Shown piece after piece: positions 1 through 64,000 of a stretch of 64,000 nucleotides of DNA. The stretch comes from Candidatus Undinarchaeota archaeon (GTDB lineage: Archaea > SpSt-1190 > JASMDC01). The stretch lies in contig CAZFHY010000004.1 in the NCBI GenBank assembly GCA_964519305.1, positions 32,001 to 96,000 on the forward strand. The letters run 5' to 3'. Every line of letters begins with the position of its first letter. The stretch's first letter is position 1. The notes below the pieces were generated by a model, which was given only the letters and a program-made list of their open reading frames with translations, made no database searches and was not told where the DNA came from. Both the position numbers and the translations under genes were made by a program.

Positions 1-1225
1 TGGCACGGCTGGCGGCCACCACGTCCAGGTCATCGTCACCGTCCATGTCGGCCGCATGGACCTCTACGTACCCCGTGGCACCGGTGCCTAGGTTGGTGTC
101 GATGTCGGCCTTCGTCCATGCCGAGCCGTCGCCCGCCGTGTTCTTGTACCACGTCACCGTCCACTTCGACCCGATCGTCCAGTAGATGGACGCAAGGACA
201 TCATTGTCGCCATCTCCGTCGAGGTTCGCGGACTCCACGGCGTATCCGGCAGCGGTCTCGGAATCCTCGATCGCGCGTTTCGTCCAGCTCCCTTCTTCCA
301 ACTCGTACCATGATACGGTATCGCTGGCACCCGCGACAGCGACTAGGTCCATCACAGCGTCGCCGTTGACCTTCGCCGCGTCCAGGTCCGCCGTGGTGCC
401 GATATCGGAGTTTATCGAGCTCTTGGTCCAGCTGGCACAGTACCCCTGTCCATTCTGCCCGTTCTGGTACAGCTCCTTCACCTCGTAGGCCTCCAGCGCC
501 CGGTTGAACACGGCGACCTCGTCGATGGTCCCCTTGAAGGCGCCGATCGTGTCGCCTGTCTCGGAGACGCCGATGAGGAACGTGCCGGCCCCGGTATCGA
601 GGTTGCCGGTGGCCTCGCCTATGATACGCTGCTGTCCATCGACGTACAGCGCCTTGTGGGTCCCGTTGTAGGTGGCGGCGAGATGGTACCACGTCCCGGT
701 GCTGAGCGCCGAGTTCCATATCAGGTTGACATTGCTCGGACCGTTCGTGGTGCGGAAGACGGGTTTCATGAACGAATCGATATAGAGGGCATAGGCGTCC
801 TGGTCCCCCGATGTCCTGCGGTTGAGGACCCAGAATGTCTGCTCGATGGGGGCGACAGGCATGAATATCCACGCGGCAACGGACACGGCCGAGGACAGGA
901 CCAGCGAGCCGCCGGCGCCACAGTTGATGTACCGGTTCACACCGTTGAACGTCAGGGAGCCACCCACCTTGCCGCTGCCCGACCAGACGGGACCGTTCAC
1001 CAGCGTACCGTTGTTTGCCCCGACCGAGTCATACCCCTGTTTCCACTGGGTATCGAACGTCCAGTAGCTGACAATACCGCACGAAGCGGACGGTGCCGTG
1101 CCGAGATGCGCGATGAGGGCGAGGACGAGGAACAGTGTCAGGCGGAAGCTCGCGTGGTGTCGTGCAAGGGACACGTAGGTCGGTCCCGTGACGTCCTGCC
1201 CATCGCTCCTCCCTCTGTTGACCAT
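1..1225 (-). CDS. Secreted LamG-like jellyroll + FG-GAP/VCBS repeat surface protein (partial, 3' end outside window)
   Basis: Manual translation; not in the ORF track because the frame has no stop in the window. Hydrophobic signal LTLFLVLALIAHL, LamG motifs IVSYWTFD...WYHLAATYNG...LYVDG...FKGTIDEVAVFNRAL, then FG-GAP repeats ANLDGDGDNDVLA and ADMDGDDDLDVVA. Start is ATG 1225 or GTG 1174. Confidence 0.88.
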   Translation of the reverse strand, partial: MVNRGRSDGQDVTGPTYVSLARHHASFRLTLFLVLALIAHLGTAPSASCGIVSYWTFDTQWKQGYDSVGANNGTLVNGPVWSGSGKVGGSLTFNGVNRYINCGAGGSLVLSSAVSVAAWIFMPVAPIEQTFWVLNRRTSGDQDAYALYIDSFMKPVFRTTNGPSNVNLIWNSALSTGTWYHLAATYNGTHKALYVDGQQRIIGEATGNLDTGAGTFLIGVSETGDTIGAFKGTIDEVAVFNRALEAYEVKELYQNGQNGQGYCASWTKSSINSDIGTTADLDAAKVNGDAVMDLVAVAGASDTVSWYELEEGSWTKRAIEDSETAAGYAVESANLDGDGDNDVLASIYWTIGSKWTVTWYKNTAGDGSAWTKADIDTNLGTGATGYVEVHAADMDGDDDLDVVAASRA

Positions 1226-1314
1226 ACCCCTTCTCCTACCGGTATCCTGGCCCATGTGGCCAGGAGCACCGGTCCATCGGCCGGTCGCCCACGTAGCTAA
1301 GTGGGGCTTCGTTC

Positions 1315-4300
1315 TTACGATTTCTTCTTCCCCTTTCCCTTCGTGTCCTTCTTGGCCTCGGCCTTTGACGCGTCCTCCTCTTCCTTCGTGAGGACCTCGT
1401 CAGTCTCCTTGGCACCGAGCATCATATCAAGGACGGGTTCCACGACGCCCTTGAGGCCGGTGAGGCGCAGGAAGGACTCGGTGGCCTTGAACTCGTCAGG
1501 GCTCAGCGAGTGGATACCAGTGATCTCGTCGACGACTATGTGACCCTTCTCCACGAATCCGGGCATGTACTCCCCCGCCTTGCCATGCCCTGCCTTCCAG
1601 ATGACCTTGTCGAGGTCAGCTGCGGTGAGAGGCTGCTTGTAGAGCGTCAGGACGAGCTGATACCCGTCGGACACCTGCTTGGCTATGTCGGCGTTGGACG
1701 CGCGGTAGCGGTCTGCGAACAGGCTACCGAGCATGCACTCTCCGGCGAGTTCCGAGAACTTGTGTCTCGACAGTTCGGTGGCCAGCTTCTCCTCGAGGAA
1801 GTTCGTGAGCCTGCGCTTGACGGGGTCCACCAGCGGCTGTACCGCTTCGGCCTTCTCCACGTCCTCCTCCTTGAAGTACGCCGGCGGTTCATCGAACATA
1901 ACTCCCGCTTCTTCCTCCTCACCTTCTGCGGGCTTGCGCCACTTCGTCTGGTAGGTTTCCTTGATGTTCTTGATCGTACCAAGACCGACATCGCCGGTGA
2001 GACCGTCCAGCACGATCGAGATCTCGTTCTGGAGGTCGGAGGCCCTGACCCATCGGTGCATGAGCTGGTACTCCTCGGGCGTTATCGCGTAGATACCCGT
2101 CTCGGGATCCTGGTCCAGCACGCCCAGCGGCTCGATGAGCATATCGATGATGGGTTTGGCGTAATCCGTCTCTCCACCCCACATCGCCTTGGAGAGCTCC
2201 ACGGACGTCTGTGGTGAGCGGTACAAGATAAGGAGGATCTGGTTCGCGATGCGGTAGGTCTCGGCGAGGTCCTGCTTGTCCTCGGCCTCCATCTGCTCCG
2301 CTTGTGACAGGAGGGCGGGTGCTGCGCACTGCTTTGCTAGGTGTGCGACACCCTTGTCCACCATCTTGTCCTTGATCTTGTCCTGGACCTTGTTCATGGC
2401 CATGCCGTAGGCCTTCTTCTTAGCCAGGAAGGCGATACCCTGTCCACCGATGGACTGTACCGCCGATGCTGCCGCCGTGGCCGAGCCTGTCGAGGCTGCA
2501 ACGGCCGACGCGGTCCCCGCACCTGCCGCTGCTGCACCTGTGGCCGCGCTGCCTGCTGCTGCAGCACCTGTGGTCGCTGCGCTACCCGCTGCGGCCGAAC
2601 CAGCTGCTGTGGTCGTGGCTGCGCCCGCGGCACCTCCCGAGACGCTCGCGCCTGTTGCCATGGCGCTGGTGATGCTGGCCGTTGTGGCGCTCGCGGCACC
2701 TGCTGCGCTCGCTGCGCCAGCGGCTCCGGCCGCACCTGCTGCTCCGGCGGCCCCTGCCGCTCCGGCCGCACCAGCGGCTGCTGTGGCCGCACCCGCGGCA
2801 GCTGTCGCAGCAGCTCCGCCGCCGAGAACCTGGACGGCACCTGCGGCGACCGCTACGACGGCCGCGCCTGCTGCCGCGCTCTGGACGGGCTTCTCCTTCA
2901 CGGTCGTCACGGCCCTCTCGACGATCGTCTGCGGTTCCGGTGTCGGCTGTGGTGCCACCGACCGCGAACCGTCGGGCTGGTGGGTCCACTCGATCTCCAC
3001 GGATGGATTGAGCTGAAGGGTCGTTATGATACCGATGGCATAGGTACCCTTCTGTGTCTTTACCGCGAGCACCATTCCCTTGCGCAGGGTGAGGTTCGGT
3101 TGGTAACCGGTCTCGGGCACTTCCTTGACGTCCTCCACGGAGGTCGCGTCTAGCTCGAGCAGACCGGACTTGTCCGACCGTGCCTTTAGCGTGCCCCCCG
3201 GGAGCAGTTCGATATCGCCCGCACCCGGTTGTGCGTCCTCACCGTTCATGACACCGAGGGGCGCCAGTGTCAGCACCTGGCCGATACCGATCTTCGTGGT
3301 GAAGTGCTCCAGCCCGTGCTCGTCCACGGCAGGCGTGGGCATGGGCGTGGGCTCGGGCGTCGGTTCAGGGGTAGGTGTAGCTGTTGCGTTGGCGGTGGCA
3401 TTGGCTAGGACCTCGGGCATAACGGCCGGACCCTCGCACGTGCGATTGTCAAGGCAAGCACCTTCGGGGCAGTCATCGTCCGTGCAGCAGAGGTCGTCGG
3501 CGATGCACGCCTCACCGCACTCCTTGAAGTCGCTCGCGCACTGACAGGCGTCATTGACGCACTCCGCGTTCGCAGGACAGGTCACTCCACCACAGGCCAC
3601 TGTAGTGTCGGCCCGCAGGGCGTAGCGGAAGAATCCCTTCCATGCAGGATTGGACGCTACATTGATACCATAGGCACCAGCTGCGAGCTCAAGCTCCTCC
3701 ACACGCTCCTTGTCCCCGCCGGAGTCCATCTCCTTGACGACGTTGCCCTCGTTGTCGACGATGGTGGCCTTTGTCCATTTCCAGCCGGTGCCATGGGCAT
3801 CGCTGGCGTGGAAGGACACGCTGATCTTCGAGTCGGAGATGAGGATGAGACCGTAGAGATCAGTGTCGCACACGTCGCTCAGGGAAGTGCATGCAACAAC
3901 GCCCGTCTCCTCCTTGCCGAGGGCCAGGCTGGCCGCCGTGTCGGGTGTGCTCCCCGCCTCGTCGGTTAGGCACTCGGGGCAGGCGTCCGACTCAGACACG
4001 GTGAGGCTCACGTCAGCGCTCTCGGTCGCTGTTGTGGCGAGCCGCACAAGGTAGGTCCCAGGGATGAGCACCGTAAGAGCCTCCTCCTCGGTCGCGGTCA
4101 CCTCGACGATCGCGTCGGGCGACGTCACGTCCAGCACGAGCGAGGCCACGGGACCGGACATTGCGGCATCGACGGCGATGCTCACCTCTGTCGGAACGGT
4201 TAGATTGAAACCGTACCACGACACCTTCCCGGGTCCGGCCGTCGTTGTGACAGCGGTCCCGAGCTCGAGCCATGTGAGCGTCACCTTCTCCTTCTCGGCC

Positions 4301-5856
4301 GTAGTGAACCCCCACTTGTAGTCCAACAGGGTGTTGTCCCACGGGTCCTGGAAGCCCGTGATGTGGAGTTCGACCTCCTGCTCGGGATCGAGCCTCTGCG
4401 TCAGGTCGACGATGATAGTGGCGTTCTCGAAGTCGATGTCGTGGAGCACCTGGACCTCGACACCGTCCTCGAGGATGGTCGCCGTGATGTTCATGAAATG
4501 ACGGGCCATGACGGTGTTGTTGCCCATGAGGCCCATGTACAGGTCGAAGAAGGTCTTGTTGAGGATGAGATCCGCCCTTGTAAGGGCGTACGAAACGTTC
4601 ACCGCACCGTCCTCGGGGTCCTGTCCGACGAGGATATCTTCGGTATCGGGAACATCGAAGAAGTACCCCGTGCCATCGGGCTGGTAGGCCCACTTGAAGG
4701 TCATCGATTCGTTCGAGACCTCCTTGACAACGAGCTTCGCGTACTTCTCGTCCGCGGTCTGGAATATGTACACGGCCCCCGCTGTCGTGGGGACGTTCTT
4801 CCACTGGTAACCCGACGGTGTGGCGACACCCACTGAGTCGAAGTCATCCTCCTGTGCGAGCACGCCATTGATGCCGCCGATGCGGATATGGGTGCCGTTG
4901 AAGTTGAAGTCAGCTGCCAACCCCTCTACCTCGGGGAACCACGACTCGTACACAACGCCCTTTCTGAATATGAAGGCCTCGCCGGTACCGGAACCCTCGT
5001 GGTGCTTGATGGTCGAGGTCCTGAATGTTAGCTCCGTAAGGTCGCTGTACTTCTCTGTGAGCTCGTCCTTCCTGCAGGCGCCCGACTGGTTCACGTAGAT
5101 GTCGACCGAGGAGGGGAAGTTCAGGCAGTCATTGCGTACGAGGATCGCGATCTCTCCGACCTCGAACCGGTCCTCGAGACCGGACGAGCGGACAGCGTCG
5201 TAGTCCGCCATGAACACATCGGTCTGGCCGTCAGCGTCGAGCACGGAGAACTCCACTCGCGCGGTCCCCGATGTCCCGACGAACGTGACGTTGACACCGC
5301 AGAAGGTCACAGGCTCGTCCTTGTTGATACGGACCTTCTCCTCCTTTGATGTGGCCTTGATCTCAAGGGCAGGCTCGGCCGTAGGCTCAGGCGTGGCTTC
5401 GGCCGTCGGCGTGGGCGTGGCTTCGGCCGTCGGCTCGGCGGTCGCCACCAGCGTCCTGCTCCCATCGTCCTGGAGGACGAACTCGACATCGAGCATGTAG
5501 ACCATGTCGGTCGTATGGATCAGGAACTTCACGTAATTGTTCTCTGCAGTGCGGACGACGTAAACATGACCGTCAGCGATGGTAGCGCTTGCGGTGTATC
5601 CCGTGTCAGGCGCTTCGGTCACCGAGTCCAGAGTGACCTCGCCCATGTCGATGATGGACGAGTTCGTGAAGGTGCCCATATAGTGGAAGTAGACGTCACC
5701 GGCCCCTTCGACGTTGGTGTTCTCCGAGAAATCGAAGAAGAAGTTCTCCTCCATCTGTGAGCTCGTGGTCGTGAGGGCGGCGATCCCTGTGTGCATCAAG
5801 AGCACGGAAAGGACGACGATCATTTGGATGACCGGGGATTTGGAAAGCTCTACCAT
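1315..5856 (-). CDS. ~1510-aa multidomain surface/membrane protein: 3 repeats ending QxDGS/T, Ig-like, PPC-like and Cys-rich modules, PT linkers, Ala/Gly tract, C-terminal duplicated wHTH-like region
   Basis: 1524-aa ORF; signal peptide IVVLSVLLMHTGIAA; likely ATG 5856 downstream of a TTTAAA box near 5900; internal repeats visible by eye. Confidence 0.85.
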   Translation of the reverse strand: MVELSKSPVIQMIVVLSVLLMHTGIAALTTTSSQMEENFFFDFSENTNVEGAGDVYFHYMGTFTNSSIIDMGEVTLDSVTEAPDTGYTASATIADGHVYVVRTAENNYVKFLIHTTDMVYMLDVEFVLQDDGSRTLVATAEPTAEATPTPTAEATPEPTAEPALEIKATSKEEKVRINKDEPVTFCGVNVTFVGTSGTARVEFSVLDADGQTDVFMADYDAVRSSGLEDRFEVGEIAILVRNDCLNFPSSVDIYVNQSGACRKDELTEKYSDLTELTFRTSTIKHHEGSGTGEAFIFRKGVVYESWFPEVEGLAADFNFNGTHIRIGGINGVLAQEDDFDSVGVATPSGYQWKNVPTTAGAVYIFQTADEKYAKLVVKEVSNESMTFKWAYQPDGTGYFFDVPDTEDILVGQDPEDGAVNVSYALTRADLILNKTFFDLYMGLMGNNTVMARHFMNITATILEDGVEVQVLHDIDFENATIIVDLTQRLDPEQEVELHITGFQDPWDNTLLDYKWGFTTAEKEKVTLTWLELGTAVTTTAGPGKVSWYGFNLTVPTEVSIAVDAAMSGPVASLVLDVTSPDAIVEVTATEEEALTVLIPGTYLVRLATTATESADVSLTVSESDACPECLTDEAGSTPDTAASLALGKEETGVVACTSLSDVCDTDLYGLILISDSKISVSFHASDAHGTGWKWTKATIVDNEGNVVKEMDSGGDKERVEELELAAGAYGINVASNPAWKGFFRYALRADTTVACGGVTCPANAECVNDACQCASDFKECGEACIADDLCCTDDDCPEGACLDNRTCEGPAVMPEVLANATANATATPTPEPTPEPTPMPTPAVDEHGLEHFTTKIGIGQVLTLAPLGVMNGEDAQPGAGDIELLPGGTLKARSDKSGLLELDATSVEDVKEVPETGYQPNLTLRKGMVLAVKTQKGTYAIGIITTLQLNPSVEIEWTHQPDGSRSVAPQPTPEPQTIVERAVTTVKEKPVQSAAAGAAVVAVAAGAVQVLGGGAAATAAAGAATAAAGAAGAAGAAGAAGAAGAAGAASAAGAASATTASITSAMATGASVSGGAAGAATTTAAGSAAAGSAATTGAAAAGSAATGAAAAGAGTASAVAASTGSATAAASAVQSIGGQGIAFLAKKKAYGMAMNKVQDKIKDKMVDKGVAHLAKQCAAPALLSQAEQMEAEDKQDLAETYRIANQILLILYRSPQTSVELSKAMWGGETDYAKPIIDMLIEPLGVLDQDPETGIYAITPEEYQLMHRWVRASDLQNEISIVLDGLTGDVGLGTIKNIKETYQTKWRKPAEGEEEEAGVMFDEPPAYFKEEDVEKAEAVQPLVDPVKRRLTNFLEEKLATELSRHKFSELAGECMLGSLFADRYRASNADIAKQVSDGYQLVLTLYKQPLTAADLDKVIWKAGHGKAGEYMPGFVEKGHIVVDEITGIHSLSPDEFKATESFLRLTGLKGVVEPVLDMMLGAKETDEVLTKEEEDASKAEAKKDTKGKGKKKS

Positions 5857-6081
5857 ATTACATTCACCTGACAGGCCTTCTTGGCCCATCGGGGACCATT
5901 TAAATTCCTTTCTTTCGGGTGCATGCGGGCCGGGTGTGTCTTAGCTCCGTGATCAGTCCACGAGATAGGTCGGGATATGTACAGGGCAAGTAGGAACGAG
6001 AAGCAGGTGGATTCATGCGTGTTGATACGGCCGCTGCGCGCCCCGTTCGCCCAGAACGGGCTAGAATTACTTTTTTCCTAC

Positions 6082-6102
6082 GATTAATAAGCGTTATTAA
6101 TC
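6082..6102. promoter_or_regulatory. Perfect inverted repeat GATTAATAA-gcg-TTATTAATC (putative operator) between divergent genes
   Basis: 9-bp arms with a 3-nt spacer, about 30 bp upstream of the TATA box TTTTAAAA (6132-6139). Confidence 0.5.
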
Positions 6103-6162
6103 CGAGCGGGCGAACGAACCTGTCCGAAAGGTTTTAAAATCCCTGTTATCAACAACCATGAT

Positions 6163-6459
6163 ATGTCAGAGCACTCTGTGCCGCCGGGGAAGGAGTTCTA
6201 CTTCAAGACCCATGACAACCGCATAGTCGCAATCGCTCGCAGTCTCGAGGAGTTCCGTGACCTCCTAAGGGAGCTCCAGACGGAGGCCGTGCTCTTCCAT
6301 CTTCGGGACAACCGCAATGACTTCGAGAGCTGGGTGCGCGGCGCGGTGAAGGACGAATCCCTTGCCGACCAAATCAAGGCTATCAAGGAGCTCGACGGCG
6401 ATCCTGAGATGATCAAGGCCAAGCTGTGCCAGGCCGTGGACGGGAAGCTCGAGGTCTGA
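6163..6459 (+). CDS. DUF5752-family protein
   Basis: FYF...ARSLEEF...L...FH...NDFxxWV...DxxLA pattern; TATA box about 25 nt upstream (leaderless). Confidence 0.75.
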   Translation: MSEHSVPPGKEFYFKTHDNRIVAIARSLEEFRDLLRELQTEAVLFHLRDNRNDFESWVRGAVKDESLADQIKAIKELDGDPEMIKAKLCQAVDGKLEV

Positions 6460-6467
6460 CGGTCCCG

Positions 6468-6920
6468 ATGGTCGACTGCATCTCCCTCGCCCTCGTCATG
6501 AGGGTGTGTGCTCCTGTCACCGAGCGCGTCGCACATCTACGTGACGTTGAGCATGAGCGTTCTGACATCAACGTCCCCGTTATCCTCCGGCTCCATGCGA
6601 CTATGAAGGGGCTGGACGATGCCTGCTCGCTGTCCGTTGAGCTCGCCCGGCGTGGACAGCTACCCGAATCGCTCAAGGCACAATCACTTGCCGAGCAGCA
6701 CGCGGAATGGGTGCTCTCCATGCTCAAGGCCGACGAGGCGTTCTTCGCTTTCCTACTTGCCGATCTGGATTGGGAGCAGGTGGATACGACGCTCCGCGAC
6801 CTTCGCTGGTACATGGAGGAGGATTACCGGACCGTGGCCAGCGGGCACGGGAACGTGGATGCCTTCCGTGAGCTCATGACGCTCGTATGTCGCGAGATGG
6901 AGCGTCGCCTCTTCCGGTAG
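6468..6920 (+). CDS. Hypothetical helical protein
   Basis: ORF directly downstream of the DUF5752 gene; ATG 6468; protein-like composition. Confidence 0.6.
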   Translation: MVDCISLALVMRVCAPVTERVAHLRDVEHERSDINVPVILRLHATMKGLDDACSLSVELARRGQLPESLKAQSLAEQHAEWVLSMLKADEAFFAFLLADLDWEQVDTTLRDLRWYMEEDYRTVASGHGNVDAFRELMTLVCREMERRLFR

Positions 6921-6950
6921 CTTTTTATTCTATGATGCCGGACCACCGCT

Positions 6951-7024
6951 GCCTCGGTAGCTCAGCTGGTCAGAGCGGCTGACTTGTAATCAGCAGGTCG
7001 CGAGTTCGAATCTCGTCCGGGGCT
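6951..7024 (+). tRNA. tRNA-Thr (anticodon TGT), no intron, CCA not encoded
   Basis: Acceptor stem GCCTCGG/CCGGGGC, D arm GCTC..GAGC, anticodon arm GCTGA-CT TGT AA-TCAGC, T loop GTTCGAATC; TTTTTAT upstream and a T-tract at 7031-7037. Confidence 0.97.
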
Positions 7025-7203
7025 TGCTTCCTTTTTTCATATCCATTGAGACAGCCTTCCCCCAAGATTGTCGTATGGATCCGTGTCGTATTTCTATAGT
7101 TATGGTGCATCCTAGGTGCGCAGAATCACACTCGTCGGTATGCCCTTAAATACAGTCTACACCTGCGGCGCGAGGACATCGAAAGAACACCACAGGTGAT
7201 ACC

Positions 7204-7941
7204 ATGTATATGGAAAAGGACGGATGTATGCTCTGCAAGGCGGCTAAATATACAGCTGTCGGTCTGGCTATGCTGACCGCCGTTGGTACGGCCCTGCCCC
7301 CGACATACGTTGAGAACGAACCCGCCTACCAGCAGGTCGAGATGGTTGAGGTCATGGACAGGCCAGCGTATGAAGTGCAGATCCCCGGATCCAAGGCACC
7401 GAAAGAGGATGTCGAGCAGTCCAGTTCCCTGTACGACATGACTGCCGGCCTCTGGGGTGAGGTCGAGGATTACGCCCAGAGCGTGATGGACGGCGCCAAG
7501 GGCCTCATCATGGAACAGATGATAACCGAGTCGAGGAGCCGATACGACACCGTCGAGGAGACGGTTGAGGCGATCAAGGCGGGTGTGAACGCATACAATG
7601 CGAACCACGCCCATGAGAAGGACGAGGTCGGCACGTGGAAAGTCCTCAACACCATGGACATGAAGCAGAAGCTGTCGAAGCACTACCCAGACATGGACGA
7701 GACGACGCTCGTCAACCTCTGCAACCCGACCATGGCGCACAGGATGCTCGAGGACGAGGACCGGCGCCAGGTCTCGACCCTGATGCCGTGCGCCATCGGC
7801 GTGTACGAGAAGGCCGACGGTATCTACGTATCGGGATTCAACATGGACATGATGTCGAAGGTCATGCCAGGAGAGCTCGGTGATATCCTCGACACCGTGG
7901 CAGAGGCCGATCATGAGATCCTGCAGGACGTGATCGAGTAG
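7204..7941 (+). CDS. Exported/anchored DUF302-domain protein
   Basis: N-terminal hydrophobic segment; C-terminal DUF302 motifs LCNPTMA and LMPCAIGVYE. Confidence 0.75.
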   Translation: MYMEKDGCMLCKAAKYTAVGLAMLTAVGTALPPTYVENEPAYQQVEMVEVMDRPAYEVQIPGSKAPKEDVEQSSSLYDMTAGLWGEVEDYAQSVMDGAKGLIMEQMITESRSRYDTVEETVEAIKAGVNAYNANHAHEKDEVGTWKVLNTMDMKQKLSKHYPDMDETTLVNLCNPTMAHRMLEDEDRRQVSTLMPCAIGVYEKADGIYVSGFNMDMMSKVMPGELGDILDTVAEADHEILQDVIE

Positions 7942-8246
7942 GCTCCCACGTAAATTGACATAGGAGTGATTGGGCCTCGGGACGTGACCCGGGGCCTCAT
8001 TATTTCTTACAGAGAAGGGTTCGTGTCAATCGTTGGGCGAGTAATCAACACTTATCATGAGATTAGGATACCCCCTTTTCCCCGGGGGAAGTGGTGCGAA
8101 ATATTTATATTCAGAAAAAAGGATTCTTTGGTCCAAGCGAAAGGGCTGGCAGTATATCAGGGCGGTTCAGGGACGGACGGTCTTGGTGTCAGCTTACGAA
8201 CCTGGCTGTCGCCAGGGGGACGCTGAGGGTACGCGAGGAACAAGGA

Positions 8247-8702
8247 ATGGTGCAGTTCATATCCCCGTTCGATCCATCTGCTTCATCACTTGATCCTTTC
8301 GACGATACGCTCGAGTTCGATTCTTATTACAGTGGATCACGGGACCGCGATTCTGATGATGCTGTCAACTACGCGTTCTCCTATGGAGGCGCGTTCGACT
8401 CCTCCAGGACCTTCACATCCATGGACGGAGCGAGCGAAGGGGGCAGCTATACGGCGAACCGGTACTATTCCAGTAAGACAGGCGGTAATCCGTACTTCCG
8501 CTCGATGCTGGGGGGCATCCGGGACATGGTCAGTCTTGGTATCCTTCCTGATGACCTCAGTGAAGGGTATGTCACCGTCAGCGGTGTCACCACTCGAAAT
8601 CCGGGAGGCGGGAGGATGCTCGATTACATCAGCCATCTCCTGACGATCATGGACCTGACCGGGACCGCCGAACAGGTTGGCAATGGCTTCTATATCGAGT
8701 GA
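8247..8702 (+). CDS. Hypothetical Ser/Gly/Tyr/Asp-rich protein
   Basis: ATG 8247 with AGGA upstream; the stop overlaps the start of the TrmB gene (GTGA). Confidence 0.55.
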   Translation: MVQFISPFDPSASSLDPFDDTLEFDSYYSGSRDRDSDDAVNYAFSYGGAFDSSRTFTSMDGASEGGSYTANRYYSSKTGGNPYFRSMLGGIRDMVSLGILPDDLSEGYVTVSGVTTRNPGGGRMLDYISHLLTIMDLTGTAEQVGNGFYIE

Positions 8703-9754
8703 CCGGGAGTAACCTTTTATCGTTACATGCTCTCACGTCCTCTGTGAAAGGCAGCCTCCGTCCGAGGGTAGTCGATCCGGCCCCTCTGGGTAATCTGCAG
8801 AAGTTCGGTTTCTCTTCCCAAGAGTGCCTGATGTACTATGTCCTACTGAGAGAAGGGGTCCCATTGACCGTCAAGGAGATCCTTGACTTCTCCTCCCGGG
8901 ACGACATCTCGTTCTCGACGAAGAAGGTCTACTCGGTCCTGAACTCGCTCGTCGAGAAAGGGGTCGCTTCAAAGACGGTCGACCATCCTACCCGGTACTT
9001 CGCCACGAACCCCTCCTCGCTCGCACCCATCCTCCACCAGGAGATCCAATCGCTCCAGCTGGAAGCGGAAGGTGTGGAGAAGCAGGTCCAGGACATCTAT
9101 CAGCTGAAGAGCTCCTTCACCAAATCGTTCGTGTACTCCATCAGGGAGGAGCACCAGATCTGGGACTTCCTAGCATCCGCGATCCGGGACGCTAAACCCT
9201 CACGTAGATCGAGGATCATCTCCATCTGTACGATCCCCGCCCTTTGCTCGGACCTCTCGAGGAGGTACCTCGAAGGGGATGAGATCGGCACGACCGGTTT
9301 CGCGAGCTATGTCAGGGCCATCATCGACACGCTCAGGGACAGGAAACTGTTCGTCCACTACATCGTCGACATCGACCGTATGGCACGGGAGCCGGAGCTC
9401 TTCGGCGGTCCGGAGAACATCGCAAGATATCTCGATAACCTCGAACATGCTATAGACCTGTTGAAGCCCCGCGTCAAGGTCGCGTTCGGCACCAAGGTGG
9501 CCGGACACGTTGCAGAGGTCCACCTCACGGACAAGATAGCCTCGTTCTTGTACACCGACCCATCAACGAACGAGATCCTATCTAAGGACTTCGGGCACAG
9601 GGCCGATCCGGAATCCGGAGCGAACATGCTGTTCGTCATCAGGAGCGAAAGGGTCGCCCAGTCCCTCCACGAGTACTATTTCGACACACTGTTCCTCAGT
9701 CTGGACAACGATATCAAGGAAGAGATCATAAGGGTGCGGGCCCTGCTGAAGTGA
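8699..9754 (+). CDS. TrmB-family transcriptional regulator
   Basis: LQKFGFSSQECLMYYVLL...KVYSVLNSLVEKG...PTRYFATNP wHTH, then a coiled coil and a C-terminal effector-like domain. Confidence 0.8.
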   Translation: MTGSNLLSLHALTSSVKGSLRPRVVDPAPLGNLQKFGFSSQECLMYYVLLREGVPLTVKEILDFSSRDDISFSTKKVYSVLNSLVEKGVASKTVDHPTRYFATNPSSLAPILHQEIQSLQLEAEGVEKQVQDIYQLKSSFTKSFVYSIREEHQIWDFLASAIRDAKPSRRSRIISICTIPALCSDLSRRYLEGDEIGTTGFASYVRAIIDTLRDRKLFVHYIVDIDRMAREPELFGGPENIARYLDNLEHAIDLLKPRVKVAFGTKVAGHVAEVHLTDKIASFLYTDPSTNEILSKDFGHRADPESGANMLFVIRSERVAQSLHEYYFDTLFLSLDNDIKEEIIRVRALLK

Positions 9755-9862
9755 CCTTTTCCTGTCGAGACGGCTCACACGCATATGCCATCAGGGAGGT
9801 GCGGGCACCCGCCCCTGAAACCTTTTTATTTCGATGGGTCTAGGGCTCAGTCGGCAAGCGTC

Positions 9863-10240
9863 ATGCTGGAGAAGGACGACCGACCGCAGATAGAGAAGGA
9901 CCGTGGTACGGGTGATTCGCCCTTGGACATGGACATCAACCAGCTCATCGAATGTCAGGCCCGGATGTCGACAATCCTCGATCTGGTCAACGCCTATACG
10001 TCCTTTATCCATCTGGCCCCGTGCAAGAAGCCCTATGAGGCCTTCCGCAAGCTGGGGCACGTTGACCTGACCGATACATCGGACCTCCGCGCGCCCGTTC
10101 CCGTCGACCACCTCGGACGGGTCGAGGAGGGCGACGTCATCATCGTGAGCGTGAAAGGGCACTTCCATACCCTGGCGTCCGTGGACCGTTTCGAGGCGGG
10201 TGATGCACTGCTATGTGCGCTCTCCCCCCTGCACAGGTGA
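9863..10240 (+). CDS. Hypothetical protein
   Basis: ORF with TTTTTAT box upstream; no recognised motif. Confidence 0.5.
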   Translation: MLEKDDRPQIEKDRGTGDSPLDMDINQLIECQARMSTILDLVNAYTSFIHLAPCKKPYEAFRKLGHVDLTDTSDLRAPVPVDHLGRVEEGDVIIVSVKGHFHTLASVDRFEAGDALLCALSPLHR

Positions 10241-10328
10241 CGGCTCGCGCCCACCCAAGACATTTTTATATGAGTGCCGCAGTGGCACGGTCTGTAAATG
10301 CCCAAGGGGTATAATCTGGTGAGAACAA

Positions 10329-11651
10329 ATGATACGGGAGCTTGTCGATGTCGTAGAAGGACATGAACAGTGGCGGGGCGAGGAGACGATCAATCTCATC
10401 GCCAGTGAGGGCTGCCCCTCGCCGGCCGTCCACGAGATGTACGACCAAAGCCATGACCTCTGGCACAGGTACGCTGAGGGAATGAACGACCTTGATGGGT
10501 TCCCCACCATGCGGTTCTATCAGGGTCAGCGGTTCATAGGCCCGATCGAGCGCCTGGCCGCACAGGCCATGAAGGACGTCCTGGGCGCCAGCTTCATCGA
10601 TGTCCGCCCTATCTCGGGATGTATCGCGAACATGTGCGCCTTTCGTGGTCTGTCCCGTGTAACGGGCAACCTGCGAATGGTAGTGGCGCCCGTCAACTAC
10701 GGCGCGCACATCAGTCACGACCGCCACGGGCTCGCAGGTCATGTTCTCGGCCTGGAGACAGTGGACCACGCGTTCAACGTCGAGGAGATGAACATCGATC
10801 CCGACGAATCGGCGAAGATCATCCGGAAGGTCAAGCCGGGCATCGTAACCTTCGGAGGGAGCCTGTTCCAGTTCCCCCACCCCGTACGGGAGCTTGCGGA
10901 CGTGGTCCGAGAGGTCGGCGGGTTCGTTATGTACGATGCAGCACACGTGCTCGGCCTCATAGCGGGTGGCCAGTTCCAGGACCCGCTAAGAGAGGGCGCC
11001 GACTTCATGACAGCCTCCACGCACAAGACATTCCCCGGCCCCCAGGGCGCGGTCATCACGGCCAACGTTGATCCTGATGACGAGCGCATGCGTAAGGCGG
11101 CCAGGAAGGTCCAGCACAGCGTCTTCCCCCTCTCTGTCTCAAACCACCATATCAGGCGACTTCCCGCGCTCACCCTCGCGGCATTGGAGATGCGCGAGTT
11201 CGGCAAGGCATTCGCTGCCCAGACGGTGCGAAATGCACAGCGTGCAGGGGAGTACCTCTACGAGAACGGGATCAAGGTGCTCGGGGAGGCCAAGGGTTTC
11301 ACGCTCTCCCATCAGATCGCCGTCGACGTGCAGAAGTATGGTGGTGGGAAGGCCATGGCCGAGGCCATGGAACAGGCCAACATCATCCTCAATATGAACA
11401 TGCTCCCGTACGACGATCCGAAGGCGGTGTTCGATCCCTCAGGACTGCGCATTGGTTTCCAGGAGGTCACTAAGCGCGGCTTCAAGGAGGGGGATATCGA
11501 GGAACTGTGCGACCTCATCATGGACGTCCTCCTAGCTCGTAGAAAGCCTAAGGATATTGCATTGAGCGTCACCGCTCTCCGTGCCCGGTTCCCCGACATC
11601 CACTACGGATTCGGCTCGGTGGACGAGGCGTTGGAGCGTCTGGAACAGTAG
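10329..11651 (+). CDS. glyA: Serine hydroxymethyltransferase (archaeal type)
   Basis: INLIASE, RYAEG, YDAAHVLGLIAGG, PLP lysine motif STHKTFPGPQG, SGLRIG. Confidence 0.96.
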   Translation: MIRELVDVVEGHEQWRGEETINLIASEGCPSPAVHEMYDQSHDLWHRYAEGMNDLDGFPTMRFYQGQRFIGPIERLAAQAMKDVLGASFIDVRPISGCIANMCAFRGLSRVTGNLRMVVAPVNYGAHISHDRHGLAGHVLGLETVDHAFNVEEMNIDPDESAKIIRKVKPGIVTFGGSLFQFPHPVRELADVVREVGGFVMYDAAHVLGLIAGGQFQDPLREGADFMTASTHKTFPGPQGAVITANVDPDDERMRKAARKVQHSVFPLSVSNHHIRRLPALTLAALEMREFGKAFAAQTVRNAQRAGEYLYENGIKVLGEAKGFTLSHQIAVDVQKYGGGKAMAEAMEQANIILNMNMLPYDDPKAVFDPSGLRIGFQEVTKRGFKEGDIEELCDLIMDVLLARRKPKDIALSVTALRARFPDIHYGFGSVDEALERLEQ

Positions 11652-11698
11652 CGGCGGCATCCGAAACCAATTTAACCTTTGGAAGTGGCCTGTGCGAT

Positions 11699-14461
11699 GT
11701 GGCGGTAAGCAGAGCTCTAGCGCTGGTTGTGCTCCTTCTCGTCTGTGCTACAGCCGATGTCGTCGAGGTCACCCAGGTCGTGGAGGATACCGATTTATCC
11801 TCGCTCACAGAAGCTCTGACGACCGTATCGGTCTCGCTCCCGTCCGATTATGTGAGCACGAAGGTGACCGATACCGATCTTGAGGCCATCTGTGAGACCC
11901 ACTTCCCGCAGGCAACAAGTTGCTCGGCGAAACGCACCGCGACAGGCTCCGAGTCAGGGGTCGTGACCTCCATCACCGAGCGACCCATCCTGCTCCTCGA
12001 CGGGTTCGAGCGGGATGGTATGTCCGCCCGCGTCACTCTGAACCTTGCATACGTGCCACGACAGTTCCCCATTACGGGGGGCTATGATGTCAAGGAACGG
12101 CTCGTGAACCTTCGCCTCCCGACACATCGCACCGTGCTCCGCGACGTTGACAACATGCGTTTCAACATCACGTTCTCCCTCACATGGCAGGGCGACGAGC
12201 TCGACCTGAGCTTCCCTGCCCCGGACATCACCGCTGGTGACCGCATCGCGATCCCGGCCCCTGGCGGGGGTCTGTGCGGCGCAGCGCTACTGGGCCCGGA
12301 CGGCGCCCTCCTCGCCAAGACACTCTCTTTCGGATGTGAGCGGTTCGGTATTGGGACCAGCGGTGACACTGCCGCGGGCACCCATGACCTTTATGTCGTC
12401 TCGATCACCGGTCGCACGGTCAAGCTTGCACGACGGTCCGTTAAGGTCAAGGCGTCCGCCCTCCCCTTCACAGCATCCTCCGACAGACAGGTCGTATATC
12501 TCGGTTCAGCCTTCACGGTCGGTACTTCCTCTGCCCAGGAGCTCGAGGCCTGTGATATCAGGATCAGGGACCCTCAAGGGGCCGTGGTCGAAGCCGTGCA
12601 CGTTGAATCGTGCAAGGACGTGGTCATCGGCACGGCCACGGCCTGGGCACCCGGTACGTACACCGTCGAAGTACGTGCCCAAGGGGACGACCAGACGGGA
12701 TCCTCAACATTCTCGGTGGAATTCCGCGGTGTGGGGTACACCGCGGCGGCGACCAAGACCGATAAGGACAGCTATACGGCAGGCGAGACCATCGCGGCCC
12801 ATACAGAGGCCGACGGTGACCTGTGCAAGCTCGAGCTCGTTGACAGCGAGCACGTTCGCGTTTCCGAGCAAGAGGTCCCGGGCTGTACGACCTGTCAACT
12901 CCCTATCGATGAGGGTGTCCCCTCTGGGGACTATGTGCTCAAGACCATGGTCTACAAGGGCGGTAAGCTCAAGGCCGTTGCTTCTACCGGCATCGAGATC
13001 AAGGAATGGCGTCCGGCCATCGCCACGGCCATGTCGGACCTGTGCCTTGGCGGTTCGTTCCCTGTGGGACGATATAAGCTGCCATGCATCCCCGTGGGCG
13101 CTTCGTGCCTCCCGTCATCTCATGCAGCTCCCCTATGCCTCTGTTTCTCAGAGGAGAAGGCCGTCGACGTATGCGCTTTCAACGCGCTGTGCACGTCGGA
13201 CGGATGTCGTGAGCCTGAGCTGGTCAGATCTCCCTTCATCATCGTGTATGAACGGGGCCAGTGCCTGGCGAAGCAGGGTATCCAGACCCTGTCCTGCATC
13301 GAGGTGAGCGAGATATGCAACGGTAATTGCGTATGTCTGGATGAGAACAGGAATGCAGTATCATCCTGTATCACCGGGGACGTATGCACGCCCGGAGGCT
13401 GCCAGCCCCTCGTTCTTGAGTTCGAGCTAGATGGGCTTTCCACCGAGCACGCCCGCAGTGATGCCATCGATCGCGGGACCGAGCTTGCCTGGACCGGTCA
13501 CCTCCGTTTCAAGGGGAAGATGCTCGACGGCTCGAAGACCAACCAAGTAAAAGTGAGCGGTAGGCTCGGTGGGCTTGCATCCACGGACGAACGGGTCCAG
13601 TACATCTCCCCCGCTCAAGGCTGGCGTATCTCCATGCGCTTCAGGGGTGAACTTGATCCGGGGCTCACCGACGCGTTCCTTCTGGTCGAGTTCGGCGGGG
13701 ACACCCATATCATCCGCAGACCGTTCGAGGTCTGGTTCCCCGAGGAACTTGCTGAGCTGGACATCTCGTTCAAGACCACGTCGCCGAACAAGGTCAGCCT
13801 GCAGCGTCTCGAGTTCGGCACCTCGGTCAAGACCGTGACCACCATCACGGACAAGAAGGGCACCGACATCACCTTCCTGCCCCGGGACGCCGTCAAGCTG
13901 GCAATAGGCAACCTCGACGCGATGGCCGTCACTCCCGCTTACGATCCGCTCACAGGCTGGTGGGACGTGGTCGGTACCTTCCGCTCGGCCACCAGGCCGA
14001 AGGGTAACTTCATCACCCTATCAGTGAACTATCTTGGTAGGAAGGGAAGCGCATGGGAGGGGTTCATGGTGCTCGACCAGACACCGCTCGCGGTGAAGGT
14101 CACCAAAGTGGAACCGGGAACGCTCGAAAATCCTCTCTTCGTGCTACTGGCAACGCTCGGATTCGACATGGACGTATACCTTCAGCTCGAGTCGCCCGTA
14201 CAGCTCGACAAGGGAAGCTTCAAGGTCAGCATAGGCTCCTATGATGTATCTCCGGACATCACCTATGTGACCACGACTGCCGCCGGCACCCGCATCCATC
14301 TCTCCGACATACGTCTCTGCCCGGACCCTCCGGCCCCAGGCTCCCGGCTCAGGGTCACCATCGGGGTGGAGGCGGGCGATGAGTACAGCGAGGACTCTAC
14401 GTTCATCCAGGTCCAGGGCAATCCAGGTAACTGGAAGAACACTCAGGAGGCGTCGTGCTGA
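11699..14461 (+). CDS. 920-aa secreted protein with Ig-like beta domains and two Cys-rich modules
   Basis: Signal ALALVVLLLVCATA; PGTYTVEV and TDKDSYTAGE Ig/MG2-like strands; duplicated CxC...C....C...GC module. Confidence 0.8.
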   Translation: MAVSRALALVVLLLVCATADVVEVTQVVEDTDLSSLTEALTTVSVSLPSDYVSTKVTDTDLEAICETHFPQATSCSAKRTATGSESGVVTSITERPILLLDGFERDGMSARVTLNLAYVPRQFPITGGYDVKERLVNLRLPTHRTVLRDVDNMRFNITFSLTWQGDELDLSFPAPDITAGDRIAIPAPGGGLCGAALLGPDGALLAKTLSFGCERFGIGTSGDTAAGTHDLYVVSITGRTVKLARRSVKVKASALPFTASSDRQVVYLGSAFTVGTSSAQELEACDIRIRDPQGAVVEAVHVESCKDVVIGTATAWAPGTYTVEVRAQGDDQTGSSTFSVEFRGVGYTAAATKTDKDSYTAGETIAAHTEADGDLCKLELVDSEHVRVSEQEVPGCTTCQLPIDEGVPSGDYVLKTMVYKGGKLKAVASTGIEIKEWRPAIATAMSDLCLGGSFPVGRYKLPCIPVGASCLPSSHAAPLCLCFSEEKAVDVCAFNALCTSDGCREPELVRSPFIIVYERGQCLAKQGIQTLSCIEVSEICNGNCVCLDENRNAVSSCITGDVCTPGGCQPLVLEFELDGLSTEHARSDAIDRGTELAWTGHLRFKGKMLDGSKTNQVKVSGRLGGLASTDERVQYISPAQGWRISMRFRGELDPGLTDAFLLVEFGGDTHIIRRPFEVWFPEELAELDISFKTTSPNKVSLQRLEFGTSVKTVTTITDKKGTDITFLPRDAVKLAIGNLDAMAVTPAYDPLTGWWDVVGTFRSATRPKGNFITLSVNYLGRKGSAWEGFMVLDQTPLAVKVTKVEPGTLENPLFVLLATLGFDMDVYLQLESPVQLDKGSFKVSIGSYDVSPDITYVTTTAAGTRIHLSDIRLCPDPPAPGSRLRVTIGVEAGDEYSEDSTFIQVQGNPGNWKNTQEASC

Positions 14462-16263
14462 TGCGATGTCGTGTACTGACCACCGGAAGGGGCCAGATAT
14501 CGATGATCGGGCTCGTCGCCGTGGCCATCGCAATAATCGTCATTGTGTTCTCCATGCTCAAGGGACGAGAGGTCGAGCACCGGATCGCTATCAAGGAGAC
14601 CGATGCGATCTCTCTAAAAGAGACAATGGAGAACCTTCATACCGCTGTGGAGGCCCGACTTCGGACGTCGGTGTACGACGCGGTCTGGGACATGGCCACA
14701 CATGGCGGTTACTCGCCAGGGAACGTTCCTGCGCTGAACCATGTCTCTGTACCCTACTGGTTCTACCGGGGCCGCGTGGTCAACATCCCTACTGTCGAGG
14801 TCATGGAGGAGATGCTCGCCCGGGACATAGAGCGACGTATGCTCAACGCCCTGGAGAACCACCGTTCCAAGCCCGGTGTGGACATCGGGATGCCGCGCGC
14901 CACCGCAGACCTCACCGATAATGATGTCAAGGTCACCATGGCGCTCGCGGTGAAGGCCGTCGGGGCCGATGGGTCCGACGCAACGAGCGACGAGGAGTTC
15001 CAGATCGTGCTCCCCCTTCGCCTCAAGACGCTCCGCGACCAGGCCGAGGTATACGTGGAGGAGTACAAGGGGATACGGATGGTGGAGAAGGCATTGCTCA
15101 CTTCGCTCATCCAGGACTATCGCATCCCCACACCGCCCGGTGGCGAGGCCGCCAAGAACATCGATTGCGACAATCCTCCCTCAAAGCATAGGAACGAGCT
15201 CATCTACCCCTTCCGCGAGAACGCGAAGCTAGCTGTTGCTCGCGAGCTCCGCCGCGTCAGGGCCAAGAAGGCCGCGAACATCCACTGGAACGCAGCGCTC
15301 AACGACCGCGACGTGAACTTCACCCTCCTCGCCAACGAGGGGCGGGAGGAGTACGAGAGCACCAAGGAGGTGCGTTATATCCCGCGGCCCCTACTCCCGT
15401 TCTCAGTGGAGAAGAATACCTGCTCATCGTTCTATTTCGTGCGCTACAACGTCACCTTCCCCGTGCTGGTCTCGGTCACGGACCTCGCTCCCACATCCCA
15501 TGTGGTGAGCCAGGAGTCGCGACCTTTATCCTTCGGATTCCAGGTAGGGATATTCCTCGAGGGGGACGAGCCCACGGCCGAGCTCCCGGAGGCCGAGGTG
15601 GGTGCGCCGGCAAAGGTCGAAGGACTATGTCAGGGCTCGTGCTCTGTGGACCTTTCGATCAAGGGATCGAGCTCGGGATTGGTCTGCATCGGGTCCTGTT
15701 GCGAACAGTACGATGGGGGATCATTCTCCAAGGACCAGGTACAGTGCAAGGTCCATGACCTTGTGGTCACCCCTGACGAACCGGGTCTGGCACGATGGTC
15801 CGAGAAAGTGAACATCGGGCGCTCGTTCTCGAAGGACGTAGAGATTGTGATGTTCTCCTCCATCGAAGGTACTGTGTCCGAGCAGGACCGCGTGCTATGC
15901 GAGGGCTCTGAACGAGTGAAAGAAAGGGATCTTTTACCTCTTGGTTTCATTGACGGGAACCCGCCACGCTTCGTTGAGCTCTTCTTCGCCCCCCTGGACC
16001 GCAACCTGGGTGAGGTGCGACACGCCACCACCGACGAGCACGGTCGCTACGAGGTATCTGCTATCAATCCTGGTCGCTACGTCGTGCTTGCCGTCCCATC
16101 GGCCGACGCAGAGCATATCCCGGGATACAAGGTGGAGGCTAATGCCACCATCCTCGAGGTGAAGACAGGAAAGAACACCCACCCGGTCGTACTGGAGCCG
16201 CTCGGTGTCGAGAAGGTGGGCGAACGCTTCGTCAGGGTGTCCGGACGGGAGCCCTGCTCCTAA
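14455..16263 (+). CDS. Large protein with class III (prepilin-like) signal peptide and C-terminal carboxypeptidase-regulatory-like domain
   Basis: RG|QISMIGLVAVAIAIIVIVF; C-terminal ATTDEHGRYEVSAINPGRYVVLA; overlaps the upstream stop codon. Confidence 0.75.
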   Translation: MLMRCRVLTTGRGQISMIGLVAVAIAIIVIVFSMLKGREVEHRIAIKETDAISLKETMENLHTAVEARLRTSVYDAVWDMATHGGYSPGNVPALNHVSVPYWFYRGRVVNIPTVEVMEEMLARDIERRMLNALENHRSKPGVDIGMPRATADLTDNDVKVTMALAVKAVGADGSDATSDEEFQIVLPLRLKTLRDQAEVYVEEYKGIRMVEKALLTSLIQDYRIPTPPGGEAAKNIDCDNPPSKHRNELIYPFRENAKLAVARELRRVRAKKAANIHWNAALNDRDVNFTLLANEGREEYESTKEVRYIPRPLLPFSVEKNTCSSFYFVRYNVTFPVLVSVTDLAPTSHVVSQESRPLSFGFQVGIFLEGDEPTAELPEAEVGAPAKVEGLCQGSCSVDLSIKGSSSGLVCIGSCCEQYDGGSFSKDQVQCKVHDLVVTPDEPGLARWSEKVNIGRSFSKDVEIVMFSSIEGTVSEQDRVLCEGSERVKERDLLPLGFIDGNPPRFVELFFAPLDRNLGEVRHATTDEHGRYEVSAINPGRYVVLAVPSADAEHIPGYKVEANATILEVKTGKNTHPVVLEPLGVEKVGERFVRVSGREPCS

Positions 16264-16266
16264 GTC

Positions 16267-18012
16267 TTACGCCGAGGGACGGATCCGGTAGACCGTCACT
16301 TTCTCGAGCCAGTGAGCTACACCCCGGGGGGTCGCAAGACCGCTCTGCACGGGCTCGAGCGTGAGGTCCGGATCTTCAAGGATGAGCCGACATTTCTCAT
16401 CAGTGCACGCCCTCGTCTCGTAGTAGTACATACACTCGCCCGCCATCACTCGGGGCTTCACTCTCTCCGCCCATTGCAGGTAGAGCACAGGCACGTTCCA
16501 AAGGTAGGTCACCGCGAATGGTCGCTCGGTCACCACCGTGCATTCACCTACGCGGTCGCTCATGAGCCTGGCCACCTCCCCCTCGAACGCTATGGCCTCG
16601 CGGACTTGTGCGTTGACGCCCACGGTTCTGATTCCGGCGATACCTGGTCGGGGGAGCATCACGGCAGCATACACGAGGACGACGATGGCAAGGGCCCGAA
16701 CCCACCGGTCGCTCGATAGGAATCCCAAGCCCGCCATTGCCAGGGGGATGAGGACAATATGGATGGTCCTGAGCGCTGTCCGGTACCCGTCGGCAATATC
16801 CTCCTGACCGAATCCGGGTGAGTAGGCATAGGGGATGTAGGCGAGGAGAGAGAGCACCAAGATCCCGGGAACGAGCCACCGTCGGTCAGGATCGAGACCG
16901 CGGGCGAGATGACGGGCCCCTAATACCGCGAGGACCACGAAGGGTACGGTCACGTTGATGGTGTATCGCGGATCGTAGGGGAACGAATGTAGGAGGTAGA
17001 TCGCCAGCCTGCCAGTGAACCATAGACCTATGGTCAGGGCCACCCTATGACGGGGAGCGACCAGCGCCAAGAGCACCAGTGCAGGGATCAGGAGAGGTAT
17101 GTACCAGGCGTTGATCCAGATGGCCAGGTAGCCTGCGTTCCCGGTGATGAAGCTGGGAGAGAAGTGGCGTGCCAATCCGCGCCCATCGGGGTACCACATC
17201 CCGCTCAACTCATAGGTTGTGAGATGTGATGGAAGGGCCGCGATGTGGGGGATCACGAGGGCGAGGCCCACGACCAAGGCCATCACAGGAATAGGCGGGC
17301 GGCGGCGGCGGGCGAGAACGAGGGCGGCCATGACGAGGATGATGACCGGGTTCTCGGGGCGCATCTGAACGTACACGGCGGTGGACGCGGCCCAGAGGAG
17401 AGCGGTCCACCGATCCCCGCGTCGCATCCAGGCCAGGCACGCCCAGAGGGCCAGAAGCTCCACTGCGACCGAGGGGACCTCGTTGCGCACCATGAGTGAG
17501 TATGTAACATTGAGGGGCATCAGCGCCACGAGCAGTGCAGCGAGCACCGCAGGTCCCTCGCGGCGGAGGAGAGCATGTACGAACAGGAACGCGAGGGGGA
17601 CAGAGGCCACGGACGTTGCCACGGTGACCGCAAGTGCTGCTGGATCCGATATACCAAAGAGGAAGAAGGACAGCGCGATGAGGAAGGGATATCCGGCGGT
17701 GTAGAATGGGAAGTTCTCGCGACATGAGCCCGGCATCCCGTCCAGGCAGTAGCCGGTCCTGTGGTCAAGAAGGATACCGCGCCCCTGCTCCATGTTCGTC
17801 CAACCCACCATCCAGGGGGGAGCTATGGCGGGCGCGAGCACACGGACCGCCAGAGCGAGGATGGTGAACACGATCACGGTGCGCCAGGCGCTCAGGGACA
17901 CATCGGAGTGGAGCCGACGCAGCCGGTGGCGTGCACCGGCGAGGGCAAGGCATACCAAACCCCATCCTAGCGAGAGTGCTACCGTCTGTGACCACAGGAT
18001 GTCCATAACCAA
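16267..18012 (-). CDS. GT-C (PMT/ArnT-like, family 39) membrane glycosyltransferase
   Basis: Many TM helices; GYPFLIALSFFLFG, AALLVALMPL...SLMVRNE, RPEN and PRY motifs. Confidence 0.8.
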   Translation of the reverse strand: MVMDILWSQTVALSLGWGLVCLALAGARHRLRRLHSDVSLSAWRTVIVFTILALAVRVLAPAIAPPWMVGWTNMEQGRGILLDHRTGYCLDGMPGSCRENFPFYTAGYPFLIALSFFLFGISDPAALAVTVATSVASVPLAFLFVHALLRREGPAVLAALLVALMPLNVTYSLMVRNEVPSVAVELLALWACLAWMRRGDRWTALLWAASTAVYVQMRPENPVIILVMAALVLARRRRPPIPVMALVVGLALVIPHIAALPSHLTTYELSGMWYPDGRGLARHFSPSFITGNAGYLAIWINAWYIPLLIPALVLLALVAPRHRVALTIGLWFTGRLAIYLLHSFPYDPRYTINVTVPFVVLAVLGARHLARGLDPDRRWLVPGILVLSLLAYIPYAYSPGFGQEDIADGYRTALRTIHIVLIPLAMAGLGFLSSDRWVRALAIVVLVYAAVMLPRPGIAGIRTVGVNAQVREAIAFEGEVARLMSDRVGECTVVTERPFAVTYLWNVPVLYLQWAERVKPRVMAGECMYYYETRACTDEKCRLILEDPDLTLEPVQSGLATPRGVAHWLEKVTVYRIRPSA

Positions 18013-18072
18013 CTAAGCATAAGAGGACACGCGCAAGCTTAAATGGTTTGGCGGGAAGTGCAATAGGGTCCC

Positions 18073-19089
18073 ATGTCCACAATCTCCGTCGTCATCCCTG
18101 TCTACAACGGGGCCGCCACCCTCGGTGCCTGCCTCAAGGCACTGATCGGATCTGATATCGGCGACGACGTACTGGAGATTATCGTCGTGGACGACGGCTC
18201 GACCGATGGCTCGGCCGATCTGGCCGAAGGCCTTGGAGTACGTGTCGTACGACTGGATCGTAACAGTGGACCTGCGACCGCACGGAACCACGGCGCTATC
18301 GAGTCCTCGGGCGATGTTGTGGTGTTCGTGGACACCGACATGCAGGTCAAACAAGGGACCATCGCAGCCCTTGCCGAGCGCGTGAAGGATCAGTCCATCG
18401 GGGCAGTGTTCTGTCCGTACGATCCCATGACCGAGTACGACAGCCGGTTCGCCACCTTCGTCAACCTACTCTATTGCTACTGGTTCTCTAACCATCCTGT
18501 CGACTCGAACGTGCTCGTCGGATCGGTCATGGCCATGCGGCGGGAGGTGTTCGAGTCGAACCGTTTCGACGAGTGCTTCGATCGAGCCTCGGTCGAGGAC
18601 ATCGAGCTCGGATGGGCCCTTCTCTCCCGGGGATTACGGATCGTGCTCGCAAAGGATCTCCCCGTTAGCAATATCGATGAAGTGGCCCCTATGAAGTTCT
18701 GGCGGAGCCGGTACCATATCGACAGGTGCTGGATAAAGGCGTACCTCCGCCATCTTTCTGAGCAGGGAAACTCATTCCGGCCCTTCAATGCATTCTACCA
18801 CCCTGTGAACGTTGTGCTGCTCACGTGCTTCCTGCTCTTGATTGTCATCAGCGTTACAGGCGTCATCCCTACCCGGATCCTTGCTATCGTAGGCCCCGTC
18901 ATCGTCATCTGGAACCTCCCATTTCTCGCGTTCGCCTTACGTTATACAGAACCCCAAATCGCGGTACTGTCATTACTGCACGCGTTATCGTTCCCGCTCA
19001 TCCACGTCTCAGGCCTGACGGTCGGAATCCTACAATGGATCGCTGGTGACCGGATCCCCTGCGAACGGGATGCCGCTCCGGCAGAGTAG
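18073..19089 (+). CDS. GT2 family glycosyltransferase with C-terminal TM helices
   Basis: ISVVIPVYN, IIVVDDGSTDGS, GPATARNHG, FVDTD, EDIELG. Confidence 0.92.
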   Translation: MSTISVVIPVYNGAATLGACLKALIGSDIGDDVLEIIVVDDGSTDGSADLAEGLGVRVVRLDRNSGPATARNHGAIESSGDVVVFVDTDMQVKQGTIAALAERVKDQSIGAVFCPYDPMTEYDSRFATFVNLLYCYWFSNHPVDSNVLVGSVMAMRREVFESNRFDECFDRASVEDIELGWALLSRGLRIVLAKDLPVSNIDEVAPMKFWRSRYHIDRCWIKAYLRHLSEQGNSFRPFNAFYHPVNVVLLTCFLLLIVISVTGVIPTRILAIVGPVIVIWNLPFLAFALRYTEPQIAVLSLLHALSFPLIHVSGLTVGILQWIAGDRIPCERDAAPAE

Positions 19090-19123
19090 TTTTTTAAGCT
19101 ATCCCCGACCGATGACATCTCCC

Positions 19124-20971
19124 ATGTGCGGCATCATCGGCTACATCGGACCACGTCAGGCCGTGCCCCTGGTGGTGGGGGGGCTCGACAAGCTCGCCTA
19201 TCGAGGGTACGACTCCGCGGGCGTGGCCGTCGTCGGTGAACGCGGACTGGCTCTTTGTCGGAGCGTGGGGAAGCTAGAGAACCTGAAGGAGAAGCTCAAG
19301 GACTGCCCCCTCCCTGGTACCGTGGCCATCGGCCACACGCGCTGGGCCACCCATGGCAAACCTTCCGAGATCAACGCCCACCCCCACACGGACTGCACGG
19401 GAGGTCTGGTCGTCGTACACAACGGTATCATCGAGAATTACATGAGCCTCCGCAACGAGCTCGTGGCCGAGGGGCATACCTTCGATTCCGAGACAGATAC
19501 CGAGATCATCGCCCACCTCATCGAGCGCTACCACGCCGACCATCCTCTGGACGAGGCCGTACGCTCAGCTCTTGCGCACGTAGAGGGAGCCTATGCCATC
19601 GCTGTCATCTCCTCCAAGGAGCCAGATCGCATCGTCTCTGCGCGATATGGTTCTGCAGGAGGTATCGTTGTAGGTCTCGGTAAGAACGAGGTATTCCTTG
19701 CCTCTGATGCAATCGGCATCCTCGAGCATACACGTCGCCTTATCTTCCTCGCCAACCGACAGATGGTAGTACTCTCGGCCGATGAGGTGGAGGTGACCGA
19801 CCTCCAGGGCGAACCGGTGGACGCTGATATCAAGACGGTCTCCTGGGATCCTCTAATGGCCGCCAAGGGAGAGTACAAGCATTTCATGCTCAAAGAGATC
19901 TTCGAACAACCAAGGGCCGTCATCGACACGATAGGTGGTCGCGTGGAGCACGAACCTCCCGGCGTGTATCTTGAGGACGTCACCCTCTCGGAGGACGAAG
20001 CGAAGGGGATCGAGCGAGTGCTCATCCTCGCCTGCGGTACCTCCTGGCATGCAGGTACTGTCGGGAAGTTCCTTATCGAGTCCCTGGTCCGAATCCCAGT
20101 TGAGGTCGACTACGCTTCGGAGTTCCGCTATCGTGACCATGTGGTGGACGATCGTACCCTGGTCATCGCCATCACCCAGTCAGGAGAGACTGCTGACACG
20201 CTCGCGGCGATGGACGCTGCAGCCGACGAGGGTGGGAAGATCGTCACCATCTGTAACGTCATCGGGAGCATGGCAACGCGAAAGTCGACCCATGGAGTGG
20301 TCTACACCCACGCGGGACCAGAGATCGGGGTCGCTTCCACCAAGGCGTTCACGTCCCAGATCGCCGCTCTCTATCTGCTCACGCTGTACTTGGGCGGTAC
20401 AAAGGGTACGCTCTCACAGGACAGGCTTGCCACGCTCATCAGGGAGCTGGAAGAGCTCCCCCGCCGCATTAGTGACGTGCTAGAGAGGACGGACATCTAC
20501 ACGATGCTCGCGCACCGGTACGAGGGTGTTGAGGATTTCCTCTACCTTGGACGTGGTATCAACTATCCTATCGCACTTGAAGGGGCGCTGAAGCTCAAGG
20601 AGATATCCTATATCCACGCCGAGGGATACCCTGCTGGTGAGATGAAGCACGGCCCGATCGCATTGATCACCGATGAGATGCCTGTTGTTGTTGTCGTCCC
20701 CCTCGAGCGGGATCCCCTCCGAGGTAAGGTCCTGAGCAATATGCAGGAGGTCCTGGCCCGTGAAGGTAAGGTCATTGCGGTGGTCCCTGGTGGATTGGAT
20801 GACCTTCCCGAGGGCGTGGACACCATCATCCCCGTGCCGTCGACATCCCCGCTCCTCTACCCCATCCTCGCGGTCATACCTCTGCAGCTACTATCCTATT
20901 ATATCGCAGTACGCAGAGGCTGCGATGTAGACCAGCCCAGGAACCTGGCCAAGAGCGTCACCGTGGAATAG
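19124..20971 (+). CDS. glmS: Glutamine--fructose-6-phosphate transaminase (isomerizing)
   Basis: MCGIIG N-terminus (so ATG 19124), YRGYDSAG, GHTRWATHG, EGALKLKE, C-terminal PRNLAKSVTVE. Confidence 0.98.
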   Translation: MCGIIGYIGPRQAVPLVVGGLDKLAYRGYDSAGVAVVGERGLALCRSVGKLENLKEKLKDCPLPGTVAIGHTRWATHGKPSEINAHPHTDCTGGLVVVHNGIIENYMSLRNELVAEGHTFDSETDTEIIAHLIERYHADHPLDEAVRSALAHVEGAYAIAVISSKEPDRIVSARYGSAGGIVVGLGKNEVFLASDAIGILEHTRRLIFLANRQMVVLSADEVEVTDLQGEPVDADIKTVSWDPLMAAKGEYKHFMLKEIFEQPRAVIDTIGGRVEHEPPGVYLEDVTLSEDEAKGIERVLILACGTSWHAGTVGKFLIESLVRIPVEVDYASEFRYRDHVVDDRTLVIAITQSGETADTLAAMDAAADEGGKIVTICNVIGSMATRKSTHGVVYTHAGPEIGVASTKAFTSQIAALYLLTLYLGGTKGTLSQDRLATLIRELEELPRRISDVLERTDIYTMLAHRYEGVEDFLYLGRGINYPIALEGALKLKEISYIHAEGYPAGEMKHGPIALITDEMPVVVVVPLERDPLRGKVLSNMQEVLAREGKVIAVVPGGLDDLPEGVDTIIPVPSTSPLLYPILAVIPLQLLSYYIAVRRGCDVDQPRNLAKSVTVE

Positions 20972-21062
20972 AGTGCTCACCTAATGAAAAAACCATATAA
21001 GGGCTCGATAAGTAGCTTTTTAAACCATTAACAACAATTATTCTTTCACACAGGTGGCATCC

Positions 21063-21401
21063 ATGGAAGACCGAATGCGTATGTCCAAGGTCTACAGTCT
21101 GGCCATTTCCGGAATCCTCCTATTGGCGTTCCTCATCGGGTCCGTTTACGTACCCATGGGCGCGTTCGAGCCGGCAGAATTCCTGGCTGTTCTGGAGACC
21201 AATGCCTTCATCACGGGGCTGATCTTCTATATCACGATCCTCGCCGCCGTGACGCTCGGGCTCGCGTCTATGATTTACGAGTTCGAGTTGACACAGGATA
21301 GGATCATCGATGCCCAGCATCGCATCCTGTCCAAACTCGACGAGATCGTGGAGAAGACAACTCCCCCGGCCAAGCCGGAGAAGAAGAAGGATAAGAAGTA
21401 A
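21063..21401 (+). CDS. Small 2-TM membrane protein, paralog 1 of 3
   Basis: Two hydrophobic helices; FYITILAAVTLGLA motif shared with the next two genes. Confidence 0.8.
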   Translation: MEDRMRMSKVYSLAISGILLLAFLIGSVYVPMGAFEPAEFLAVLETNAFITGLIFYITILAAVTLGLASMIYEFELTQDRIIDAQHRILSKLDEIVEKTTPPAKPEKKKDKK

Positions 21402-21569
21402 GCGTTTACCTGCGGGGAACGCACAAAAAACATCAGGTCGTCGCCCACGGCGTTTGGCGTCGTGGGCGATGCCTACTCTTTCTATGGATCTCTCTAGATA
21501 CCACGTCTCTCTGCGGCCGGTGGTAGTTTTTTAAAACGTGATGGCTTATCCGGCCCCAAGTGAGTACCC

Positions 21570-21878
21570 ATGGATGAGAATACGAAGACATCGACGCTCT
21601 ATTGTCAAGCGGTCGCCGGTATAATCCTGGTGGTCCTGATCATCGGAGCGCTGATCCTACCCATTACGAGCTTCGACCCGCTCCAGTATATTGCGGTCCT
21701 TCAGACCAATGAGTTCATCGCAGCCCTGCTCTTCTACATCACGATCCTCGCAGCTGTGACCCTCGGGCTCGCTGCCGTGATCTATGAGCTTGAGCAGGCC
21801 GAAGAGAAGTTACTCTGCAAGTTCGACAAGATGGCCGAGATGCACAAGGCCCCCGTCGAGAAGAAGGAGAAGAAATAA
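21570..21878 (+). CDS. Small 2-TM membrane protein, paralog 2 of 3
   Basis: FYITILAAVTLGLA motif; own TATA box TTTTTAAA near 21530. Confidence 0.8.
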   Translation: MDENTKTSTLYCQAVAGIILVVLIIGALILPITSFDPLQYIAVLQTNEFIAALLFYITILAAVTLGLAAVIYELEQAEEKLLCKFDKMAEMHKAPVEKKEKK

Positions 21879-21934
21879 CTTCTTTGGCGCAAGCGATATA
21901 AAGCTTAGATGTCGTCGCCCGTGACGTGATCGCC

Positions 21935-22258
21935 ATGGGCGACAAGATACTCATGTCCAAGTTGTACAGTATCGCCATCTCAGCGATACTTATAGTGTCC
22001 TTCGTGATAGGATCAGGTTTCATCGCACCTATGTCCGACGATTCGGGAAGCTTGGAGGCGAGCCTTCAGGTCAACTCCTTCGCCCTCTCTCTGGTGTTCT
22101 ACATAACGGTGCTCGCCGCGATCACCTTGGGAATCGCCTCGCACCTGTATATCTTCGAACAGGGCCAGGAGCGTATGCTCGATGAGCTGCATACTATCGT
22201 TCGTAACACCTCACAGCTCCGTCTCTATGAGAACACAAACCCCAAAGGGAAAGAGTAG
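21935..22258 (+). CDS. Small 2-TM membrane protein, paralog 3 of 3
   Basis: FYITVLAAITLGIA motif; TATA box ATATAAA near 21896. Confidence 0.8.
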   Translation: MGDKILMSKLYSIAISAILIVSFVIGSGFIAPMSDDSGSLEASLQVNSFALSLVFYITVLAAITLGIASHLYIFEQGQERMLDELHTIVRNTSQLRLYENTNPKGKE

Positions 22259-23218
22259 ATGACCGACGACCTGCTCAGTGCTCTGGAATCTGATATCCTG
22301 GCGCAGCCCAAGCTACTGAGCGCTACTCTAGACCTATCGGGGTGGGATCCTGGTGAAGGCTATGACCGTATCCTCTTCACCGGATGCGGTGACTCATACC
22401 ATGCTGCCATAGCGGCAGCTCATGTGGCGGGTGGCCAGGCCGTAGAGCCGCACGACATCCTCTGCAATCCCGCTCCATTGGAGAATGGACGCGTGCTCCT
22501 TGTAGCGATCTCAAACTCGGGTAAGGTCCGCACGACGTTCCATGCGGCTGCTCTCGCACGTGAACGAGGGGCTCGGGTCGTCGCTGTCACGTCCCGCACG
22601 GACTCGCCCCTGGCACAAGCCTCCGACATGGTGGCACGACTCCCAAGACGCGCATCGGACCGACCGCTCCCAGGGATGTCTTCCTATCTCACGAGCATGC
22701 TCGCCGCCATGATGCCTTTCTTACGGGAGCGTGACCGTGAAAAGGCCCCCGATCTCGTCACCGCGTCCCTGGATACGACGGTACCGGACCTCGCTCCCGG
22801 CCCATGCTGTCTGGTCGGTGCGCTCCAGAACCGCGCAACGGCCCTTTATAGCGCAGCAAAGCTCGCGGAAGTGACAGGAGATGTCGCCCTTGCCTGTCAC
22901 ACGGAGGAGTTTTGCCATGTGGAACTCTTCCTCATGGACAGAACAAAGCCTATCGTTCTCTTCCCCTCTGCTTCTGACAACAAGGTCACGAAGCTGCATG
23001 CTGCCCTGCGACAACGGGGATTCACGTCCACCATGATCGGGTCAGGTCCTGAGTGCGATGTCCGCCTTCCGACCACACCAGATGAACTCCTACCCCTCGT
23101 GAACTGTGTCCCCGTGCAACGTGCCGTGCTTAAGCTCGCCAAGGAAAGAGGGATATCTTCATGGAACTTCTTCGAGGATGAAGAGCGCCTCGCCATCAGC
23201 GATGACCTCATATACTGA
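22259..23218 (+). CDS. Double-SIS sugar-phosphate isomerase/deaminase-like protein (GlmS C-terminal-like, no glutaminase domain)
   Basis: DILAQP, FTGCGDSYHAA, AISNSG, SPLA, AAKLAE, EEFCH. Confidence 0.85.
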   Translation: MTDDLLSALESDILAQPKLLSATLDLSGWDPGEGYDRILFTGCGDSYHAAIAAAHVAGGQAVEPHDILCNPAPLENGRVLLVAISNSGKVRTTFHAAALARERGARVVAVTSRTDSPLAQASDMVARLPRRASDRPLPGMSSYLTSMLAAMMPFLRERDREKAPDLVTASLDTTVPDLAPGPCCLVGALQNRATALYSAAKLAEVTGDVALACHTEEFCHVELFLMDRTKPIVLFPSASDNKVTKLHAALRQRGFTSTMIGSGPECDVRLPTTPDELLPLVNCVPVQRAVLKLAKERGISSWNFFEDEERLAISDDLIY

Positions 23219-23219
23219 G

Positions 23220-23990
23220 GTGGTTATTCTGGCTATCAGCTCCTTACGTGTAATGATATTGGATGATCATACGCCTAGTGAGCTGCTAGCAATGGATGAA
23301 GCGCTTGCCAACTCGATAGGTTCAGGCGCATCCCCACCAACGCTCAAGCTTGCGTCATTCCCACAACCCACGGTCTCGGCGGGAAGGTTCAAGGGATCAT
23401 CTGACATCGACCTTGACGCATGCACTGATCTGGGCATCCCGGTACTTCGCAGACCCTCTGGAGGTGGTTCTGTGCTCCACAATGGCGCGTGGGACCTCAC
23501 TTATTGCGTCACAATCCCCCTTTCGAACCAACTATCCATTTCAGTGGCCCAAGGATTCGAGCAATTGTGCGCTCCAATCATCTATGCTCTCGAGGATTTC
23601 AACATTGATACCACCATGAACGAGTTCGGCGACCTCATAGTAGGACAGCGCAAGATCGCAGGAGCTGCCCAGATCCGTCGAAGGAACGCAATAGTTGTCC
23701 ACGGCTATCTCATGGTCGACACTGACCTGGAAATGCTCTATCGGGTTCTTCGAAAACCGGATGAATCGATAGTGCGAAAGGGGCTCGAGCTCCCCTCATG
23801 GGCAACAACAATGCACGCTGAAGGCATCTCCGCCTCCGCTCTCGATGTGTGGCGCTCTTTGGTCCGTGCATTTGGGGATACGATGGATCTGGAGCTTACG
23901 CCCGGTGATCCGACACGCGCCGAGCGTAGCCACTGCAAGGAACTTTCTAAGAAGTACAACTCAGAGGAATGGTCGCTCCTTAGAGGTTGA
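23220..23990 (+). CDS. lplA: Lipoate--protein ligase A family protein
   Basis: MDEAL, RRPSGGGSVLH, DLIVGQRKIAGAAQ, VHG; start uncertain (GTG 23220 or ATG 23253). Confidence 0.85.
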   Translation: MVILAISSLRVMILDDHTPSELLAMDEALANSIGSGASPPTLKLASFPQPTVSAGRFKGSSDIDLDACTDLGIPVLRRPSGGGSVLHNGAWDLTYCVTIPLSNQLSISVAQGFEQLCAPIIYALEDFNIDTTMNEFGDLIVGQRKIAGAAQIRRRNAIVVHGYLMVDTDLEMLYRVLRKPDESIVRKGLELPSWATTMHAEGISASALDVWRSLVRAFGDTMDLELTPGDPTRAERSHCKELSKKYNSEEWSLLRG

Positions 23991-24549
23991 ACTTACCCAT
24001 TTCGCTCGTGATGATACGCGAGTATTTCCGGAGAAAGTGGGGTGAGATGTTCAATTGTCTGATGATGCTCTCCTGGGTCATCAGTGCATCGTTGTACTTC
24101 GCCGACACGTAGACTAGAGAGGCCGAGTAGCAGTAGAATTCATGGATGTTATAGACGTCCCTTCTTGATAGGTTCTCGTGCAACTTCATCGCAAAACGTC
24201 GAACTTGGTTCGCCATGTCGAGCTTACTACAAATCCTCTCGATGGCCGAGACCACTTGTTTGTCCTTCACTTTCGGCTCATTCCGTCGTATACCGAGTCT
24301 ATCACGGACACGAATGATGAACTTCGCTTTCACCTGGCCCAGCCCCTCGCTCTTGAGCTCGGAAGCTGATATCGCGACCCCGTACTTGTCCTTCATCAGC
24401 ACGTATGTGACTGCGGGCAGATAATATGCATAGTTACTGTTCGTGGATATGTCTTGAGCGATGTTAAGAATCTCATCAGTGTGTTCTTCAATCTGCCGCT
24501 TCCCAAGGAACTTCATCAACCGTTCCCGTGTGCGGTCACTGTCTTTCAT
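23980..24549 (-). CDS. Truncated TFB/TFIIB-like cyclin-fold protein (no Zn ribbon)
   Basis: IERICSKLDM...A...SASLVYVSAK...TQESI...NISPHFLRKY matches a TFB cyclin repeat with HTH; a degenerate repeat precedes it; no CxxC. Confidence 0.65.
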   Translation of the reverse strand: MKDSDRTRERLMKFLGKRQIEEHTDEILNIAQDISTNSNYAYYLPAVTYVLMKDKYGVAISASELKSEGLGQVKAKFIIRVRDRLGIRRNEPKVKDKQVVSAIERICSKLDMANQVRRFAMKLHENLSRRDVYNIHEFYCYSASLVYVSAKYNDALMTQESIIRQLNISPHFLRKYSRIITSEMGKFNL

Positions 24550-24590
24550 GCTAATAACTACTCTGTCGTGGTACCTATAAATATCTTTCT

Positions 24591-24676
24591 TGGAACATAA
24601 TGGAACATAAAACTCCGGTTTTAGATGCTTCGTCCTTAGGTCGTATACTAGTTCTATTACGTTCCTTTATGTTTCA
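24591..24676. promoter_or_regulatory. Tandem TGGAACATAA x2 and inverted copies, forming a ~21-bp imperfect inverted repeat upstream of the TFB-like gene
   Basis: TGGAACATAATGGAACATAAA (24591-24611) versus ATTACGTTCCTTTATGTTTCA (24656-24676). Confidence 0.5.
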
Positions 24677-24806
24677 TGAGTATTCTTCTCCATAATTACT
24701 GTGTATTTCAGCCGGATTGTCTTTATTAGTAATATTTACGCAAATTTATTCCGTTAATTTGCATTTCACGGCACCAGATACAGCGGACCCAGAGAGTCGT
24801 CCAATC

Positions 24807-25400
24807 TTAACCCAAGGGCACCCCGAGCATCAGGTTCCCGATGAAGCCCGCGATCACAGGGATCGCGAGATTATCATCTATGCGCTCAACCAGGGTCTCG
24901 ACCACGGTCGCTGCGATCGCCATGGCAAAAACGACAGCAGCAGGAAGTGCAATTGCAGGGACATATTGTCCAACAAGGATCACTGCCACGATATCCATCA
25001 CCAGTTCAGCACCGGTCCCCGCGACGGTCTTATCTTTGTAAAGGCGAGGTCCGCGAACAGCCTTCCCCACCAGAGAAGCCACCATGTCACCCAGGCTCGT
25101 CATGAGGATTACCGCACAGGCGACGGCCTTGGTATAGGTGGCCACGGCCACCAACGCACCCAGGAGGAAGAACAGCTCCGCACCCACATGTTCCGCTTCC
25201 CGCTCCCGCGCAATTGTGTGGAAGAAGGGGATGCGGACACGCAGCTCGATGCGCACGAACTCGGCCATGAGGAATCCAACAATACAGTAGACCAAGAAGG
25301 CGAGAGTAGTCTCACGACCGTACATGAGGTACACTACCGGGATAGAGAGGGTCGACAGGTGGACCACCTTGCGGGCACCCTCCCTCACGAGCTCATGCAT
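24807..25400 (-). CDS. Polyprenol/dolichol kinase-like (SEC59/CTP-transferase) membrane protein
   Basis: RKVVH, RERE, GDMVASLVG, KTVAGT, DDNLAIP. Confidence 0.85.
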   Translation of the reverse strand: MHELVREGARKVVHLSTLSIPVVYLMYGRETTLAFLVYCIVGFLMAEFVRIELRVRIPFFHTIAREREAEHVGAELFFLLGALVAVATYTKAVACAVILMTSLGDMVASLVGKAVRGPRLYKDKTVAGTGAELVMDIVAVILVGQYVPAIALPAAVVFAMAIAATVVETLVERIDDNLAIPVIAGFIGNLMLGVPLG

Positions 25401-25459
25401 ACGACACGGCATGTGCGCCAAACATTAATGAATCTACCGTCAAGCGAAGCACGTTTCGT

Positions 25460-27121
25460 TCAGTCACCTAGGCCGGTCGCCTTATAGATAAAGTGACTGG
25501 GCACGCCATTCGAATACCGGACTTGTCCGACCTCGACGAGCCCATGCGCCAGAGGTTCGCAGCCGGGAGGGAGTTGAAATGGCAATCCCGGATCAAGGAA
25601 CGGCTCCATGGGAGCGATTATGAATACATCACGCGCAAGCTCATCCGAGGACGCTTCGAGGAAGGTGCATACGTTCGGCGATGTGACAATATGGTACGGA
25701 GGGGCCTCGAGATGCGGAGCAATGTCGTACTCATAGGCTTGGACGATATTCGATCCTATCATCGTGAAAGGTGCCACATGGACTTTCCCCGCAGGAGCCA
25801 CAACATCCCCCGCGATGCGGAGAGCTCTGCTGTGGCCCACCCTATACCGATATTGTGCGAGCACGTCTTCGGGATAGCGGACGAAATACGCGTCCAGGAA
25901 CACGACCATACTGATAAGTGATACCAACAGGATCACCGGCATGAAGAGCGGATACCGCCTCCCATCTATCTTGGTAAGAAGTGAGGTGATCCCGCGTGCA
26001 GCGGTCAGATGAAGAGCGGGTAGCAACACGAGTAACCGCCCAGCATGATGACCCCCCCATTGTGTGAACGCTGCAGGTAATGGGCCGATGAGGATCCAGA
26101 GCAGGAGAAGACGGTCCCGTCGGCGACGTTCAGTTATCAGCGAGACCAGTCCGGCAAGTATAAAGACCGCCTCCACTATGTGGAGCTGACCTATACCGCG
26201 AGGCGAGTGCCATAAGTTCGGGTCCCCGTTCAAGAACAGGAACCACGGAGAGAAGGAAGAAACATAGTTTGAAGCGATCGCCAGAGGAAGCCCGAGCGGG
26301 CGGGCCCACGCACCGAACGTCCCCTCGAGTCGTTCGGCCATCAATGCAGGTGCATCTGTCTTATGGATGCTCACCTGAGAGAACCGCGTTGTTGTCCGTG
26401 AAAACATCCCGGGAGAATATATCGGGAGCGCAAGGACCACGAGCACAGCGATACCGATCCCCAGATGACGCCTGTCCCGAAGGAGCATTTGGCGGGCGAT
26501 AATCCCAAATCCCAGAAGAAGGAGAGGGACGAAGAGACCAGCAGTAGGGTAGGAGTAGAGCGAAATGCCCATGACCCCGAACCCCGCCACGAGCCTTCGT
26601 GGGCGACCCCGCACCCCCGAAACCAACAGACACACCCCCATAGGTATGAGCGCCGTTAGCGGGATCGGATGGGTAAGAGCCATGCGCCCGAACTGCACAT
26701 CCCACGGCGATAGTGCTGTGAGAGCAGCTGCGAAGAGACCCTCGCGGGAGCCGAAGAGAGTCTGCCCCATACATCCTGCAGCCACGATCGCGATGATACC
26801 GAAGAGCGCGTAAGGTAACCGGGTCTGCATCTCACCGAATCCGAAGAGCATGGTCACCGGCACTGACATGTAGATGTGGAGCGGTGTCCGGTAATCGTCC
26901 AGCGCTCGAAAGAACAGAGGGTACCGCACCCCGTGCTGGTCCATACCGGTCAGGAGTATCGAGTATGCATCGTACCCATTAGAGTATTCATCGATATACA
27001 TCCCCCTTGGAACAGAACCCAACCAGGGAAGACGGAGGGCCGAACCCATGATTACGATGAGGACCAGCCATCTCCAGAAATCACGCGTTTCCATTCGCCC
27101 CATCAACATACACCTTGACAC
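25460..27121 (-). CDS. GT-C (ArnT-like) membrane glycosyltransferase
   Basis: LRLPWLGSVPRGMYIDE...GYDAYSILLTGMD..G...P, RLPYALFG, multiple TM helices. Confidence 0.88.
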   Translation of the reverse strand: MSRCMLMGRMETRDFWRWLVLIVIMGSALRLPWLGSVPRGMYIDEYSNGYDAYSILLTGMDQHGVRYPLFFRALDDYRTPLHIYMSVPVTMLFGFGEMQTRLPYALFGIIAIVAAGCMGQTLFGSREGLFAAALTALSPWDVQFGRMALTHPIPLTALIPMGVCLLVSGVRGRPRRLVAGFGVMGISLYSYPTAGLFVPLLLLGFGIIARQMLLRDRRHLGIGIAVLVVLALPIYSPGMFSRTTTRFSQVSIHKTDAPALMAERLEGTFGAWARPLGLPLAIASNYVSSFSPWFLFLNGDPNLWHSPRGIGQLHIVEAVFILAGLVSLITERRRRDRLLLLWILIGPLPAAFTQWGGHHAGRLLVLLPALHLTAARGITSLLTKIDGRRYPLFMPVILLVSLISMVVFLDAYFVRYPEDVLAQYRYRVGHSRALRIAGDVVAPAGKVHVAPFTMIGSNIVQAYEYDIAPHLEAPPYHIVTSPNVCTFLEASSDELARDVFIIAPMEPFLDPGLPFQLPPGCEPLAHGLVEVGQVRYSNGVPSHFIYKATGLGD

Positions 27122-27560
27122 CCATCAGGTCGGGTGTCCGGGAACTGTCCGATTTTGAGGCGATAATCATTAAGAATATGCCCCCTACATCGGAATGGAC
27201 GATTACATGATTCTTACATGTGGACCCTAGGTTCTTTGGATGAAATCATACCATCCGTTCGATTTTCCGGCCTTTATAAATGCCCCTCGCTGTTTATATA
27301 CGCCGGAGCCACCCCGTCGTCCCTCGGGCCACCCATCGAAACATTGATTTTCCCACATAGGTCCAAGGAGGTTCTGTCGGACTTCCCCCGTCACTTTATA
27401 AATGGTGGCCGCGCACCCCCCATCTCACCATACAACCCTCGTTTTTAGGTATGAATCCGCCCCACACACTATAGTGTGACGTGAAAATCCCGTCACCCAC
27501 TATCCGCTCGTCCGAGGACCATTCGAAACCTACTTATACGTTGATGAAGGTGCTGCGACA

Positions 27561-28421
27561 ATGATCGGTATCGTCTCCTCTGTCCACGATACTGCGGGGA
27601 CGAACATCCACGACCGCATCCTTGAAGTTGTGGACCTGGAGCGGACAGGCACTTTCGAAGGGAATCCCGTCCATAGAGGAGAGGGATTCATCCTCGTCAG
27701 AACTGAGCGCGAGCTCCTGAATGCCGACCATCTGGACGAGCACTTCAAAGTCGACAGCTGGATCTTCGCATCCAAGCATAAAGCAAAATCCGGCACACCA
27801 TCCCTCACCACACACTCCCCCGGGAACTGGACACCCGAAGCCCTCTACGGCGGGAGTCCCGAACAGCTCTCGGTCGCCGAACCGCGCCTCATCAAGGCTG
27901 CGCTCCAGACATTGAAAGCGAGGCGTGATGCGACAGGCATCGAATACGAGGTCAGTCTCGAGGTAACCCACCACGGCCCCACGGCCATGGATTCACCCGT
28001 TGTCTTCGTGGAGATTGGTAGCGGCCCCGAGCAATGGTCAGATCCGTCAGCGGCCGACGTGACCGCACGGGCGATCCTCGACACCGTGGCGTTGAAATAC
28101 CCTGATAGTTGGGTCCCCTGTGTCGGTTTCGGGGGCGGCCATTATCCCCCTCGTTTCACAGAGATCATGCTCTCAACCCAATACGCGGTCGGCCACATCA
28201 TGCCGAAATACGTTACAGATAATATCAACCTTGCCCGCATGGTGCAGATCGCAAAGGAGCGTAACGGCCCCACGGAACTGGCCATCATAGACTGGAAAGG
28301 ACTAACGAGCCCCGTTCGAGGTGCTGTGCTCGAGGCCATCGACGGTCTTGGATTGGGATTCATTAAGGCACGGGAGGCGGTGCGCGGTGCTAACGAGCCT
28401 GGGTCTGGCCCCAAGTGCTGA
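27561..28421 (+). CDS. dtdA: Archaeal D-aminoacyl-tRNA deacylase (DTD2)
   Basis: FASKH, SLTTHSPGN, EVTHHGPT, FVEIGS, GFGGGHY, GHIMPKY. Confidence 0.93.
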   Translation: MIGIVSSVHDTAGTNIHDRILEVVDLERTGTFEGNPVHRGEGFILVRTERELLNADHLDEHFKVDSWIFASKHKAKSGTPSLTTHSPGNWTPEALYGGSPEQLSVAEPRLIKAALQTLKARRDATGIEYEVSLEVTHHGPTAMDSPVVFVEIGSGPEQWSDPSAADVTARAILDTVALKYPDSWVPCVGFGGGHYPPRFTEIMLSTQYAVGHIMPKYVTDNINLARMVQIAKERNGPTELAIIDWKGLTSPVRGAVLEAIDGLGLGFIKAREAVRGANEPGSGPKC

Positions 28422-28473
28422 TGGCAAGATCGCCTGGTACCGGTTCACAGGATGCAAATCATATCGGTCAGGC

Positions 28474-29394
28474 ATGTCCCGAAGAGATGAAGTAGCCGCA
28501 TACATGCACGAGGGTGCCACCATCGTATGCTGTGAGCAGGACCTTTCCGACGTGCTGCTGGAATCAACCAGCAGGTCACGTGTAATCGTATGTGATCCAA
28601 ACCAAGTACAGGCGCGGCTAGGTGTAGATCGCCCATCAGACCTCGGCGTTCGACTGGCGCCCGAGAACGATGCTTCTCGTCGTGCGTTCTACTGTGCCTA
28701 CTTGGGCCATCTGGTACTCAATAACGCTGGAACGGAGCGGAACGGTCTATCGGAACCCGCGTTCTCTGTGGCAGACCTGCTCAAGGACCAGGAACGAATA
28801 TCGCATAAGGTCTCACTCTCTTGGGACGGGCGGCCAGTGCAGCGAATCGGTGGTGTTGACCAGGCCTTCACCGAGGGATCGATGATCTCAGCTATAGTAG
28901 TAGTGGACCCCAATAGCATGGAAACAGTGGAAACAGTGACTGCCACGGTACCCATCTCTTTCCCCTATATCCCCGGGCTGCTCTCATATAGAGAGGCGCC
29001 AGGGATCTCCGCCAGTCTACGTGAGCTCGATATGCGACCTGATGTCCTGCTCGTCAATGGCTGCGGGATCAACCATTTCCAGGGCGTCGGGCTGGCATCC
29101 CACGTGGGTGTGACGGAGGACATACCCACCATCGGAGTTACCCGCAGGCTCCTCTGTGGCCGTTTTTCCAGTGAAGGAGAATGCGGCCCATGGCCCATTC
29201 ACTACAAGAGTGGTATCGTAGGGAATGCCGTTGCCTCGCGCAAGGGATCGCGCCCCGTCTTCGTTGCACCAGGGCACCTGATGGACCTGAAACGTTCACT
29301 GGAATTGACCCTCCCGCTGTTCACAGGCTCACGCCTCCCGCTTCCATTAGCAGAAGCGCATCGCGTATGTACGCTCAAAAAGAAATCGCTGTAG
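28474..29394 (+). CDS. nfi: Endonuclease V with ~95-aa N-terminal extension
   Basis: GVDQAF, FPYIPGLLSYRE, GLASHVGV, PTIGV, PVFVAPGH, RLPLPLAEAH. Confidence 0.88.
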   Translation: MSRRDEVAAYMHEGATIVCCEQDLSDVLLESTSRSRVIVCDPNQVQARLGVDRPSDLGVRLAPENDASRRAFYCAYLGHLVLNNAGTERNGLSEPAFSVADLLKDQERISHKVSLSWDGRPVQRIGGVDQAFTEGSMISAIVVVDPNSMETVETVTATVPISFPYIPGLLSYREAPGISASLRELDMRPDVLLVNGCGINHFQGVGLASHVGVTEDIPTIGVTRRLLCGRFSSEGECGPWPIHYKSGIVGNAVASRKGSRPVFVAPGHLMDLKRSLELTLPLFTGSRLPLPLAEAHRVCTLKKKSL

Positions 29395-29550
29395 ACTATA
29401 ACTTATCGCTTTTTTTCAGGCCCCCGACCACGCGATATCAGGTAAGAACAACGACCATAAGGTATCGCTGTTTCTAATGATCCGGACCCATCTGACCTGC
29501 TGGTCAAGCCCCCAGCACCCGCAGCACGTTCAGTTCAGGTCGTCCCTTGT

Positions 29551-29582
29551 GTTATCGCTTTCAATCATAAGTTATCGCTTTC
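29551..29582 (+). promoter_or_regulatory. Direct repeat GTTATCGCTTTC x2 upstream of the TATA box of the wHTH gene
   Basis: Exact 12-mers at 29551 and 29571, partial copies near 29403 and 29462; TATTATAAA at 29598. Confidence 0.5.
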
Positions 29583-29684
29583 TATTTCGGACCACAGTAT
29601 TATAAACGATCAGCGACCTTGTCTCCATTACCACCCCTTAGGCGGATCATCGCCTCAAATCGAGGTATCCGTCGGGGTATCGAG

Positions 29685-30230
29685 GTGAAAAAAGTGTTCA
29701 AGAGTCTCCTGGGCATCGATCGCGTTATTGACCTTCTCGTTGAGTACAAAGCCGTGCTGGAGGATCTACGCGGCCACAATGAACTGCTCCAGCAGCAACA
29801 GTACAAGCTCCAGCAGCAGCACGTCTCCCTGCACCTGCAGCACGATACAATACTCCAAAATACGGGTGAGCTGGACGCTCTCAGGGAGATTCTTCTCGAA
29901 ATGGAGAAAAAGTCGGAAGATGGTTCCTGTTTAAAGAGTGAACTAGAGAATGCGAAGGATATAGTATTCGGACTCGTTTCTGAGACCGATATGAAGTATC
30001 TTGAGGCCATCAGGAACCTCAAGAACGTAACTGCCAACGATCTCGCCCGCATTCTTGGCGTTAAGCGCGGTACGACCTCTGCAAAGCTCTCCGAGCTATA
30101 TCAGCGCGGTCTCGTCACAAAAGTCCAGCGGGGCAGGGAGGTCTTCTACTCTATCGCTGAAGAAGAAGAAGAGACCGAGGAGCTCGAGATCAAGGAAGAG
30201 GAGAAGCCCAAGAAGCGCAAGCGTAAGTAG
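29685..30230 (+). CDS. Coiled-coil (Gln-rich) + C-terminal winged-HTH DNA-binding protein
   Basis: VTANDLARILGVKRGTTSAKLSELYQRGLVTKVQRGREVFY; LQQQQYKLQQQH heptads; acidic then basic tail; GAGGTG at the start. Confidence 0.85.
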   Translation: MKKVFKSLLGIDRVIDLLVEYKAVLEDLRGHNELLQQQQYKLQQQHVSLHLQHDTILQNTGELDALREILLEMEKKSEDGSCLKSELENAKDIVFGLVSETDMKYLEAIRNLKNVTANDLARILGVKRGTTSAKLSELYQRGLVTKVQRGREVFYSIAEEEEETEELEIKEEEKPKKRKRK

Positions 30231-30382
30231 GGCAGCACGTCCCCCTCATTTGAGCCTCCAATAACCACGATTTCCGTCCCGTTCCACCTGGAAACGGTGC
30301 ATTATCGACGATTTCTACCTTTCCTTCCAGAATCTCGCTTGTCGACCTACTTGCAGGGTTTTAACGCGCATTTAACTCTGAC

Positions 30383-30461
30383 GTGCTGGTGATGCTGCTG
30401 TTCGCTAGCAGCAGCAGCACATCAGCAGCAGCAGCAGCACCAGCAGCAGGCCTGCAGCAGG
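30383..30461. repeat. Non-coding CAG/CTG triplet tract with hairpin potential
   Basis: gtgctggtgatgctgctg followed by (cag)n-cac-atcagcagcagcagcagcaccagcagcag. Confidence 0.7.
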
Positions 30462-31003
30462 TTATTCTGTACCATATTGTTTATTTATTTACCAATATGC
30501 ACTGATAACTAACAATTACTAATCATAATTCACTATGCAACAATAGCAAATTTCTTCGAACCCGCCTGAAAATGAGGATTACACCACTACTACCCGGTAA
30601 AACCCCGTTATTGCGCTGAAAACGCCATAATTAGGGCGAAAATGCGTAATTATAAGCTTTTACACTGATTTATACGGTTATTTACGGCCTAAAGAGACAT
30701 GAGAATGAGGGTTAGTTTACAACTTCCAAGGTACGAATCGTCAGAAAATACGAAAAACCGTAAATATTAAGATTATTATCAAAAATACTAGACATATGCC
30801 GCAATAACTGTCTGAAACCGAGTCCAAGGTGCGGAAAAACAAGGGATATAGCCCAGATCAGATAAGATGACGGCCCGGATGAGGACAGTACAGGCCAGAA
30901 GGGAGCGATCCCGGTCTGAACGTAATCGGATAGGAACGGATTCATGATTATGAGGCAAAAACGCAGGACAGGAGCCGGATTATTAACGATCCGGCGACGT
31001 TAG

Positions 31004-31107
31004 AAAAAGAGAGTTACAGGACCCCCTCCCGGTGACACAACGTCCACGTCATGCTGTGGTCCAGGGAGAACGCTAGACGTGAGCCCACTCAGCAGAGAGG
31101 GGAGGGC
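31004..31107 (-). ncRNA. Candidate ~100-nt structured non-coding RNA
   Basis: Minus-strand TATA (AAATATAAAG, 31126-31135) about 25 nt upstream; closing stem CCCUCCC/GGGAGGG, inner CACGUC/GACGUG; U-tract at the 3' end. Confidence 0.45.
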
Positions 31108-31212
31108 GTACCACGTAGAGAGCACCTTTATATTTCGATAGAGAGATGATGATATAGGGGCCGACGAAGCATCGTTTGAATATAAGGGCACCAACAAAAG
31201 GCAGGATCGACT

Positions 31213-31920
31213 ATGTTCATCTCCACGGTCATCCCAGCATATGACGAGTGTGAGAACCTTGAGGTGCTTACACCACGACTAGTAAAAGCACTCAGAGAGC
31301 TCGATGTCGATCACGAGATAATCTACGTTATCCAGGGGAATGATGGGTCCACGGAGCTCATCGAGAGGATGAAGAACGACATCCCCGAACTGCGGTACAT
31401 CGCACACCCTTCACCCTTAGGCGTGGGAAGAGCGTTCAGGACGGGATTCGCCGAAGTGGACCCGCGGGCAGACTATGTCCTGACAATGGACGCGGACCTC
31501 AACCATCGACCCGAGGAGCTGGAGAGGTTCGTACGTGCGGTGAGGGCAAATGATCCTGACATAGTCGTAGGTTCACGCCGAGCGCTCGGAGGTGTGATCG
31601 TGGATATGCCCCCGTTCAAGCGTATTGTCAGCGACCTGACGACAAAGGCCCTGAACGTAACGCTTGGCAGGAACGCTGTGACCGACATGACCTCAGGGTA
31701 TCGCCTCTATAGACGTTCGGTGCTCGATGAGATATTCCCCTGCACCCGGTCCAAGGATTTCGAGTTCTACCCGGAGATACTCATGCTAGCAATCGAGCAA
31801 GAGCGTACGATCACTGAGGTCCCCATCACCTTCACAATGAGGATCCACGGTCTGAGCAAGCTGAACTGGTATGCTTCGGCAAAGGGATATGCGAGACTCC
31901 TGAGCAAGCGTGTGTTCTAG
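31213..31920 (+). CDS. Polyprenol-phosphate glycosyltransferase (DPM1-like GT2)
   Basis: STVIPAYDE, MDADLNH.PE, DIVVGSR, DMTSGYRLYRR, EVPITF..R..G.SK. Confidence 0.9.
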   Translation: MFISTVIPAYDECENLEVLTPRLVKALRELDVDHEIIYVIQGNDGSTELIERMKNDIPELRYIAHPSPLGVGRAFRTGFAEVDPRADYVLTMDADLNHRPEELERFVRAVRANDPDIVVGSRRALGGVIVDMPPFKRIVSDLTTKALNVTLGRNAVTDMTSGYRLYRRSVLDEIFPCTRSKDFEFYPEILMLAIEQERTITEVPITFTMRIHGLSKLNWYASAKGYARLLSKRVF

Positions 31921-31992
31921 ATCGATGTGAGAGCGAGCGATCCCCCCACGCATCAGAAAGAGATAAAAACCCCCGGGCCGTTCTCCCCAGCC

Positions 31993-32403
31993 ATGATGAC
32001 GGGCACCCTCGACTTCGTCGAAGCCAAGCGGTTCGAGAGCCGGGCACCAAAAGAAGTGAGTATCAACGTCAACTTTCAGGAAATTACGCAGGAAGGCTCG
32101 TCCAACACTTATACGATCCATTTCGGATTCGATGTGCAGTACTCCCCGAGCATCGGATATATCCGGATGAAGGGGACCATGCTGTTCGAAGGCAAAGAAG
32201 CGGATACCGAGCATTTCGAGAGCACCAAGCGTTTGCCTGATGCGAGTGTTCAGACCGTCGCGAACTCCATTCTCCAGAACTGCACTGTCCAGACCGTAAT
32301 GCTTTCGAGCATGCTCAAGCTCCCTCCACCCATCAATCTCCCGTCAGTCAACATCAAGCGGCCCGGGAAAAAGCCCGAGGCAGATGTGACCTACATTGGC
32401 TGA
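31993..32403 (+). CDS. Conserved archaeal SecB-like fold protein
   Basis: FGFDVQYSPSIGYIRMKG...ANSILQNC...LKLPPPINLP pattern. Confidence 0.65.
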   Translation: MMTGTLDFVEAKRFESRAPKEVSINVNFQEITQEGSSNTYTIHFGFDVQYSPSIGYIRMKGTMLFEGKEADTEHFESTKRLPDASVQTVANSILQNCTVQTVMLSSMLKLPPPINLPSVNIKRPGKKPEADVTYIG

Positions 32404-35209
32404 GGCCTCGCCCAACCCCTTCTCCCTGCTCGCGGACCCGGTCCGCCATCTGCTAGACTGTAAGGGGATCGCCGCGCCAACGCCTGCACAAGCTGAGGCT
32501 ATCCCCAGGATCTTCTCCGGGACCAACGTGCTCCTCATCTCGCCCACCGGATCAGGAAAGACAGAAGCAGCCGTCCTTCCCGCGTTCCACAGGATGCTCC
32601 AATGGCGGAATGAAGGTCACACAGGTAACCTCGTGCTGTACATCACACCCCTCCGCGCCCTCAACAGGGACATCATGGAGAGGATGAAGTGGTGGGGTGA
32701 AGAGCTGGGATTCAGCGTGGAGGTCCGTCATGGGGACACGACGCCCGCGGCACGCCGGCGCCAGGCGCTAAAGCCCCCCGATATGCTCATCACTACACCG
32801 GAGACGGTCCAGGCCATGCTCCTGGGAAAGCGGCTGCGCACCCACCTTGCGAACCTGCGCATGGTCATCGTTGACGAGGTCCATGAGCTTGCAGTTGACA
32901 AGCGCGGCAGTCAGCTCTCCGTGGCACTCGAGCGATTGTGCAGGCTCGCCGGCAGCCCTATCCAACGTGTAGGGCTTTCGGCCACGGTAGGGACACCGGA
33001 AGAGGTGGCCGCGTTCCTAAGGGGTTCGGGGAGCCCTGTCGAGGTCGTGCATGCCGAGACCGAGAAGCGGCTCGAGATCGAGGTCGCCATGCCCACGGTA
33101 ATCGAAGGGGACGAGGAGCTTGCGGAACACCTTATGGTCGCTCCCCAGCTGGCATCAGCAGTGCGTACGATCGAGGGGAACGTCCGACAAGAGCGCTCGG
33201 TGCTAACGTTCGTGAACACACGCCAGCAAGCCGAGGTGCTATCTTCCCGGTTCGCTATCTGGGACGAGTCATCGGGTACAGATGTCCATCACTCATCCCT
33301 GTCCAAGGCCGCCCGTATCGAAGCGGAACGTGCGTTCAAGGCGGGTGAAATCACGAACCTCGTTTGCACGAGCTCAATGGAGCTTGGCATCGATGTCGGT
33401 TCAGTGGACCGGGTCATCCAATACACTTCACCACGCCAGGCCACCAGGCTTGTGCAGCGCGTGGGCCGTGCTGGCCATAGGGCGGATGTTGTCTCCCGGG
33501 GGCTAGTGCTCGCCATGGACGCGGACGACTGCATTGAGGCCGCGGTGGTCGCGCGTAGGACCATGGCCGGTGAACTCGAACCTATCCAGGTCTTCCGGAT
33601 TCCCCTGGACGTTGTTGCGAATCAAGTAGTCGGGCTTGCCAAGGAGGATAGGACCGTGGACGCCCGGGACGCATTGCGCACGATCTCATCGGCCGCGCCC
33701 TTCAATGACCTCTCCCGCGACGACTTCATCGAGCTCGTTGACCTGCTCTGTGACCTGGGCATCCTATGGCGGGATGGTGAGACCATCGGTGCACGACGCA
33801 AGGGGTCCACCTACTTCTATAACAATCTCTCAATGATCCCTGACCAGCGCAGCTACTCGGTGGTCACTGTGGATGGACAAGAGCGCATCGGGGTACTCGA
33901 CGAGCGCTTCGTGGTCCAGAACGTGGAACCCGGTTCGGTGTTCATATGCAAGGGTCGACCATGGCGGATAGTCGGGATGGATGAGGAAGCGCTCTTCGTC
34001 GAACGCGTGGGACGCTCTGTTGGGACCATCCCCCGATGGGAGGGTGAGCTCATCCCGGTGGAATGGGATGTCGCCCGGGAGGTCGGGACGCTGCGCGGCA
34101 GGCTGGCAGCAGCTCATGATAAGGATGCGCTGAGCATCCTCACAAGCGAGTATCCTCTTGACAATGCGGGTGCAAAGGCCGTGCTCAAATCGGTCCGGGA
34201 TACTCCGTTCAAAGCGGACCAGAAGTCCATCGTTATCGAGCGAGTAGGTTCAGCTGTTGTGGTCCATGCCTGCTTCGGTTCGCGAGTGAACACCACCCTC
34301 GGTCTCCTGCTATCCTCCTACATAACCCTGCACCATGGCAGCGCCGTGACCATGCGCTCGGACCCGTACCGCATCCTGCTGGAGTTCCCCGGGGCCCCCG
34401 ACACTGAACTTGTGGAGCGATTGATACTCAACCTCGGAACAGAGCATCTCATGAGTGACCTTACACGTATCGTGGAGGACAGCGCTCTCTATCGCTGGCG
34501 CTTCCTGCACGTTGCCCGACGCTTCGGCGCCATCAAGAAGGACGCCGACCATGCCCATATTAGCTTCAAACGCATAATAGATGCCTATTCTGGCACGCTC
34601 CTCGCCCGTGAGACACGCAACGAGGTGTTCACCGAGAAGCTCGACATCCCGCATACCAATGAGGTGGTCGGAATGATCGCCGAGGGAACCCTATCAGTCG
34701 GTCATGCTAGCGGTTGTTCACCCCTTGCACGGTCGATCATCGAGCACCCCAAGAGGACGGTGGTATCCCCCGAACGCCCTGATGCCGAGATCATGCGTAT
34801 CTTCCGCGAACGCCTTCTCTCCACTCGCATCTATCTATTCTGTATGCATTGCAACGCGTGGGAGACTTCGCTCATGGTGAAGACCGTACCAGAAGACCTG
34901 GAATGCGGGAACTGCGGTGCTCGTCTGCTCGCCACCGTAGGACCTGACGATAGTGCACTCCTCAAGCGGGACGCCCGCGGTGAGAAACTGGGTGCTAAAG
35001 ATGGACGCCGCGTGCGGTCCCTCAGGCTATCAGCGGACCTTTTCATCTCATACGGACCACGAGCTTTACTGGTCCTTGCCGGGAAGGGAATCGGTCCACG
35101 CACTGCGGCCCGCGTCCTCGGACGCCCTCATGAAAGCGAGAACGAGCTCCTGCGTGATATCATGGAAGCTGAGAGGACATTCTTCCGCACGAAGCGCTTC
35201 TGGGGATAA
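32396..35209 (+). CDS. lhr: Lhr-family ATP-dependent SF2 helicase
   Basis: SPTGSGKT, YITPLRALNRD, DEVHEL..DKRG, LSAT, HHSSLS, SMELGIDVG, QRVGRAGH, C-terminal CxxC...CxxC. Confidence 0.93.
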   Translation: MAEASPNPFSLLADPVRHLLDCKGIAAPTPAQAEAIPRIFSGTNVLLISPTGSGKTEAAVLPAFHRMLQWRNEGHTGNLVLYITPLRALNRDIMERMKWWGEELGFSVEVRHGDTTPAARRRQALKPPDMLITTPETVQAMLLGKRLRTHLANLRMVIVDEVHELAVDKRGSQLSVALERLCRLAGSPIQRVGLSATVGTPEEVAAFLRGSGSPVEVVHAETEKRLEIEVAMPTVIEGDEELAEHLMVAPQLASAVRTIEGNVRQERSVLTFVNTRQQAEVLSSRFAIWDESSGTDVHHSSLSKAARIEAERAFKAGEITNLVCTSSMELGIDVGSVDRVIQYTSPRQATRLVQRVGRAGHRADVVSRGLVLAMDADDCIEAAVVARRTMAGELEPIQVFRIPLDVVANQVVGLAKEDRTVDARDALRTISSAAPFNDLSRDDFIELVDLLCDLGILWRDGETIGARRKGSTYFYNNLSMIPDQRSYSVVTVDGQERIGVLDERFVVQNVEPGSVFICKGRPWRIVGMDEEALFVERVGRSVGTIPRWEGELIPVEWDVAREVGTLRGRLAAAHDKDALSILTSEYPLDNAGAKAVLKSVRDTPFKADQKSIVIERVGSAVVVHACFGSRVNTTLGLLLSSYITLHHGSAVTMRSDPYRILLEFPGAPDTELVERLILNLGTEHLMSDLTRIVEDSALYRWRFLHVARRFGAIKKDADHAHISFKRIIDAYSGTLLARETRNEVFTEKLDIPHTNEVVGMIAEGTLSVGHASGCSPLARSIIEHPKRTVVSPERPDAEIMRIFRERLLSTRIYLFCMHCNAWETSLMVKTVPEDLECGNCGARLLATVGPDDSALLKRDARGEKLGAKDGRRVRSLRLSADLFISYGPRALLVLAGKGIGPRTAARVLGRPHESENELLRDIMEAERTFFRTKRFWG

Positions 35210-35221
35210 GGTTCTTAAGGG

Positions 35222-35419
35222 ATGGACGGCACTATGTGTCCAATGGGTCTTCTTGAGGATGTGGAGCGGGATATTAAGCGTGCAGAGGAGTTATTGGACC
35301 AGGAGCAGGAAGAGATCGAGAACCTGGAAAAGGAAGAAATGGAGAAGGAGCGCAATCCCGCCAAGGCGATCGTGGATGCCCTTGAGGACGCTCACGAGGA
35401 AAGTGAGGGCAACCCATAA
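35222..35419 (+). CDS. Small acidic coiled-coil protein
   Basis: 65-aa Glu-rich ORF just after lhr. Confidence 0.5.
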   Translation: MDGTMCPMGLLEDVERDIKRAEELLDQEQEEIENLEKEEMEKERNPAKAIVDALEDAHEESEGNP

Positions 35420-35589
35420 CGGACTTGTTTTTCAAGATTAGTAAGCGTAAGTTGTGCTTAGTTAAGTTTTCCTTTTATACTTAATGAATATTACGCAGGT
35501 TTTCGCACCCGATTTCTACGCTCCCCAGAAGGTCCCCGCGCCCCCTTCCGGGAAGGTTCTTATACCTTTCCCGTCGAGCCAACCCCAGC

Positions 35590-36126
35590 ATGGTCGTGTA
35601 CGAGCTACGAGAGGATGACCTCGATGTGCTCCGCATGGTCCATGGTAAGTTGTTCGAGGATAACAGCTCATTCGTAGTATGGCTCGATGAGCGTCAAGGT
35701 CCGGTCGTGACCATTGGTGATCGCGTTACCTTCACCCTTCTATCACTTGGCATCGTACCAGACCTAGCGATCATCGATTTACTGGAGCGCCGCCGCCCAA
35801 TTAACGAGGAACATAGACAGGCCTTGGACTATGGATCCAGGGAACTGAAATGTGAGAATCCAGCTGGCGTGGTCACGCAGGCATTGTGGGACGCTGTGTC
35901 CGAGGGTCTTCGTGAACCACCGGCACGGGTAGTCGTATCCGGAGAGGAGGACCTCGCCGCCATCCCCGTCACGATGCTGGCGCCCCTCGGTTCCATTGTC
36001 GTCTACGGAATGCCCGGACGAGGGATGGTCGCCTACGCTATCAATGAAGGGCATAAAGAGGCCGTGAGTTCGCTACTTGCGGACCACGGGGACAGGGACG
36101 ATCATCGTCCGGATAAAGCTGATTGA
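35590..36126 (+). CDS. GTP-dependent dephospho-CoA kinase (DUF359)
   Basis: TIGDRVT, PDLAIID...RR, NPAG, GEEDL, VYGMPG.G. Confidence 0.88.
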   Translation: MVVYELREDDLDVLRMVHGKLFEDNSSFVVWLDERQGPVVTIGDRVTFTLLSLGIVPDLAIIDLLERRRPINEEHRQALDYGSRELKCENPAGVVTQALWDAVSEGLREPPARVVVSGEEDLAAIPVTMLAPLGSIVVYGMPGRGMVAYAINEGHKEAVSSLLADHGDRDDHRPDKAD

Positions 36127-37107
36127 TAAGGCCACGACGATTGGTCCGAGCACAAGCCCCTTGAATCCCCATACCAGAAGACCTCCCAACAGACCTACAA
36201 GCGTAAACACCGGATGCACACCATGGCGACTCATCCGGTCACCCACTATCAGCGAGTAGACCACATTGTCCAACAGGCCGATCGCGATACCTAGAACGAG
36301 GATGAGCGCACCTCGTCCCGGCATACCGAGAGATGCCCAGTATGCCGAAAGGGGTATGTAGAGGATCCACACCCCGATCTGAGGTATGATGAAGATAATG
36401 CCTGCTGCCACCCCCAACAGAGTGGCGTTGGGGATACCTAGTATAAAGAGCCCCGAAGCGGAGGTGAACGCACAGACGATCCCCGTGATGAACCGTCCGA
36501 AGATGGTGGCGTATATCGCTATGTCGGCCACATGGAGGTATTCCTCCACACGCTTCCGTTGCTTCTTTGGTAGGAAATCGAGGACCTTGTCGTGAAGCTC
36601 CGGACCGTCACGGATGAAGTAGAAGAGGAAGACGAGGAACATGAAGAGATGGATGACGCGCTCCGGTAGCGTGGCTACAAGGAGAGCGAACTGGTCGAGA
36701 ACGGGACCGATATAGGGTTCGTCGAACACGGCATTGAGGAGGGTGGTCATCTCCTGGAACTGCTCCCATTCCTGGAAGAGGAGCATTACCAGCGGATGTT
36801 CGCTGGAGAGGATGTCCTGGTTCACAAGGTACCGTACACCCACAACGATCTTGCCCTGCATGAAGCGCAATCCAAGCAGGGCGGGGAGCACGATACCGAG
36901 TATTATCAGGGTTGTCGTGATGAAGGCCATCAAGTCACGGTGGCCCACGTGCCCCTTGATAGAACGCCGCAGTGGAAGCGCTACATAGGCGAGCAGAAGT
37001 GCGAACACTATGTCCCCGATGAAGGGCGAGAATAGGTACAGAGTGAGGATAACGAGCAGGGCACCGGCTACTTTAACACCAGTGTCCCACGCCTTATCAA
37101 GCTCCAC
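36073..37107 (-). CDS. AI-2E family (PerM) transporter
   Basis: FYFIRDG, IPQIG, LLDN, HP...LVGLLGG...GFKGLVLGP; GTG start 37107 overlaps the upstream stop. Confidence 0.9.
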   Translation of the reverse strand: MELDKAWDTGVKVAGALLVILTLYLFSPFIGDIVFALLLAYVALPLRRSIKGHVGHRDLMAFITTTLIILGIVLPALLGLRFMQGKIVVGVRYLVNQDILSSEHPLVMLLFQEWEQFQEMTTLLNAVFDEPYIGPVLDQFALLVATLPERVIHLFMFLVFLFYFIRDGPELHDKVLDFLPKKQRKRVEEYLHVADIAIYATIFGRFITGIVCAFTSASGLFILGIPNATLLGVAAGIIFIIPQIGVWILYIPLSAYWASLGMPGRGALILVLGIAIGLLDNVVYSLIVGDRMSRHGVHPVFTLVGLLGGLLVWGFKGLVLGPIVVALSISFIRTMIVPVPVVRK

Positions 37108-38404
37108 TTTTCCGTCCCAGCACCGAGAGCATATAGGTGAACGCAGAGGACGAAGCGTCGCCAGCACCCACCTCGGACTCAAAGTCCAGACATTCCAGAC
37201 CGGGTACTATGCTCCCTTCCATGCCACCGACGGTGAAAGTGCCATCCTTCTCTTCCGTGCCGTACTGCTCCACTATCTTCTCGGCGGCGGTGATACCCTC
37301 CTCGGAGAAGTTGAGCGTGTCAAAGCGATCGATCATCTCGTCCATTCGAGGATACCGACCGGTCTCTACCCTGAGCACACCGGCCACGGCAGCGAAGTTC
37401 TGCGCCTTGATGATGGTATCCTGGGTGAGGAATTCCTTCTTTTTCACACAGACATGGTGTGTCCTCGTGTGGAGCCAGATGGCCTTCAGGTTCTTGGCAG
37501 CACCGAGTATATCTGCCATTTGGGTCACTTGGTCACCTTTTCGAGGGAAGAGGGCTTCGTGGAGCTGCTCGAGCTCAATCTCGTTCACTGAGAGCACGTC
37601 GAACTTGTCGTAGACCTTCTCGAAGAGGAACTTGCGGTCCATGTTGGATGTCTTGGTTAGCGCTCCCGTGTCGGTGAAGAGGAACTGCGCGTTCCCGCGC
37701 ACCTTGTCAACTAGGTTTGATACCTTGTCAAGGCCGTTCTTGTCAGTCGCAAACACGACATGCCAACCCACGAGGTTTACCGAGTCGATGGTCCCATATG
37801 TCTCGCTGACCTCATCAACTATGTTGGGGATGCTGTCAACGTAGTCGCGAAGGTGTTCCCAGCGTCGCCCCTCCCCGTCACAGAGGATGAAGCGGTCAGT
37901 GCCACCGGCCTGGATGATGAGCGACTTGGGATCGAGCTCGTCAAAAGTTATTGCGAAATCGAAGTCGACGGACTCGAAATATTTCTTCGTGCGATTGGGG
38001 AGCCGCTTGAGAACCTTGGGGAATATGTTCCCCAGGAAGACGACGTTGGCCCCGAGTGCCTTGAGGGCTGAGGACTCCAGAGCACCGTTACCGCCAAGTG
38101 AGTTCTTGATGTTAACTCCCTTGTCACGGAGCGCTCTAATAAGCTCATCCGCCTCTTGTGAGTTGCCGTCAATGACACGCTCATCTCCCTTGCCCTTGGA
38201 AATCCACATATGAGCAAGGTCGAGGTACGGTTTGAGCTTACCCTCATACCTTTCCGAGAACCGTTTGATCTCGTCAAGGCTGGAGAAGTTGATCCACACG
38301 TCCCTCGTGGACTCGCACCCGACGACCATCGTGGGAATGATGCGGGTACTGGTCTCGAGATGCTTGCGGGTAGCGGCGAACTGCTGAACGTAAAAGGCCT
38401 CCAT
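37097..38404 (-). CDS. ADP-dependent glucokinase/phosphofructokinase family
   Basis: GKGDER, LGGNG, DRFI, SVNEIEL, LHT, VGAGD ribokinase-type catalytic motif. Confidence 0.8.
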   Translation of the reverse strand: MEAFYVQQFAATRKHLETSTRIIPTMVVGCESTRDVWINFSSLDEIKRFSERYEGKLKPYLDLAHMWISKGKGDERVIDGNSQEADELIRALRDKGVNIKNSLGGNGALESSALKALGANVVFLGNIFPKVLKRLPNRTKKYFESVDFDFAITFDELDPKSLIIQAGGTDRFILCDGEGRRWEHLRDYVDSIPNIVDEVSETYGTIDSVNLVGWHVVFATDKNGLDKVSNLVDKVRGNAQFLFTDTGALTKTSNMDRKFLFEKVYDKFDVLSVNEIELEQLHEALFPRKGDQVTQMADILGAAKNLKAIWLHTRTHHVCVKKKEFLTQDTIIKAQNFAAVAGVLRVETGRYPRMDEMIDRFDTLNFSEEGITAAEKIVEQYGTEEKDGTFTVGGMEGSIVPGLECLDFESEVGAGDASSSAFTYMLSVLGRKSGA

Positions 38405-38502
38405 CGTGTGCGGCTACCGTCCCAAGATTTTTAAATCGTTCGCAGAAGGCGACCACAAGCCCTGACGGCGGGTTTTTATTTCTTTGCCCATCCCCCCCCG
38501 CC

Positions 38503-39144
38503 ATGGGCAAGCCGTTCTTCTGCGTGCTCGAGGGTATCGATGGGTCTGGAAAGGGCACTCAGCTCTGGCTCATGGAACGACGTATGCGCAAGGAGGGTTT
38601 CGAGATTCTCGCGACCCGCGAGCCCACACAGACCCTCACTGGATACTTCCTGAAGATCGTCCTTAAGATGGGTGACATCCACCCTCTTACCGACTGCTTC
38701 CTCTTCGCGGCGGACCGTGCCGAGCACGTGGACAAGCTCATCCTCCCAGCCCTGAAGGAGAACAAGGTGGTCCTGTGCGAGCGCTATCTGTTCTCGTCCA
38801 TCGCCTACCAGACCATGAAGGGTGTGAAGGAGTCGCTTATCCGTAGTATGCACGAGTTCGCGCTCATGCCCGACCTCACCATCCTTATCGACGTATCTCC
38901 TGAGATAACCATGCAGCGGAAGGAACAGGTCCTCCACTACGAAGGCGAGAAGTTCGAGAACGTGGAGTTCCTCACGGGAGTCCGGGAGAAGTACCACGAG
39001 CTCGCGCGCCGCCATCACATGGTCATCGTGGACGGCAATCGTGACGAGATGGTAGTGCACGAGGACATCTGGCGTATCTTCAAGGAGCGCTACGACGCCA
39101 AGTCGGTCCAGACGGATATCGCAAGGTTCGTGGACGAAGAGTAG
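38503..39144 (+). CDS. tmk: Thymidylate kinase
   Basis: EGIDGSGKGTQ, TREP, LFAADRAEH, ERYLFSSIAYQ. Confidence 0.95.
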   Translation: MGKPFFCVLEGIDGSGKGTQLWLMERRMRKEGFEILATREPTQTLTGYFLKIVLKMGDIHPLTDCFLFAADRAEHVDKLILPALKENKVVLCERYLFSSIAYQTMKGVKESLIRSMHEFALMPDLTILIDVSPEITMQRKEQVLHYEGEKFENVEFLTGVREKYHELARRHHMVIVDGNRDEMVVHEDIWRIFKERYDAKSVQTDIARFVDEE

Positions 39145-39145
39145 C

Positions 39146-39895
39146 ATGGACGAGCTCGCTGCCGCCCTGGCACCCCTTGCAGGCAGGGTGTGCGATGCGC
39201 ATGTCCATCTAGGTCCTTCGGACCCGTGGATACCCGAGCTTGATCCATCCGGTCAACTTGTCGACATGGACGACGCCCTTTCCCCCTTGGGGACGGAACG
39301 GACTCTCGTGTTCCCCAATCCGTCCACACACACCTACCCAGAGCGTAACCGCGAGCTCGCGCGTGCCGCCCGTGAACGCGATGACCTCATCCCGTTCGGC
39401 AGGGTGGACCCCCGCCACCCTGACGCTGTTGCGCATGTGGAGGAGGCAGGACAACTCGGGCTCGTTGGTATCAAGCTCCACCCGGTCGTCGAGTGCTTCC
39501 GTCCAGACCACCCGGAGCTTGCGGACGTCTTCGAGCGTGTCCAAGACCTAGGCCTTGCGCTGGCGTTCCATACGGGAGCGGGATTCGCATCGCCCAAGTA
39601 TTTGACCAAGCTTGCTGGCGGTCCAACTCCGCTCATCCTCTGTCATCTCTCAAGAGCTTGTCTGCCCCTGCTCAAGAAGCGGAACGTGTACGTCGACACA
39701 TCGGGTGCGAGCGTCAGGTTGATCGCAGAAGCCGTGCGGGCATCACCGCGAAGAGTGCTCTATGGCTCGGACCATCCGTACTTGGATGCTCGGATCGAAC
39801 TCGCAAAGGTGCTGGCCGCCGTACCCCGTGGTCGAGCTCGCCGTCTGGTGCTCGCGGGCAACCTCGACAGGCTGTTCCGCTCTAAAGGGAAATAG
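39146..39895 (+). CDS. Amidohydrolase-2 family metal-dependent hydrolase
   Basis: DAHVH, GIKLHP, FHTG, CH, VYVDTS, LYGSDHP. Confidence 0.88.
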   Translation: MDELAAALAPLAGRVCDAHVHLGPSDPWIPELDPSGQLVDMDDALSPLGTERTLVFPNPSTHTYPERNRELARAARERDDLIPFGRVDPRHPDAVAHVEEAGQLGLVGIKLHPVVECFRPDHPELADVFERVQDLGLALAFHTGAGFASPKYLTKLAGGPTPLILCHLSRACLPLLKKRNVYVDTSGASVRLIAEAVRASPRRVLYGSDHPYLDARIELAKVLAAVPRGRARRLVLAGNLDRLFRSKGK

Positions 39896-39952
39896 CCAGC
39901 TTCGGAGACCTCACCCCAATCCCTTTAAACCTTGACGCACACGGCCAGCACC

Positions 39953-42244
39953 GTGAACATCCTCGGGGTGTCCTTCAAAGCCCATGACAGATCGGCATGC
40001 ATCGTCCGCGATGGTCATGTGTTGGCCGCAGTGGAGGAGGAGCGGCTCAATAGGGACAAGCACACCGGCCACTTCCCCAAGAACTCCATCTTCGAGGTAC
40101 TGCGCCTGGCAGGGCTCACTCCCGATGATATCGACCTCGTCGCATATGGGGGTGAGGGGGCACGACCCATCGAACCTCCGCACCGCAGGTCCCGGGCTCA
40201 GCTAGCATCACTGTTCACCACGAACGTTCGTCTTCGCAATCAGGAGGAAGTGGACCGGATCCGGACTTTCTTTGCGGGCGAGCGTTCCAAACCGGTCGAG
40301 GTGGCCGCTGTCGACCATGAGACGGCACACTTGGCTTCAGCGGCCCTGTGCTCGGGATTCGATGGATGCACTGCTTTGGCTGTGGATGGGTATGGGGATG
40401 ATCGCTCGGCCGCCGTTGGCCGATGGGCTGACGGCTCCCTAGAGCTAGTAGCACCCTCCCCCCTACGCTCTTCCGTCGGGCTCGTGTACGGTTTGACTAC
40501 CCTCCTCCTCGGGCTGTCCATATGGCACGATGAGGGCAAGGTCACCGCCATGAGTTCGTTCCCGGGCGAGGTCCCGGATGGGATCGAACAACTATATGAG
40601 GCTCTCATGCCCCTTCCAAAAGAGGCAGAGCTGCAACCAACGGCCGAAGCCCTATTTGGGCTCCTTGATATTTCACCCGTCCCTCCCAGGGACCTGCGCA
40701 CTACACTCCATGGTTCGGAAGTGGTCCGACCCTCCCCCCGGTGGAGGCCGGAGCGCACGACGGAAGGGTATCTGTTACGACCTCCGTCCGGCAATCCATT
40801 GTCTGTAGAACCGCTCAAGGACGAGGAGTTCCGGGCACTATGGTACGTGCTCCGTCGCTCCCCCTCGGCACATGTTGATGAGGTCGTCCAGCTTGCCGCA
40901 CCTCTTGTTGGTATGAAGGACGAGGATGTTTGGGCCTGCCTCCTGCCCAGCGTCGAACTGCACAAGCGCCAAGGTGTGTTCTCGGCTTCCATGAGCGGTG
41001 GCCTGTCGCTCAGGCTCATCGAGCGTGACCACGCTGTGTACTCCCTGTGCGATGGGACGCGGACGACAACGAGCATTGCGGAGATGCTGGATATGGATGA
41101 AGGTGAGGTGCGGGACCTCGTTGAGTTCTCACCGCTCTGTCGCACTCTGTGGACGGGTGGTAACTCGTCCGGCGCCCCCGACACGGCAAGATTTGCGGAA
41201 AGGGCACTCAAAGCATTCCGGTCCTGGTACGACGCACGCGCAGTTGAGAAACCTCCCCTTGGGAAGCACAAAGGAACATTCATCGACGCCCCCGCGTACG
41301 CCGCGGTCCGAAGAGGGCTCTTTGAGAACACGACACGGCCTGCTGTGTCCAAGGCACTCCAGCGTAGGCTGGAGAAGGTGCTAACGTCGCTGGCGTCCCA
41401 AGCGGTCGAGCGCACGGGAGAGGCAAAGGTCGCCACCGCGGGAGGGGTGTTCCTCAATGTGCTGGCCAACATGAACATACGTCGACTGGATTGTGTCGAG
41501 GACCTGTTCATCCAACCTGCCGCAAGCGATGCAGGCACTTGTTTGGGTGCTGCGCTGTATGCTTGGCATCATCTGTGTCGCGAGGAGGGACAAAGACCCA
41601 CATCCCATCGCCTCGAGAGCGCATCCCTCGGCCCATCCTATACCGAGGACGATGTGCTGACGGCCCTCCGAGGGACACAGGGAATCACTTGGGATGCAAC
41701 TGACGATATGGCGGGTACAGCTGCGGACCTTGCTGCGGGAGGTGCTATTGTCGGTTGGTTCGAGGGACGAATGGAGTTCGGCCCTCGCGCCCTCGGCAAC
41801 CGTTCCGTGCTCGCCGATCCCGCTAACGCATCCACCAAGGACCGTATCAACCTCCTCCTCAAGGGCAGGGAATGGTACCAACCGTTCTGTCCCAGCCTCC
41901 CCCTGGCGCGGGCAGAAGAGTATCTGGTGGAAGGGCGGGAGGCGCCGTTCATGATCGAGGCCTATGATGTGCGTGCTGAGAAACGTGGTGAGATCCCGGC
42001 CGTCGTCCATGTCGATGGCACGACCCGGCCTCAGACAGTGCGGCGGGACCTACAGCCCGCCTACCACAGGGTGCTCACCGAGCTTGAGTCCCACACAGGT
42101 ATCCCCGTCGTGCTCAATACGTCCTTCAACATCCATGGTGAACCGATCGTGTGCACACCCCGGGATGCGCTCTCGGTGCTGGTCAGGCGTGGAGTGGACG
42201 TCCTTGTGATGGAGGGCTTCGTTGTCCGACGGACCAAGGACTAG
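39953..42244 (+). CDS. NodU/CmcH-family O-carbamoyltransferase with a large internal insertion (PqqD/RRE-like)
   Basis: HDRSA, EEERLNR.KH, HETAH, DGYGD, AGGVFLN, SDAG, EFGPRALGNRS, HVDGTTR, NTSFN.HGEP. Confidence 0.92.
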   Translation: MNILGVSFKAHDRSACIVRDGHVLAAVEEERLNRDKHTGHFPKNSIFEVLRLAGLTPDDIDLVAYGGEGARPIEPPHRRSRAQLASLFTTNVRLRNQEEVDRIRTFFAGERSKPVEVAAVDHETAHLASAALCSGFDGCTALAVDGYGDDRSAAVGRWADGSLELVAPSPLRSSVGLVYGLTTLLLGLSIWHDEGKVTAMSSFPGEVPDGIEQLYEALMPLPKEAELQPTAEALFGLLDISPVPPRDLRTTLHGSEVVRPSPRWRPERTTEGYLLRPPSGNPLSVEPLKDEEFRALWYVLRRSPSAHVDEVVQLAAPLVGMKDEDVWACLLPSVELHKRQGVFSASMSGGLSLRLIERDHAVYSLCDGTRTTTSIAEMLDMDEGEVRDLVEFSPLCRTLWTGGNSSGAPDTARFAERALKAFRSWYDARAVEKPPLGKHKGTFIDAPAYAAVRRGLFENTTRPAVSKALQRRLEKVLTSLASQAVERTGEAKVATAGGVFLNVLANMNIRRLDCVEDLFIQPAASDAGTCLGAALYAWHHLCREEGQRPTSHRLESASLGPSYTEDDVLTALRGTQGITWDATDDMAGTAADLAAGGAIVGWFEGRMEFGPRALGNRSVLADPANASTKDRINLLLKGREWYQPFCPSLPLARAEEYLVEGREAPFMIEAYDVRAEKRGEIPAVVHVDGTTRPQTVRRDLQPAYHRVLTELESHTGIPVVLNTSFNIHGEPIVCTPRDALSVLVRRGVDVLVMEGFVVRRTKD

Positions 42245-42693
42245 ACAAGGACATCGTCCCGTGCGATGACCTCACCATCGCACAAGAGGAGCGCCTCGAT
42301 CACCTCACCCGCCCCAATGCTCTCGAACAGAAGGTCAGCGCTGACGACCGTCCTTCCTTCGGATTTATCAGGCGAGATGTCCGCCCAAATATTCTGCCCA
42401 TAGAGGGAGGGAGCGATATCCTTCGGGACCGACACGTGCCATGCGTCATCCTGGCCGTTGTGGTCGAACGCCAGCACAAGTATCGCACATCGCCTGTCGA
42501 CCGGGCTTCCTTCCCAAGAGAGTTCGAGCGTTGTGCGATAGATCCCCTCTCCCGCAGGACTGGGCCGGTCCAGGATACGGGCGTTCACCGATGCGGTAGA
42601 TGATGGGGTGAACCGGGTGGAACCCATGACCACAAGGGCAACTAGCCCGACCACCAGTATCACCAGTAATATGTGCTCACGCAGGTGGACCAT
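42241..42693 (-). CDS. Membrane-anchored exported hypothetical protein (last gene of the Fe-S operon)
   Basis: N-terminal TM ILLVILVVGLVALVV; ATG 42693, 4 nt after the upstream stop. Confidence 0.65.
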   Translation of the reverse strand: MVHLREHILLVILVVGLVALVVMGSTRFTPSSTASVNARILDRPSPAGEGIYRTTLELSWEGSPVDRRCAILVLAFDHNGQDDAWHVSVPKDIAPSLYGQNIWADISPDKSEGRTVVSADLLFESIGAGEVIEALLLCDGEVIARDDVLV

Positions 42694-42697
42694 GACA

Positions 42698-43486
42698 TCA
42701 CCCGTACTTGAAGCTGAAGGACAGGGCATCCTTGGGACACACATCGATGCACCGTCCGCAGCGGATACACTCTCCCGTGGGTACTGTCCGATGACCGCGA
42801 CGGATAGAGTCCTCAATGACGAGGATGTCCATGGGACACTCGCGCTGGCAGACCATGCACTCGATGCATGTATCCTCATCAACCAATACGCGGAACGCGC
42901 TCACCTTGTCCAAGATAGCGGCCAGCCCCCCGAGCGGACAGATCGATTTGCACCAGAACCGTCGATGATAGATTATCACGAAGAGCGCAGATATGAAGGT
43001 GATGGTCAGACCGGGGATCATGGCAAGGTCGAAGGTCTGAGGACCCGCGGTCCGGTACAGGGCACCGTACGGGCACACCTGGCAGAACACAGGATATCCA
43101 AAGACCATGGCCGCCCCTATGAAGACTGCCAAGAGCTCGTACTTGAAGGAATAGCCCTGTAGGATGCGTGGAGGACTGCGCTCCCTGACGGGGAGCTTGA
43201 GCGCGTTCGCGGCGCTCATGATGGTGCCGAACGGACAAACCCATCCACACCACACACGTCCGAAGACGATCACGAAGAGCGTGAATCCACCAACTAGTAA
43301 TGTGAGGCGGGAGAAGCCGCGGATAGTACCAGCATCAAAGGCCTCGTCGAAAAGACCTGAACCTATAGCGCCCGCTACCTGCTGTACACCGATGAACGGA
43401 CAGTACCGTGCGATCCCACCGAGAATTAATACGGCGATGAGGAGGAATATCGCCTGGATCGGCCGACGGTACGTTTGGACGGTCAT
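42698..43486 (-). CDS. NapH/MauN-type membrane polyferredoxin
   Basis: RVWCGWVCPFG, FCQVCPYG, RFWCKSICPLG, two CxxCxxCxxxCP motifs. Confidence 0.9.
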   Translation of the reverse strand: MTVQTYRRPIQAIFLLIAVLILGGIARYCPFIGVQQVAGAIGSGLFDEAFDAGTIRGFSRLTLLVGGFTLFVIVFGRVWCGWVCPFGTIMSAANALKLPVRERSPPRILQGYSFKYELLAVFIGAAMVFGYPVFCQVCPYGALYRTAGPQTFDLAMIPGLTITFISALFVIIYHRRFWCKSICPLGGLAAILDKVSAFRVLVDEDTCIECMVCQRECPMDILVIEDSIRRGHRTVPTGECIRCGRCIDVCPKDALSFSFKYG

Positions 43487-44112
43487 GAGCGCACCACCTT
43501 ACGATCACTGGGCTTCAGAACGAGCACATCTGTCGGACAAACGTTCACGCAATGGCCACATCCCCTGCAGAAGTCCTCAAGGCGGGCGGTCTCACGTTCC
43601 AACGCGCCTTCCGAGATGGGCTCAAGGAGCTTGCGGTAGCGCATTACCTGCTCACCTTTCCCGGTAAGGTCGTTCTCAACGACCGTGTAGGGACAGGCCT
43701 CGTCGCATCGGTCACATTTGATACACCGCTCGGGATGGGCGAGAAACGCGGTGCCCAGCTTCGGTTGTCTACCGCTCTGCTGAAGTCCGGTCACGGTCCC
43801 GAGGTCGAGCACCTGGGTCGGACAGACCTCATTGCACTCATAACAGAACGTGCACGGACCCGGTTGGCCCGTAACGCGCGGTAGTCCGACCTCTTCTATC
43901 GGACCGGCAGACACGAGCTCAATAGCCTTGGTCGGACAGACCTGGGCGCACTGGCCACACCTGAGACAGAGGAGAGTTAACTGGCGAGGCTCCACGGCGC
44001 CGGGCGGACGTACATCTGTACCATTGCCCGTGGGTGGCGCCAGGGAGAGCGCCGCCGCCAGCGCAGCCCCGTACCCGAGAGCGGACCGCAGGAAGTCGCG
44101 TCGGTCGGCCAT
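43483..44112 (-). CDS. NapG/MauM-type Tat-exported 4x[4Fe-4S] ferredoxin
   Basis: DRRDFLR Tat motif, RPPGA, four CxxCxxCxxxCP motifs. Confidence 0.9.
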   Translation of the reverse strand: MADRRDFLRSALGYGAALAAALSLAPPTGNGTDVRPPGAVEPRQLTLLCLRCGQCAQVCPTKAIELVSAGPIEEVGLPRVTGQPGPCTFCYECNEVCPTQVLDLGTVTGLQQSGRQPKLGTAFLAHPERCIKCDRCDEACPYTVVENDLTGKGEQVMRYRKLLEPISEGALERETARLEDFCRGCGHCVNVCPTDVLVLKPSDRKVVRS

Positions 44113-44113
44113 T

Positions 44114-44554
44114 TCACACAAACCTCCCATCGTTCTTCAGATCATCGATGGCGCTCATGATGGGGAGCCCGAGAGGGCATGCCTGCTCACAGAGCCCGCA
44201 CCTTACGCATAGACGGGCCGCCTCCCGCACAGGCATGGCATGCTTTCCGTCCACTTGACCTGGTAGGTCAGGATTGTTCGTGCGCGCTGCGACAACGAAC
44301 CGCGAGGGATCGAGCCCCCGAGGGCAGACTGGCCGGCAGGCCTGGCACTCGTAGCAGGTGAGCGCCCACATATGACGTGTGCGCAATGCCTTCACCGCAT
44401 TGCTGCCAAGGAGGACCGCGAGAGCAAGAGAGGCCATGACGTTCCGCCTGACCTCATCAACGGGCATGGTAACGGTCCGTCGGGCTCGACGTCCAACGAA
44501 ACCTGCCACTCCCGCGCTCGCCGCCAGCAGCACCGCGATAATGACAGGTTCCAT
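44114..44554 (-). CDS. Membrane-anchored HdrC-like 2x[4Fe-4S] protein
   Basis: Two hydrophobic segments; CYECQACRPVCP and CVRCGLCEQACP. Confidence 0.85.
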   Translation of the reverse strand: MEPVIIAVLLAASAGVAGFVGRRARRTVTMPVDEVRRNVMASLALAVLLGSNAVKALRTRHMWALTCYECQACRPVCPRGLDPSRFVVAARTNNPDLPGQVDGKHAMPVREAARLCVRCGLCEQACPLGLPIMSAIDDLKNDGRFV

Positions 44555-44565
44555 TTTTGAAGCAC

Positions 44566-44709
44566 CTAGAACAGGAACATCAGCAGCCCGGTCACAAGGC
44601 CGCCCATGATACCTCCGGGCTTGTAGAACGTATAGCCCAGGGCATAGTTGAACATTGCACCACAGAGGGCGCCGATCCCGACCATCGTCAGCAAGAGTCT
44701 CGTGTTCAT
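44566..44709 (-). CDS. 47-aa two-helix membrane peptide (below the ORF-track cutoff)
   Basis: MNTRLLLTMVGIGALCGAMFNYALGYTFYKPGGIMGGLVTGLLMFLF*; fills the operon gap, GGTGA RBS upstream. Confidence 0.7.
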   Translation of the reverse strand: MNTRLLLTMVGIGALCGAMFNYALGYTFYKPGGIMGGLVTGLLMFLF

Positions 44710-44716
44710 AGCAAAA

Positions 44717-45457
44717 TCACCCCGAAAGGGTTCCGTTGGATATCAGTAGCATTATGAGGGCGGTCACAGCCGTCATCAACAGGATGCCCGCCTGCTGGGC
44801 CCTGGTGCTGGCACCTGGTTCGAGCCCAAGCTCACCCTCGCCCACGGCAGCGATCCCGCCGAGGCGTGAGGGGGCACAGGACGCGGCGGCGTTGACGATG
44901 AAAGCGGCCACGAGCACGTGGGTCGCGAACGGAGCATGATCTGCAGCCCCTGTGGCAGCGATACCGGGCGTGAGGACTTCGTTCCCGAACCTCACGACGC
45001 CCGGCAGGAAGGCCGCCGCAGTGATGCGGCCACAGGGCAATGGAATGAGCGCAGGTATGTTCGCTAACAGAACGGCCGTCCCGACCAGTCCCAGAGGTGT
45101 TGTCATCGCAAGCCTCTCGAGGACCTCGACCATCGCATCATATCCTCCTGCGAATCCCAGTGCACCCGCGGCCATGAAGCCACCGGTCATGGCCATGATG
45201 GGATGGAGCATTATCCCTGCCAAGAGGTCAGCAAGCGTCGCCTCCGATACCACCAGCATGAACAATGCTAGTGCCACCAGAACGGTCTGAATAGGGATCG
45301 GAGGAGGTGCCACCTGGGCGTACGCGAGCGTCGTTGCGAACACCAACAGGCAGATGTACCCTGTCCTGAGGTGCTTATCGTCGATGCGGGAACGGATGAT
45401 CACCAGGGCCACAGCAATCCAGACAACCGCTCCGATTAAAGGAATAGAGAGATCCAT
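44717..45457 (-). CDS. Multi-pass membrane protein with PCGR and NAAASCAPS motifs (paralog B)
   Basis: Hydrophobic 246 aa; clear paralog of 45462..46148. Confidence 0.85.
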   Translation of the reverse strand: MDLSIPLIGAVVWIAVALVIIRSRIDDKHLRTGYICLLVFATTLAYAQVAPPPIPIQTVLVALALFMLVVSEATLADLLAGIMLHPIMAMTGGFMAAGALGFAGGYDAMVEVLERLAMTTPLGLVGTAVLLANIPALIPLPCGRITAAAFLPGVVRFGNEVLTPGIAATGAADHAPFATHVLVAAFIVNAAASCAPSRLGGIAAVGEGELGLEPGASTRAQQAGILLMTAVTALIMLLISNGTLSG

Positions 45458-45461
45458 TACC

Positions 45462-46148
45462 TTATCGCCCTCCTGCCTTCAGGGGCGCAAGCCGCCCGAG
45501 GACCACTGCAGTAAAAGCGGTCCCCGCCATTATTCCCGCGCGTAGAGGGTCCGAGAAAGCACCGACAGGCTGACCGGTCATGCCCTCACCAATCATTCCT
45601 AGGCCCCCTAAGATTGAAGGTGCACATGATGCGGCGGCATTGACCGTGAAAGCGAACACAACGACCGCTACTAAGCGATCGTCACCCTGACGTTCTGCGA
45701 CTGCCCGACCGAGGAAGAGTGCGGCCGGGAGCAGCGCGGCACCAAGTATTCGGCCACAGGGGAGGGCGATTATGGCGGGCGAATTGACGAGCAGGACCAC
45801 CACTCCTGGAAGGCCGAATACTTCCATCCCACCGATCTTGAACGAGGCGAGCCGGTCAAGGGCATCCACCAGTGCCTCGAAGGCACCGGAAACTTCCAGG
45901 CCACCAACTACCAGGAATCCGGCTATCAGAGCTGTGATGGGATGGAGCTGGATGGAAGCTAATAGGTCCGCAGGAGTGATGGTGCGCGCCAGTCCCTGAC
46001 GAGCACCTACTACGGAGATGAGCACAATAAGGAGCGTCACACCGAGCAACGCCGTATGAATGGGTATATGGTTCTGAGGGATGATCCCCTTCAATGAGAG
46101 AACGATGGTCGCGAGGAACAGAGCGAGCGCAAGGTATCCGACGATCAT
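45462..46148 (-). CDS. Multi-pass membrane protein with PCGR and NAAASCAPS motifs (paralog A)
   Basis: Hydrophobic 228 aa; ATGA overlap with the HdrB-like gene. Confidence 0.85.
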   Translation of the reverse strand: MIVGYLALALFLATIVLSLKGIIPQNHIPIHTALLGVTLLIVLISVVGARQGLARTITPADLLASIQLHPITALIAGFLVVGGLEVSGAFEALVDALDRLASFKIGGMEVFGLPGVVVLLVNSPAIIALPCGRILGAALLPAALFLGRAVAERQGDDRLVAVVVFAFTVNAAASCAPSILGGLGMIGEGMTGQPVGAFSDPLRAGIMAGTAFTAVVLGRLAPLKAGGR

Positions 46149-46978
46149 ATCATCCCCTCCTCGGCCGCTTTCCGGGCAGCACGGCGCTCCTTGGCCTCGT
46201 TGACCACACGTTCGAGGTTCTTTGTGAAGTCGTCCATACCGAATGCCACCAAGAAGGCCAATGATACGACCTTCATGTTCGCAGCTGCTTTGCGCAGGGC
46301 AGGATCGGTATCTTCGTCAGCCACCACTTCCGCGAGAGCTTCGCTCAGGGAAATCTCGCATCGGGGGCAGGCGGTCACGATTAGGTCGGCCTTGGTCGCC
46401 AGGGCATTACGTATCTTGCTGGAGCGTAAGGATGTGGCCACTTCAGGATCACTCGCCCGGAGGCCTCCAGAGCCGCCGCAACAGGACTCGGCCTCCTCCA
46501 TTTCGATAACCTCAAGGCCACGAATAGCGTCAAGGACATCCCTCATGACCGCATTGTCCACACCCATCCCCCGGTTGAGATGGCAAGGATAATGAACGGT
46601 AACTCGAGCGTTCACCTCTCCGAGCCCGCTCTTGCGGAGGAACTCCATTTTCTCAGGAAGTAGTTCGATGAAATGGGTGACCTCGATACCTCTTCGTGCT
46701 ACGTCCGCAGAATCCATGAGCGCGGTCCCGCAACCAGGGCATGACACCAGTACTTCGTCCACAGGACCTTGCAATCGACCCCAGCCACTGACGGAGATGT
46801 TGATGAGCTTGTCCTTTGCTGCCATATCGCCGATGAACGATGACGGTCTCCCACAACAGATGTCCCTGGGGGGTTCGGTCACTTCAATCCCGAGCTTCTT
46901 CAGAAGGTATCGTACCGCATATCTTGTGTCAAGTAGCTGGAGCCCGTAGAAACAACCGTCGAAGACCAGGCGTTGCAT
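46145..46978 (-). CDS. CCG-domain Fe-S protein (HdrB/GlpC-like)
   Basis: GC...CCG...CPGC and YPCH...CCGGSGG...TACPRC: two CCG domains. Confidence 0.88.
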   Translation of the reverse strand: MQRLVFDGCFYGLQLLDTRYAVRYLLKKLGIEVTEPPRDICCGRPSSFIGDMAAKDKLINISVSGWGRLQGPVDEVLVSCPGCGTALMDSADVARRGIEVTHFIELLPEKMEFLRKSGLGEVNARVTVHYPCHLNRGMGVDNAVMRDVLDAIRGLEVIEMEEAESCCGGSGGLRASDPEVATSLRSSKIRNALATKADLIVTACPRCEISLSEALAEVVADEDTDPALRKAAANMKVVSLAFLVAFGMDDFTKNLERVVNEAKERRAARKAAEEGMI

Positions 46979-47763
46979 TACGATCCCTCCAAAGACCTTG
47001 TCGAACGCTTCCGTCCTCCAGTGCCCTTCTTCGCAGACCTTTTCGAGGCTTTCTTCTTCACTGATTTCTTTGAACGATCGCTCTTCGAGTTCTTTTTCGG
47101 CTCCACTGTCTCTTTCTCGGCAACCGTACGTTCAGGCTCTGTATCAGCGGTCCCGTCGTTAGTATCGTCAGGCCTGTCCTTGTCGAGCGTCGTTTCCGGA
47201 CCGTCCGCTGACGAGACCTCTTGTTCTTTTTCTTCAAGGTGTCGCTCAAGCTGTCGTGCGCTCCTTAGGATGGACCGGGCCTGCGATGCAGGATCGGGTC
47301 GGCTCTTGATCTCGCCGAGGACGTTCCTTGCTTTTTCTAGCCTTTCGAGTAGTTTTACCTGACCATCGGTCGCCCCATCCTTACCGAACCGGATACCTCT
47401 ACCTGCGAGCACCATTGCTTCAGCGTCCAGTCCTCGAGGGCATCGTTCCACGCAGTTACGACATGTAGAACAAATATGGAGCCCTCCAGCCATTATCCGC
47501 GCGTCATGTCCAGCACGGAGCGAGCGCATGACCTCGGCAGGCCCTATGAATGTGGCCCTGCCCTCCCCTTCCTTGTTATCGATCTCTTTTGCGATAGCCA
47601 CTACAGGACATACTGCAGTACATTGACGACAGTCGGTGCATAACAGGGTCCTTGAGACCTCGCGGAAGATGGCCGAGAGGATAAGGAGGGTCGGTACTGT
47701 CATCAGGAGGAGTGCGACACCCCCGTGCAGTGCCGTGGGCCCTCCCGGGAGAAAGGAGACCAT
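46978..47763 (-). CDS. HdrC-like 2x[4Fe-4S] protein with N-terminal TM and Lys-rich tail
   Basis: CTDCRQCTAVCP, CSTCRNCVERCPRG; its TAA overlaps the next ATG. Confidence 0.85.
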   Translation of the reverse strand: MVSFLPGGPTALHGGVALLLMTVPTLLILSAIFREVSRTLLCTDCRQCTAVCPVVAIAKEIDNKEGEGRATFIGPAEVMRSLRAGHDARIMAGGLHICSTCRNCVERCPRGLDAEAMVLAGRGIRFGKDGATDGQVKLLERLEKARNVLGEIKSRPDPASQARSILRSARQLERHLEEKEQEVSSADGPETTLDKDRPDDTNDGTADTEPERTVAEKETVEPKKNSKSDRSKKSVKKKASKRSAKKGTGGRKRSTRSLEGS

Positions 47764-47853
47764 CGGGATGCGGGCGGTGCCACATGCTTAAATGTATTCA
47801 CCCGGAGAGTTTAACCGAAATATTTAAATAGCAAGATTGTATTATTACTACTA

Positions 47854-49122
47854 TTGAGTAGTGATGTTGGTGAGCTGCGTGAGCTCCTTGGCTCCGTCAT
47901 CGCTTCATACTTCGAGGACACACCAGCGGCGGCACTACCGGACAACGCTCCGGATTATCTCAATGATGTGGCATCTTCTTCGTCGGCAAAGGAGGCCGTT
48001 AACACTCTCGCGAAGCACATGGAGGAGGTCTATAATGACCTGGGTTCATTCTCTGTCCGCTCAAGGGACACCCTTCTCGACGTCGGTGGAAGTTCGCTCG
48101 GCGTGTACCACATCAACGAACACGAACGCGACGATGCCCGCGGTATCGATGTCTACGAAGTGGCGACCCTGGCTGAGAGCGATGGACGACAGGGCACGAC
48201 CGGTCTCACAGAACGCCACCCTGACGGCACGACCGTTCTCATCAAAGATGATTCTCTGATCGATCAAGGCATGACCAACTACAAGGAACGGGACATAATC
48301 GAATCGACCCACCTGCCGGAAAAATTCGTCCAGAAGGTTAATAATGCGATTACTGGCCTCCACCGGGATGACGTGAGCCGGGACGAGTACAAGGCCGCGA
48401 CCCGGTACCACGAGCTCGGTCATGCTGACCTCGTGGCGGGTCTTGATGCCACTACGGCGAACGAGTTCCTGCGCAGCTACGAGGATATCGGACTGAGCGA
48501 AGCTTACGCTACGGTAAAAGGTCTTGAGCTCGCGGAACGTGACGGTGCTGGTCAAAACGTTCGCTCGCTCCTCGTCCGGGACCTGCTGCAGTGGACGACC
48601 ACTGTGAAGGAAGGCTTTACCTGCCCCTATGCAAAGGCCGCGTTCCACGTGCTCAACCGCTTCGATAAAGCGTACGGGATCGACAAGATACCCGACCACT
48701 TAGATGATATCGCCCGCGATGCAGGAACGCTCGCAAAAGAGCTGGGCGGGATAGCACGACAGCGCATGGACGGCTCCCTCTCATGGAAGGAGCTTGAACG
48801 GACGTACGAGAAGGACGAGAACGAGCTCACGGGACAGAACCGTTATGTTCTTGATGACGGTCTGGCCGAGCGGGACCCGAAGGCCATGCTGACATACATC
48901 GCGGAGAACGCCCCCGAGCGACTGCCCAATCCCCTCTACCAGCCCATAACACCCCAATCCCTTCAACAGGCGCTCCACACATTCCAGCACAACGTGACGT
49001 TCAACGTGTTCTACATGGAGGGCGAGGAGGTTCAGAAGGCCACGGCGGTCGACGCCGGGACCTTCGACGCCTACTTCATGCGCGACGCGGAGGGGCAGCT
49101 CTACTACATGCCCATGGGATAG
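47854..49122 (+). CDS. Hypothetical protein with HExxH+E (gluzincin-like) motif
   Basis: YHELGH...SEAYA; TATTTAAATA box about 25 nt upstream. Confidence 0.6.
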   Translation: MSSDVGELRELLGSVIASYFEDTPAAALPDNAPDYLNDVASSSSAKEAVNTLAKHMEEVYNDLGSFSVRSRDTLLDVGGSSLGVYHINEHERDDARGIDVYEVATLAESDGRQGTTGLTERHPDGTTVLIKDDSLIDQGMTNYKERDIIESTHLPEKFVQKVNNAITGLHRDDVSRDEYKAATRYHELGHADLVAGLDATTANEFLRSYEDIGLSEAYATVKGLELAERDGAGQNVRSLLVRDLLQWTTTVKEGFTCPYAKAAFHVLNRFDKAYGIDKIPDHLDDIARDAGTLAKELGGIARQRMDGSLSWKELERTYEKDENELTGQNRYVLDDGLAERDPKAMLTYIAENAPERLPNPLYQPITPQSLQQALHTFQHNVTFNVFYMEGEEVQKATAVDAGTFDAYFMRDAEGQLYYMPMG

Positions 49123-49170
49123 GTTCGAACGCCCATCGATATTTAAACACCCGCGCGCATCGGGCCGGAT

Positions 49171-49590
49171 ATGACCGTTCATGCCGAGGACTTCTCTATC
49201 GAGACCAAGGGGGCTGTCCACATAATCGATATCAGCGGCAAGGTCGCCGACATCGTACGCTCGTCCGGACTGGACGATGGTATAGTATGTGTGTTCGTTC
49301 CCGGATCCACCGGTGCTCTCACGACCATCGAGTACGAACCCGGTCTCCTCAAGGATATCCCACGGGCGCTCGAGGTAATAGCCCCACGAAAAGCGGATTA
49401 CGCACACCATATGACCTGGGGGGACGACAACGGCTCTTCCCACGTCAGGGCCGCCTTCCTTGGACCAAGCCTCACCATCCCATTCCGCAAGGGTGAGCTC
49501 GTTCTTGGTACATGGCAACAAGCTGTGTTCGTCGAACTTGATACCCGCTCCAGACGTCGAAGTCTCGTGTGTCAGGTCATCGGCGAATAG
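49171..49590 (+). CDS. yjbQ: YjbQ/UPF0047 family protein
   Basis: GSTGALTTIEYE, YAHH...DNGSSHVRA, LGTWQ, ELD. Confidence 0.93.
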   Translation: MTVHAEDFSIETKGAVHIIDISGKVADIVRSSGLDDGIVCVFVPGSTGALTTIEYEPGLLKDIPRALEVIAPRKADYAHHMTWGDDNGSSHVRAAFLGPSLTIPFRKGELVLGTWQQAVFVELDTRSRRRSLVCQVIGE

Positions 49591-49599
49591 ACCTGGACC

Positions 49600-51396
49600 C
49601 TATGCACAGCGTCTGAGCGCGAGCACACCATCCAGATGGCCAGCATGCACGCCTAATATGTAGAGCGCTGTAATAACGAGGATAATCCACGGTTCGCTCC
49701 CGTATCGCTCCCACCATTGTTCCCTGACCTCAACGAGACCTTCAGCGGCCAGTAGGAGGAGGACCGGGTAGATGAACAATAGATGCCTGTGGGAGGTGCA
49801 GTAGGCGATGGGGACCCTGTGTACCGCCAGGAATATGGATATGACAAGCGGGAAGGCGACGAGCGATATCGCAGTGCCTGGGCTCCGTCGGCGAAGGGAT
49901 AGCACACCGACCATGGCAAGGAGAGTGAGGAGAGAGGCGTGGTGGTCTCCACCGAACAAGTAGTACACCATCCAGGCCGTGTTGGTGGCTACATAGTCGG
50001 GGGTAAGGACCATGCCACCAAGGATGGGGGTCTCTCCCAGCCACAGCATGGCGTCGAGTATCAGAAGGAGGGCGGGGATGACACTGGCCAGGAAGAGGAA
50101 TGCAAGTGGCCCGCGCTGCTCTTGCGGTCGCAGGTCGCAGGAAAGAAGTAGGAACACCAGCCAGAGCGGTATAAGAACGAGCATAGCCCTGATAGTGAAC
50201 AACGTCATACCTAGTGCGGCAGCGGCAGCGTAAAGGTGGGTTCGGGAACGCAAGCGGCCCCCTCGCACAGCGAAAAGGAGCGATATGGTCAGGAACACCA
50301 TGGCAAGGCCGTCGCGACGCACGGCCATACCATAGAGCAGGTCGAGCGGGAGCGTGGCAAGGAAAAAAGAGGCCACGAGCCCGGCCCGAGGGCTAAGAAG
50401 AGCTGCCCCGAGCATACCAAGGACCAGGATGTGAAGCAACGAAACGGCAAGAGACACGGCCATACCGATCCCTTCAGCACCCCACGCAGCTAGTTCCGTT
50501 CCAACGGTAGCGTAAGCCAATGCGAGCACGTAGGAATGGCCCGAGCCCACTGCCCAAGTGATCGGTTCACCCGCGGCCAGAAGCTCGGCCCACCGGACGT
50601 TCCGAGCGTTGTTCAGCAGGAGAGCGTCATGGTACCGTGCACCGTATACCAGGCGCAGCCCAAGAGCAAGTACGAGGACAATGATCATGAGGACCCACCA
50701 GTCCGGTCCGAGGCCCCGGAACCAAGCAGAGTCACGCCGGACCGCAAGAACTGAGAGGAAGATGAGAAGCGTCAGGAGCACAGGGATAGCTGTAGCTTCG
50801 ATCCGTCGAAGGACCGAGGGTCGGGCCCGTTCATGAAAGTCAGTAGAGAAGTTATCCTGTGCAAGGTACGTCCGTCCCGATAGGCGGTAGGGTTCAAGGT
50901 CCAATGTCGAACCGGGCTCAAGAAAAGATGGTAGCCGGTAGGTGGCGTTGACGCCGGCGAGCCCCGTTCGTGGATCGGGGACCAGCCCTATCTCCACAAT
51001 AGATGTCGGACCCAGGTCGACTATGGGATCAATCTCTTGGATTAGCTCGAAGGCGCGTCCACGGGTGAACACCATATCTGATACATCTGATACAATACGG
51101 CCATCTGCTGGTCGCCAATGAAAGTTACGCCAGAACAGTAGCTGTCGGGTGACATTGAGGTATAGAGGTCGCACAGCCTGGTCGATGACCGGGAGAGTAT
51201 CCTCGCCGTAATAGGTCACCGTGGTCCGGAGCACGGTCGGCCGCCCGTGCTCGTCCAGGTCCATGACCCCCGAGATGGTGAAAGGGGATCCCTGGGATGT
51301 TGGCATGCGTCCTTCCAACGAGAGGAGTGAGAGTGCGTCGAACAGGAACACGCACGCCACGAGGAGGGCCATGAGGTGCCGGTCGTACCGGACCAT
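49600..51396 (-). CDS. GT-C (PMT-2-like) membrane glycosyltransferase with N-terminal extracellular domain, paralog 1
   Basis: LPLDLLY..AVRRD and HRHL.F.YP; paralogous to 51448..53232. Confidence 0.8.
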   Translation of the reverse strand: MVRYDRHLMALLVACVFLFDALSLLSLEGRMPTSQGSPFTISGVMDLDEHGRPTVLRTTVTYYGEDTLPVIDQAVRPLYLNVTRQLLFWRNFHWRPADGRIVSDVSDMVFTRGRAFELIQEIDPIVDLGPTSIVEIGLVPDPRTGLAGVNATYRLPSFLEPGSTLDLEPYRLSGRTYLAQDNFSTDFHERARPSVLRRIEATAIPVLLTLLIFLSVLAVRRDSAWFRGLGPDWWVLMIIVLVLALGLRLVYGARYHDALLLNNARNVRWAELLAAGEPITWAVGSGHSYVLALAYATVGTELAAWGAEGIGMAVSLAVSLLHILVLGMLGAALLSPRAGLVASFFLATLPLDLLYGMAVRRDGLAMVFLTISLLFAVRGGRLRSRTHLYAAAAALGMTLFTIRAMLVLIPLWLVFLLLSCDLRPQEQRGPLAFLFLASVIPALLLILDAMLWLGETPILGGMVLTPDYVATNTAWMVYYLFGGDHHASLLTLLAMVGVLSLRRRSPGTAISLVAFPLVISIFLAVHRVPIAYCTSHRHLLFIYPVLLLLAAEGLVEVREQWWERYGSEPWIILVITALYILGVHAGHLDGVLALRRCA

Positions 51397-51447
51397 TCAT
51401 CCCACAGGACCTTTTTTCTTTATAAAGGGACGCCCAGAAGTATGCTG

Positions 51448-53232
51448 TCATATACACCTTCTGAGTGCCAAGATACCTGCTAGATGAATCCAGTGGACAA
51501 TGGCCACATAGCAGGCCACGATAAGGAGCAGGAACCACGATTTCTCGCCGAAGCGCTCCCGACAGCGCCCCCACAACTCGGCAATACCCTCACTCGACAT
51601 CAGAAGGAGAGTCGGATAAAGGAACATCAGATGGCGGTGCTGGCTACAGTAAGCGATGGGTACACGATGAACTATGAAGAAGAGCGACAGCACAATTGGG
51701 AATGCAGCTACTGATACCGCTGCTCCTGTACCTCGACGTCTCAGGGAGAGCACACCCACCATGGCCAGAAGGGTGATGAGCGACGCATGGTGGTCGCCCC
51801 CGAACAGATAGTATATCATCCATCCTGCATTGGCCGTCAGGTATTCCGGAGTGAGTATCATCCCTCCCAGAACGGGTGTTTCGTCAACAAAGGCCATGGC
51901 CTCGAGCATGAGGGCTAGGGCGGGTAGGGCCGCGGCCAGGAGAAGGAAGACGAGCGGGGCCTTGAGCTTGCGGGGAGGAAGGTCGCATGCTAGAAGGAGG
52001 AAAGCTAACCATGGGACCAGAGTAACGAGGAGAGGTCTGATGGTGAACAAGGCCATCCCCATGGCCGCAGCACCCGCGTACAGGTGGGAGCGGGAGCTCG
52101 ACCGTGAACCACGCACCATGAGGAACAACGAGACGGTCATGAAGAGGCTAGCCAGCCCGTCCCGTCGGACCGCCGTGGCGTACAATAGATCGAGAGGAAG
52201 AGCAGTAAGAAGGGCTGCTGCGGCCAGGCCTGCGCGCGGGCTGAAGAACGCGGCACCGAGGAGACCGAGAGCGAGCACGTGGGCCAGCGATACGGTAAGT
52301 GACGCGGCCATGGCCGTCCCTTCGGCTCCCCAAGAAGATACACCCGTCCCGAAAGCGGCATACACGAGGGACAAGAAATAGGGATGGCCTGAACCGAAAG
52401 GCCAGAATACCGTCGATCCCCCCAATAAGTACTGAGCGAACCATGCGTTGCGCATATTATTGATCATATGTGTACGCTGGAACAGGTCCCCGTACCACAC
52501 ACGCAGAACGAGGGCGGCAAAGAGGATGATGACCATCGCGGTCCACCAGGACCTTCCAAGGGAACGGAACCATAGCATGTCCCGTCTAATGGACAGGACA
52601 AGTAGGACGAGCAGGAACATGAGCATGATAGGGACCGCCGTGCTCTCCACCTGCATCATCGATGTCGTGTTTCGCTGTTCCTCGGTGTGGATGGCGAAGT
52701 TGTCCTGCTCCAGATAGACTATGTCCTGCAAACGTGCTGAAGTGAGATCGATCGTGGTCCCATGCACGAGGGATGGAGGGAGGCGATACGTGGCGTTGAT
52801 GCTGGAGAATCCCGTTCGCGGATCGGGATCAAAGGAGACCGTCAGCACCATCGCACTATCCAATGCATGATCGTCCGGGACGTGAAGAACGTGCTCAATA
52901 ACATCCCCGTCCCTGTACATCGTGTCATTCACACCATTGAGCTTTCTCCAGCCGATCCTGTCGATGACCAATGGACGTATCGTGAAATTATAGGTGTAGA
53001 GCTGCAGCGTCTGGAAAAGGGCAGGAAGTTCCCCGTCCCCAGAGAATGATGATATGACACGGAAGGTGTCAATCCTTCCCTTTGCGTTCACGTCCCCATG
53101 GACGGCTAGGATCGAGAACGGTCTATCGCGAGGCTGAGGGAGACGAGGTTCCAGAGAGAGGATAGAGAGTACATCGAAGGCGAGGACAGAGAGGATGAGG
53201 GCGATTACCAAAGGCCCTACATAGCGCGACAT
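51448..53232 (-). CDS. GT-C (PMT-2-like) membrane glycosyltransferase with N-terminal extracellular domain, paralog 2
   Basis: Same motifs; shares YYLFGGDHHASL and HRVPIAYC with paralog 1. Confidence 0.8.
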   Translation of the reverse strand: MSRYVGPLVIALILSVLAFDVLSILSLEPRLPQPRDRPFSILAVHGDVNAKGRIDTFRVISSFSGDGELPALFQTLQLYTYNFTIRPLVIDRIGWRKLNGVNDTMYRDGDVIEHVLHVPDDHALDSAMVLTVSFDPDPRTGFSSINATYRLPPSLVHGTTIDLTSARLQDIVYLEQDNFAIHTEEQRNTTSMMQVESTAVPIMLMFLLVLLVLSIRRDMLWFRSLGRSWWTAMVIILFAALVLRVWYGDLFQRTHMINNMRNAWFAQYLLGGSTVFWPFGSGHPYFLSLVYAAFGTGVSSWGAEGTAMAASLTVSLAHVLALGLLGAAFFSPRAGLAAAALLTALPLDLLYATAVRRDGLASLFMTVSLFLMVRGSRSSSRSHLYAGAAAMGMALFTIRPLLVTLVPWLAFLLLACDLPPRKLKAPLVFLLLAAALPALALMLEAMAFVDETPVLGGMILTPEYLTANAGWMIYYLFGGDHHASLITLLAMVGVLSLRRRGTGAAVSVAAFPIVLSLFFIVHRVPIAYCSQHRHLMFLYPTLLLMSSEGIAELWGRCRERFGEKSWFLLLIVACYVAIVHWIHLAGILALRRCI

Positions 53233-53277
53233 GCGTGCCTCTATACGCCCTACACCTAATATAAGCTTAGAGAGCGC

Positions 53278-54522
53278 CTAGGACATAAGACCTGATTGTA
53301 AGGCCTTTTGGCATTCCTCGGCCTGTTCCCATTCAACAAGGAGGGTAAGCTCAGCTGTCGAAGTGTTCACCCCTATGAGCTGGCGCCCCTGCTCCTCGAG
53401 AAGGGTGCCGATGCGAGAGAGCATTGACGCTTTGTCCTGAAGGTCCTGAGCCGCCACTGTGATGAGCCCTATACCGCCCCGGGATGTGACCGCTTTGAGC
53501 AGGTCGTCTTCAACAACGAGTTCATGGAGGCAGGCCACCGCTGCGCGCTCCTTGGTCTCATCCACATAGAACGTGATGGAGTAGGTAGATGCCGAGATCG
53601 AGTAGATGGTGACGTCCGCCTCTGACAGCTGCTGGGAGAACATGTATAGGAGGCCACGGCGCTGGTCCATGCGGTCGCCTACAACGGTCACTGCTGCTTT
53701 CGGTTCCGAATCCAGCCCCACAAGGACACCTACACTTTCAAGCTCACCGGTTATCTTTGTACCCTTTATCATGATATCTCCCTTCTCGTTGTTCACTACC
53801 CTGATGACAGTCCCCTCCCGCTTGTACCTTAGGGAAAGGTGGTGCATGACGCGTGCCCCGTTCACTGCCAGGTCCCACAGTTCCTGGACAGTTATACAGT
53901 TCAGGATCTGCGCATCAGGGACCACGCGGGGATCGGCGGAGAGTATCCCGTCCACATCGGTCACGATAACGACCTCGTCGGCATGGAGCACGTTCCCCAT
54001 AAGGGACGCGCTTGTGTCCCCACCCCCACGGCCGATAGTGGTAATGCGGTTCGCTCCGTCGATACCTATGAATCCGGCCACGACAGGGATCTTCCCTTCC
54101 TCAAGCAACGGCAGCATGGTCTCCCGTGCACGGACCGCTGACTTGGCCAGGTCGGGCTTTGCACTCCCGGGGGTTGAGTCGGTGATAACGGGCCAGAGCG
54201 AGGTCTGAGGGTCCACTACTACGGGTTTTGCACCCAGAGAGTGAAGGGCGGCCGCGAACATACGTATCGAGATACGTTCGCCCATGGCCAGGATCTCGTC
54301 AAGATCCTCAGGTGCGGGGGTGCCCCCACAGGCCTCCTTCGCAATGGCCAGAAGACGGTTGGTGGAATCACCCATGGCCGATACCACGACCACGATACGG
54401 CTCCCGCGCTCGTAGTCCTGTACGATTGACTTCGCCGCACGAGCAATCTTCTCACCCGAAGCAACACTCGTGCCTCCGAACTTCACGACCTTTAGCAAAA
54501 TAACCGCCTTCGCGACCGACAC
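53278..54522 (-). CDS. lysC: Aspartate kinase with ACT domains
   Basis: KFGGTSV, VVVVSAMGDSTN, GE, TTIGRGGGDTSA, TDVDGILSADPR. Confidence 0.93.
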   Translation of the reverse strand: MSVAKAVILLKVVKFGGTSVASGEKIARAAKSIVQDYERGSRIVVVVSAMGDSTNRLLAIAKEACGGTPAPEDLDEILAMGERISIRMFAAALHSLGAKPVVVDPQTSLWPVITDSTPGSAKPDLAKSAVRARETMLPLLEEGKIPVVAGFIGIDGANRITTIGRGGGDTSASLMGNVLHADEVVIVTDVDGILSADPRVVPDAQILNCITVQELWDLAVNGARVMHHLSLRYKREGTVIRVVNNEKGDIMIKGTKITGELESVGVLVGLDSEPKAAVTVVGDRMDQRRGLLYMFSQQLSEADVTIYSISASTYSITFYVDETKERAAVACLHELVVEDDLLKAVTSRGGIGLITVAAQDLQDKASMLSRIGTLLEEQGRQLIGVNTSTAELTLLVEWEQAEECQKALQSGLMS

Positions 54523-54608
54523 CGTGTAAGAGCGCCAGAGTCAGGTCCCCGGCGCCTGACTAAGCTATAAATTGTTTTCCCCCCTTATAAGGATTATAGG
54601 TGCCCGTG

Positions 54609-54785
54609 ATGATTCGCATCAAGACCTTCGGCGGCAGCTTGCTACCAGGCTCCAACGAGAAGACGCTCAGGGAATCGGAGGCATTCCTCAATTCGGTCAA
54701 GCGGGCCAATATCATCGATGTGAATTACTGCTATATCGGGACGTCAGGGACCCTCCGGGTCTTTCTGACGTACGACTCGCCTTGA
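54609..54785 (+). CDS. 58-aa small protein, tandem paralog 1
   Basis: MIRIKTFGGSLLPGSNEKTLRESEAFLNS...; paralog of the next gene. Confidence 0.75.
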   Translation: MIRIKTFGGSLLPGSNEKTLRESEAFLNSVKRANIIDVNYCYIGTSGTLRVFLTYDSP

Positions 54786-54809
54786 GAGCACTAACTAGAA
54801 GGTGGTACA

Positions 54810-54986
54810 ATGATCAAGATTAAAGGATTCGGCGGGAGCATACTCCCTGGTGCTAACGAGAAGTCACTAGCTGAAGCAGAGAAGTTCCTCAACAGCATAG
54901 GCCGAGAGAACATCATAGCCATCAGCTACAATTATATCGGTACGACCGGTACACTGCGTATCTTCATCACCTATAACGAAGAATAG
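54810..54986 (+). CDS. 58-aa small protein, tandem paralog 2 (not in the ORF track)
   Basis: MIKIKGFGGSILPGANEKSLAEAEKFLNSIGRENIIAISYNYIGTTGTLRIFITYNEE*; AGGTGG RBS. Confidence 0.8.
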   Translation: MIKIKGFGGSILPGANEKSLAEAEKFLNSIGRENIIAISYNYIGTTGTLRIFITYNEE

Positions 54987-55003
54987 GTGAAGGGGACTCG
55001 GTC

Positions 55004-55726
55004 CTACTCTATTGTCCGAAGGGTCTGGAGTATCTCGTCTAGGCTCCCCAGTCGAGATATCGCCAACGGTATTCGCTCGACCTCAGCCAGTTTTACCGCC
55101 ACCGGATCCTCGATGTCCGTTCCGTGGATCACAACGATGCTCGGTTTGAGGTTCGTCACCCTTATGGCCACCATAGGGGAGCGCCCCGTGGAGACGCGGG
55201 AGAACACGACCGCCCGCTGAGTGGTGGAACCATAGATACGGGCGAGCTCCAAGGGTGAGAACTCAAGGATGGCTTTGAGGCTATCCACCACGGTGTATCC
55301 GTAGAGCTCCCGGTCGATGAGCTCCTCGCAAGCGATGACATCCGCTTTGAGCTTGTCACAGAAGTCCATGGCATTGATCGGCGTCATCAACTCCCGGATA
55401 TCGTGCACGATCTCGCCCCAGCTCTCTCCTGTGAGTAGCGAACCGAACTTCGTGATCATAGGACCACCACGGTCCTCGTCCACGGCGAGCATCGTGTCTA
55501 CGATCCGGCGGACAACGTTGATGCCGGGAGACTTCCTACGTCCACCCTCATAGTCGCTAATCACCGAAGATGTGACCTCGAGGTTCTCTGCCAGCTCCTT
55601 CTGTGAGATCTTGAACTGCTCCCTCCACTTCCTGATAGTGGAGCCCGGTTGGTCAGAGAGCACTATCTCTCCCGCCATGAGCTTGGCGAGCTTCTGCTTG
55701 GAACCCATCCGACTTTGTGGCGACAT
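55004..55726 (-). CDS. Archaeal XRE-HTH transcriptional regulator (COG1709-type)
   Basis: AGEIVLS..PG.TIRKWR, SVISDYEGGRRKSPG, YTVVDS.KAI, VSTGRSPMVAIRV. Confidence 0.9.
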   Translation of the reverse strand: MSPQSRMGSKQKLAKLMAGEIVLSDQPGSTIRKWREQFKISQKELAENLEVTSSVISDYEGGRRKSPGINVVRRIVDTMLAVDEDRGGPMITKFGSLLTGESWGEIVHDIRELMTPINAMDFCDKLKADVIACEELIDRELYGYTVVDSLKAILEFSPLELARIYGSTTQRAVVFSRVSTGRSPMVAIRVTNLKPSIVVIHGTDIEDPVAVKLAEVERIPLAISRLGSLDEILQTLRTIE

Positions 55727-55828
55727 TCCCTCTTATTTAAGGTTGTCGTAGGCAGTGAGGAGGGTTGTCGAGTGAAAAGGCGACACTACCGAAAAATAGT
55801 TAAACTCGGAGCGTGTCTAATTCCGTTG

Positions 55829-56488
55829 ATGGGAGCTATAACCTATCATCTCACCCTAGGTTGCGGGAACGTGGACCAGCATACCAAGACCAAGGTTATG
55901 GACCTTATCCGCAATATATCCAATGCGCTCATGGGTGATGTATCCAAGAATCTTGACTTCCATCCTCCCGATCATCTGACGCTCACCTACTTCAATCCCT
56001 ACGGGGCAGAGATGAACCTCTACAGGCGCAGTCTTGACGACGGCACCCTGGCGGAGCTTTGCCAATGTTCGAAGATGGAGCTCTCCCTCCAGATGACGTG
56101 CAAGGAACGCGCACCCCGCGAGGTATCTGACTTCGATCCGGATGAGCACAGCGTGGTCAAGGTCCAGTTCCAGTACGATGCTGATGAGCACGGACCCAAT
56201 ACGTTCGACGTCCTCATTACTAAGGGATTCCCTGAGCCCCTCATCAATTACTTCGGGGGCACCATGCAGGTCAAGCACCCTGGTCTGGACTACCTAAACC
56301 GTGACATCTACGCCATCGTGAAGCTGGACAAGGTCAAGAACTACATGGTCGGTTTCGCCGGCAACTGGTTCGGCCCGACCTTCTTCATGCACTTCCTGAA
56401 GTGGACCAAGCACCGGTACGCTCCGGACCGTATCTACTTCAACATGTTCGGCCAGAAGTTCTCATTCCGCAGACTGCTGATGCCATAG
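55829..56488 (+). CDS. Hypothetical protein
   Basis: Open frame with typical codon usage; ATG 55829 after AGTTAAA. Confidence 0.65.
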   Translation: MGAITYHLTLGCGNVDQHTKTKVMDLIRNISNALMGDVSKNLDFHPPDHLTLTYFNPYGAEMNLYRRSLDDGTLAELCQCSKMELSLQMTCKERAPREVSDFDPDEHSVVKVQFQYDADEHGPNTFDVLITKGFPEPLINYFGGTMQVKHPGLDYLNRDIYAIVKLDKVKNYMVGFAGNWFGPTFFMHFLKWTKHRYAPDRIYFNMFGQKFSFRRLLMP

Positions 56489-56614
56489 GTCCTGCGATGC
56501 AGGTAAGCACGGCACTTTCCGGTTGAGCCCGAGCTCTGGATCGGCGGCAATTCCCAAGCTTAATAAAACAAGAAGCCAAAGCGTTGGATTGGTAGTTAGA
56601 GGTAGGTTTGTTGA

Positions 56615-59600
56615 ATGAAAGGTGCCCGCCGACGCATCCTGTTGATGGCAGTGGTCCTTGCCATGAGCCTCGGCTGCAGCGCATGGTGCTTCAGCACTTC
56701 CACAACGAGCTGCCTCCCTCAAGCAAGAAGTAGCCTCTGTTACTACAGCGGATACTATCAATATCCGAAATGCTGCTACAGCTACCGGAACTCCAAGCCC
56801 TCATGCGCTCAGACCATCAGTGGCACTACCTGTAAGTACGGCGGGAGCACATCCTGCACGTCCACCGGCTGGTCGACGTGCTCCTACTCATACCAGGACA
56901 CGAACAAGCCCGGTTGCGCTTACAAGGTGGACGGTAACATATGCTATTACTCGGGCAGCGCGCAGTGTACCGCTGGCGGTTGGGAGTGCGACTACCAGAG
57001 CACCTCGAAACCGGCCTGCGCCCACTACCCGGACCAGAGCACATGCTACCATTCCGGTACGACCGGATGCACCGCATCCGGATGGTCGACATGTGACTTC
57101 CAGACCGACAGTAAACCCGCATGCGCGAACTACGCAAGCGGGAACACATGCTACCACTCGGGATCGACCCAGTGCACTGCAACTGGGTGGTCCGCCTGCG
57201 ATTTCCAGACAGAGACCAAGCCCGCGTGCGGGAATTATGCGAGCGGGAGCACATGCTTTCACTCAGGAACATCACAATGCAAGGCGACAGGATGGGAATG
57301 CAGCTACCAGACGGAGACCAAGCCCACCTGTGGCAATTACGCGGACGGGAACACATGCTATCATTCGGGCACGGCACAGTGCACCGCCTCAGGATGGGAG
57401 TGCGACTACCAGACAGAGTCCAAGCCAGCGTGCGGTAACTATGCCGACGGGAACACATGCTATCATTCGGGCACGGCGCAGTGCACCGCCTCGGGATGGG
57501 AGTGCGACTACCAGACCGAGACCAAGCCAGCCTGTGCGTCCTATCTAGATGGCAACATCTGCAAGCACTCGGGAGTTAGCGAATGTACAGCGTCGGGATG
57601 GTCCGGCTGCTCTTTCGAGAGCGAGACCCGACCTACATGCGGACATTACCCTAACGGGAACTCCTGCTACCACACGGCCAATCCAGAGTGCCAGGCCGGG
57701 GGATGGTCGGACTGCAAGTACGAGATCGACTTTAGTCCCGATTGCTCTGCCACTGCCAGTGACCGTCTTTGCCAATATGGCGGTAGTACGACATGCACGT
57801 CTACGGGTTGGGATGTGTGCGCCTTCCCCCACCAGGATACCAACAAGCCCGATTGTGGGCCGCAACCGGACGGGAACACCTGTAGTTATTCTGGGGAGAC
57901 GGATTGCACGGAGAGCGGATGGGCGTCATGTAATTACCAGAGCGACACGACGAAGCCCGACTGCAGCCCCCGGGAGAGCGGAACTAATTGTGACTATGGT
58001 GGGATCACGTCATGCACATCGTCAGGGTGGTCCCAATGCACGCATTCCTCCGATTCGAACAAGCCTGTCTGCAATCCCGTTGCATCTGGCGACACATGTT
58101 ATTACGGCAGGTACACCCGGTGCGGTTCCAGCGGGTGGAGCGAGTGCACTCACACTTATCAGGATACTAACCAGCCCAGTTGCGAACCCGATCCCGTGGG
58201 GGACACCTGTCGATACTCGGGCAGCACGTCCTGTAGTGAGTCTGGATGGAAGAGTTGTATCTACAGCCAGCAGGACAGTGGCAAGCCCGCATGTAATCCG
58301 AAGCCCGTGGGAGACACCTGCCAATACCAGGGCTCAACAGAGTGCACGTCGAGCGGATGGGAAGGTTGTACTTACGCGGCCTCGGACGCTTCACGCCCCA
58401 CCTGCACCCCCACCGCCGACGGTGACTCCTGCCATTATGGTGGCGTAAGCGTGTGCGGCAGCTCCGGATGGACCCCCTGTTCGGACAATGTGGACAATGA
58501 TCGGCCGAACTGTGAACCCGAGTCCGTCGGGAACACATGCAGCTACTCGGGATCCAGCTCGTGCACAACCACAGGATGGTCTGGTTGCGATTATGCGCAC
58601 GAGGACGCCGGCAAGCCGGATTGCGGACCAAAGGACGAGGGGAACACATGCAGCTATGGAGGGAATGCACAGTGCACGACCGCCGGATGGTCGAGCTGTT
58701 CCTACTCGCTGACCGATACGAACAAGCCGACCTGCAATCCTTCGCCCTTGGATAGTACGTGTCGGTACAGCGGGCATACCACCTGTGGGAGCGGAGGATG
58801 GGAGGCGTGCGCCTTCGACTACTCCGACACGAACCCCCCCGACTGCTCTCCTTACACGGAAGGTACCTATTGCTACTACCAGGGCAGCTCCTCGTGCGGG
58901 AGCGGAGGATGGACGGAGTGTAGTCACAGCGGGTCCGACTCGCAGCGACCGGCATGCCCGCCCAAGCCCGAGGGCAACGCATGCAAGTTCGGTGGTTCGC
59001 CGGAGTGTACGGAGTCGGGATGGGGCGAATGTGCGTACACCTCGAGCGATACACAGCGACCCGCGTGCGCACCGTACACGGACGGCAACATCTGCTATTA
59101 TGGGGGGACACCACAGTGCGGTACCGACGGATGGTCCGAGTGCGACTACGAAAGCTCCGACCATCAGCGACCAGCATGTCCGCCCGATGAGGACGGGAAC
59201 ACCTGTAAGTTCGGTGGCTCTCCCGCATGCACGGAATCGGGCTGGGGTGGCTGTACATTCACATCCCAGGAGTCCAACAAACCCGACTGTGGCCCGGTGG
59301 CCCAGGTGGACGTGTGCCAGTTCGATGGGTGGACCCAGTGCACAGCGTCCGGCTGGGCTACCTGCACCTTCAACCAGCAGGATGCGAGCAGACCTGCCTG
59401 CGAACCAGAGGCCTCTGGCACTAACTGCCGTCACAGTGGGACTGCTACATGTAAAACGGACGGCTGGTCGGACTGCGAGTACACCATAGACACTTCGATG
59501 CCAGCCTGCCCCCACTACTCTTCGGGCCGGACCTGCAACTACAGAGGCACAACGTCATGCACGGCCTCAGGATGGTCCACTTGCGACTATAACGAGGACA

Positions 59601-62600
59601 CCGAAAAACCGGCTTGCGGTCATTATGAGGAGGGTGGCATATGCTACTTCGGCGGCGGTACATTGTGCACGTCCGACGGATGGTCGTCTTGCGACTACGC
59701 TCAGCTGATCGGTGACAAGCCCTCATGCCCGCCCCTCGCCAATGGAGGCACCTGCCAGTTCGACGGCTCGACCTCATGCACCAAGGAAGGCTGGGCCTCC
59801 TGCGCTTTCGCGAGCACGGACCCGACAAAACCACCCTGTCTTCCAAAGGCGGTCGATAACAACTGCTACTTCAGCGGCCTTACCAACTGCGCTGTAGGTG
59901 GTTGGACCCGCCCCTGCGAGTTCAAGGAGTCCAGCTCGAGCCGCCCCGTCTGTGACAACTACATCGACGCACAGGCGCTCGAGTGCCACTTCAGTGGATT
60001 CACGGACTGCAAGGAAGGAGGGTGGTCCGTGTGCGATTACTCGCGGTGCGAGATAGACGTGCTCGGTTCCACTGACGAAAGCTGCTCCGATATGGAATGC
60101 TCGGTGTGCGCGTCCTCGAACGGGGACACAAACTATTACACGTGCGTTGTGTGCGCGAAAGAGGAATGGCGGGAGAACCAGTGCTGCGGTGACGATCCTG
60201 ACGAAGGGTGGTGCGGTCTCTCCGGCTATTGTCATGAGGGTGCTTGGACGATGGTCGCGGAGAGCGATCCCGACAATAACGCGCACTTCTGCGAAGTATG
60301 CTCGTCCTTTGCCTGGCGGGAGAACCGCTGCTGCGGGGACGATCCCGATGAGGCCTGGTGCGGAGTGACCGGGTACTGCCAGACCGGCAGCTGGATCGCT
60401 GTCAAGGACGGGAACGCCGACCTGGACGCAGAGTACTGCCGGACATGCAAGGGCGGTACCTGGCAGTTCTCGACCGCGGACCGGACCGCTGCGTGCTGCG
60501 GGGACGATCCCGATGAGGAGTGGTGCGGTGCTGGAGGTTTCTGTAAAGTCGGTGAATGGATCGCGGTCGCCGACGCGGACGATGACCAGCATTTCTGTGA
60601 GAACTGCATGGCAAATACCATGTGGGCGGACGGACGGTGCTGCGGGGATGACGGCGCAACGGAGTACTGGAACAGTACCGACGGCGTCTGCTGCGGAGGC
60701 GAGTTCCACGTAGGCACGGGCGTCTGCTGCAACAATACATGGGCTGACGGTGGGAACTGCTGCCTGATCAGCGACTGTCTCGAGCGCCCGTTCGCATCGT
60801 GCTCATTGGTGGGCTGCACTGCGAACCGCTGCTCCTACGACAGGGTGTGCTCAGGCAATGCTTGTGCTATCGATACGGACGACTGGTGCGCTGCATGTTC
60901 CAGCCCTGACGGGGACGCCAATGAGGACTCATGCTCATGTTTTAACGGTAGCTGGCACATCTCGACCGCCGATCAGAAGGAGATGTGCTGCGGGGACGAC
61001 AAGGGCGAGGATTGGACCGGTATAGATGGTCTCTGTCTCGACGGCCGGTGGGGTGTCAGCGACGAGCCATGTCTCACGAGCGACAGTTGTACCAAATCGC
61101 CCTATGACGTCTGTACCAACAACCAGTGCGTGTGCACTTCCGATGAGTGCCCGTCGAAGATGTGCTTGTACTCCCTCGATTGTGAAGCCACCAACTGCCG
61201 GGACGATGCCTGGTGCGACCTGTGCAGCAAGGACGGGGACAACGACATGAATAGCTGTGAGTGCGCCGGGGGCGAGTGGATCGACGGGAGATGCTGCGGG
61301 GACGATAAGGAGAAGGACAGCTGGTGCGGCGCCACCGCCCGCTGCCTCAAGGGGATCGTACAGCGGGACCAGTGCAAGGAGTGCGATGCCTGTCTGTTCG
61401 GTAACTGCACCACTTTCTGCGATGGTACCACGTGCGCCCAGGGCAGCAAGGTATGGTGCTCTGCGTGCGCCAATCTGGAGGGCGATGCAGACCCGTTCTC
61501 CTGTCAGTGCAAAGGAGGTATCAACGCCCGTTGGATCGATGAGCAATGCTGCGGGGACGACATCCTGGAGCGCTGGAACTCGACATCCGGTATCTGCTGC
61601 GCAGGTGCGTTCACAGCTGGAGGAAACTGCTGCTCGGACGCCGATTGCATCGGAAACTATACCTGTCAGGAGGACTTCACCTGCTCGCGGTCATGCCGCT
61701 TCGGGTTCAAGTCATGCGGCGGGAACTGCTACATGGGCGACGGTGTATGCTGCAACTCGACCTGGATCAAGAGCGGCACATGCTGCGGCGACCAGGACTG
61801 CCCGCACGACCGTCCTGTCTGTGATGGTGACATCGCCATCTGTCGTACCTGCACTGCCTCCATCGAGTGTGGACCCGATAGCGAGTGCTGTGGAGGAAAA
61901 TGCTACGGCGGACACGGATTGTGCTGTGATGACTCCTGGTATACCGGGGACGGCGTATGCTGTGGTGACGCGGACTGCACCGAGGGTACGACGTGCTTTG
62001 TGAGCGGACACCGTTGCTCGGCCATAGAGTGCCAGGAAGGATTCTCCCCCTGTGGGAAACGGTGCGAGGAGGGCGAGGGCACGTGCTGCGACGAGAAGTG
62101 GTACACTGCAGAAGGCAACTGCTGTGATGATACGTGGATCGAGGGTTCCGACTGCTGCAACGACAACGACTGCGGTACGTTCCTTTGCGACAACCACCAG
62201 TGCTCCAAGGTGTGCAAAGGCCGGTTCACCTTCTGTGGCGAGCAGTGCTGGCTCGGCCAGGGTGCATGCTGCGACAGCTCGTGGGTCGAGCACGGCCAGT
62301 GCTGCACTTCGGCCAACTGCACACGGACCCTGCCTGTGTGCGAGGATAACATCTGCCGCTCATGCGCCGAGGATAGCGAGTGCAGTGAGGGTGAGATCTG
62401 CTGCCAAGGTCAGTGCTACCCTCCACAACTCGGAGCATGCTGCAACAGCACCTGGTTCCATGGCATGTCCAGTTGCTCACAAGTCTCTTGCGAGGTGGAA
62501 CGTGGTGGTGTTCTCTGTGCGGGCTCCTGCATCATGCAAAAGGGCGCATGTTGCGAGGACCGGTTCCTCATGGGGATAACCAGATGCCCTGAGTGCGGCG

Positions 62601-64000
62601 ACGAGTTCTGTGAAAGGTACGAGGACGCTCCAGATAGGCGGTGCATCGAGGACTGTTGCCGTGCCCAGGAGATGCGATGCTACGGATATGATGAGAAGAC
62701 ACGTGGCTGCTTCCAGGGAGAGGCGGTGTTCTGTAACCGGTGCGAGTTCGCCCAGCAATTCGAGGTGTGTCGACGCGTGAGCCCAGAGAACATCGACAAG
62801 CTCCTCCTCAGTTCAATCGCTACGGCGGACGATGAGACCCGCACAATGCTCAAGGAGCTCTACAGCACACTCGTGAACCACCGCAAGCTGGACAAGATGG
62901 ACTTCGATGAGCGTACGGTCCTTGTGGAGAACCTCACGCATATCTCCCGTTCCCTGGGAGGCGAGGACGCAGTTGCCATGGAACGAGGTAATGCCCTGGC
63001 CTTGGAACTGTCGACGACGCACATCTGTACATTGGGAACCCTCCCCTGCCTCCAGACCTGCATAACCAGCATCTCCACGTCATGCATCGACCACATCGAC
63101 TGGATCAAGTTCGTCGAAGAGATCAAGGACCATGTCGAGCTCGTCATTATCGGAGCTTCGCTCTTTATTGGTCTCTTCCTCGTGGTTAAACGAAAGACAT
63201 TGGGCGAAGAGAAGGTAGTAGTGAAACGGGGCATGGACCGGGAAGGCGCTCTCCTCAAGATCTTCGTCAAGGTGGAGAACGGTTCCACGTTCCCGCTCCG
63301 GGACGTGAAGGTCGAACTGACATCGCCTGCGGCCCTGGCATACCTTGAGCCCGAGTCCAATGTCTACATGCTCGGTGATCTTGAGAGCGGGGACCTCCAG
63401 TCGGCCATCTTCAAGATGTACCCGCTCCGATGCGTGTCAGGTGAGATCTCCGGGGTCGTGACATACAAGGACGACCGCGGGAGGATGAAGTCCCAGAACG
63501 TCAAACCGGTGAAGGTGTCCTCGGTCTGCCCCGTCCTGGAGGGCTATGAGGTTGAATTCGAGAAGTACGATAACGTTTACGGGAAGTACAAGGCGCACTC
63601 ACACTCGGTGAGCCTTGGTACTGACTGGCGGGTCGCCTGGCCGGCCATCGAAGCGAGGACCTCACCTCTACATGTTGTTAGTGAAGCTTCGAACATGTTC
63701 AATGGGAAGGCCATATGGACCGGTCGAGGCAAGTTCTCCAAGAAGCGGGTCTCACTTGAGGTCTCCACTTACCAGGCCGCCACAGGGTGGACACTGAACC
63801 TCGTTGCCAGGGCCGAGGAACCTGCCATGGCAACAGGACTGCTGTCCGACCTCGTCCAGGAAATCACCAAGGCCATGCGCTCCTCCTACTACGCAAATCG
63901 GTACTATGGTTCGTATGGTTACCAATCTGGTGTTGCCCGGACTCCACAGGCCGGTACGGCCCAGGGGCAGCAGAACGGGACGGTACAAACCCCGGTTACA
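56615..64000 (+). CDS. Giant (>2460 aa, partial) single-pass membrane protein: signal peptide, ~30 four-Cys repeats, CCGDD repeats, further Cys modules, TM helix, cytoplasmic adaptin-appendage-like (GAE+platform) region
   Basis: Manual translation from ATG 56615 (MKGARRRILLMAVVLAMSLG). The same frame holds at the TM (63140-63187) and at the window end, and the track lists no terminated ORF in this frame. Confidence 0.9.
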   Translation, partial: MKGARRRILLMAVVLAMSLGCSAWCFSTSTTSCLPQARSSLCYYSGYYQYPKCCYSYRNSKPSCAQTISGTTCKYGGSTSCTSTGWSTCSYSYQDTNKPGCAYKVDGNICYYSGSAQCTAGGWECDYQSTSKPACAHYPDQSTCYHSGTTGCTASGWSTCDFQTDSKPACANYASGNTCYHSGSTQCTATGWSACDFQTETKPACGNYASGSTCFHSGTSQCKATGWECSYQTETKPTCGNYADGNTCYHSGTAQCTASGWECDYQTESKPACGNYADGNTCYHSGTAQCTASGWECDYQTETKPACASYLDGNICKHSGVSECTASGWSGCSFESETRPTCGHYPNGNSCYHTANPECQAGGWSDCKYEIDFSPDCSATASDRLCQYGGSTTCTSTGWDVCAFPHQDTNKPDCGPQPDGNTCSYSGETDCTESGWASCNYQSDTTKPDCSPRESGTNCDYGGITSCTSSGWSQCTHSSDSNKPVCNPVASGDTCYYGRYTRCGSSGWSECTHTYQDTNQPSCEPDPVGDTCRYSGSTSCSESGWKSCIYSQQDSGKPACNPKPVGDTCQYQGSTECTSSGWEGCTYAASDASRPTCTPTADGDSCHYGGVSVCGSSGWTPCSDNVDNDRPNCEPESVGNTCSYSGSSSCTTTGWSGCDYAHEDAGKPDCGPKDEGNTCSYGGNAQCTTAGWSSCSYSLTDTNKPTCNPSPLDSTCRYSGHTTCGSGGWEACAFDYSDTNPPDCSPYTEGTYCYYQGSSSCGSGGWTECSHSGSDSQRPACPPKPEGNACKFGGSPECTESGWGECAYTSSDTQRPACAPYTDGNICYYGGTPQCGTDGWSECDYESSDHQRPACPPDEDGNTCKFGGSPACTESGWGGCTFTSQESNKPDCGPVAQVDVCQFDGWTQCTASGWATCTFNQQDASRPACEPEASGTNCRHSGTATCKTDGWSDCEYTIDTSMPACPHYSSGRTCNYRGTTSCTASGWSTCDYNEDTEKPACGHYEEGGICYFGGGTLCTSDGWSSCDYAQLIGDKPSCPPLANGGTCQFDGSTSCTKEGWASCAFASTDPTKPPCLPKAVDNNCYFSGLTNCAVGGWTRPCEFKESSSSRPVCDNYIDAQALECHFSGFTDCKEGGWSVCDYSRCEIDVLGSTDESCSDMECSVCASSNGDTNYYTCVVCAKEEWRENQCCGDDPDEGWCGLSGYCHEGAWTMVAESDPDNNAHFCEVCSSFAWRENRCCGDDPDEAWCGVTGYCQTGSWIAVKDGNADLDAEYCRTCKGGTWQFSTADRTAACCGDDPDEEWCGAGGFCKVGEWIAVADADDDQHFCENCMANTMWADGRCCGDDGATEYWNSTDGVCCGGEFHVGTGVCCNNTWADGGNCCLISDCLERPFASCSLVGCTANRCSYDRVCSGNACAIDTDDWCAACSSPDGDANEDSCSCFNGSWHISTADQKEMCCGDDKGEDWTGIDGLCLDGRWGVSDEPCLTSDSCTKSPYDVCTNNQCVCTSDECPSKMCLYSLDCEATNCRDDAWCDLCSKDGDNDMNSCECAGGEWIDGRCCGDDKEKDSWCGATARCLKGIVQRDQCKECDACLFGNCTTFCDGTTCAQGSKVWCSACANLEGDADPFSCQCKGGINARWIDEQCCGDDILERWNSTSGICCAGAFTAGGNCCSDADCIGNYTCQEDFTCSRSCRFGFKSCGGNCYMGDGVCCNSTWIKSGTCCGDQDCPHDRPVCDGDIAICRTCTASIECGPDSECCGGKCYGGHGLCCDDSWYTGDGVCCGDADCTEGTTCFVSGHRCSAIECQEGFSPCGKRCEEGEGTCCDEKWYTAEGNCCDDTWIEGSDCCNDNDCGTFLCDNHQCSKVCKGRFTFCGEQCWLGQGACCDSSWVEHGQCCTSANCTRTLPVCEDNICRSCAEDSECSEGEICCQGQCYPPQLGACCNSTWFHGMSSCSQVSCEVERGGVLCAGSCIMQKGACCEDRFLMGITRCPECGDEFCERYEDAPDRRCIEDCCRAQEMRCYGYDEKTRGCFQGEAVFCNRCEFAQQFEVCRRVSPENIDKLLLSSIATADDETRTMLKELYSTLVNHRKLDKMDFDERTVLVENLTHISRSLGGEDAVAMERGNALALELSTTHICTLGTLPCLQTCITSISTSCIDHIDWIKFVEEIKDHVELVIIGASLFIGLFLVVKRKTLGEEKVVVKRGMDREGALLKIFVKVENGSTFPLRDVKVELTSPAALAYLEPESNVYMLGDLESGDLQSAIFKMYPLRCVSGEISGVVTYKDDRGRMKSQNVKPVKVSSVCPVLEGYEVEFEKYDNVYGKYKAHSHSVSLGTDWRVAWPAIEARTSPLHVVSEASNMFNGKAIWTGRGKFSKKRVSLEVSTYQAATGWTLNLVARAEEPAMATGLLSDLVQEITKAMRSSYYANRYYGSYGYQSGVARTPQAGTAQGQQNGTVQTPVT
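56795..60040 (+). repeat. Coding tandem array of ~30 units, mostly 102-111 bp (KPxC-x5-G-x2-C-x-Y/H-x-G-x3-CT-x2-GW-x1-2-C-x-Y/F)
   Basis: 30 in-frame GW codon pairs counted between about 56867 and 60020. Confidence 0.9.

Follow-up and report, generated by a model that had tools for sequence, protein, structure and literature searches.

The analysed window is a 64,000-nt stretch of contig CAZFHY010000004.1 from a Candidatus Undinarchaeota archaeon. At positions 42241-47763 it carries an operon of nine genes, tightly packed and all on the minus strand, to which every coordinate below refers. A sequence-only reading of this DNA had given overlaps or gaps of at most 11 nt; the tight packing stands, but the overlap of g6 and g7 comes to 17 nt when the longest ORF is taken, and g7 probably starts at its second Met (44112). 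For g9, the most likely start is the ATG at 42693, 4 nt past the g8 stop codon, rather than 42882. A same-genus genome carries the nine genes in the same order with amino-acid identities of 81–93% and crude pN/pS ratios of 0.11–0.37, values that point to purifying selection on the operon. A core consisting of the TM-ferredoxin, the CCG protein, memA, memB, a 47-aa peptide and the NapH-like protein is found again in a distant archaeon and across many further lineages; the gene set is thus kept together elsewhere. Pfam, NCBIfam and motif scans of the nine ORFs also returned the domain make-up that had been described from the letters of the DNA.

The first gene, g1 (46978..47763), combines a single N-terminal TM helix (aa 15–33), an HdrC-type ferredoxin domain (Pfam Fer4_8/Fer4_17) with two CxxCxxCxxxCP motifs (at aa 42 and 98), and a long charged C-terminal tail; it scores 30.5 bits against the HdrC model TIGR03290 (cut-off 160). 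The C-terminal side of the anchor carries K/R in 22 of 24 g1-type homologues, and a cytoplasmic location is predicted for the ferredoxin domain. The second type of anchored ferredoxin is represented by g6 (44114..44554), in which TM1 leads into a cytoplasmic loop (RRARR); an RR motif then precedes a second hydrophobic stretch, which closes with AVKA, and two CxxCxxCxxxCP motifs come after it. Here, it is the N-terminal side of the anchor that carries K/R (18/19 g6-type homologues), and the predicted location of the ferredoxin domain is extracellular. Archaeal g6-type homologues start with RRF, RRDF or RREF motifs, and TatC was found in the genome. The NapG-like polyferredoxin g7 (43483..44130), with an RRDFL twin-arginine signal and four CxxCxxCxxxCP motifs, is likewise predicted to be exported; its score against NapG (PRK09476) is 71.6 (cut-off 269). 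Charge bias and twin-arginine motifs therefore agree with the earlier assignment of iron–sulfur domains to both membrane faces. NapH-like g8 (42698..43486; Pfam Fer4_5, 57.5 bits; 120.8 against TIGR02163, cut-off 213) has four TM helices, of which TM2 and TM4 are each followed by a CxxxCP motif, and a C-terminal two-cluster domain with two ferredoxin motifs; in Thermoplasmata, its orthologues form fusions with a cytoplasmic Fer4_20 plus Pyr_redox_2 module. The soluble HdrB-like protein g2 (46145..46978) matches Pfam CCG in two stretches (99.1 bits), and its exactly ten cysteines make up two complete C...CCG...CxxC sets (9, 41, 42, 80, 83 and 132, 166, 167, 204, 207), while its best NCBIfam matches all remain below cut-off (TfrB 136 vs 385, LdhH 109 vs 800, HdrB 66 vs 345). 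The last gene, g9 (42241..42693), encodes 150 aa with a signal anchor (aa 8–26) and an outside domain of ~120 aa; it has no Pfam family and no ESM Atlas match of at least 0.85 (best 0.83), and relatives were found in this genus only (81% identity in the same-genus genome, pN/pS 0.37), with none in the other 70 loci surveyed.

The membrane part comprises memA (45462..46148), memB (44717..45457) and the glycine-rich, hydrophobic, two-helix 47-aa peptide (44566..44709). memA and memB share 42% identity as well as a PCGR and a SCAP motif, and neither matches a Pfam or NCBIfam family; memA has an HP motif at aa 69–70, and memB here has an extra N-terminal TM helix. The peptide is 62% identical in the distant archaeon. 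Natural single-chain memA–memB–peptide proteins exist in other organisms, where the peptide is fused to the memA–memB end (483–485 aa), and the three pieces lie side by side or fused in 68 of the 71 loci surveyed, which argues that they are one unit. This membrane family is rare, with 69 representatives among 1.84 billion clusters. We tested its fold on a fused homologue modelled by AlphaFold2 (pLDDT 88.9, pTM 0.89), in which the counterpart of the peptide forms helices 439–459 and 467–482. Foldseek against the PDB gave 35 matches at E ≤ 1e-3, every one a carrier of the ion-transporter superfamily, including VcINDY (E 7e-7) and, as the best structural match by TM-score, ArsB (0.63 and 0.69). 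The best ten named matches in the ESM Atlas all belong to the same clan as these carriers, the nearest clusters being C4-dicarboxylate carriers. Judged by this model, memA, memB and the peptide are a split elevator-carrier fold of the DASS and ArsB kind, with memA as the first inverted repeat (N-terminus outside, C-terminus inside) and memB as the second, whose core enters from the cytoplasmic side. The "paired-Cys membrane subunits" of the sequence-only reading thus keep their paired cysteines and change their identity to two inverted repeats of a DASS/ArsB-like elevator fold. The predicted topology agrees with the secreted N-terminal parts of some memA homologues (a signal peptide with CARDB or beta-helix domains), the K/R-rich soluble N-termini of memB homologues, and the K/R-rich or otherwise highly charged A–B linkers of natural fusions.

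Both cysteines of memA, the only two it has, occupy invariant positions. Cys131 in PCGR (codon 45756..45758) is invariant in alignment A1, and Cys175 in NAAASCAPS (codon 45624..45626) is at least 90% conserved there, the exceptions being truncated sequences. In memB, Cys142 in PCGR (codon 45032..45034) and Cys194 in SCAP (codon 44876..44878) are invariant in alignment A4 (n = 22). Their counterparts C119, C163, C341 and C385 are each present in 39/39 fused homologues, and in the fused model each lies in a coil between two helices, one per helix-break-helix element: C119 in coil 115–119 between helices 100–114 and 120–142, and C163 in coil 162–170 between helices 147–161 and 171–179, where a discontinuous helix is broken. 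All four are kept in the most distant relatives despite different flanking residues, a pattern that marks them as essential to the membrane family. By presumed analogy with DASS carriers, they may be arranged as two distinct pairs and not as a single four-Cys site.

No heme motif was found in the operon proteins, which in motif terms bears out their description as heme-free. The window had also been said to lack HdrA, HdrE, NapA and hydrogenase subunits, and Pfam searches of 20 flanking or large window ORFs indeed returned housekeeping and envelope genes only. In the genome (99.8% complete), three molybdopterin matches all lie on other contigs. McrA was not found, so CoM-S-S-CoB would not be the substrate here. 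MenA, MqnA/D and NuoH were not found in the genome either, and it probably has no quinone pool; together with the lack of a heme motif, this would call for a path made of Fe–S clusters only.

We surveyed 71 loci from archaea and bacteria and took partner counts from the 44 with at least 3 kb on both flanks, counting as a ferredoxin partner any anchored ferredoxin of the g1 or g6 type that is encoded on the same strand no more than 5 kb away. Such a ferredoxin lies near the membrane pair in 38 of the 44 loci, and a CCG protein in 15. This comparison overturns cytoplasmic disulfide chemistry as a constant of the system, and leaves the earlier membrane-wire interpretation standing in part, on the conserved gene set and the two-sided iron–sulfur domains. 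The varying partners include HdrB-like CCG proteins, NapH-like proteins (also fused to the Fer4_20 plus Pyr_redox_2 NAD(P)H module), an FMN_bind-TM-ferredoxin protein, multiheme cytochromes, a molybdopterin enzyme with its Fer4_11 subunit, and SdhAB-like and dehalogenase/QueG-like proteins. In Spirochaetota, the loci further include a DUF59 (FeS_assembly_P) protein anchored in the membrane, a DsbD_2 protein and a PpiC-type foldase; separate DsbD_2 proteins are encoded in several loci. Loci of Desulfobacterota, Acidobacteriota and KSB1 contain fumarase C-terminal-domain and SdhA/SdhB-like genes. These fumarase/Sdh-type loci resemble classical carrier-plus-enzyme operons.

We propose that the operon encodes an all-iron–sulfur transmembrane redox complex, a modular, heme-free electron relay with its redox centre in a transporter fold, and we see about an even chance that this is correct. 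In this organism, the relay would probably be quinone-independent too. The cytoplasmic face would hold g1 with its two [4Fe-4S] motifs, HdrB-like g2 and the C-terminal two-cluster domain of g8, and the outside face g6 on its twin-arginine-type signal anchor, Tat-exported g7 with four cluster motifs, and the small anchored g9. Between them, memA, memB and the peptide would assemble into one pseudo-symmetric elevator-type unit, with the hairpin of memA entering from the inside and memB as the inverted repeat. In carriers of the elevator fold, hairpin tips and broken helices make the substrate and ion site. Here, the four cysteines, one per hairpin tip or broken helix, would hold a putative redox centre, most likely a bound Fe–S cluster, that passes electrons across the membrane between inward-facing and outward-facing ferredoxins; the assembly and the direction of flow are likewise what we infer from this arrangement. 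The DASS/ArsB-like fold gives a structural basis to the earlier suggestion of possible ion coupling, which, along with elevator-like movement, may accompany electron transfer. A precedent exists in RnfA/RnfE and NqrD/NqrE, inverted paralogues that share an intramembrane Fe–S centre with two Cys each, but RnfA/RnfE show no detectable sequence relation to memA/memB (hhalign probability 0.1%). Because the partners vary and are redox modules, a generic electron-transfer module fits better than a single-solute carrier. Several observations count against the relay. Its fold is one that solute carriers have, and the likeness of the fumarase/Sdh-type loci to carrier operons also points to transport. 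In six of the 44 loci, the place of a nearby anchored ferredoxin is taken by a B12-radical-SAM protein, a PEMT-like methyltransferase and TPR proteins. Among the window ORFs scanned, none encodes a terminal oxidoreductase or suggests an obvious substrate. Bacterial outward-type ferredoxins, moreover, carry no RR motifs, which leaves their cluster loading outside the cell unexplained. If true, the relay may be a new heme-free way to move electrons across a membrane.

The same fold raises the possibility of an ordinary ion-transporter-superfamily secondary carrier, an explanation we consider unlikely though worth weighing. Its cysteines would then surround the bound substrate, a solute either thiophilic or anionic in nature (metal or metalloid, sulfur compound, C4-dicarboxylate) that the co-encoded redox enzymes process after transport. 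Besides the carrier-only Foldseek matches, this explanation can draw on the ESM Atlas neighbours DcuA/B, CitMHS, MatC and DctM, a weak, sub-cut-off Pfam CitMHS match of homologue P0053 (E 9e-4), the fumarase and SdhA/SdhB-like genes, and the fact that the best structural match, ArsB, exports thiophilic metalloids. However, the enzymes differ wholly between lineages while the anchored ferredoxins stay constant, which makes a single shared substrate unlikely, and solute-metabolising enzymes are absent from the archaeal loci. Neither memA nor memB matches a carrier-family profile, the hhalign probability against E. coli ArsB is 0.8%, and four invariant cysteines with flanking Pro and Gly are, to our knowledge, unusual in this superfamily.

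We regard as improbable a DsbD/CcdA-like thiol-disulfide shuttle, in which a g2-type CCG protein reduces a hairpin-tip/broken-helix disulfide inside and alternating access presents the dithiol outside. HdrB chemistry is disulfide reduction, and g2 has both CCG motifs complete, as in disulfide-reducing HdrB; the cysteines stand beside Pro and Gly at helix breaks in inverted repeats, which we take to be CcdA-like, and could form the two close pairs suggested by DASS carriers. Yet CCG proteins accompany only a minority of the loci, the loci examined showed no thioredoxin-like partner on the outside, the separate DsbD_2 proteins would make the role redundant, and no DsbD or CcdA profile in Pfam matches memA or memB.

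An exporter of Fe–S clusters, or of iron and sulfur, that matures outward ferredoxins inserted unfolded appears very improbable to us. It would account for bacterial g6-type ferredoxins that face outward by charge bias and lack an RR motif, and for the DUF59, DsbD_2 and PpiC-type proteins of Spirochaetota, but the twin-arginine motifs of archaeal outward ferredoxins, g6 and g7 included, together with TatC, make export in a folded and loaded state possible, and export offers no account of the CCG and NAD(P)H modules or of the ferredoxin that faces inward.

That NapGH, an HdrBC-type complex, DsrMKJOP/Hmc/Tmc or Rnf is present here as a diverged copy is scarcely credible, for although the CCG, HdrC-type ferredoxin, Fer4_5 NapH-like and Tat polyferredoxin domains are all known, NCBIfam equivalogs for HdrB, HdrC, NapG, NapH, DsrK, TfrB and others all score far below cut-off, no HdrA, NapA, cytochrome b, flavin or NrfD-type subunit was found in the nine proteins and the 20 window ORFs scanned, a complete Rnf is encoded separately in the genome, and our literature search found no description of this complex, in line with its having been called apparently undescribed. 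A putative TATA-box-like element, TTTAAATA (47821..47828), which we take to resemble the archaeal TATA consensus, was read in the intergenic region between the divergent genes, 58 nt before the start codon of g1.

The nine co-directional genes that the sequence-only reading had placed at 42241-47763 on the minus strand were all recovered in an ORF listing, and their domain content was taken from Pfam and NCBIfam scans together with a motif and hydropathy scan. The first, g1 (46978-47763, minus strand, as are all the others), encodes a single TM helix, two CxxCxxCxxxCP motifs and a charged tail, and is followed by g2 (46145-46978), whose product carries two CCG domains with 10 Cys in total, amounting to two full C...CCG...CxxC sets. 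Behind it lie memA (45462-46148) and memB (44717-45457), paralogues with 42% identity, a hydrophobic, glycine-rich peptide of 47 aa (44566-44709) and g6 (44114-44554), in which a pair of hydrophobic stretches precedes two ferredoxin motifs. The operon continues with g7 (43483-44130; twin-arginine signal RRDFL and four ferredoxin motifs), g8 (42698-43486; four TM helices, CxxxCP behind TM2 and TM4, and two C-terminal ferredoxin motifs) and g9, a signal-anchored protein. The start of g9 is most likely the ATG at 42693, 4 nt past the g8 stop, which gives 150 aa, and g7 probably starts at its second Met, 44112. The element TTTAAATA, which lies 58 nt upstream of g1 and resembles the archaeal TATA consensus, is a candidate TATA element. 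All nine genes occur in the same order in a same-genus genome, with amino-acid identities of 81-93% and crude pN/pS values of 0.11-0.37; the nine, including g9 and the 47-aa peptide, therefore look truly coding. Genes of opposite orientation border the operon, and its neighbours are unrelated housekeeping and envelope genes. For g9 we found no Pfam family, no homologue in the other 70 of the 71 loci that carry the membrane pair, and a best ESM Atlas neighbour (0.83) that is uninformative. The operon was present in 8 DNA runs from two marine/seawater metagenome studies, each run possibly a source of the host assembly, and in no RNA run among the runs listed.

The membrane unit formed by memA, memB and the peptide belongs to a rare family. 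Among 8000 candidates scored from a 5.8-billion-sequence collection, 25 proteins reached E <= 1e-3, and of 1.84 billion clusters searched with a profile, 69 had a representative at or below the same E-value. Some of these representatives are a single chain of 483-485 aa in which memA, memB and the 47-aa peptide follow one another, and others bear a signal peptide and CARDB or beta-helix domains N-terminal to memA. The AlphaFold2 model of memA alone (20-row alignment) was of mediocre quality (pLDDT 70.4) and gave no PDB match at E <= 1e-3 in Foldseek, with 127 matches at E <= 10. The natural fusion was modelled at pLDDT 88.9 and pTM 0.89 from a 39-row alignment, and its 35 PDB matches at E <= 1e-3 are all elevator-type carriers of the ion-transporter superfamily. 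Its matches include VcINDY (E 7e-7), Pho90, NaS1 and NaDC1/3, ArsB (TM-scores 0.63 and 0.69, rmsd 5.6 Å), the TRAP proteins SiaQM and IseQM, and the AbgT proteins YdaH and MtrF. Independently, the ESM Atlas neighbours of memA are half-length DcuA/B, CitMHS, MatC, DctM and DcuC clusters. The two inverted repeats typical of the superfamily are thus seen on the fused homologue rather than on the window proteins, and memA and memB fall outside the sequence profiles of the DASS/ArsB/CitMHS clan, matching no family in Pfam or NCBIfam. The sole sequence-profile signal to the carrier clan is a CitMHS Pfam match below threshold in one homologue; hhalign against E. coli ArsB gave a probability of 0.8% and detected no sequence homology, and an HMM of the memA alignment gave chance-level matches only against PDB sequences (E >= 1, GABA receptor). 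A complex prediction of memA, memB, the peptide and g6, run without controls, returned an ipSAE of 0.02 twice (mark 0.32) and counts neither way.

Each half of the fused model consists of three helices, a helix-coil-helix element, a helix-coil-short helix element and a last helix. Elevator carriers build each repeat from three scaffold helices, a hairpin, a broken helix and a final helix, so that in the model each half corresponds to one of their inverted repeats. The predicted unit thereby resembles DASS carriers such as VcINDY, ArsB, TRAP DctM/SiaQM and AbgT, in which two inverted repeats each contain a hairpin and a broken helix; the 47-aa peptide contributes the two terminal helices. The N-terminus of memA is probably outside because secreted domains are fused to it in homologues, and memB probably starts inside because the linkers between the two halves are charged and the N-termini of memB homologues are K/R-rich. 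Helix pattern and topology evidence therefore match memA to the repeat with a hairpin inserted from the cytoplasmic side and memB to the inverted one.

Four cysteines are invariant in 39/39 fused sequences; their counterparts are C131 and C175 in memA, which has no other Cys, and C142 and C194 in memB. The most distant relatives (E 1e-4 to 1e-12) keep all four though the flanking residues differ. The fused model shows all four in coils, one per helix-break-helix element, and in carriers of the ion-transporter-superfamily fold such elements form the substrate and ion site. A His-Pro motif, as well as Asn and Glu near the cysteines, is invariant or almost so. The unit departs from elevator carriers in three respects: in the window the fold is divided over two genes and a peptide, the hairpin tips and helix breaks hold invariant Cys (PCGR, SC[AG]PS) where carriers have polar motifs, and the genes sit among those for Fe-S proteins.

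The anchored ferredoxins beside this unit fall into two types of opposite orientation. Positively charged residues (K/R) lie C-terminal of the anchor in 22/24 g1-type proteins, which therefore should have their ferredoxin domain in the cytoplasm, beside the signal-less CCG protein, and N-terminal of the anchor in 18/19 g6-type proteins. Archaeal g6-type proteins begin with RRF, RRDF or RREF. The window g6 starts with a TM helix and an RRARR loop, followed by an RR motif and a hydrophobic stretch ending in AVKA; judging by the residues, the last two can be read as an internal twin-arginine signal anchor, and TatC is encoded in the host genome. The K/R bias and the RR motifs thus indicate that the operon puts Fe-S domains on both membrane faces. 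Its 12 canonical cluster motifs are accompanied by zero heme motifs, so the heme-free character proposed earlier holds across the operon. Predicted clusters number two in g1, two of CCG type in g2 and two at the C-terminus of g8 on the inside, and two in g6 and four in g7 on the outside. In the alignment of g6-type ferredoxins, those of Altiarchaeota lack the first two Cys of the second cluster motif, with a DPLxGxC-type sequence in place of CxxCxxC, and the remaining two Cys are invariant; this cluster may use Asp/Glu ligands or ligands from a partner protein.

We scanned one genome per species (185,579 species) and found 71 loci with the membrane pair, 31 archaeal and 40 bacterial. The archaeal ones come from Thermoplasmata, Methanomassiliicoccales, Hydrothermarchaeota, Halobacteriota, Methanobacteriota and Altiarchaeota as well as from a near-identical relative that bears the label Undinarchaeales, and the bacterial ones from Spirochaetota, Coatesbacteria, Desulfobacterota-type lineages, Acidobacteriota, Zixibacteria, Planctomycetota, KSB1 and Clostridia. 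With the full nine-gene order in the same-genus genome and the pair in these loci, the gene set proves to be kept together elsewhere, as the sequence-only reading presupposed. The memA and memB domains are fused or adjoining in 68 of the 71 loci, and two of the three exceptions are second copies with only a memB-like and a NapH-like gene. A lone memB-like gene lies directly 5' of a NapH-like gene, with no memA, at L059:6001-7506 (in G023, a distant archaeon with the core operon) and at L063:4401-5946 (in a Hydrothermarchaeota MAG); such a repeat might pair with itself in both orientations.

In the 44 loci whose two flanks each span at least 3 kb, counting same-strand genes within 5 kb, a g1-type or g6-type anchored ferredoxin neighbours the membrane unit in 38, a CCG protein in 15 and a NapH-like protein in 14; the peptide is under-counted because it is short or fused. 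The six remaining full-flank loci belong to Zixibacteria and Coatesbacteria; near the membrane unit they encode a B12-radical-SAM protein, a PEMT-like methyltransferase and TPR proteins in place of a ferredoxin. Neighbour identities, backed by Pfam, vary by lineage. Most archaea have the order TM-ferredoxin, CCG protein, memA, memB, peptide and NapH-like protein, and in Thermoplasmata and Methanomassiliicoccales the NapH-like protein is fused to a Fer4_20 and Pyr_redox_2 NAD(P)H module. Altiarchaeota show a fused memAB, one or two peptides, a g6-type ferredoxin and two more anchored Fe-S proteins, followed by a NapH-like protein, a g1-type ferredoxin, a CCG protein, a CBS protein and DsbD_2. 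In Spirochaetota an anchored DUF59 protein, DsbD_2 and dehalogenase/QueG-like membrane proteins precede a fused memAB-peptide, and a g6-type ferredoxin, a further Fe-S protein, a small g1-type ferredoxin and a PpiC foldase follow it. The Desulfobacterota/Acidobacteriota/KSB1 order opens with a fumarase C-terminal-domain protein, a Tat NHL propeller, the fused memAB and a g6-type ferredoxin, continues with an FMN_bind-TM-ferredoxin and then either a multiheme cytochrome or a molybdopterin enzyme and its Fer4_11 subunit, and ends with SdhB-like and SdhA-like proteins.

The constant elements are thus a transporter-fold unit with four invariant Cys and an anchored ferredoxin for each side, the rest being variable redox modules, and a constant core with variable redox partners is the pattern that a generic transmembrane electron-transfer module would show. 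This pattern therefore favours a Cys-held redox relay, and we put roughly even chances on a redox centre held by the four cysteines passing electrons between the inward and outward ferredoxins. The closest functional analogue of the membrane unit is, by comparison of layout, the non-homologous RnfA/RnfE or NqrD/NqrE pair, likewise membrane paralogues of opposite topology with two conserved Cys per member. The conserved Cys of Rnf and Nqr hold an Fe-S centre within the membrane, through which electrons cross without heme. Unlike RnfA/RnfE, memA and memB have a DASS/ArsB-like predicted fold, the operon has no flavin subunits, and the host genome encodes a separate, complete Rnf. Homology of memA to RnfA/RnfE was rejected: hhalign of the memA alignment against the RnfA and RnfE of the host gave a probability of 0.1%, and neither memA nor memB matched the Rnf-Nqr family (PF02508) in Pfam. 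We consider the architecture categorically new in combining a carrier fold, four invariant Cys and ferredoxins on both faces; the function given for it here is a proposed one.

The main competitor of the Cys-held relay is a true carrier with a thiophilic or dicarboxylate substrate, which would account for the fold match, the ESM Atlas neighbours and the fumarase and Sdh-like genes of some bacterial loci. A carrier for one solute is hard to square with constant ferredoxins amid variable redox modules, and we regard this reading as unlikely. Fold and relay might also be combined, since an elevator fold with conserved Asn and Glu makes conformational or ion coupling conceivable. In such an "electron elevator", a carrier fold turned redox device, the mobile transport domain would carry a Cys-bound Fe-S cluster in place of a solute and move it between the inward-facing and the outward-facing ferredoxin, and ion-site chemistry kept in the invariant Asn and Glu near the cysteines would couple each electron to Na+ or H+. 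This ion-coupled version is speculative and we would not expect it to be correct; if true, it would add a further heme-free, quinone-free energy-coupling site beside Rnf and Nqr, in modular use by anaerobic archaea and bacteria.

We consider it improbable that the membrane unit works as a DsbD-like thiol-disulfide shuttle, with the HdrB-like protein restoring its reduced state. DsbD and CcdA move reducing power without heme or quinone, and they share with the membrane unit inverted repeats and essential Cys beside Pro at mid-membrane helix breaks. They differ from it in having two such Cys rather than four and thioredoxin-like partners rather than ferredoxins; neither memA nor memB matched DsbD_TM or DsbD_2 in Pfam, and some related loci contain separate DsbD_2 genes. 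Very improbable, too, is an Fe-S exporter that would serve those outward ferredoxins that have no RR motif.

The idea that the operon encodes a diverged known complex can be practically set aside, since all nine proteins fall below the curated HdrB, HdrC, NapG, NapH, DsrK, TfrB and Rnf thresholds and neither Pfam nor NCBIfam has a family for the membrane unit. The g2 protein has the two CCG domains of HdrB (Pfam CCG, 99.1 bits in two stretches; Cys 9/41/42/80/83 and 132/166/167/204/207) and scores far below the HdrB equivalog cut-offs (TIGR03288, 66 vs 345.15; NF041780, 26.8 vs 450). The host genome, 99.8% complete, has no MCR_alpha match, which speaks against the CoM-S-S-CoB reaction of HdrB; for lack of McrA we reject methanogen-type heterodisulfide reduction for this organism, a rejection not extended to the Halobacteriota and Methanomassiliicoccales loci. 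Both g1 (30.5) and g6 (19.0) miss the HdrC cut-off of 160 (TIGR03290) despite the two CxxCxxCxxxCP motifs in each, and are membrane-anchored, unlike HdrC, which is soluble. The g7 protein has a Tat signal and four motifs yet stays below the NapG cut-offs (PRK09476, 71.6 vs 269; TIGR00397, 53.5 vs 178.85). The g8 protein shows the NapH layout of four TM helices, two CxxxCP and a C-terminal two-cluster domain (Pfam Fer4_5, 57.5 bits) and scores under the NapH cut-offs (TIGR02163, 120.8 vs 213.05; PRK09477, 118.4 vs 234). As to a nap context, the window has no molybdopterin enzyme, and the three matches in the host genome are on other contigs.

The operon resembles HdrDE, DsrMKJOP, Hmc and Tmc in pairing a cytoplasmic CCG and ferredoxin module (g1 and g2 recall HdrD or DsrK) with an exported polyferredoxin (g7 recalls DsrO) linked through membrane subunits. 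It differs from such Hdr-type complexes in that its membrane part is a transporter-fold pair plus a NapH-like protein, with no cytochrome b (HdrE/DsrM), NrfD-type subunit (DsrP) or cytochrome c (DsrJ). Pfam and NCBIfam found no cytochrome b, NrfD-type or cytochrome c domain in the nine proteins, and the DsrK, TmcB and HmcF models gave 21-31 bits against cut-offs of 400-750 (DsrK NF045796, 22 vs 400). With NapGH, and also NosR, PceC/RdhC and MauMN, the operon shares the NapH layout of g8 and the Tat-type four-cluster protein g7, but unlike NapGH systems it has neither NapA nor an FMN-binding domain; the extra membrane unit and the anchored ferredoxins are outside any described Nap, Nos or Rdh system. 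To our knowledge, the route by which electrons cross in NapH, NosR and RdhC-type proteins is still unresolved. In the part of Meheust et al. 2021 (PMC8238504) that bears on them, NapH-like proteins are proposed to be modular transmembrane electron-transfer devices. Chadwick et al. 2022 (PMC9012536) describe sporadic NapH homologues in ANME genomes, one directly 5' of an 8-heme cytochrome; the portion of the paper concerned with them does not mention the genes upstream. Consistent with the earlier suggestion of an undescribed complex, a full-text literature search, supplementary tables such as those of PMC8238504 and PMC9012536 apart, turned up no account of this gene set and none of a Cys-bearing split DASS/ArsB-like protein.

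We know of very few systems, essentially Rnf and Nqr, in which electrons cross membranes free of heme and quinone. With ferredoxins on both sides of a transporter-fold protein, the module is a concrete candidate for another heme-free crossing. Confirmation would make the unit a case of a solute-carrier fold taken over for electron transfer and would provide an extracellular electron exchange route in quinone-free anaerobes (Altiarchaeota, Thermoplasmata, ANME-related archaea, Spirochaetota). It would also explain the working partners of some of the sporadic ANME NapH homologues, as far as these are set out in PMC9012536. Should the unit prove to be no more than a carrier, it would still represent an undescribed, unusually Cys-dependent branch of a major transporter superfamily.

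The host genome, of 3.6 Mb, encodes three CCG proteins and four NapH-like proteins. MenA, MqnA/D and NuoH were not found in it with the queries used; a quinol-dehydrogenase role of the NapH-like protein is therefore doubtful in this organism, and the NapH-type reading is weakened accordingly. The three further NapH-like (Fer4_5) proteins lie on contig C13 (L086:4106-6319) and on contig C1 at ~52.7 kb and 407 kb. The C13 protein, of 737 aa, has a signal peptide and a large outside domain N-terminal to its NapH-like part, a layout resembling NosR. The same-genus relative measures 3.8 Mb and other genomes of the class in the collection 0.6-1.2 Mb, so the host is either of odd size for its class or doubtfully placed; its near-identical relative carries the label Undinarchaeales.

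Several further features of the related loci were observed. Two tandem copies of the small peptide, not one, occur in several archaeal loci (L030:10314-10622, L034, L013, L014, L031 and L036). An anchored protein of ~120 aa with a conserved Cys-containing C-terminal part and no Pfam family, absent from the window operon, is often found 5' of memA or fused to its N-terminus (L009:5902-6273, L030:8292-8993, L068:8598-8972). Spirochaetota loci such as L045 (5656-6141) encode an N-terminally membrane-anchored DUF59 (FeS_assembly_P) domain. Its gene and the adjoining ones for DsbD_2 and a PpiC-type foldase share a cluster with the fused memAB, a set that hints at redox-protein maturation outside the cell. 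G023, the distant archaeon, encodes a multiheme cytochrome of 232 aa with numerous CxxCH motifs (L009:9296-9994, contig C82) ~0.7 kb downstream of the NapH-like gene. It is followed by ORFs at 9997-11010, with Cys-rich ferredoxin-type motifs, and 11044-11880, both putative F420-linked enzymes on inspection by eye. The arrangement recalls one of ANME-2c touched on in PMC9012536.

The window itself contains two giant ORFs, one at 56615-64000 (plus strand) of at least 2461 aa that extends past the window and has no Pfam family, the other at 1315-5889 (minus strand) of 1524 aa with only a weak HmuY match. Two ORFs of 920 and 602 aa at 11699-16263 matched no family, and three PMT_2-type glycosyltransferase membrane proteins are encoded at 16267-18012, 25460-27121 and 51448-53232, all on the minus strand.

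Follow-up and report, generated by a model that had tools for sequence, protein, structure and literature searches.

A four-cysteine membrane pair on an elevator-transporter scaffold as a candidate transmembrane iron-sulfur relay

Two adjacent genes in the window (the whole stretch of DNA analysed, 64,000 nucleotides) encode MemA and MemB, paralogous membrane proteins with two invariant motif cysteines each. We propose, at a probability of roughly 0.38, that MemAB holds a four-Cys iron-sulfur centre mid-membrane and relays electrons across the membrane, following the logic of RnfA/E on a different scaffold. MemAB would form the membrane-embedded core of an electron-transfer complex built entirely of iron-sulfur proteins, its four Cys holding a redox-active cluster in the pocket of an IT fold. 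The cytoplasmic side of the relay would consist of a membrane-tethered HdrC-like ferredoxin and HdrB, and the outer side of TMFer and a NapG-like protein, both putatively exported by the twin-arginine route. The fold's switching between inward and outward states may help the electrons to pass. The genes concerned are:

46978..47763, minus strand: HdrC-like 2x[4Fe-4S] ferredoxin, 261 aa (Pfam Fer4_8 7e-10, Fer4_17 1.4e-7)
46145..46978, minus strand: HdrB-like protein with two CCG domains, 277 aa (Pfam CCG 1.5e-28, 2 stretches)
45462..46148, minus strand: MemA, 228 aa, the A half, predicted N-terminus out and C-terminus in
44717..45457, minus strand: MemB, 246 aa, the B half, predicted to be inverted relative to A, with an extra N-terminal helix (4-23)
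44114..44554, minus strand: TMFer, HdrC-type ferredoxin, 146 aa from the first ATG (Pfam Fer4_17 1.3e-11, Fer4_8 1.4e-9)
43483..44130, minus strand: NapG-like 4x[4Fe-4S] ferredoxin, 215 aa (Pfam Fer4_7 1.8e-19, 4 stretches)
42698..43486, minus strand: NapH-like membrane polyferredoxin, 262 aa (Pfam Fer4_5 1.3e-15)

The MemA and MemB ORFs are separated by 4 nt and together span 44717-46148; the stop of the HdrB-like gene and the start of MemA overlap by 4 nt. An alternative TMFer start at 44467 would give a protein of 117 aa. MemA has only two cysteines, C131 (in PCGR, codon 45756-45758) and C175 (in NAAASC, 45624-45626). MemB has three: C36 and the motif cysteines C142 (45032-45034) and C194 (44876-44878).

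Paralogy was confirmed by BLASTP, which aligned MemA with MemB at 41% identity over 222 columns (E 3e-29), a similarity far above chance. The first-pass annotation had described a paralogous membrane pair with two conserved Cys per protein, and both statements held. The three motifs it listed as shared (LHPI.A...GF, N.PA.I.LPCGRI..AA.LP and VNAAASCAPS.LGG....GEG) were all seen in the BLASTP alignment. Across homologs the motif Cys pair was invariant in 16/16 sequences of alignment A1, in all 22 A-type sequences (A4) and in all 38 B-type sequences (A3), and fused proteins (A2) kept all four Cys in 36 of 36 cases. When all 66 Mem ORFs from the 51 loci were scanned for the motifs, 97 of 100 halves had both PCGR and NAAASC; the three misses were those of the regular expression, as the Cys of L049 and L053 are visible in the fused alignment, which also includes the third locus. 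Alongside the Cys, each half has an invariant Arg and a near-invariant Glu (in the GEG motif). Neither MemA nor MemB matched a Pfam or NCBIfam family at E up to 0.1.

The A and B halves form one unit. They are fused into one protein at 34 of the 51 loci and encoded by adjacent separate genes at 15, the window's among them; lone B copies account for the other two. The linker of fused forms is hydrophilic and K/E-rich and has no transmembrane (TM) helix. All family members come from metagenome-assembled genomes. The loci divide into 31 archaeal-labelled and 20 bacterial-labelled, and the lineages bearing them include Altiarchaeota, Thermoplasmata, a lineage labelled Undinarchaeales, spirochaetes and Coatesbacteria. 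The family is unannotated and very rare: a profile search of 1.84 billion representatives returned 69 clusters, all of them Mem itself, and a full-text literature search, judged on its listings and on text passages, found no paper on it. The fused bacterial and altiarchaeal forms offer single-gene targets for expression and spectroscopy.

Loop charges are opposite in the two halves. K+R in the TM3-hairpin segment was 3.32 in A versus 0.92 in B, and net charge of the post-hairpin segment was +1.14 in A versus -1.45 in B. This bias, together with the signal peptide and extracellular domain that A-type homologs carry ahead of the Mem half, points to an N-out topology for MemA. The extra N-terminal helix that the first-pass annotation saw in MemB is there (the BLASTP alignment starts at residue 33 of MemB versus 4 of MemA, and AF2 places a helix at 4-23), and the inverted topology that it expected is also supported, with five crossings per half as the cause. 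Its proposal that the extra helix causes the inversion was rejected, because the helix is genus-specific, being absent from B-type homologs elsewhere, and the fusion linkers supply no substitute.

The fold assignment rests on a fused homolog, L027 (43% identical to MemA and 48% to MemB), not on the window's own pair. Its AF2 model (pLDDT 84.8, pTM 0.87) matched ArsB, NaCT, NaS1, Pho90, VcINDY, SiaQM and YdaH at Z 17-24, the alignments covering 380-412 of 440 residues. ArsB (10tp_A) gave Z 23.8 with 391/440 residues aligned and rmsd 4.3, NaCT likewise Z 23.8, and VcINDY Z 22; Atlas additionally indicated DcuA/B, CitMHS and DctM. Both halves of the model contain helix-loop-helix and broken-helix elements. 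Modelling thus presents MemA and MemB as the two inverted halves of an elevator fold of the IT superfamily, ArsB/DASS-type. The split IT-like fold suggested earlier is supported by these scores (Z 22-24 for ArsB, NaCT and VcINDY) and by the 34 fused loci. An isolated half does not yield a convincing fold in modelling: MemB alone (pLDDT 71.6) reached a best Z of 6.7 against 48,161 chains, and the IT protein Pho90, at Z 6.5 and rmsd 7.8, was not above noise. Sequence searches did not place Mem in the IT superfamily (CitMHS, ArsB, DcuA/B, DctM). The fused profile matched nothing among PDB sequences (hmmsearch, E up to 10), E. coli ArsB scored a probability of 5% in hhalign, and fused or long homologs scored E 0.02-0.72 against CitMHS, all below cut-off.

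In L027, C121 lies in the loop between helices 102-117 and 122-144, C165 between 148-163 and 173-181, C348 in the loop between 329-343 and 349-371, and C392 between 376-390 and 400-408. The MemB-alone model has C142 in loop 138-142, flanked by helices 123-137 and 143-169, and C194 at a break (194-201) between helices 172-193 and 202-209. These models support placing one Cys on each of the two hairpin tips and each of the two helix breaks, in the order tip 1, break 1, tip 2, break 2. For ArsB, the structural passages of PMC13381914 describe 10 TM helices and two hairpins, with the N- and C-terminus outside and the linker in the cytoplasm, and one pocket made of HP1, L1, HP2 and L2, on which N111, N158, N337 and S380 all lie <=4 A from one As(OH)3. 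The L027 Cys are spaced by 44/183/44 residues and these ArsB ligands by 47/179/43, an equivalence of secondary-structure position and spacing rather than of residue-level structural alignment. By fold equivalence, the four Cys would converge in the single mid-membrane pocket. Co-folding of MemA, MemB and TMFer with three 4Fe-4S ligands scored 0.13 and 0.19 against a mark of 0.32, and counts for neither side.

ArsB, an arsenite/antimonite:H+ antiporter (PDB 10tp), is the best structural match to Mem, with the same plan and near-equal pocket spacing. The two differ in that the Asn/Ser ligands of ArsB are replaced in Mem by four Cys and two Arg (loops PCGR and NAAASCGPS), in the absence of a sequence-level relation (PF02040 gave no match), in the split of Mem into two genes in the window and 14 other loci, and in neighbours that are iron-sulfur proteins instead of ars genes. 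DASS/SLC13 proteins (VcINDY, NaCT, NaS1) and TRAP DctM/SiaQM have the same elevator fold (Z 19-24), with inverted repeats of re-entrant hairpin and broken helix, as in Mem. The SNT hairpin-tip motifs of DASS are missing from Mem, whose tips read (A/L)(M/L)PCGR in every sequence aligned.

The solved structures in the fold lists are all of transporters and all lack a cofactor, which speaks against a relay. A fold shared with ArsB, DASS and TRAP transporters, with the Cys at the cargo site, favours a true elevator transporter whose four-Cys pocket carries a thiol-loving cargo for or from the neighbouring iron-sulfur enzymes, a reading we hold to be somewhat unlikely. Candidate cargoes would be Fe(II), an iron-sulfur cluster, persulfide or polysulfide sulfur, or a metalloid; in the boldest form, clusters would be exported for the maturation of extracellular, membrane-anchored iron-sulfur proteins. 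Neighbours at the bacterial-labelled loci favour this reading: DsbD_2 (11/20; 17 loci in all, one with a weak ArsG-type match), RdhA-like proteins (10/20; those inspected, at L042, are TM-anchored and lack a twin-arginine signal), DUF59/FeS_assembly_P (8/20; the sole copy inspected, at L042, has an N-terminal membrane anchor), a SurA-like PPIase (6/20) and a FeoB-associated-like Cys-rich peptide (5 loci; E 1e-4, below the Pfam cut-off). The DsbD_2 and FeoB-associated-like neighbours, fitting cargo transport too, count against the relay. Cysteine desulfurase and IscU-like genes upstream in three loci also favour transport, as do hybrid reductive dehalogenases (RDases), for which the relevant part of PMC6797604 gives N-terminal TM helices and a predicted exoplasmic C-terminus. 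Even as a transporter, Mem would be a rare unannotated family with a four-thiolate cargo site in an actively studied fold.

Gene context argues in the other direction. No regulator, binding protein or resistance gene with a link to transport is conserved beside Mem. Just one neighbour is close to universal, an electron-transfer ferredoxin of HdrC/TMFer type (44/51 loci), and some iron-sulfur partner is encoded in 49/51, the two exceptions being truncated contigs. At archaeal loci, including the window, the outer iron-sulfur proteins have twin-arginine signals and should load their clusters in the cytoplasm. Four thiolates would, moreover, grip soft metals very tightly for a carrier.

The sidedness of these partners was predicted from their sequences. 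The HdrC-like protein (weak HdrC/GlpC-type matches in NCBIfam) has an N-terminal membrane helix at 16-32, a first cluster motif about 9 residues further on (8-10) and a K/E-rich tail; its cluster domain is predicted to be cytoplasmic because the N-tail has no K/R and three K/R follow the helix. The HdrB-like protein has no signal peptide and is probably cytoplasmic; its NCBIfam matches (TfrB 1.1e-39, LdhH, GlcF, HdrB) are all below equivalog cut-offs. In TMFer a twin-arginine motif (VRRNV) lies ahead of a hydrophobic segment, and the cluster domain is predicted to be outside the cell membrane. In the TMFer family (alignment A5) a basic pair was present in 22/22 sequences and the following Asn was invariant. 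Only 12/22 have a true RR, which weighs against the relay; spirochaete proteins have KK, which makes their export route uncertain and is a point for the transporter. The NapG-like protein carries the twin-arginine signal RRDFLRS and is probably exported (NCBIfam NapG 5.5e-20, NapF 1.7e-18, below cut-offs), and TatC is encoded in the window's genome. The NapH-like protein has CX3CP motifs and a C-terminal 2x[4Fe-4S] region (NCBIfam NapH/MauN 7e-35, below cut-off). The RnfA/E-like idea of the first-pass annotation fits this context of an iron-sulfur-rich locus with ferredoxins predicted on both membrane faces.

NapH-like proteins occur in 25/31 archaeal-labelled loci. Passages of PMC8238504 propose such proteins as transmembrane electron carriers, and Mem may then be unneeded as a wire. 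A further point against the relay is that both HdrB and NapH are absent from all bacterial-labelled loci (0/20). The genes for the NapH-like protein and the probably exported NapG-like protein, which close the window's operon, recall NapGH/NosGH/PceC-type systems, here with no nitrate, N2O or flavinylated partner encoded. The operon also resembles HdrDE, DsrMK and HmeCD-type modules in having a cytoplasmic CCG protein and an HdrC-type ferredoxin together with a membrane subunit. The membrane subunit of those modules is a NarI-like protein with haem b that works with quinone or methanophenazine. Here the membrane part is a haem-free four-Cys protein, modelled with an IT fold, plus NapH, and Pfam and NCBIfam scans of operon proteins revealed no membrane subunit of haem or quinone type.

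To our knowledge, the only known mid-membrane iron-sulfur centre is that of Rnf/Nqr. As set out in the sections of PMC12174285 that treat it, RnfA/E and NqrD/E are inverted paralogs whose half-helix Cys hold a mid-membrane [2Fe-2S] cluster; a TM-tethered ferredoxin domain feeds this cluster, and NqrM, a small membrane protein, matures it. MemAB resembles them in its duplicated, inverted paralogs with Cys on what the models suggest are interrupted helices, where the meeting point of the Cys would be equivalent. It also has a putative tethered ferredoxin donor inside and a redox partner predicted outside, and a gene for a small membrane protein with Cys lies close by; this protein, TM-anchored with the pattern CxxC...SPCxxC, is found in 28/51 loci, usually directly upstream of Mem. 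Fold and family differ: neither MemA nor MemB matched PF02508, an Rnf half has 6 TM helices versus 5 plus a hairpin in a Mem half, and Mem partners are HdrC-type ferredoxins, not flavoproteins. If the relay is real, it would be a second such centre, built on an unrelated transporter scaffold, and would show that secondary-transporter folds can be converted into electron conduits. It would also explain how haem- and quinone-poor anaerobes link cytoplasmic Hdr-type chemistry to exported iron-sulfur reductases, which in bacteria include the unexplained membrane-anchored 'hybrid' reductive dehalogenase homologs.

A more specific version, which we regard as unlikely, is a redox elevator in which the ArsB-like transport domain permanently bears the cluster and shows it alternately to the inner and outer ferredoxin. 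Electrons, possibly with a coupled ion, would cross with no haem, flavin or quinone. The RnfA/E-NqrD/E principle would then have been invented a second time, independently, by these anaerobic archaea and bacteria. In a still bolder possible variant the cluster itself would be the exported cargo.

We give a still lower likelihood, well short of one in five, to a dithiol/disulfide relay like DsbD/CcdA on another fold, whose Cys would cycle while exposed to each side alternately, with the HdrB module or the small CxxC protein as internal reductant. HdrB-type CCG proteins are disulfide reductases, and the HdrB-like protein has a CCG match at 1.5e-28; Pro precedes Cys in PCGR as well. In the window's genome the small TM-anchored CxxC...CxxC protein of those 28 loci adjoins a DsbD_2 gene (PF13386, 1.2e-22, contig 6), suggesting that Mem and DsbD_2 may share a similar partner. 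DsbD/CcdA proteins, with two inverted 3-TM repeats bearing one Cys each, likewise use Cys inside the membrane to carry reducing power across it. Yet a relay needs two Cys, as in CcdA, and four are invariant in Mem; HdrB is missing from every bacterial-labelled locus; and on neither face are the conserved partners thioredoxin-like, all being one-electron iron-sulfur proteins. The 17 loci with DsbD_2 already have their own protein of this kind. MemA and MemB themselves, of another fold, gave no PF02683 or PF13386 match at E up to 0.1, with true DsbD_2 proteins detected at 1.2e-19 in neighbouring genes and 1.2e-22 on contig 6.

Very unlikely is an H+/Na+-translocating or purely structural subunit with Cys for a structural metal (Zn) or redox sensing: IT-fold proteins are ion-coupled and the conserved Arg and Glu accompany the Cys in each half, but four-Cys invariance in 100 halves from archaea and bacteria is seen more typically at a catalytic or cofactor site, and the gene context gives no indication of zinc. 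We rejected a dicarboxylate carrier for a TfrB-like thiol:fumarate reductase, which would leave the Cys site unexplained and for which no flavoprotein partner is encoded, and a YeeE-type sulfur carrier, given the lack of any Pfam match for MemA or MemB. A genome-wide PF02508 search, which gave none at the Mem locus, returned only two matches, the true RnfA and RnfE on contig 10.

MemA and MemB lie in a tightly packed operon of seven genes:

47763–46978, minus strand, HdrC-like ferredoxin with an N-terminal membrane helix
46978–46145, minus strand, HdrB-like protein with two CCG domains; its stop codon overlaps the start of MemA
46148–45462, minus strand, MemA, 228 aa
45457–44717, minus strand, MemB, 246 aa, separated from MemA by 4 nt
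44554–44114, minus strand, TMFer, HdrC-type ferredoxin with a twin-arginine motif
44130–43483, minus strand, NapG-like ferredoxin with a twin-arginine signal (RRDFLRS)
43486–42698, minus strand, NapH-like membrane polyferredoxin

Pfam and NCBIfam scans detected no haem or quinone-type membrane subunit among the operon proteins, and no model in either collection matched MemA or MemB at E up to 0.1. The two are paralogs (BLASTP: 41% identity over 222 columns, E 3e-29), as proposed in the first-pass annotation, and the three motifs it quoted are present in both. MemA has two cysteines in all, C131 (PCGR) and C175 (NAAASC); MemB has C142 and C194 in the same motifs, plus C36.

We found the Mem family (MemA/MemB homologs, including fused A-B proteins) to be rare. 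Word-indexed searches returned 25 and 57 relatives; when 1.84 billion representative proteins were searched with a profile, 69 clusters came back, all Mem and none from a named family. Species-representative genomes held 51 loci, 31 archaeal-labelled and 20 bacterial-labelled. By record label, the archaeal sources are Thermoplasmata, Altiarchaeota, Hydrothermarchaeota, Halobacteriota, Methanomassiliicoccales and an Undinarchaeales-labelled relative (90% identity); the bacterial ones are Spirochaetota, Coatesbacteria, Planctomycetota, Desulfomonilaceae, Desulfovibrio and Clostridia. Literature searches over listings and text passages turned up no description of the family.

The feature is genuine, and its conservation is strong. 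The two motif cysteines suspected of forming a site are invariant in 16/16, 22/22 (A-type) and 38/38 (B-type) aligned sequences, and all four in 36/36 fused proteins. When all 66 Mem ORFs of the 51 loci were scanned with a regular expression, 97 of 100 halves contained both motifs; the other three are artefacts of the expression, the alignment showing the cysteines at two loci (L049 and L053) and including the third. Also invariant, or nearly so, are the Arg following the first Cys, the Ser following the second and the GEG glutamate.

At 34 of the 51 loci the halves are fused into a single ORF of about 420–600 aa, whose linker is 25–90 residues long, hydrophilic, K/E-rich and free of any hydrophobic segment; at 15 they are neighboring genes, with A preceding B, and at two a lone extra B copy adjoins NapH. 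These lone B halves (L055:5983-6708 and L057:4401-5126) have NapH and a ferredoxin as neighbors but lack an A half beside them; their genomes also hold a full A+B locus. Such a half would have to draw its partner from that other locus or adopt a dual topology.

The fold was predicted with AlphaFold2 from a fused altiarchaeal homolog, L027 (440 aa; 43% identity to MemA, 48% to MemB; pLDDT 84.8, pTM 0.87). Foldseek and a second look with VIA assign this model firmly to the elevator fold of the ion transporters (IT).

Structural matches of the L027 model (Z score; residues aligned; rmsd)
ArsB 10tp_A: 23.8; 391; 4.3
NaCT: 23.8; 394; 4.2
NaS1: 22.8; 412; 4.5
Pho90: 22.3; 396; 4.7
VcINDY: about 22; 389–401; 4.4–4.6
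TRAP SiaQM: 19.5; 380; 4.4
YdaH: 17.1; 395; 4.8

A language-model Atlas independently listed DcuA/B, CitMHS, MatC and DctM clusters. Kinship to the IT families is invisible in sequence: a sequence-level search of the PDB gave 0 matches, hhalign against E. coli ArsB gave a probability of 5%, and the CitMHS profile reached E 0.02–0.7 at best. MemB modeled alone (pLDDT 71.6) had no structural match above noise, so the fold call rests on the fused homolog. The split IT-like scaffold foreseen in the first-pass annotation is thereby borne out, its fold and split architecture being established by prediction and by the gene fusions.

Each half of the L027 model opens with three helices and a short amphipathic one, followed by a helix-loop-helix, a broken helix and a final helix. 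C121 and C348 fall in the loop of the helix-loop-helix, at the hairpin tip, and C165 and C392 where the discontinuous helix is interrupted; the MemB model has the same layout (C142 in loop 138–142, C194 at break 194–201). In ArsB, as described in PMC13381914 (2026), there are 10 TM helices and two hairpins, with both termini periplasmic and the linker cytoplasmic; HP1, L1, HP2 and L2 enclose one small pocket, where one As(OH)3 molecule has N111/D112, N158, N337 and S380/A382 all within 4 Å. Spacing along the chain is 44/183/44 residues for the four Mem cysteines, compared with 47/179/43 for the four ArsB ligands. From this fold equivalence we infer that the cysteines line the single central pocket.

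Inverted topology of the two halves is supported. In several A-type homologs the first helix is preceded by a signal peptide and an extracellular domain, placing the N-terminus of the A half outside, and corresponding loops of A and B are opposite in charge, in the fused set as well (K+R count of the TM3-to-hairpin segment, 3.32 in A-type and 0.92 in B-type; net charge after the hairpin, +1.14 and −1.45). MemAB would thus resemble ArsB, with N-terminus out, linker in and C-terminus out. Inverted topology had been ascribed to the extra N-terminal helix of MemB (residues 4–23); the inversion stands, but it arises from the five crossings per half. That helix is kept only in a same-genus relative (93% identity), being absent from other B-type proteins, and would place the MemB N-terminus outside without affecting core orientation. 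The extensions on Thermoplasmata A halves (P0085, P0090, P0007 and P0008; L010, L011, L018 and L020) span 145–510 aa and start with the signal peptide, some holding a beta-helix/NosD-like domain (PF13229, 9.6e-15).

Iron-sulfur proteins accompany Mem almost everywhere; the two loci without one are on contigs that end early.

Neighbors of Mem (all loci; archaeal-labelled; bacterial-labelled)
Any iron-sulfur partner: 49/51 of all loci
HdrC/TMFer-type ferredoxin: 44/51; 26/31; 18/20
HdrB-like: 27/51; 27/31; 0/20
NapH-like: 25/51; 25/31; 0/20
Small TM-anchored CxxC...SPCxxC protein: 28/51; 26/31; 2/20
DsbD_2: 17/51; 6/31; 11/20
RdhA-like (TIGR02486 5e-40, below cut-off): 10/51; 0/31; 10/20
DUF59/FeS_assembly_P: 8/51; 0/31; 8/20
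SurA-like PPIase: 6/51; 0/31; 6/20

Charge patterns and export signals predict on which side these partners sit. In HdrC-like proteins the tail before the helix lacks K/R, R/K follow right behind it, and the first CxxCxxC motif begins 8–10 residues past it, so the cluster domain should be cytoplasmic, pressed on the membrane beside the signal-less HdrB. In TMFer a basic pair precedes the hydrophobic segment in 22/22 sequences (a true twin arginine in 12/22), followed by an invariant Asn, and the cluster motif likewise starts about 10 residues past the helix. A Thermoplasmata neighbor ferredoxin matches the TAT signal model, and TatC is encoded in the window's genome. Each face of a pseudo-symmetric membrane protein would thus have its own HdrC-type ferredoxin, the two being paralogs encoded in the one operon. 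Altiarchaeal TMFer (e.g., L022:7651-8127, family alignment A5) lacks the first two cysteines of the second CxxCxxCxxxCP motif, with C48 and C93 (numbered in the window protein from 44467) invariant even so; perhaps one cluster site is incomplete, or another subunit completes it. The HdrC-like protein (46978–47763) has a K/E/S-rich low-complexity C-terminal tail of ~100 residues, not usual for HdrC.

The best-supported reading, though tentative (probability about 0.38) and close to the original proposal, is that MemAB is an IT-fold protein turned redox subunit, whose four-cysteine pocket would hold an iron-sulfur cluster passing electrons between two modules, HdrC/HdrB on the inner side and TMFer/NapG on the outer. 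RnfA/E and NqrD/E would be the parallel: PMC12174285 describes inverted paralogs whose half-helices bear Cys, a [2Fe-2S] cluster in mid-membrane, a ferredoxin donor that is TM-tethered, a switch between inward and outward states and a small membrane maturation protein, NqrM. Family and fold differ: PF02508 (Rnf-Nqr) matched neither MemA nor MemB. True RnfA and RnfE are encoded elsewhere in the genome (contig 10, 70397–71583; PF02508, 2e-64 and 2e-59), so the organism would own both systems. Carrying electrons across the membrane has also been proposed for NapH-like proteins (PMC8238504), which leaves less need for Mem as a wire in archaea; this argument does not touch the bacterial loci, where NapH is missing. 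What appears new is the four-cysteine site and iron-sulfur synteny on an already known fold class, with a putative function.

A rather unlikely alternative is that MemAB is a true carrier of thiol-loving cargo (Fe, iron-sulfur cluster, sulfur or metalloid). In its favor are the known biology of the IT fold and the DsbD_2, DUF59 and FeoB-associated-like neighbors.

RdhA-like proteins, one or two per locus in bacterial-labelled Mem loci (L042:4216-5601, L042:10424-12433, L024:1672-3585), show 2–3 TM helices at the N-terminus and lack a twin-arginine signal in the sequences inspected; they are of the 'hybrid RDase' type described in PMC6797604. DUF59 (membrane-anchored at its N-terminus in L042), DsbD_2 and SurA-like PPIase genes adjoin them, and the set resembles a combined kit of maturation and electron supply for an outward-facing enzyme.

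We consider a DsbD-like dithiol relay improbable. Speaking for it is the small CxxC...SPCxxC protein (about 115–130 aa, one N-terminal membrane helix, mostly immediately upstream of Mem; e.g., L010:1641-2021, L021:1016-1369, L015:5158-5529), which has no Pfam or NCBIfam family and is not encoded in the window; its homolog in the window's genome (contig 6, L062:1489-1833, E 4.6e-14) adjoins a DsbD_2 gene (PF13386, 1.2e-22). An ion-translocating or structural subunit is very improbable.

The operon is flanked by two seemingly unrelated genes: one for a 770-aa carbamoyltransferase (39932–42244, plus strand; Carbam_trans_C 8.7e-65), convergent with it, and one for a UPF0047 protein on the other flank (49171–49590, plus strand; 6.9e-33). 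The host genome is 3.63 Mb and 99.8% complete, with a same-genus relative labelled Candidatus Undinarchaeales; the sampled genomes of its class measure just 0.6–1.2 Mb, making this lineage unusually large for its label.
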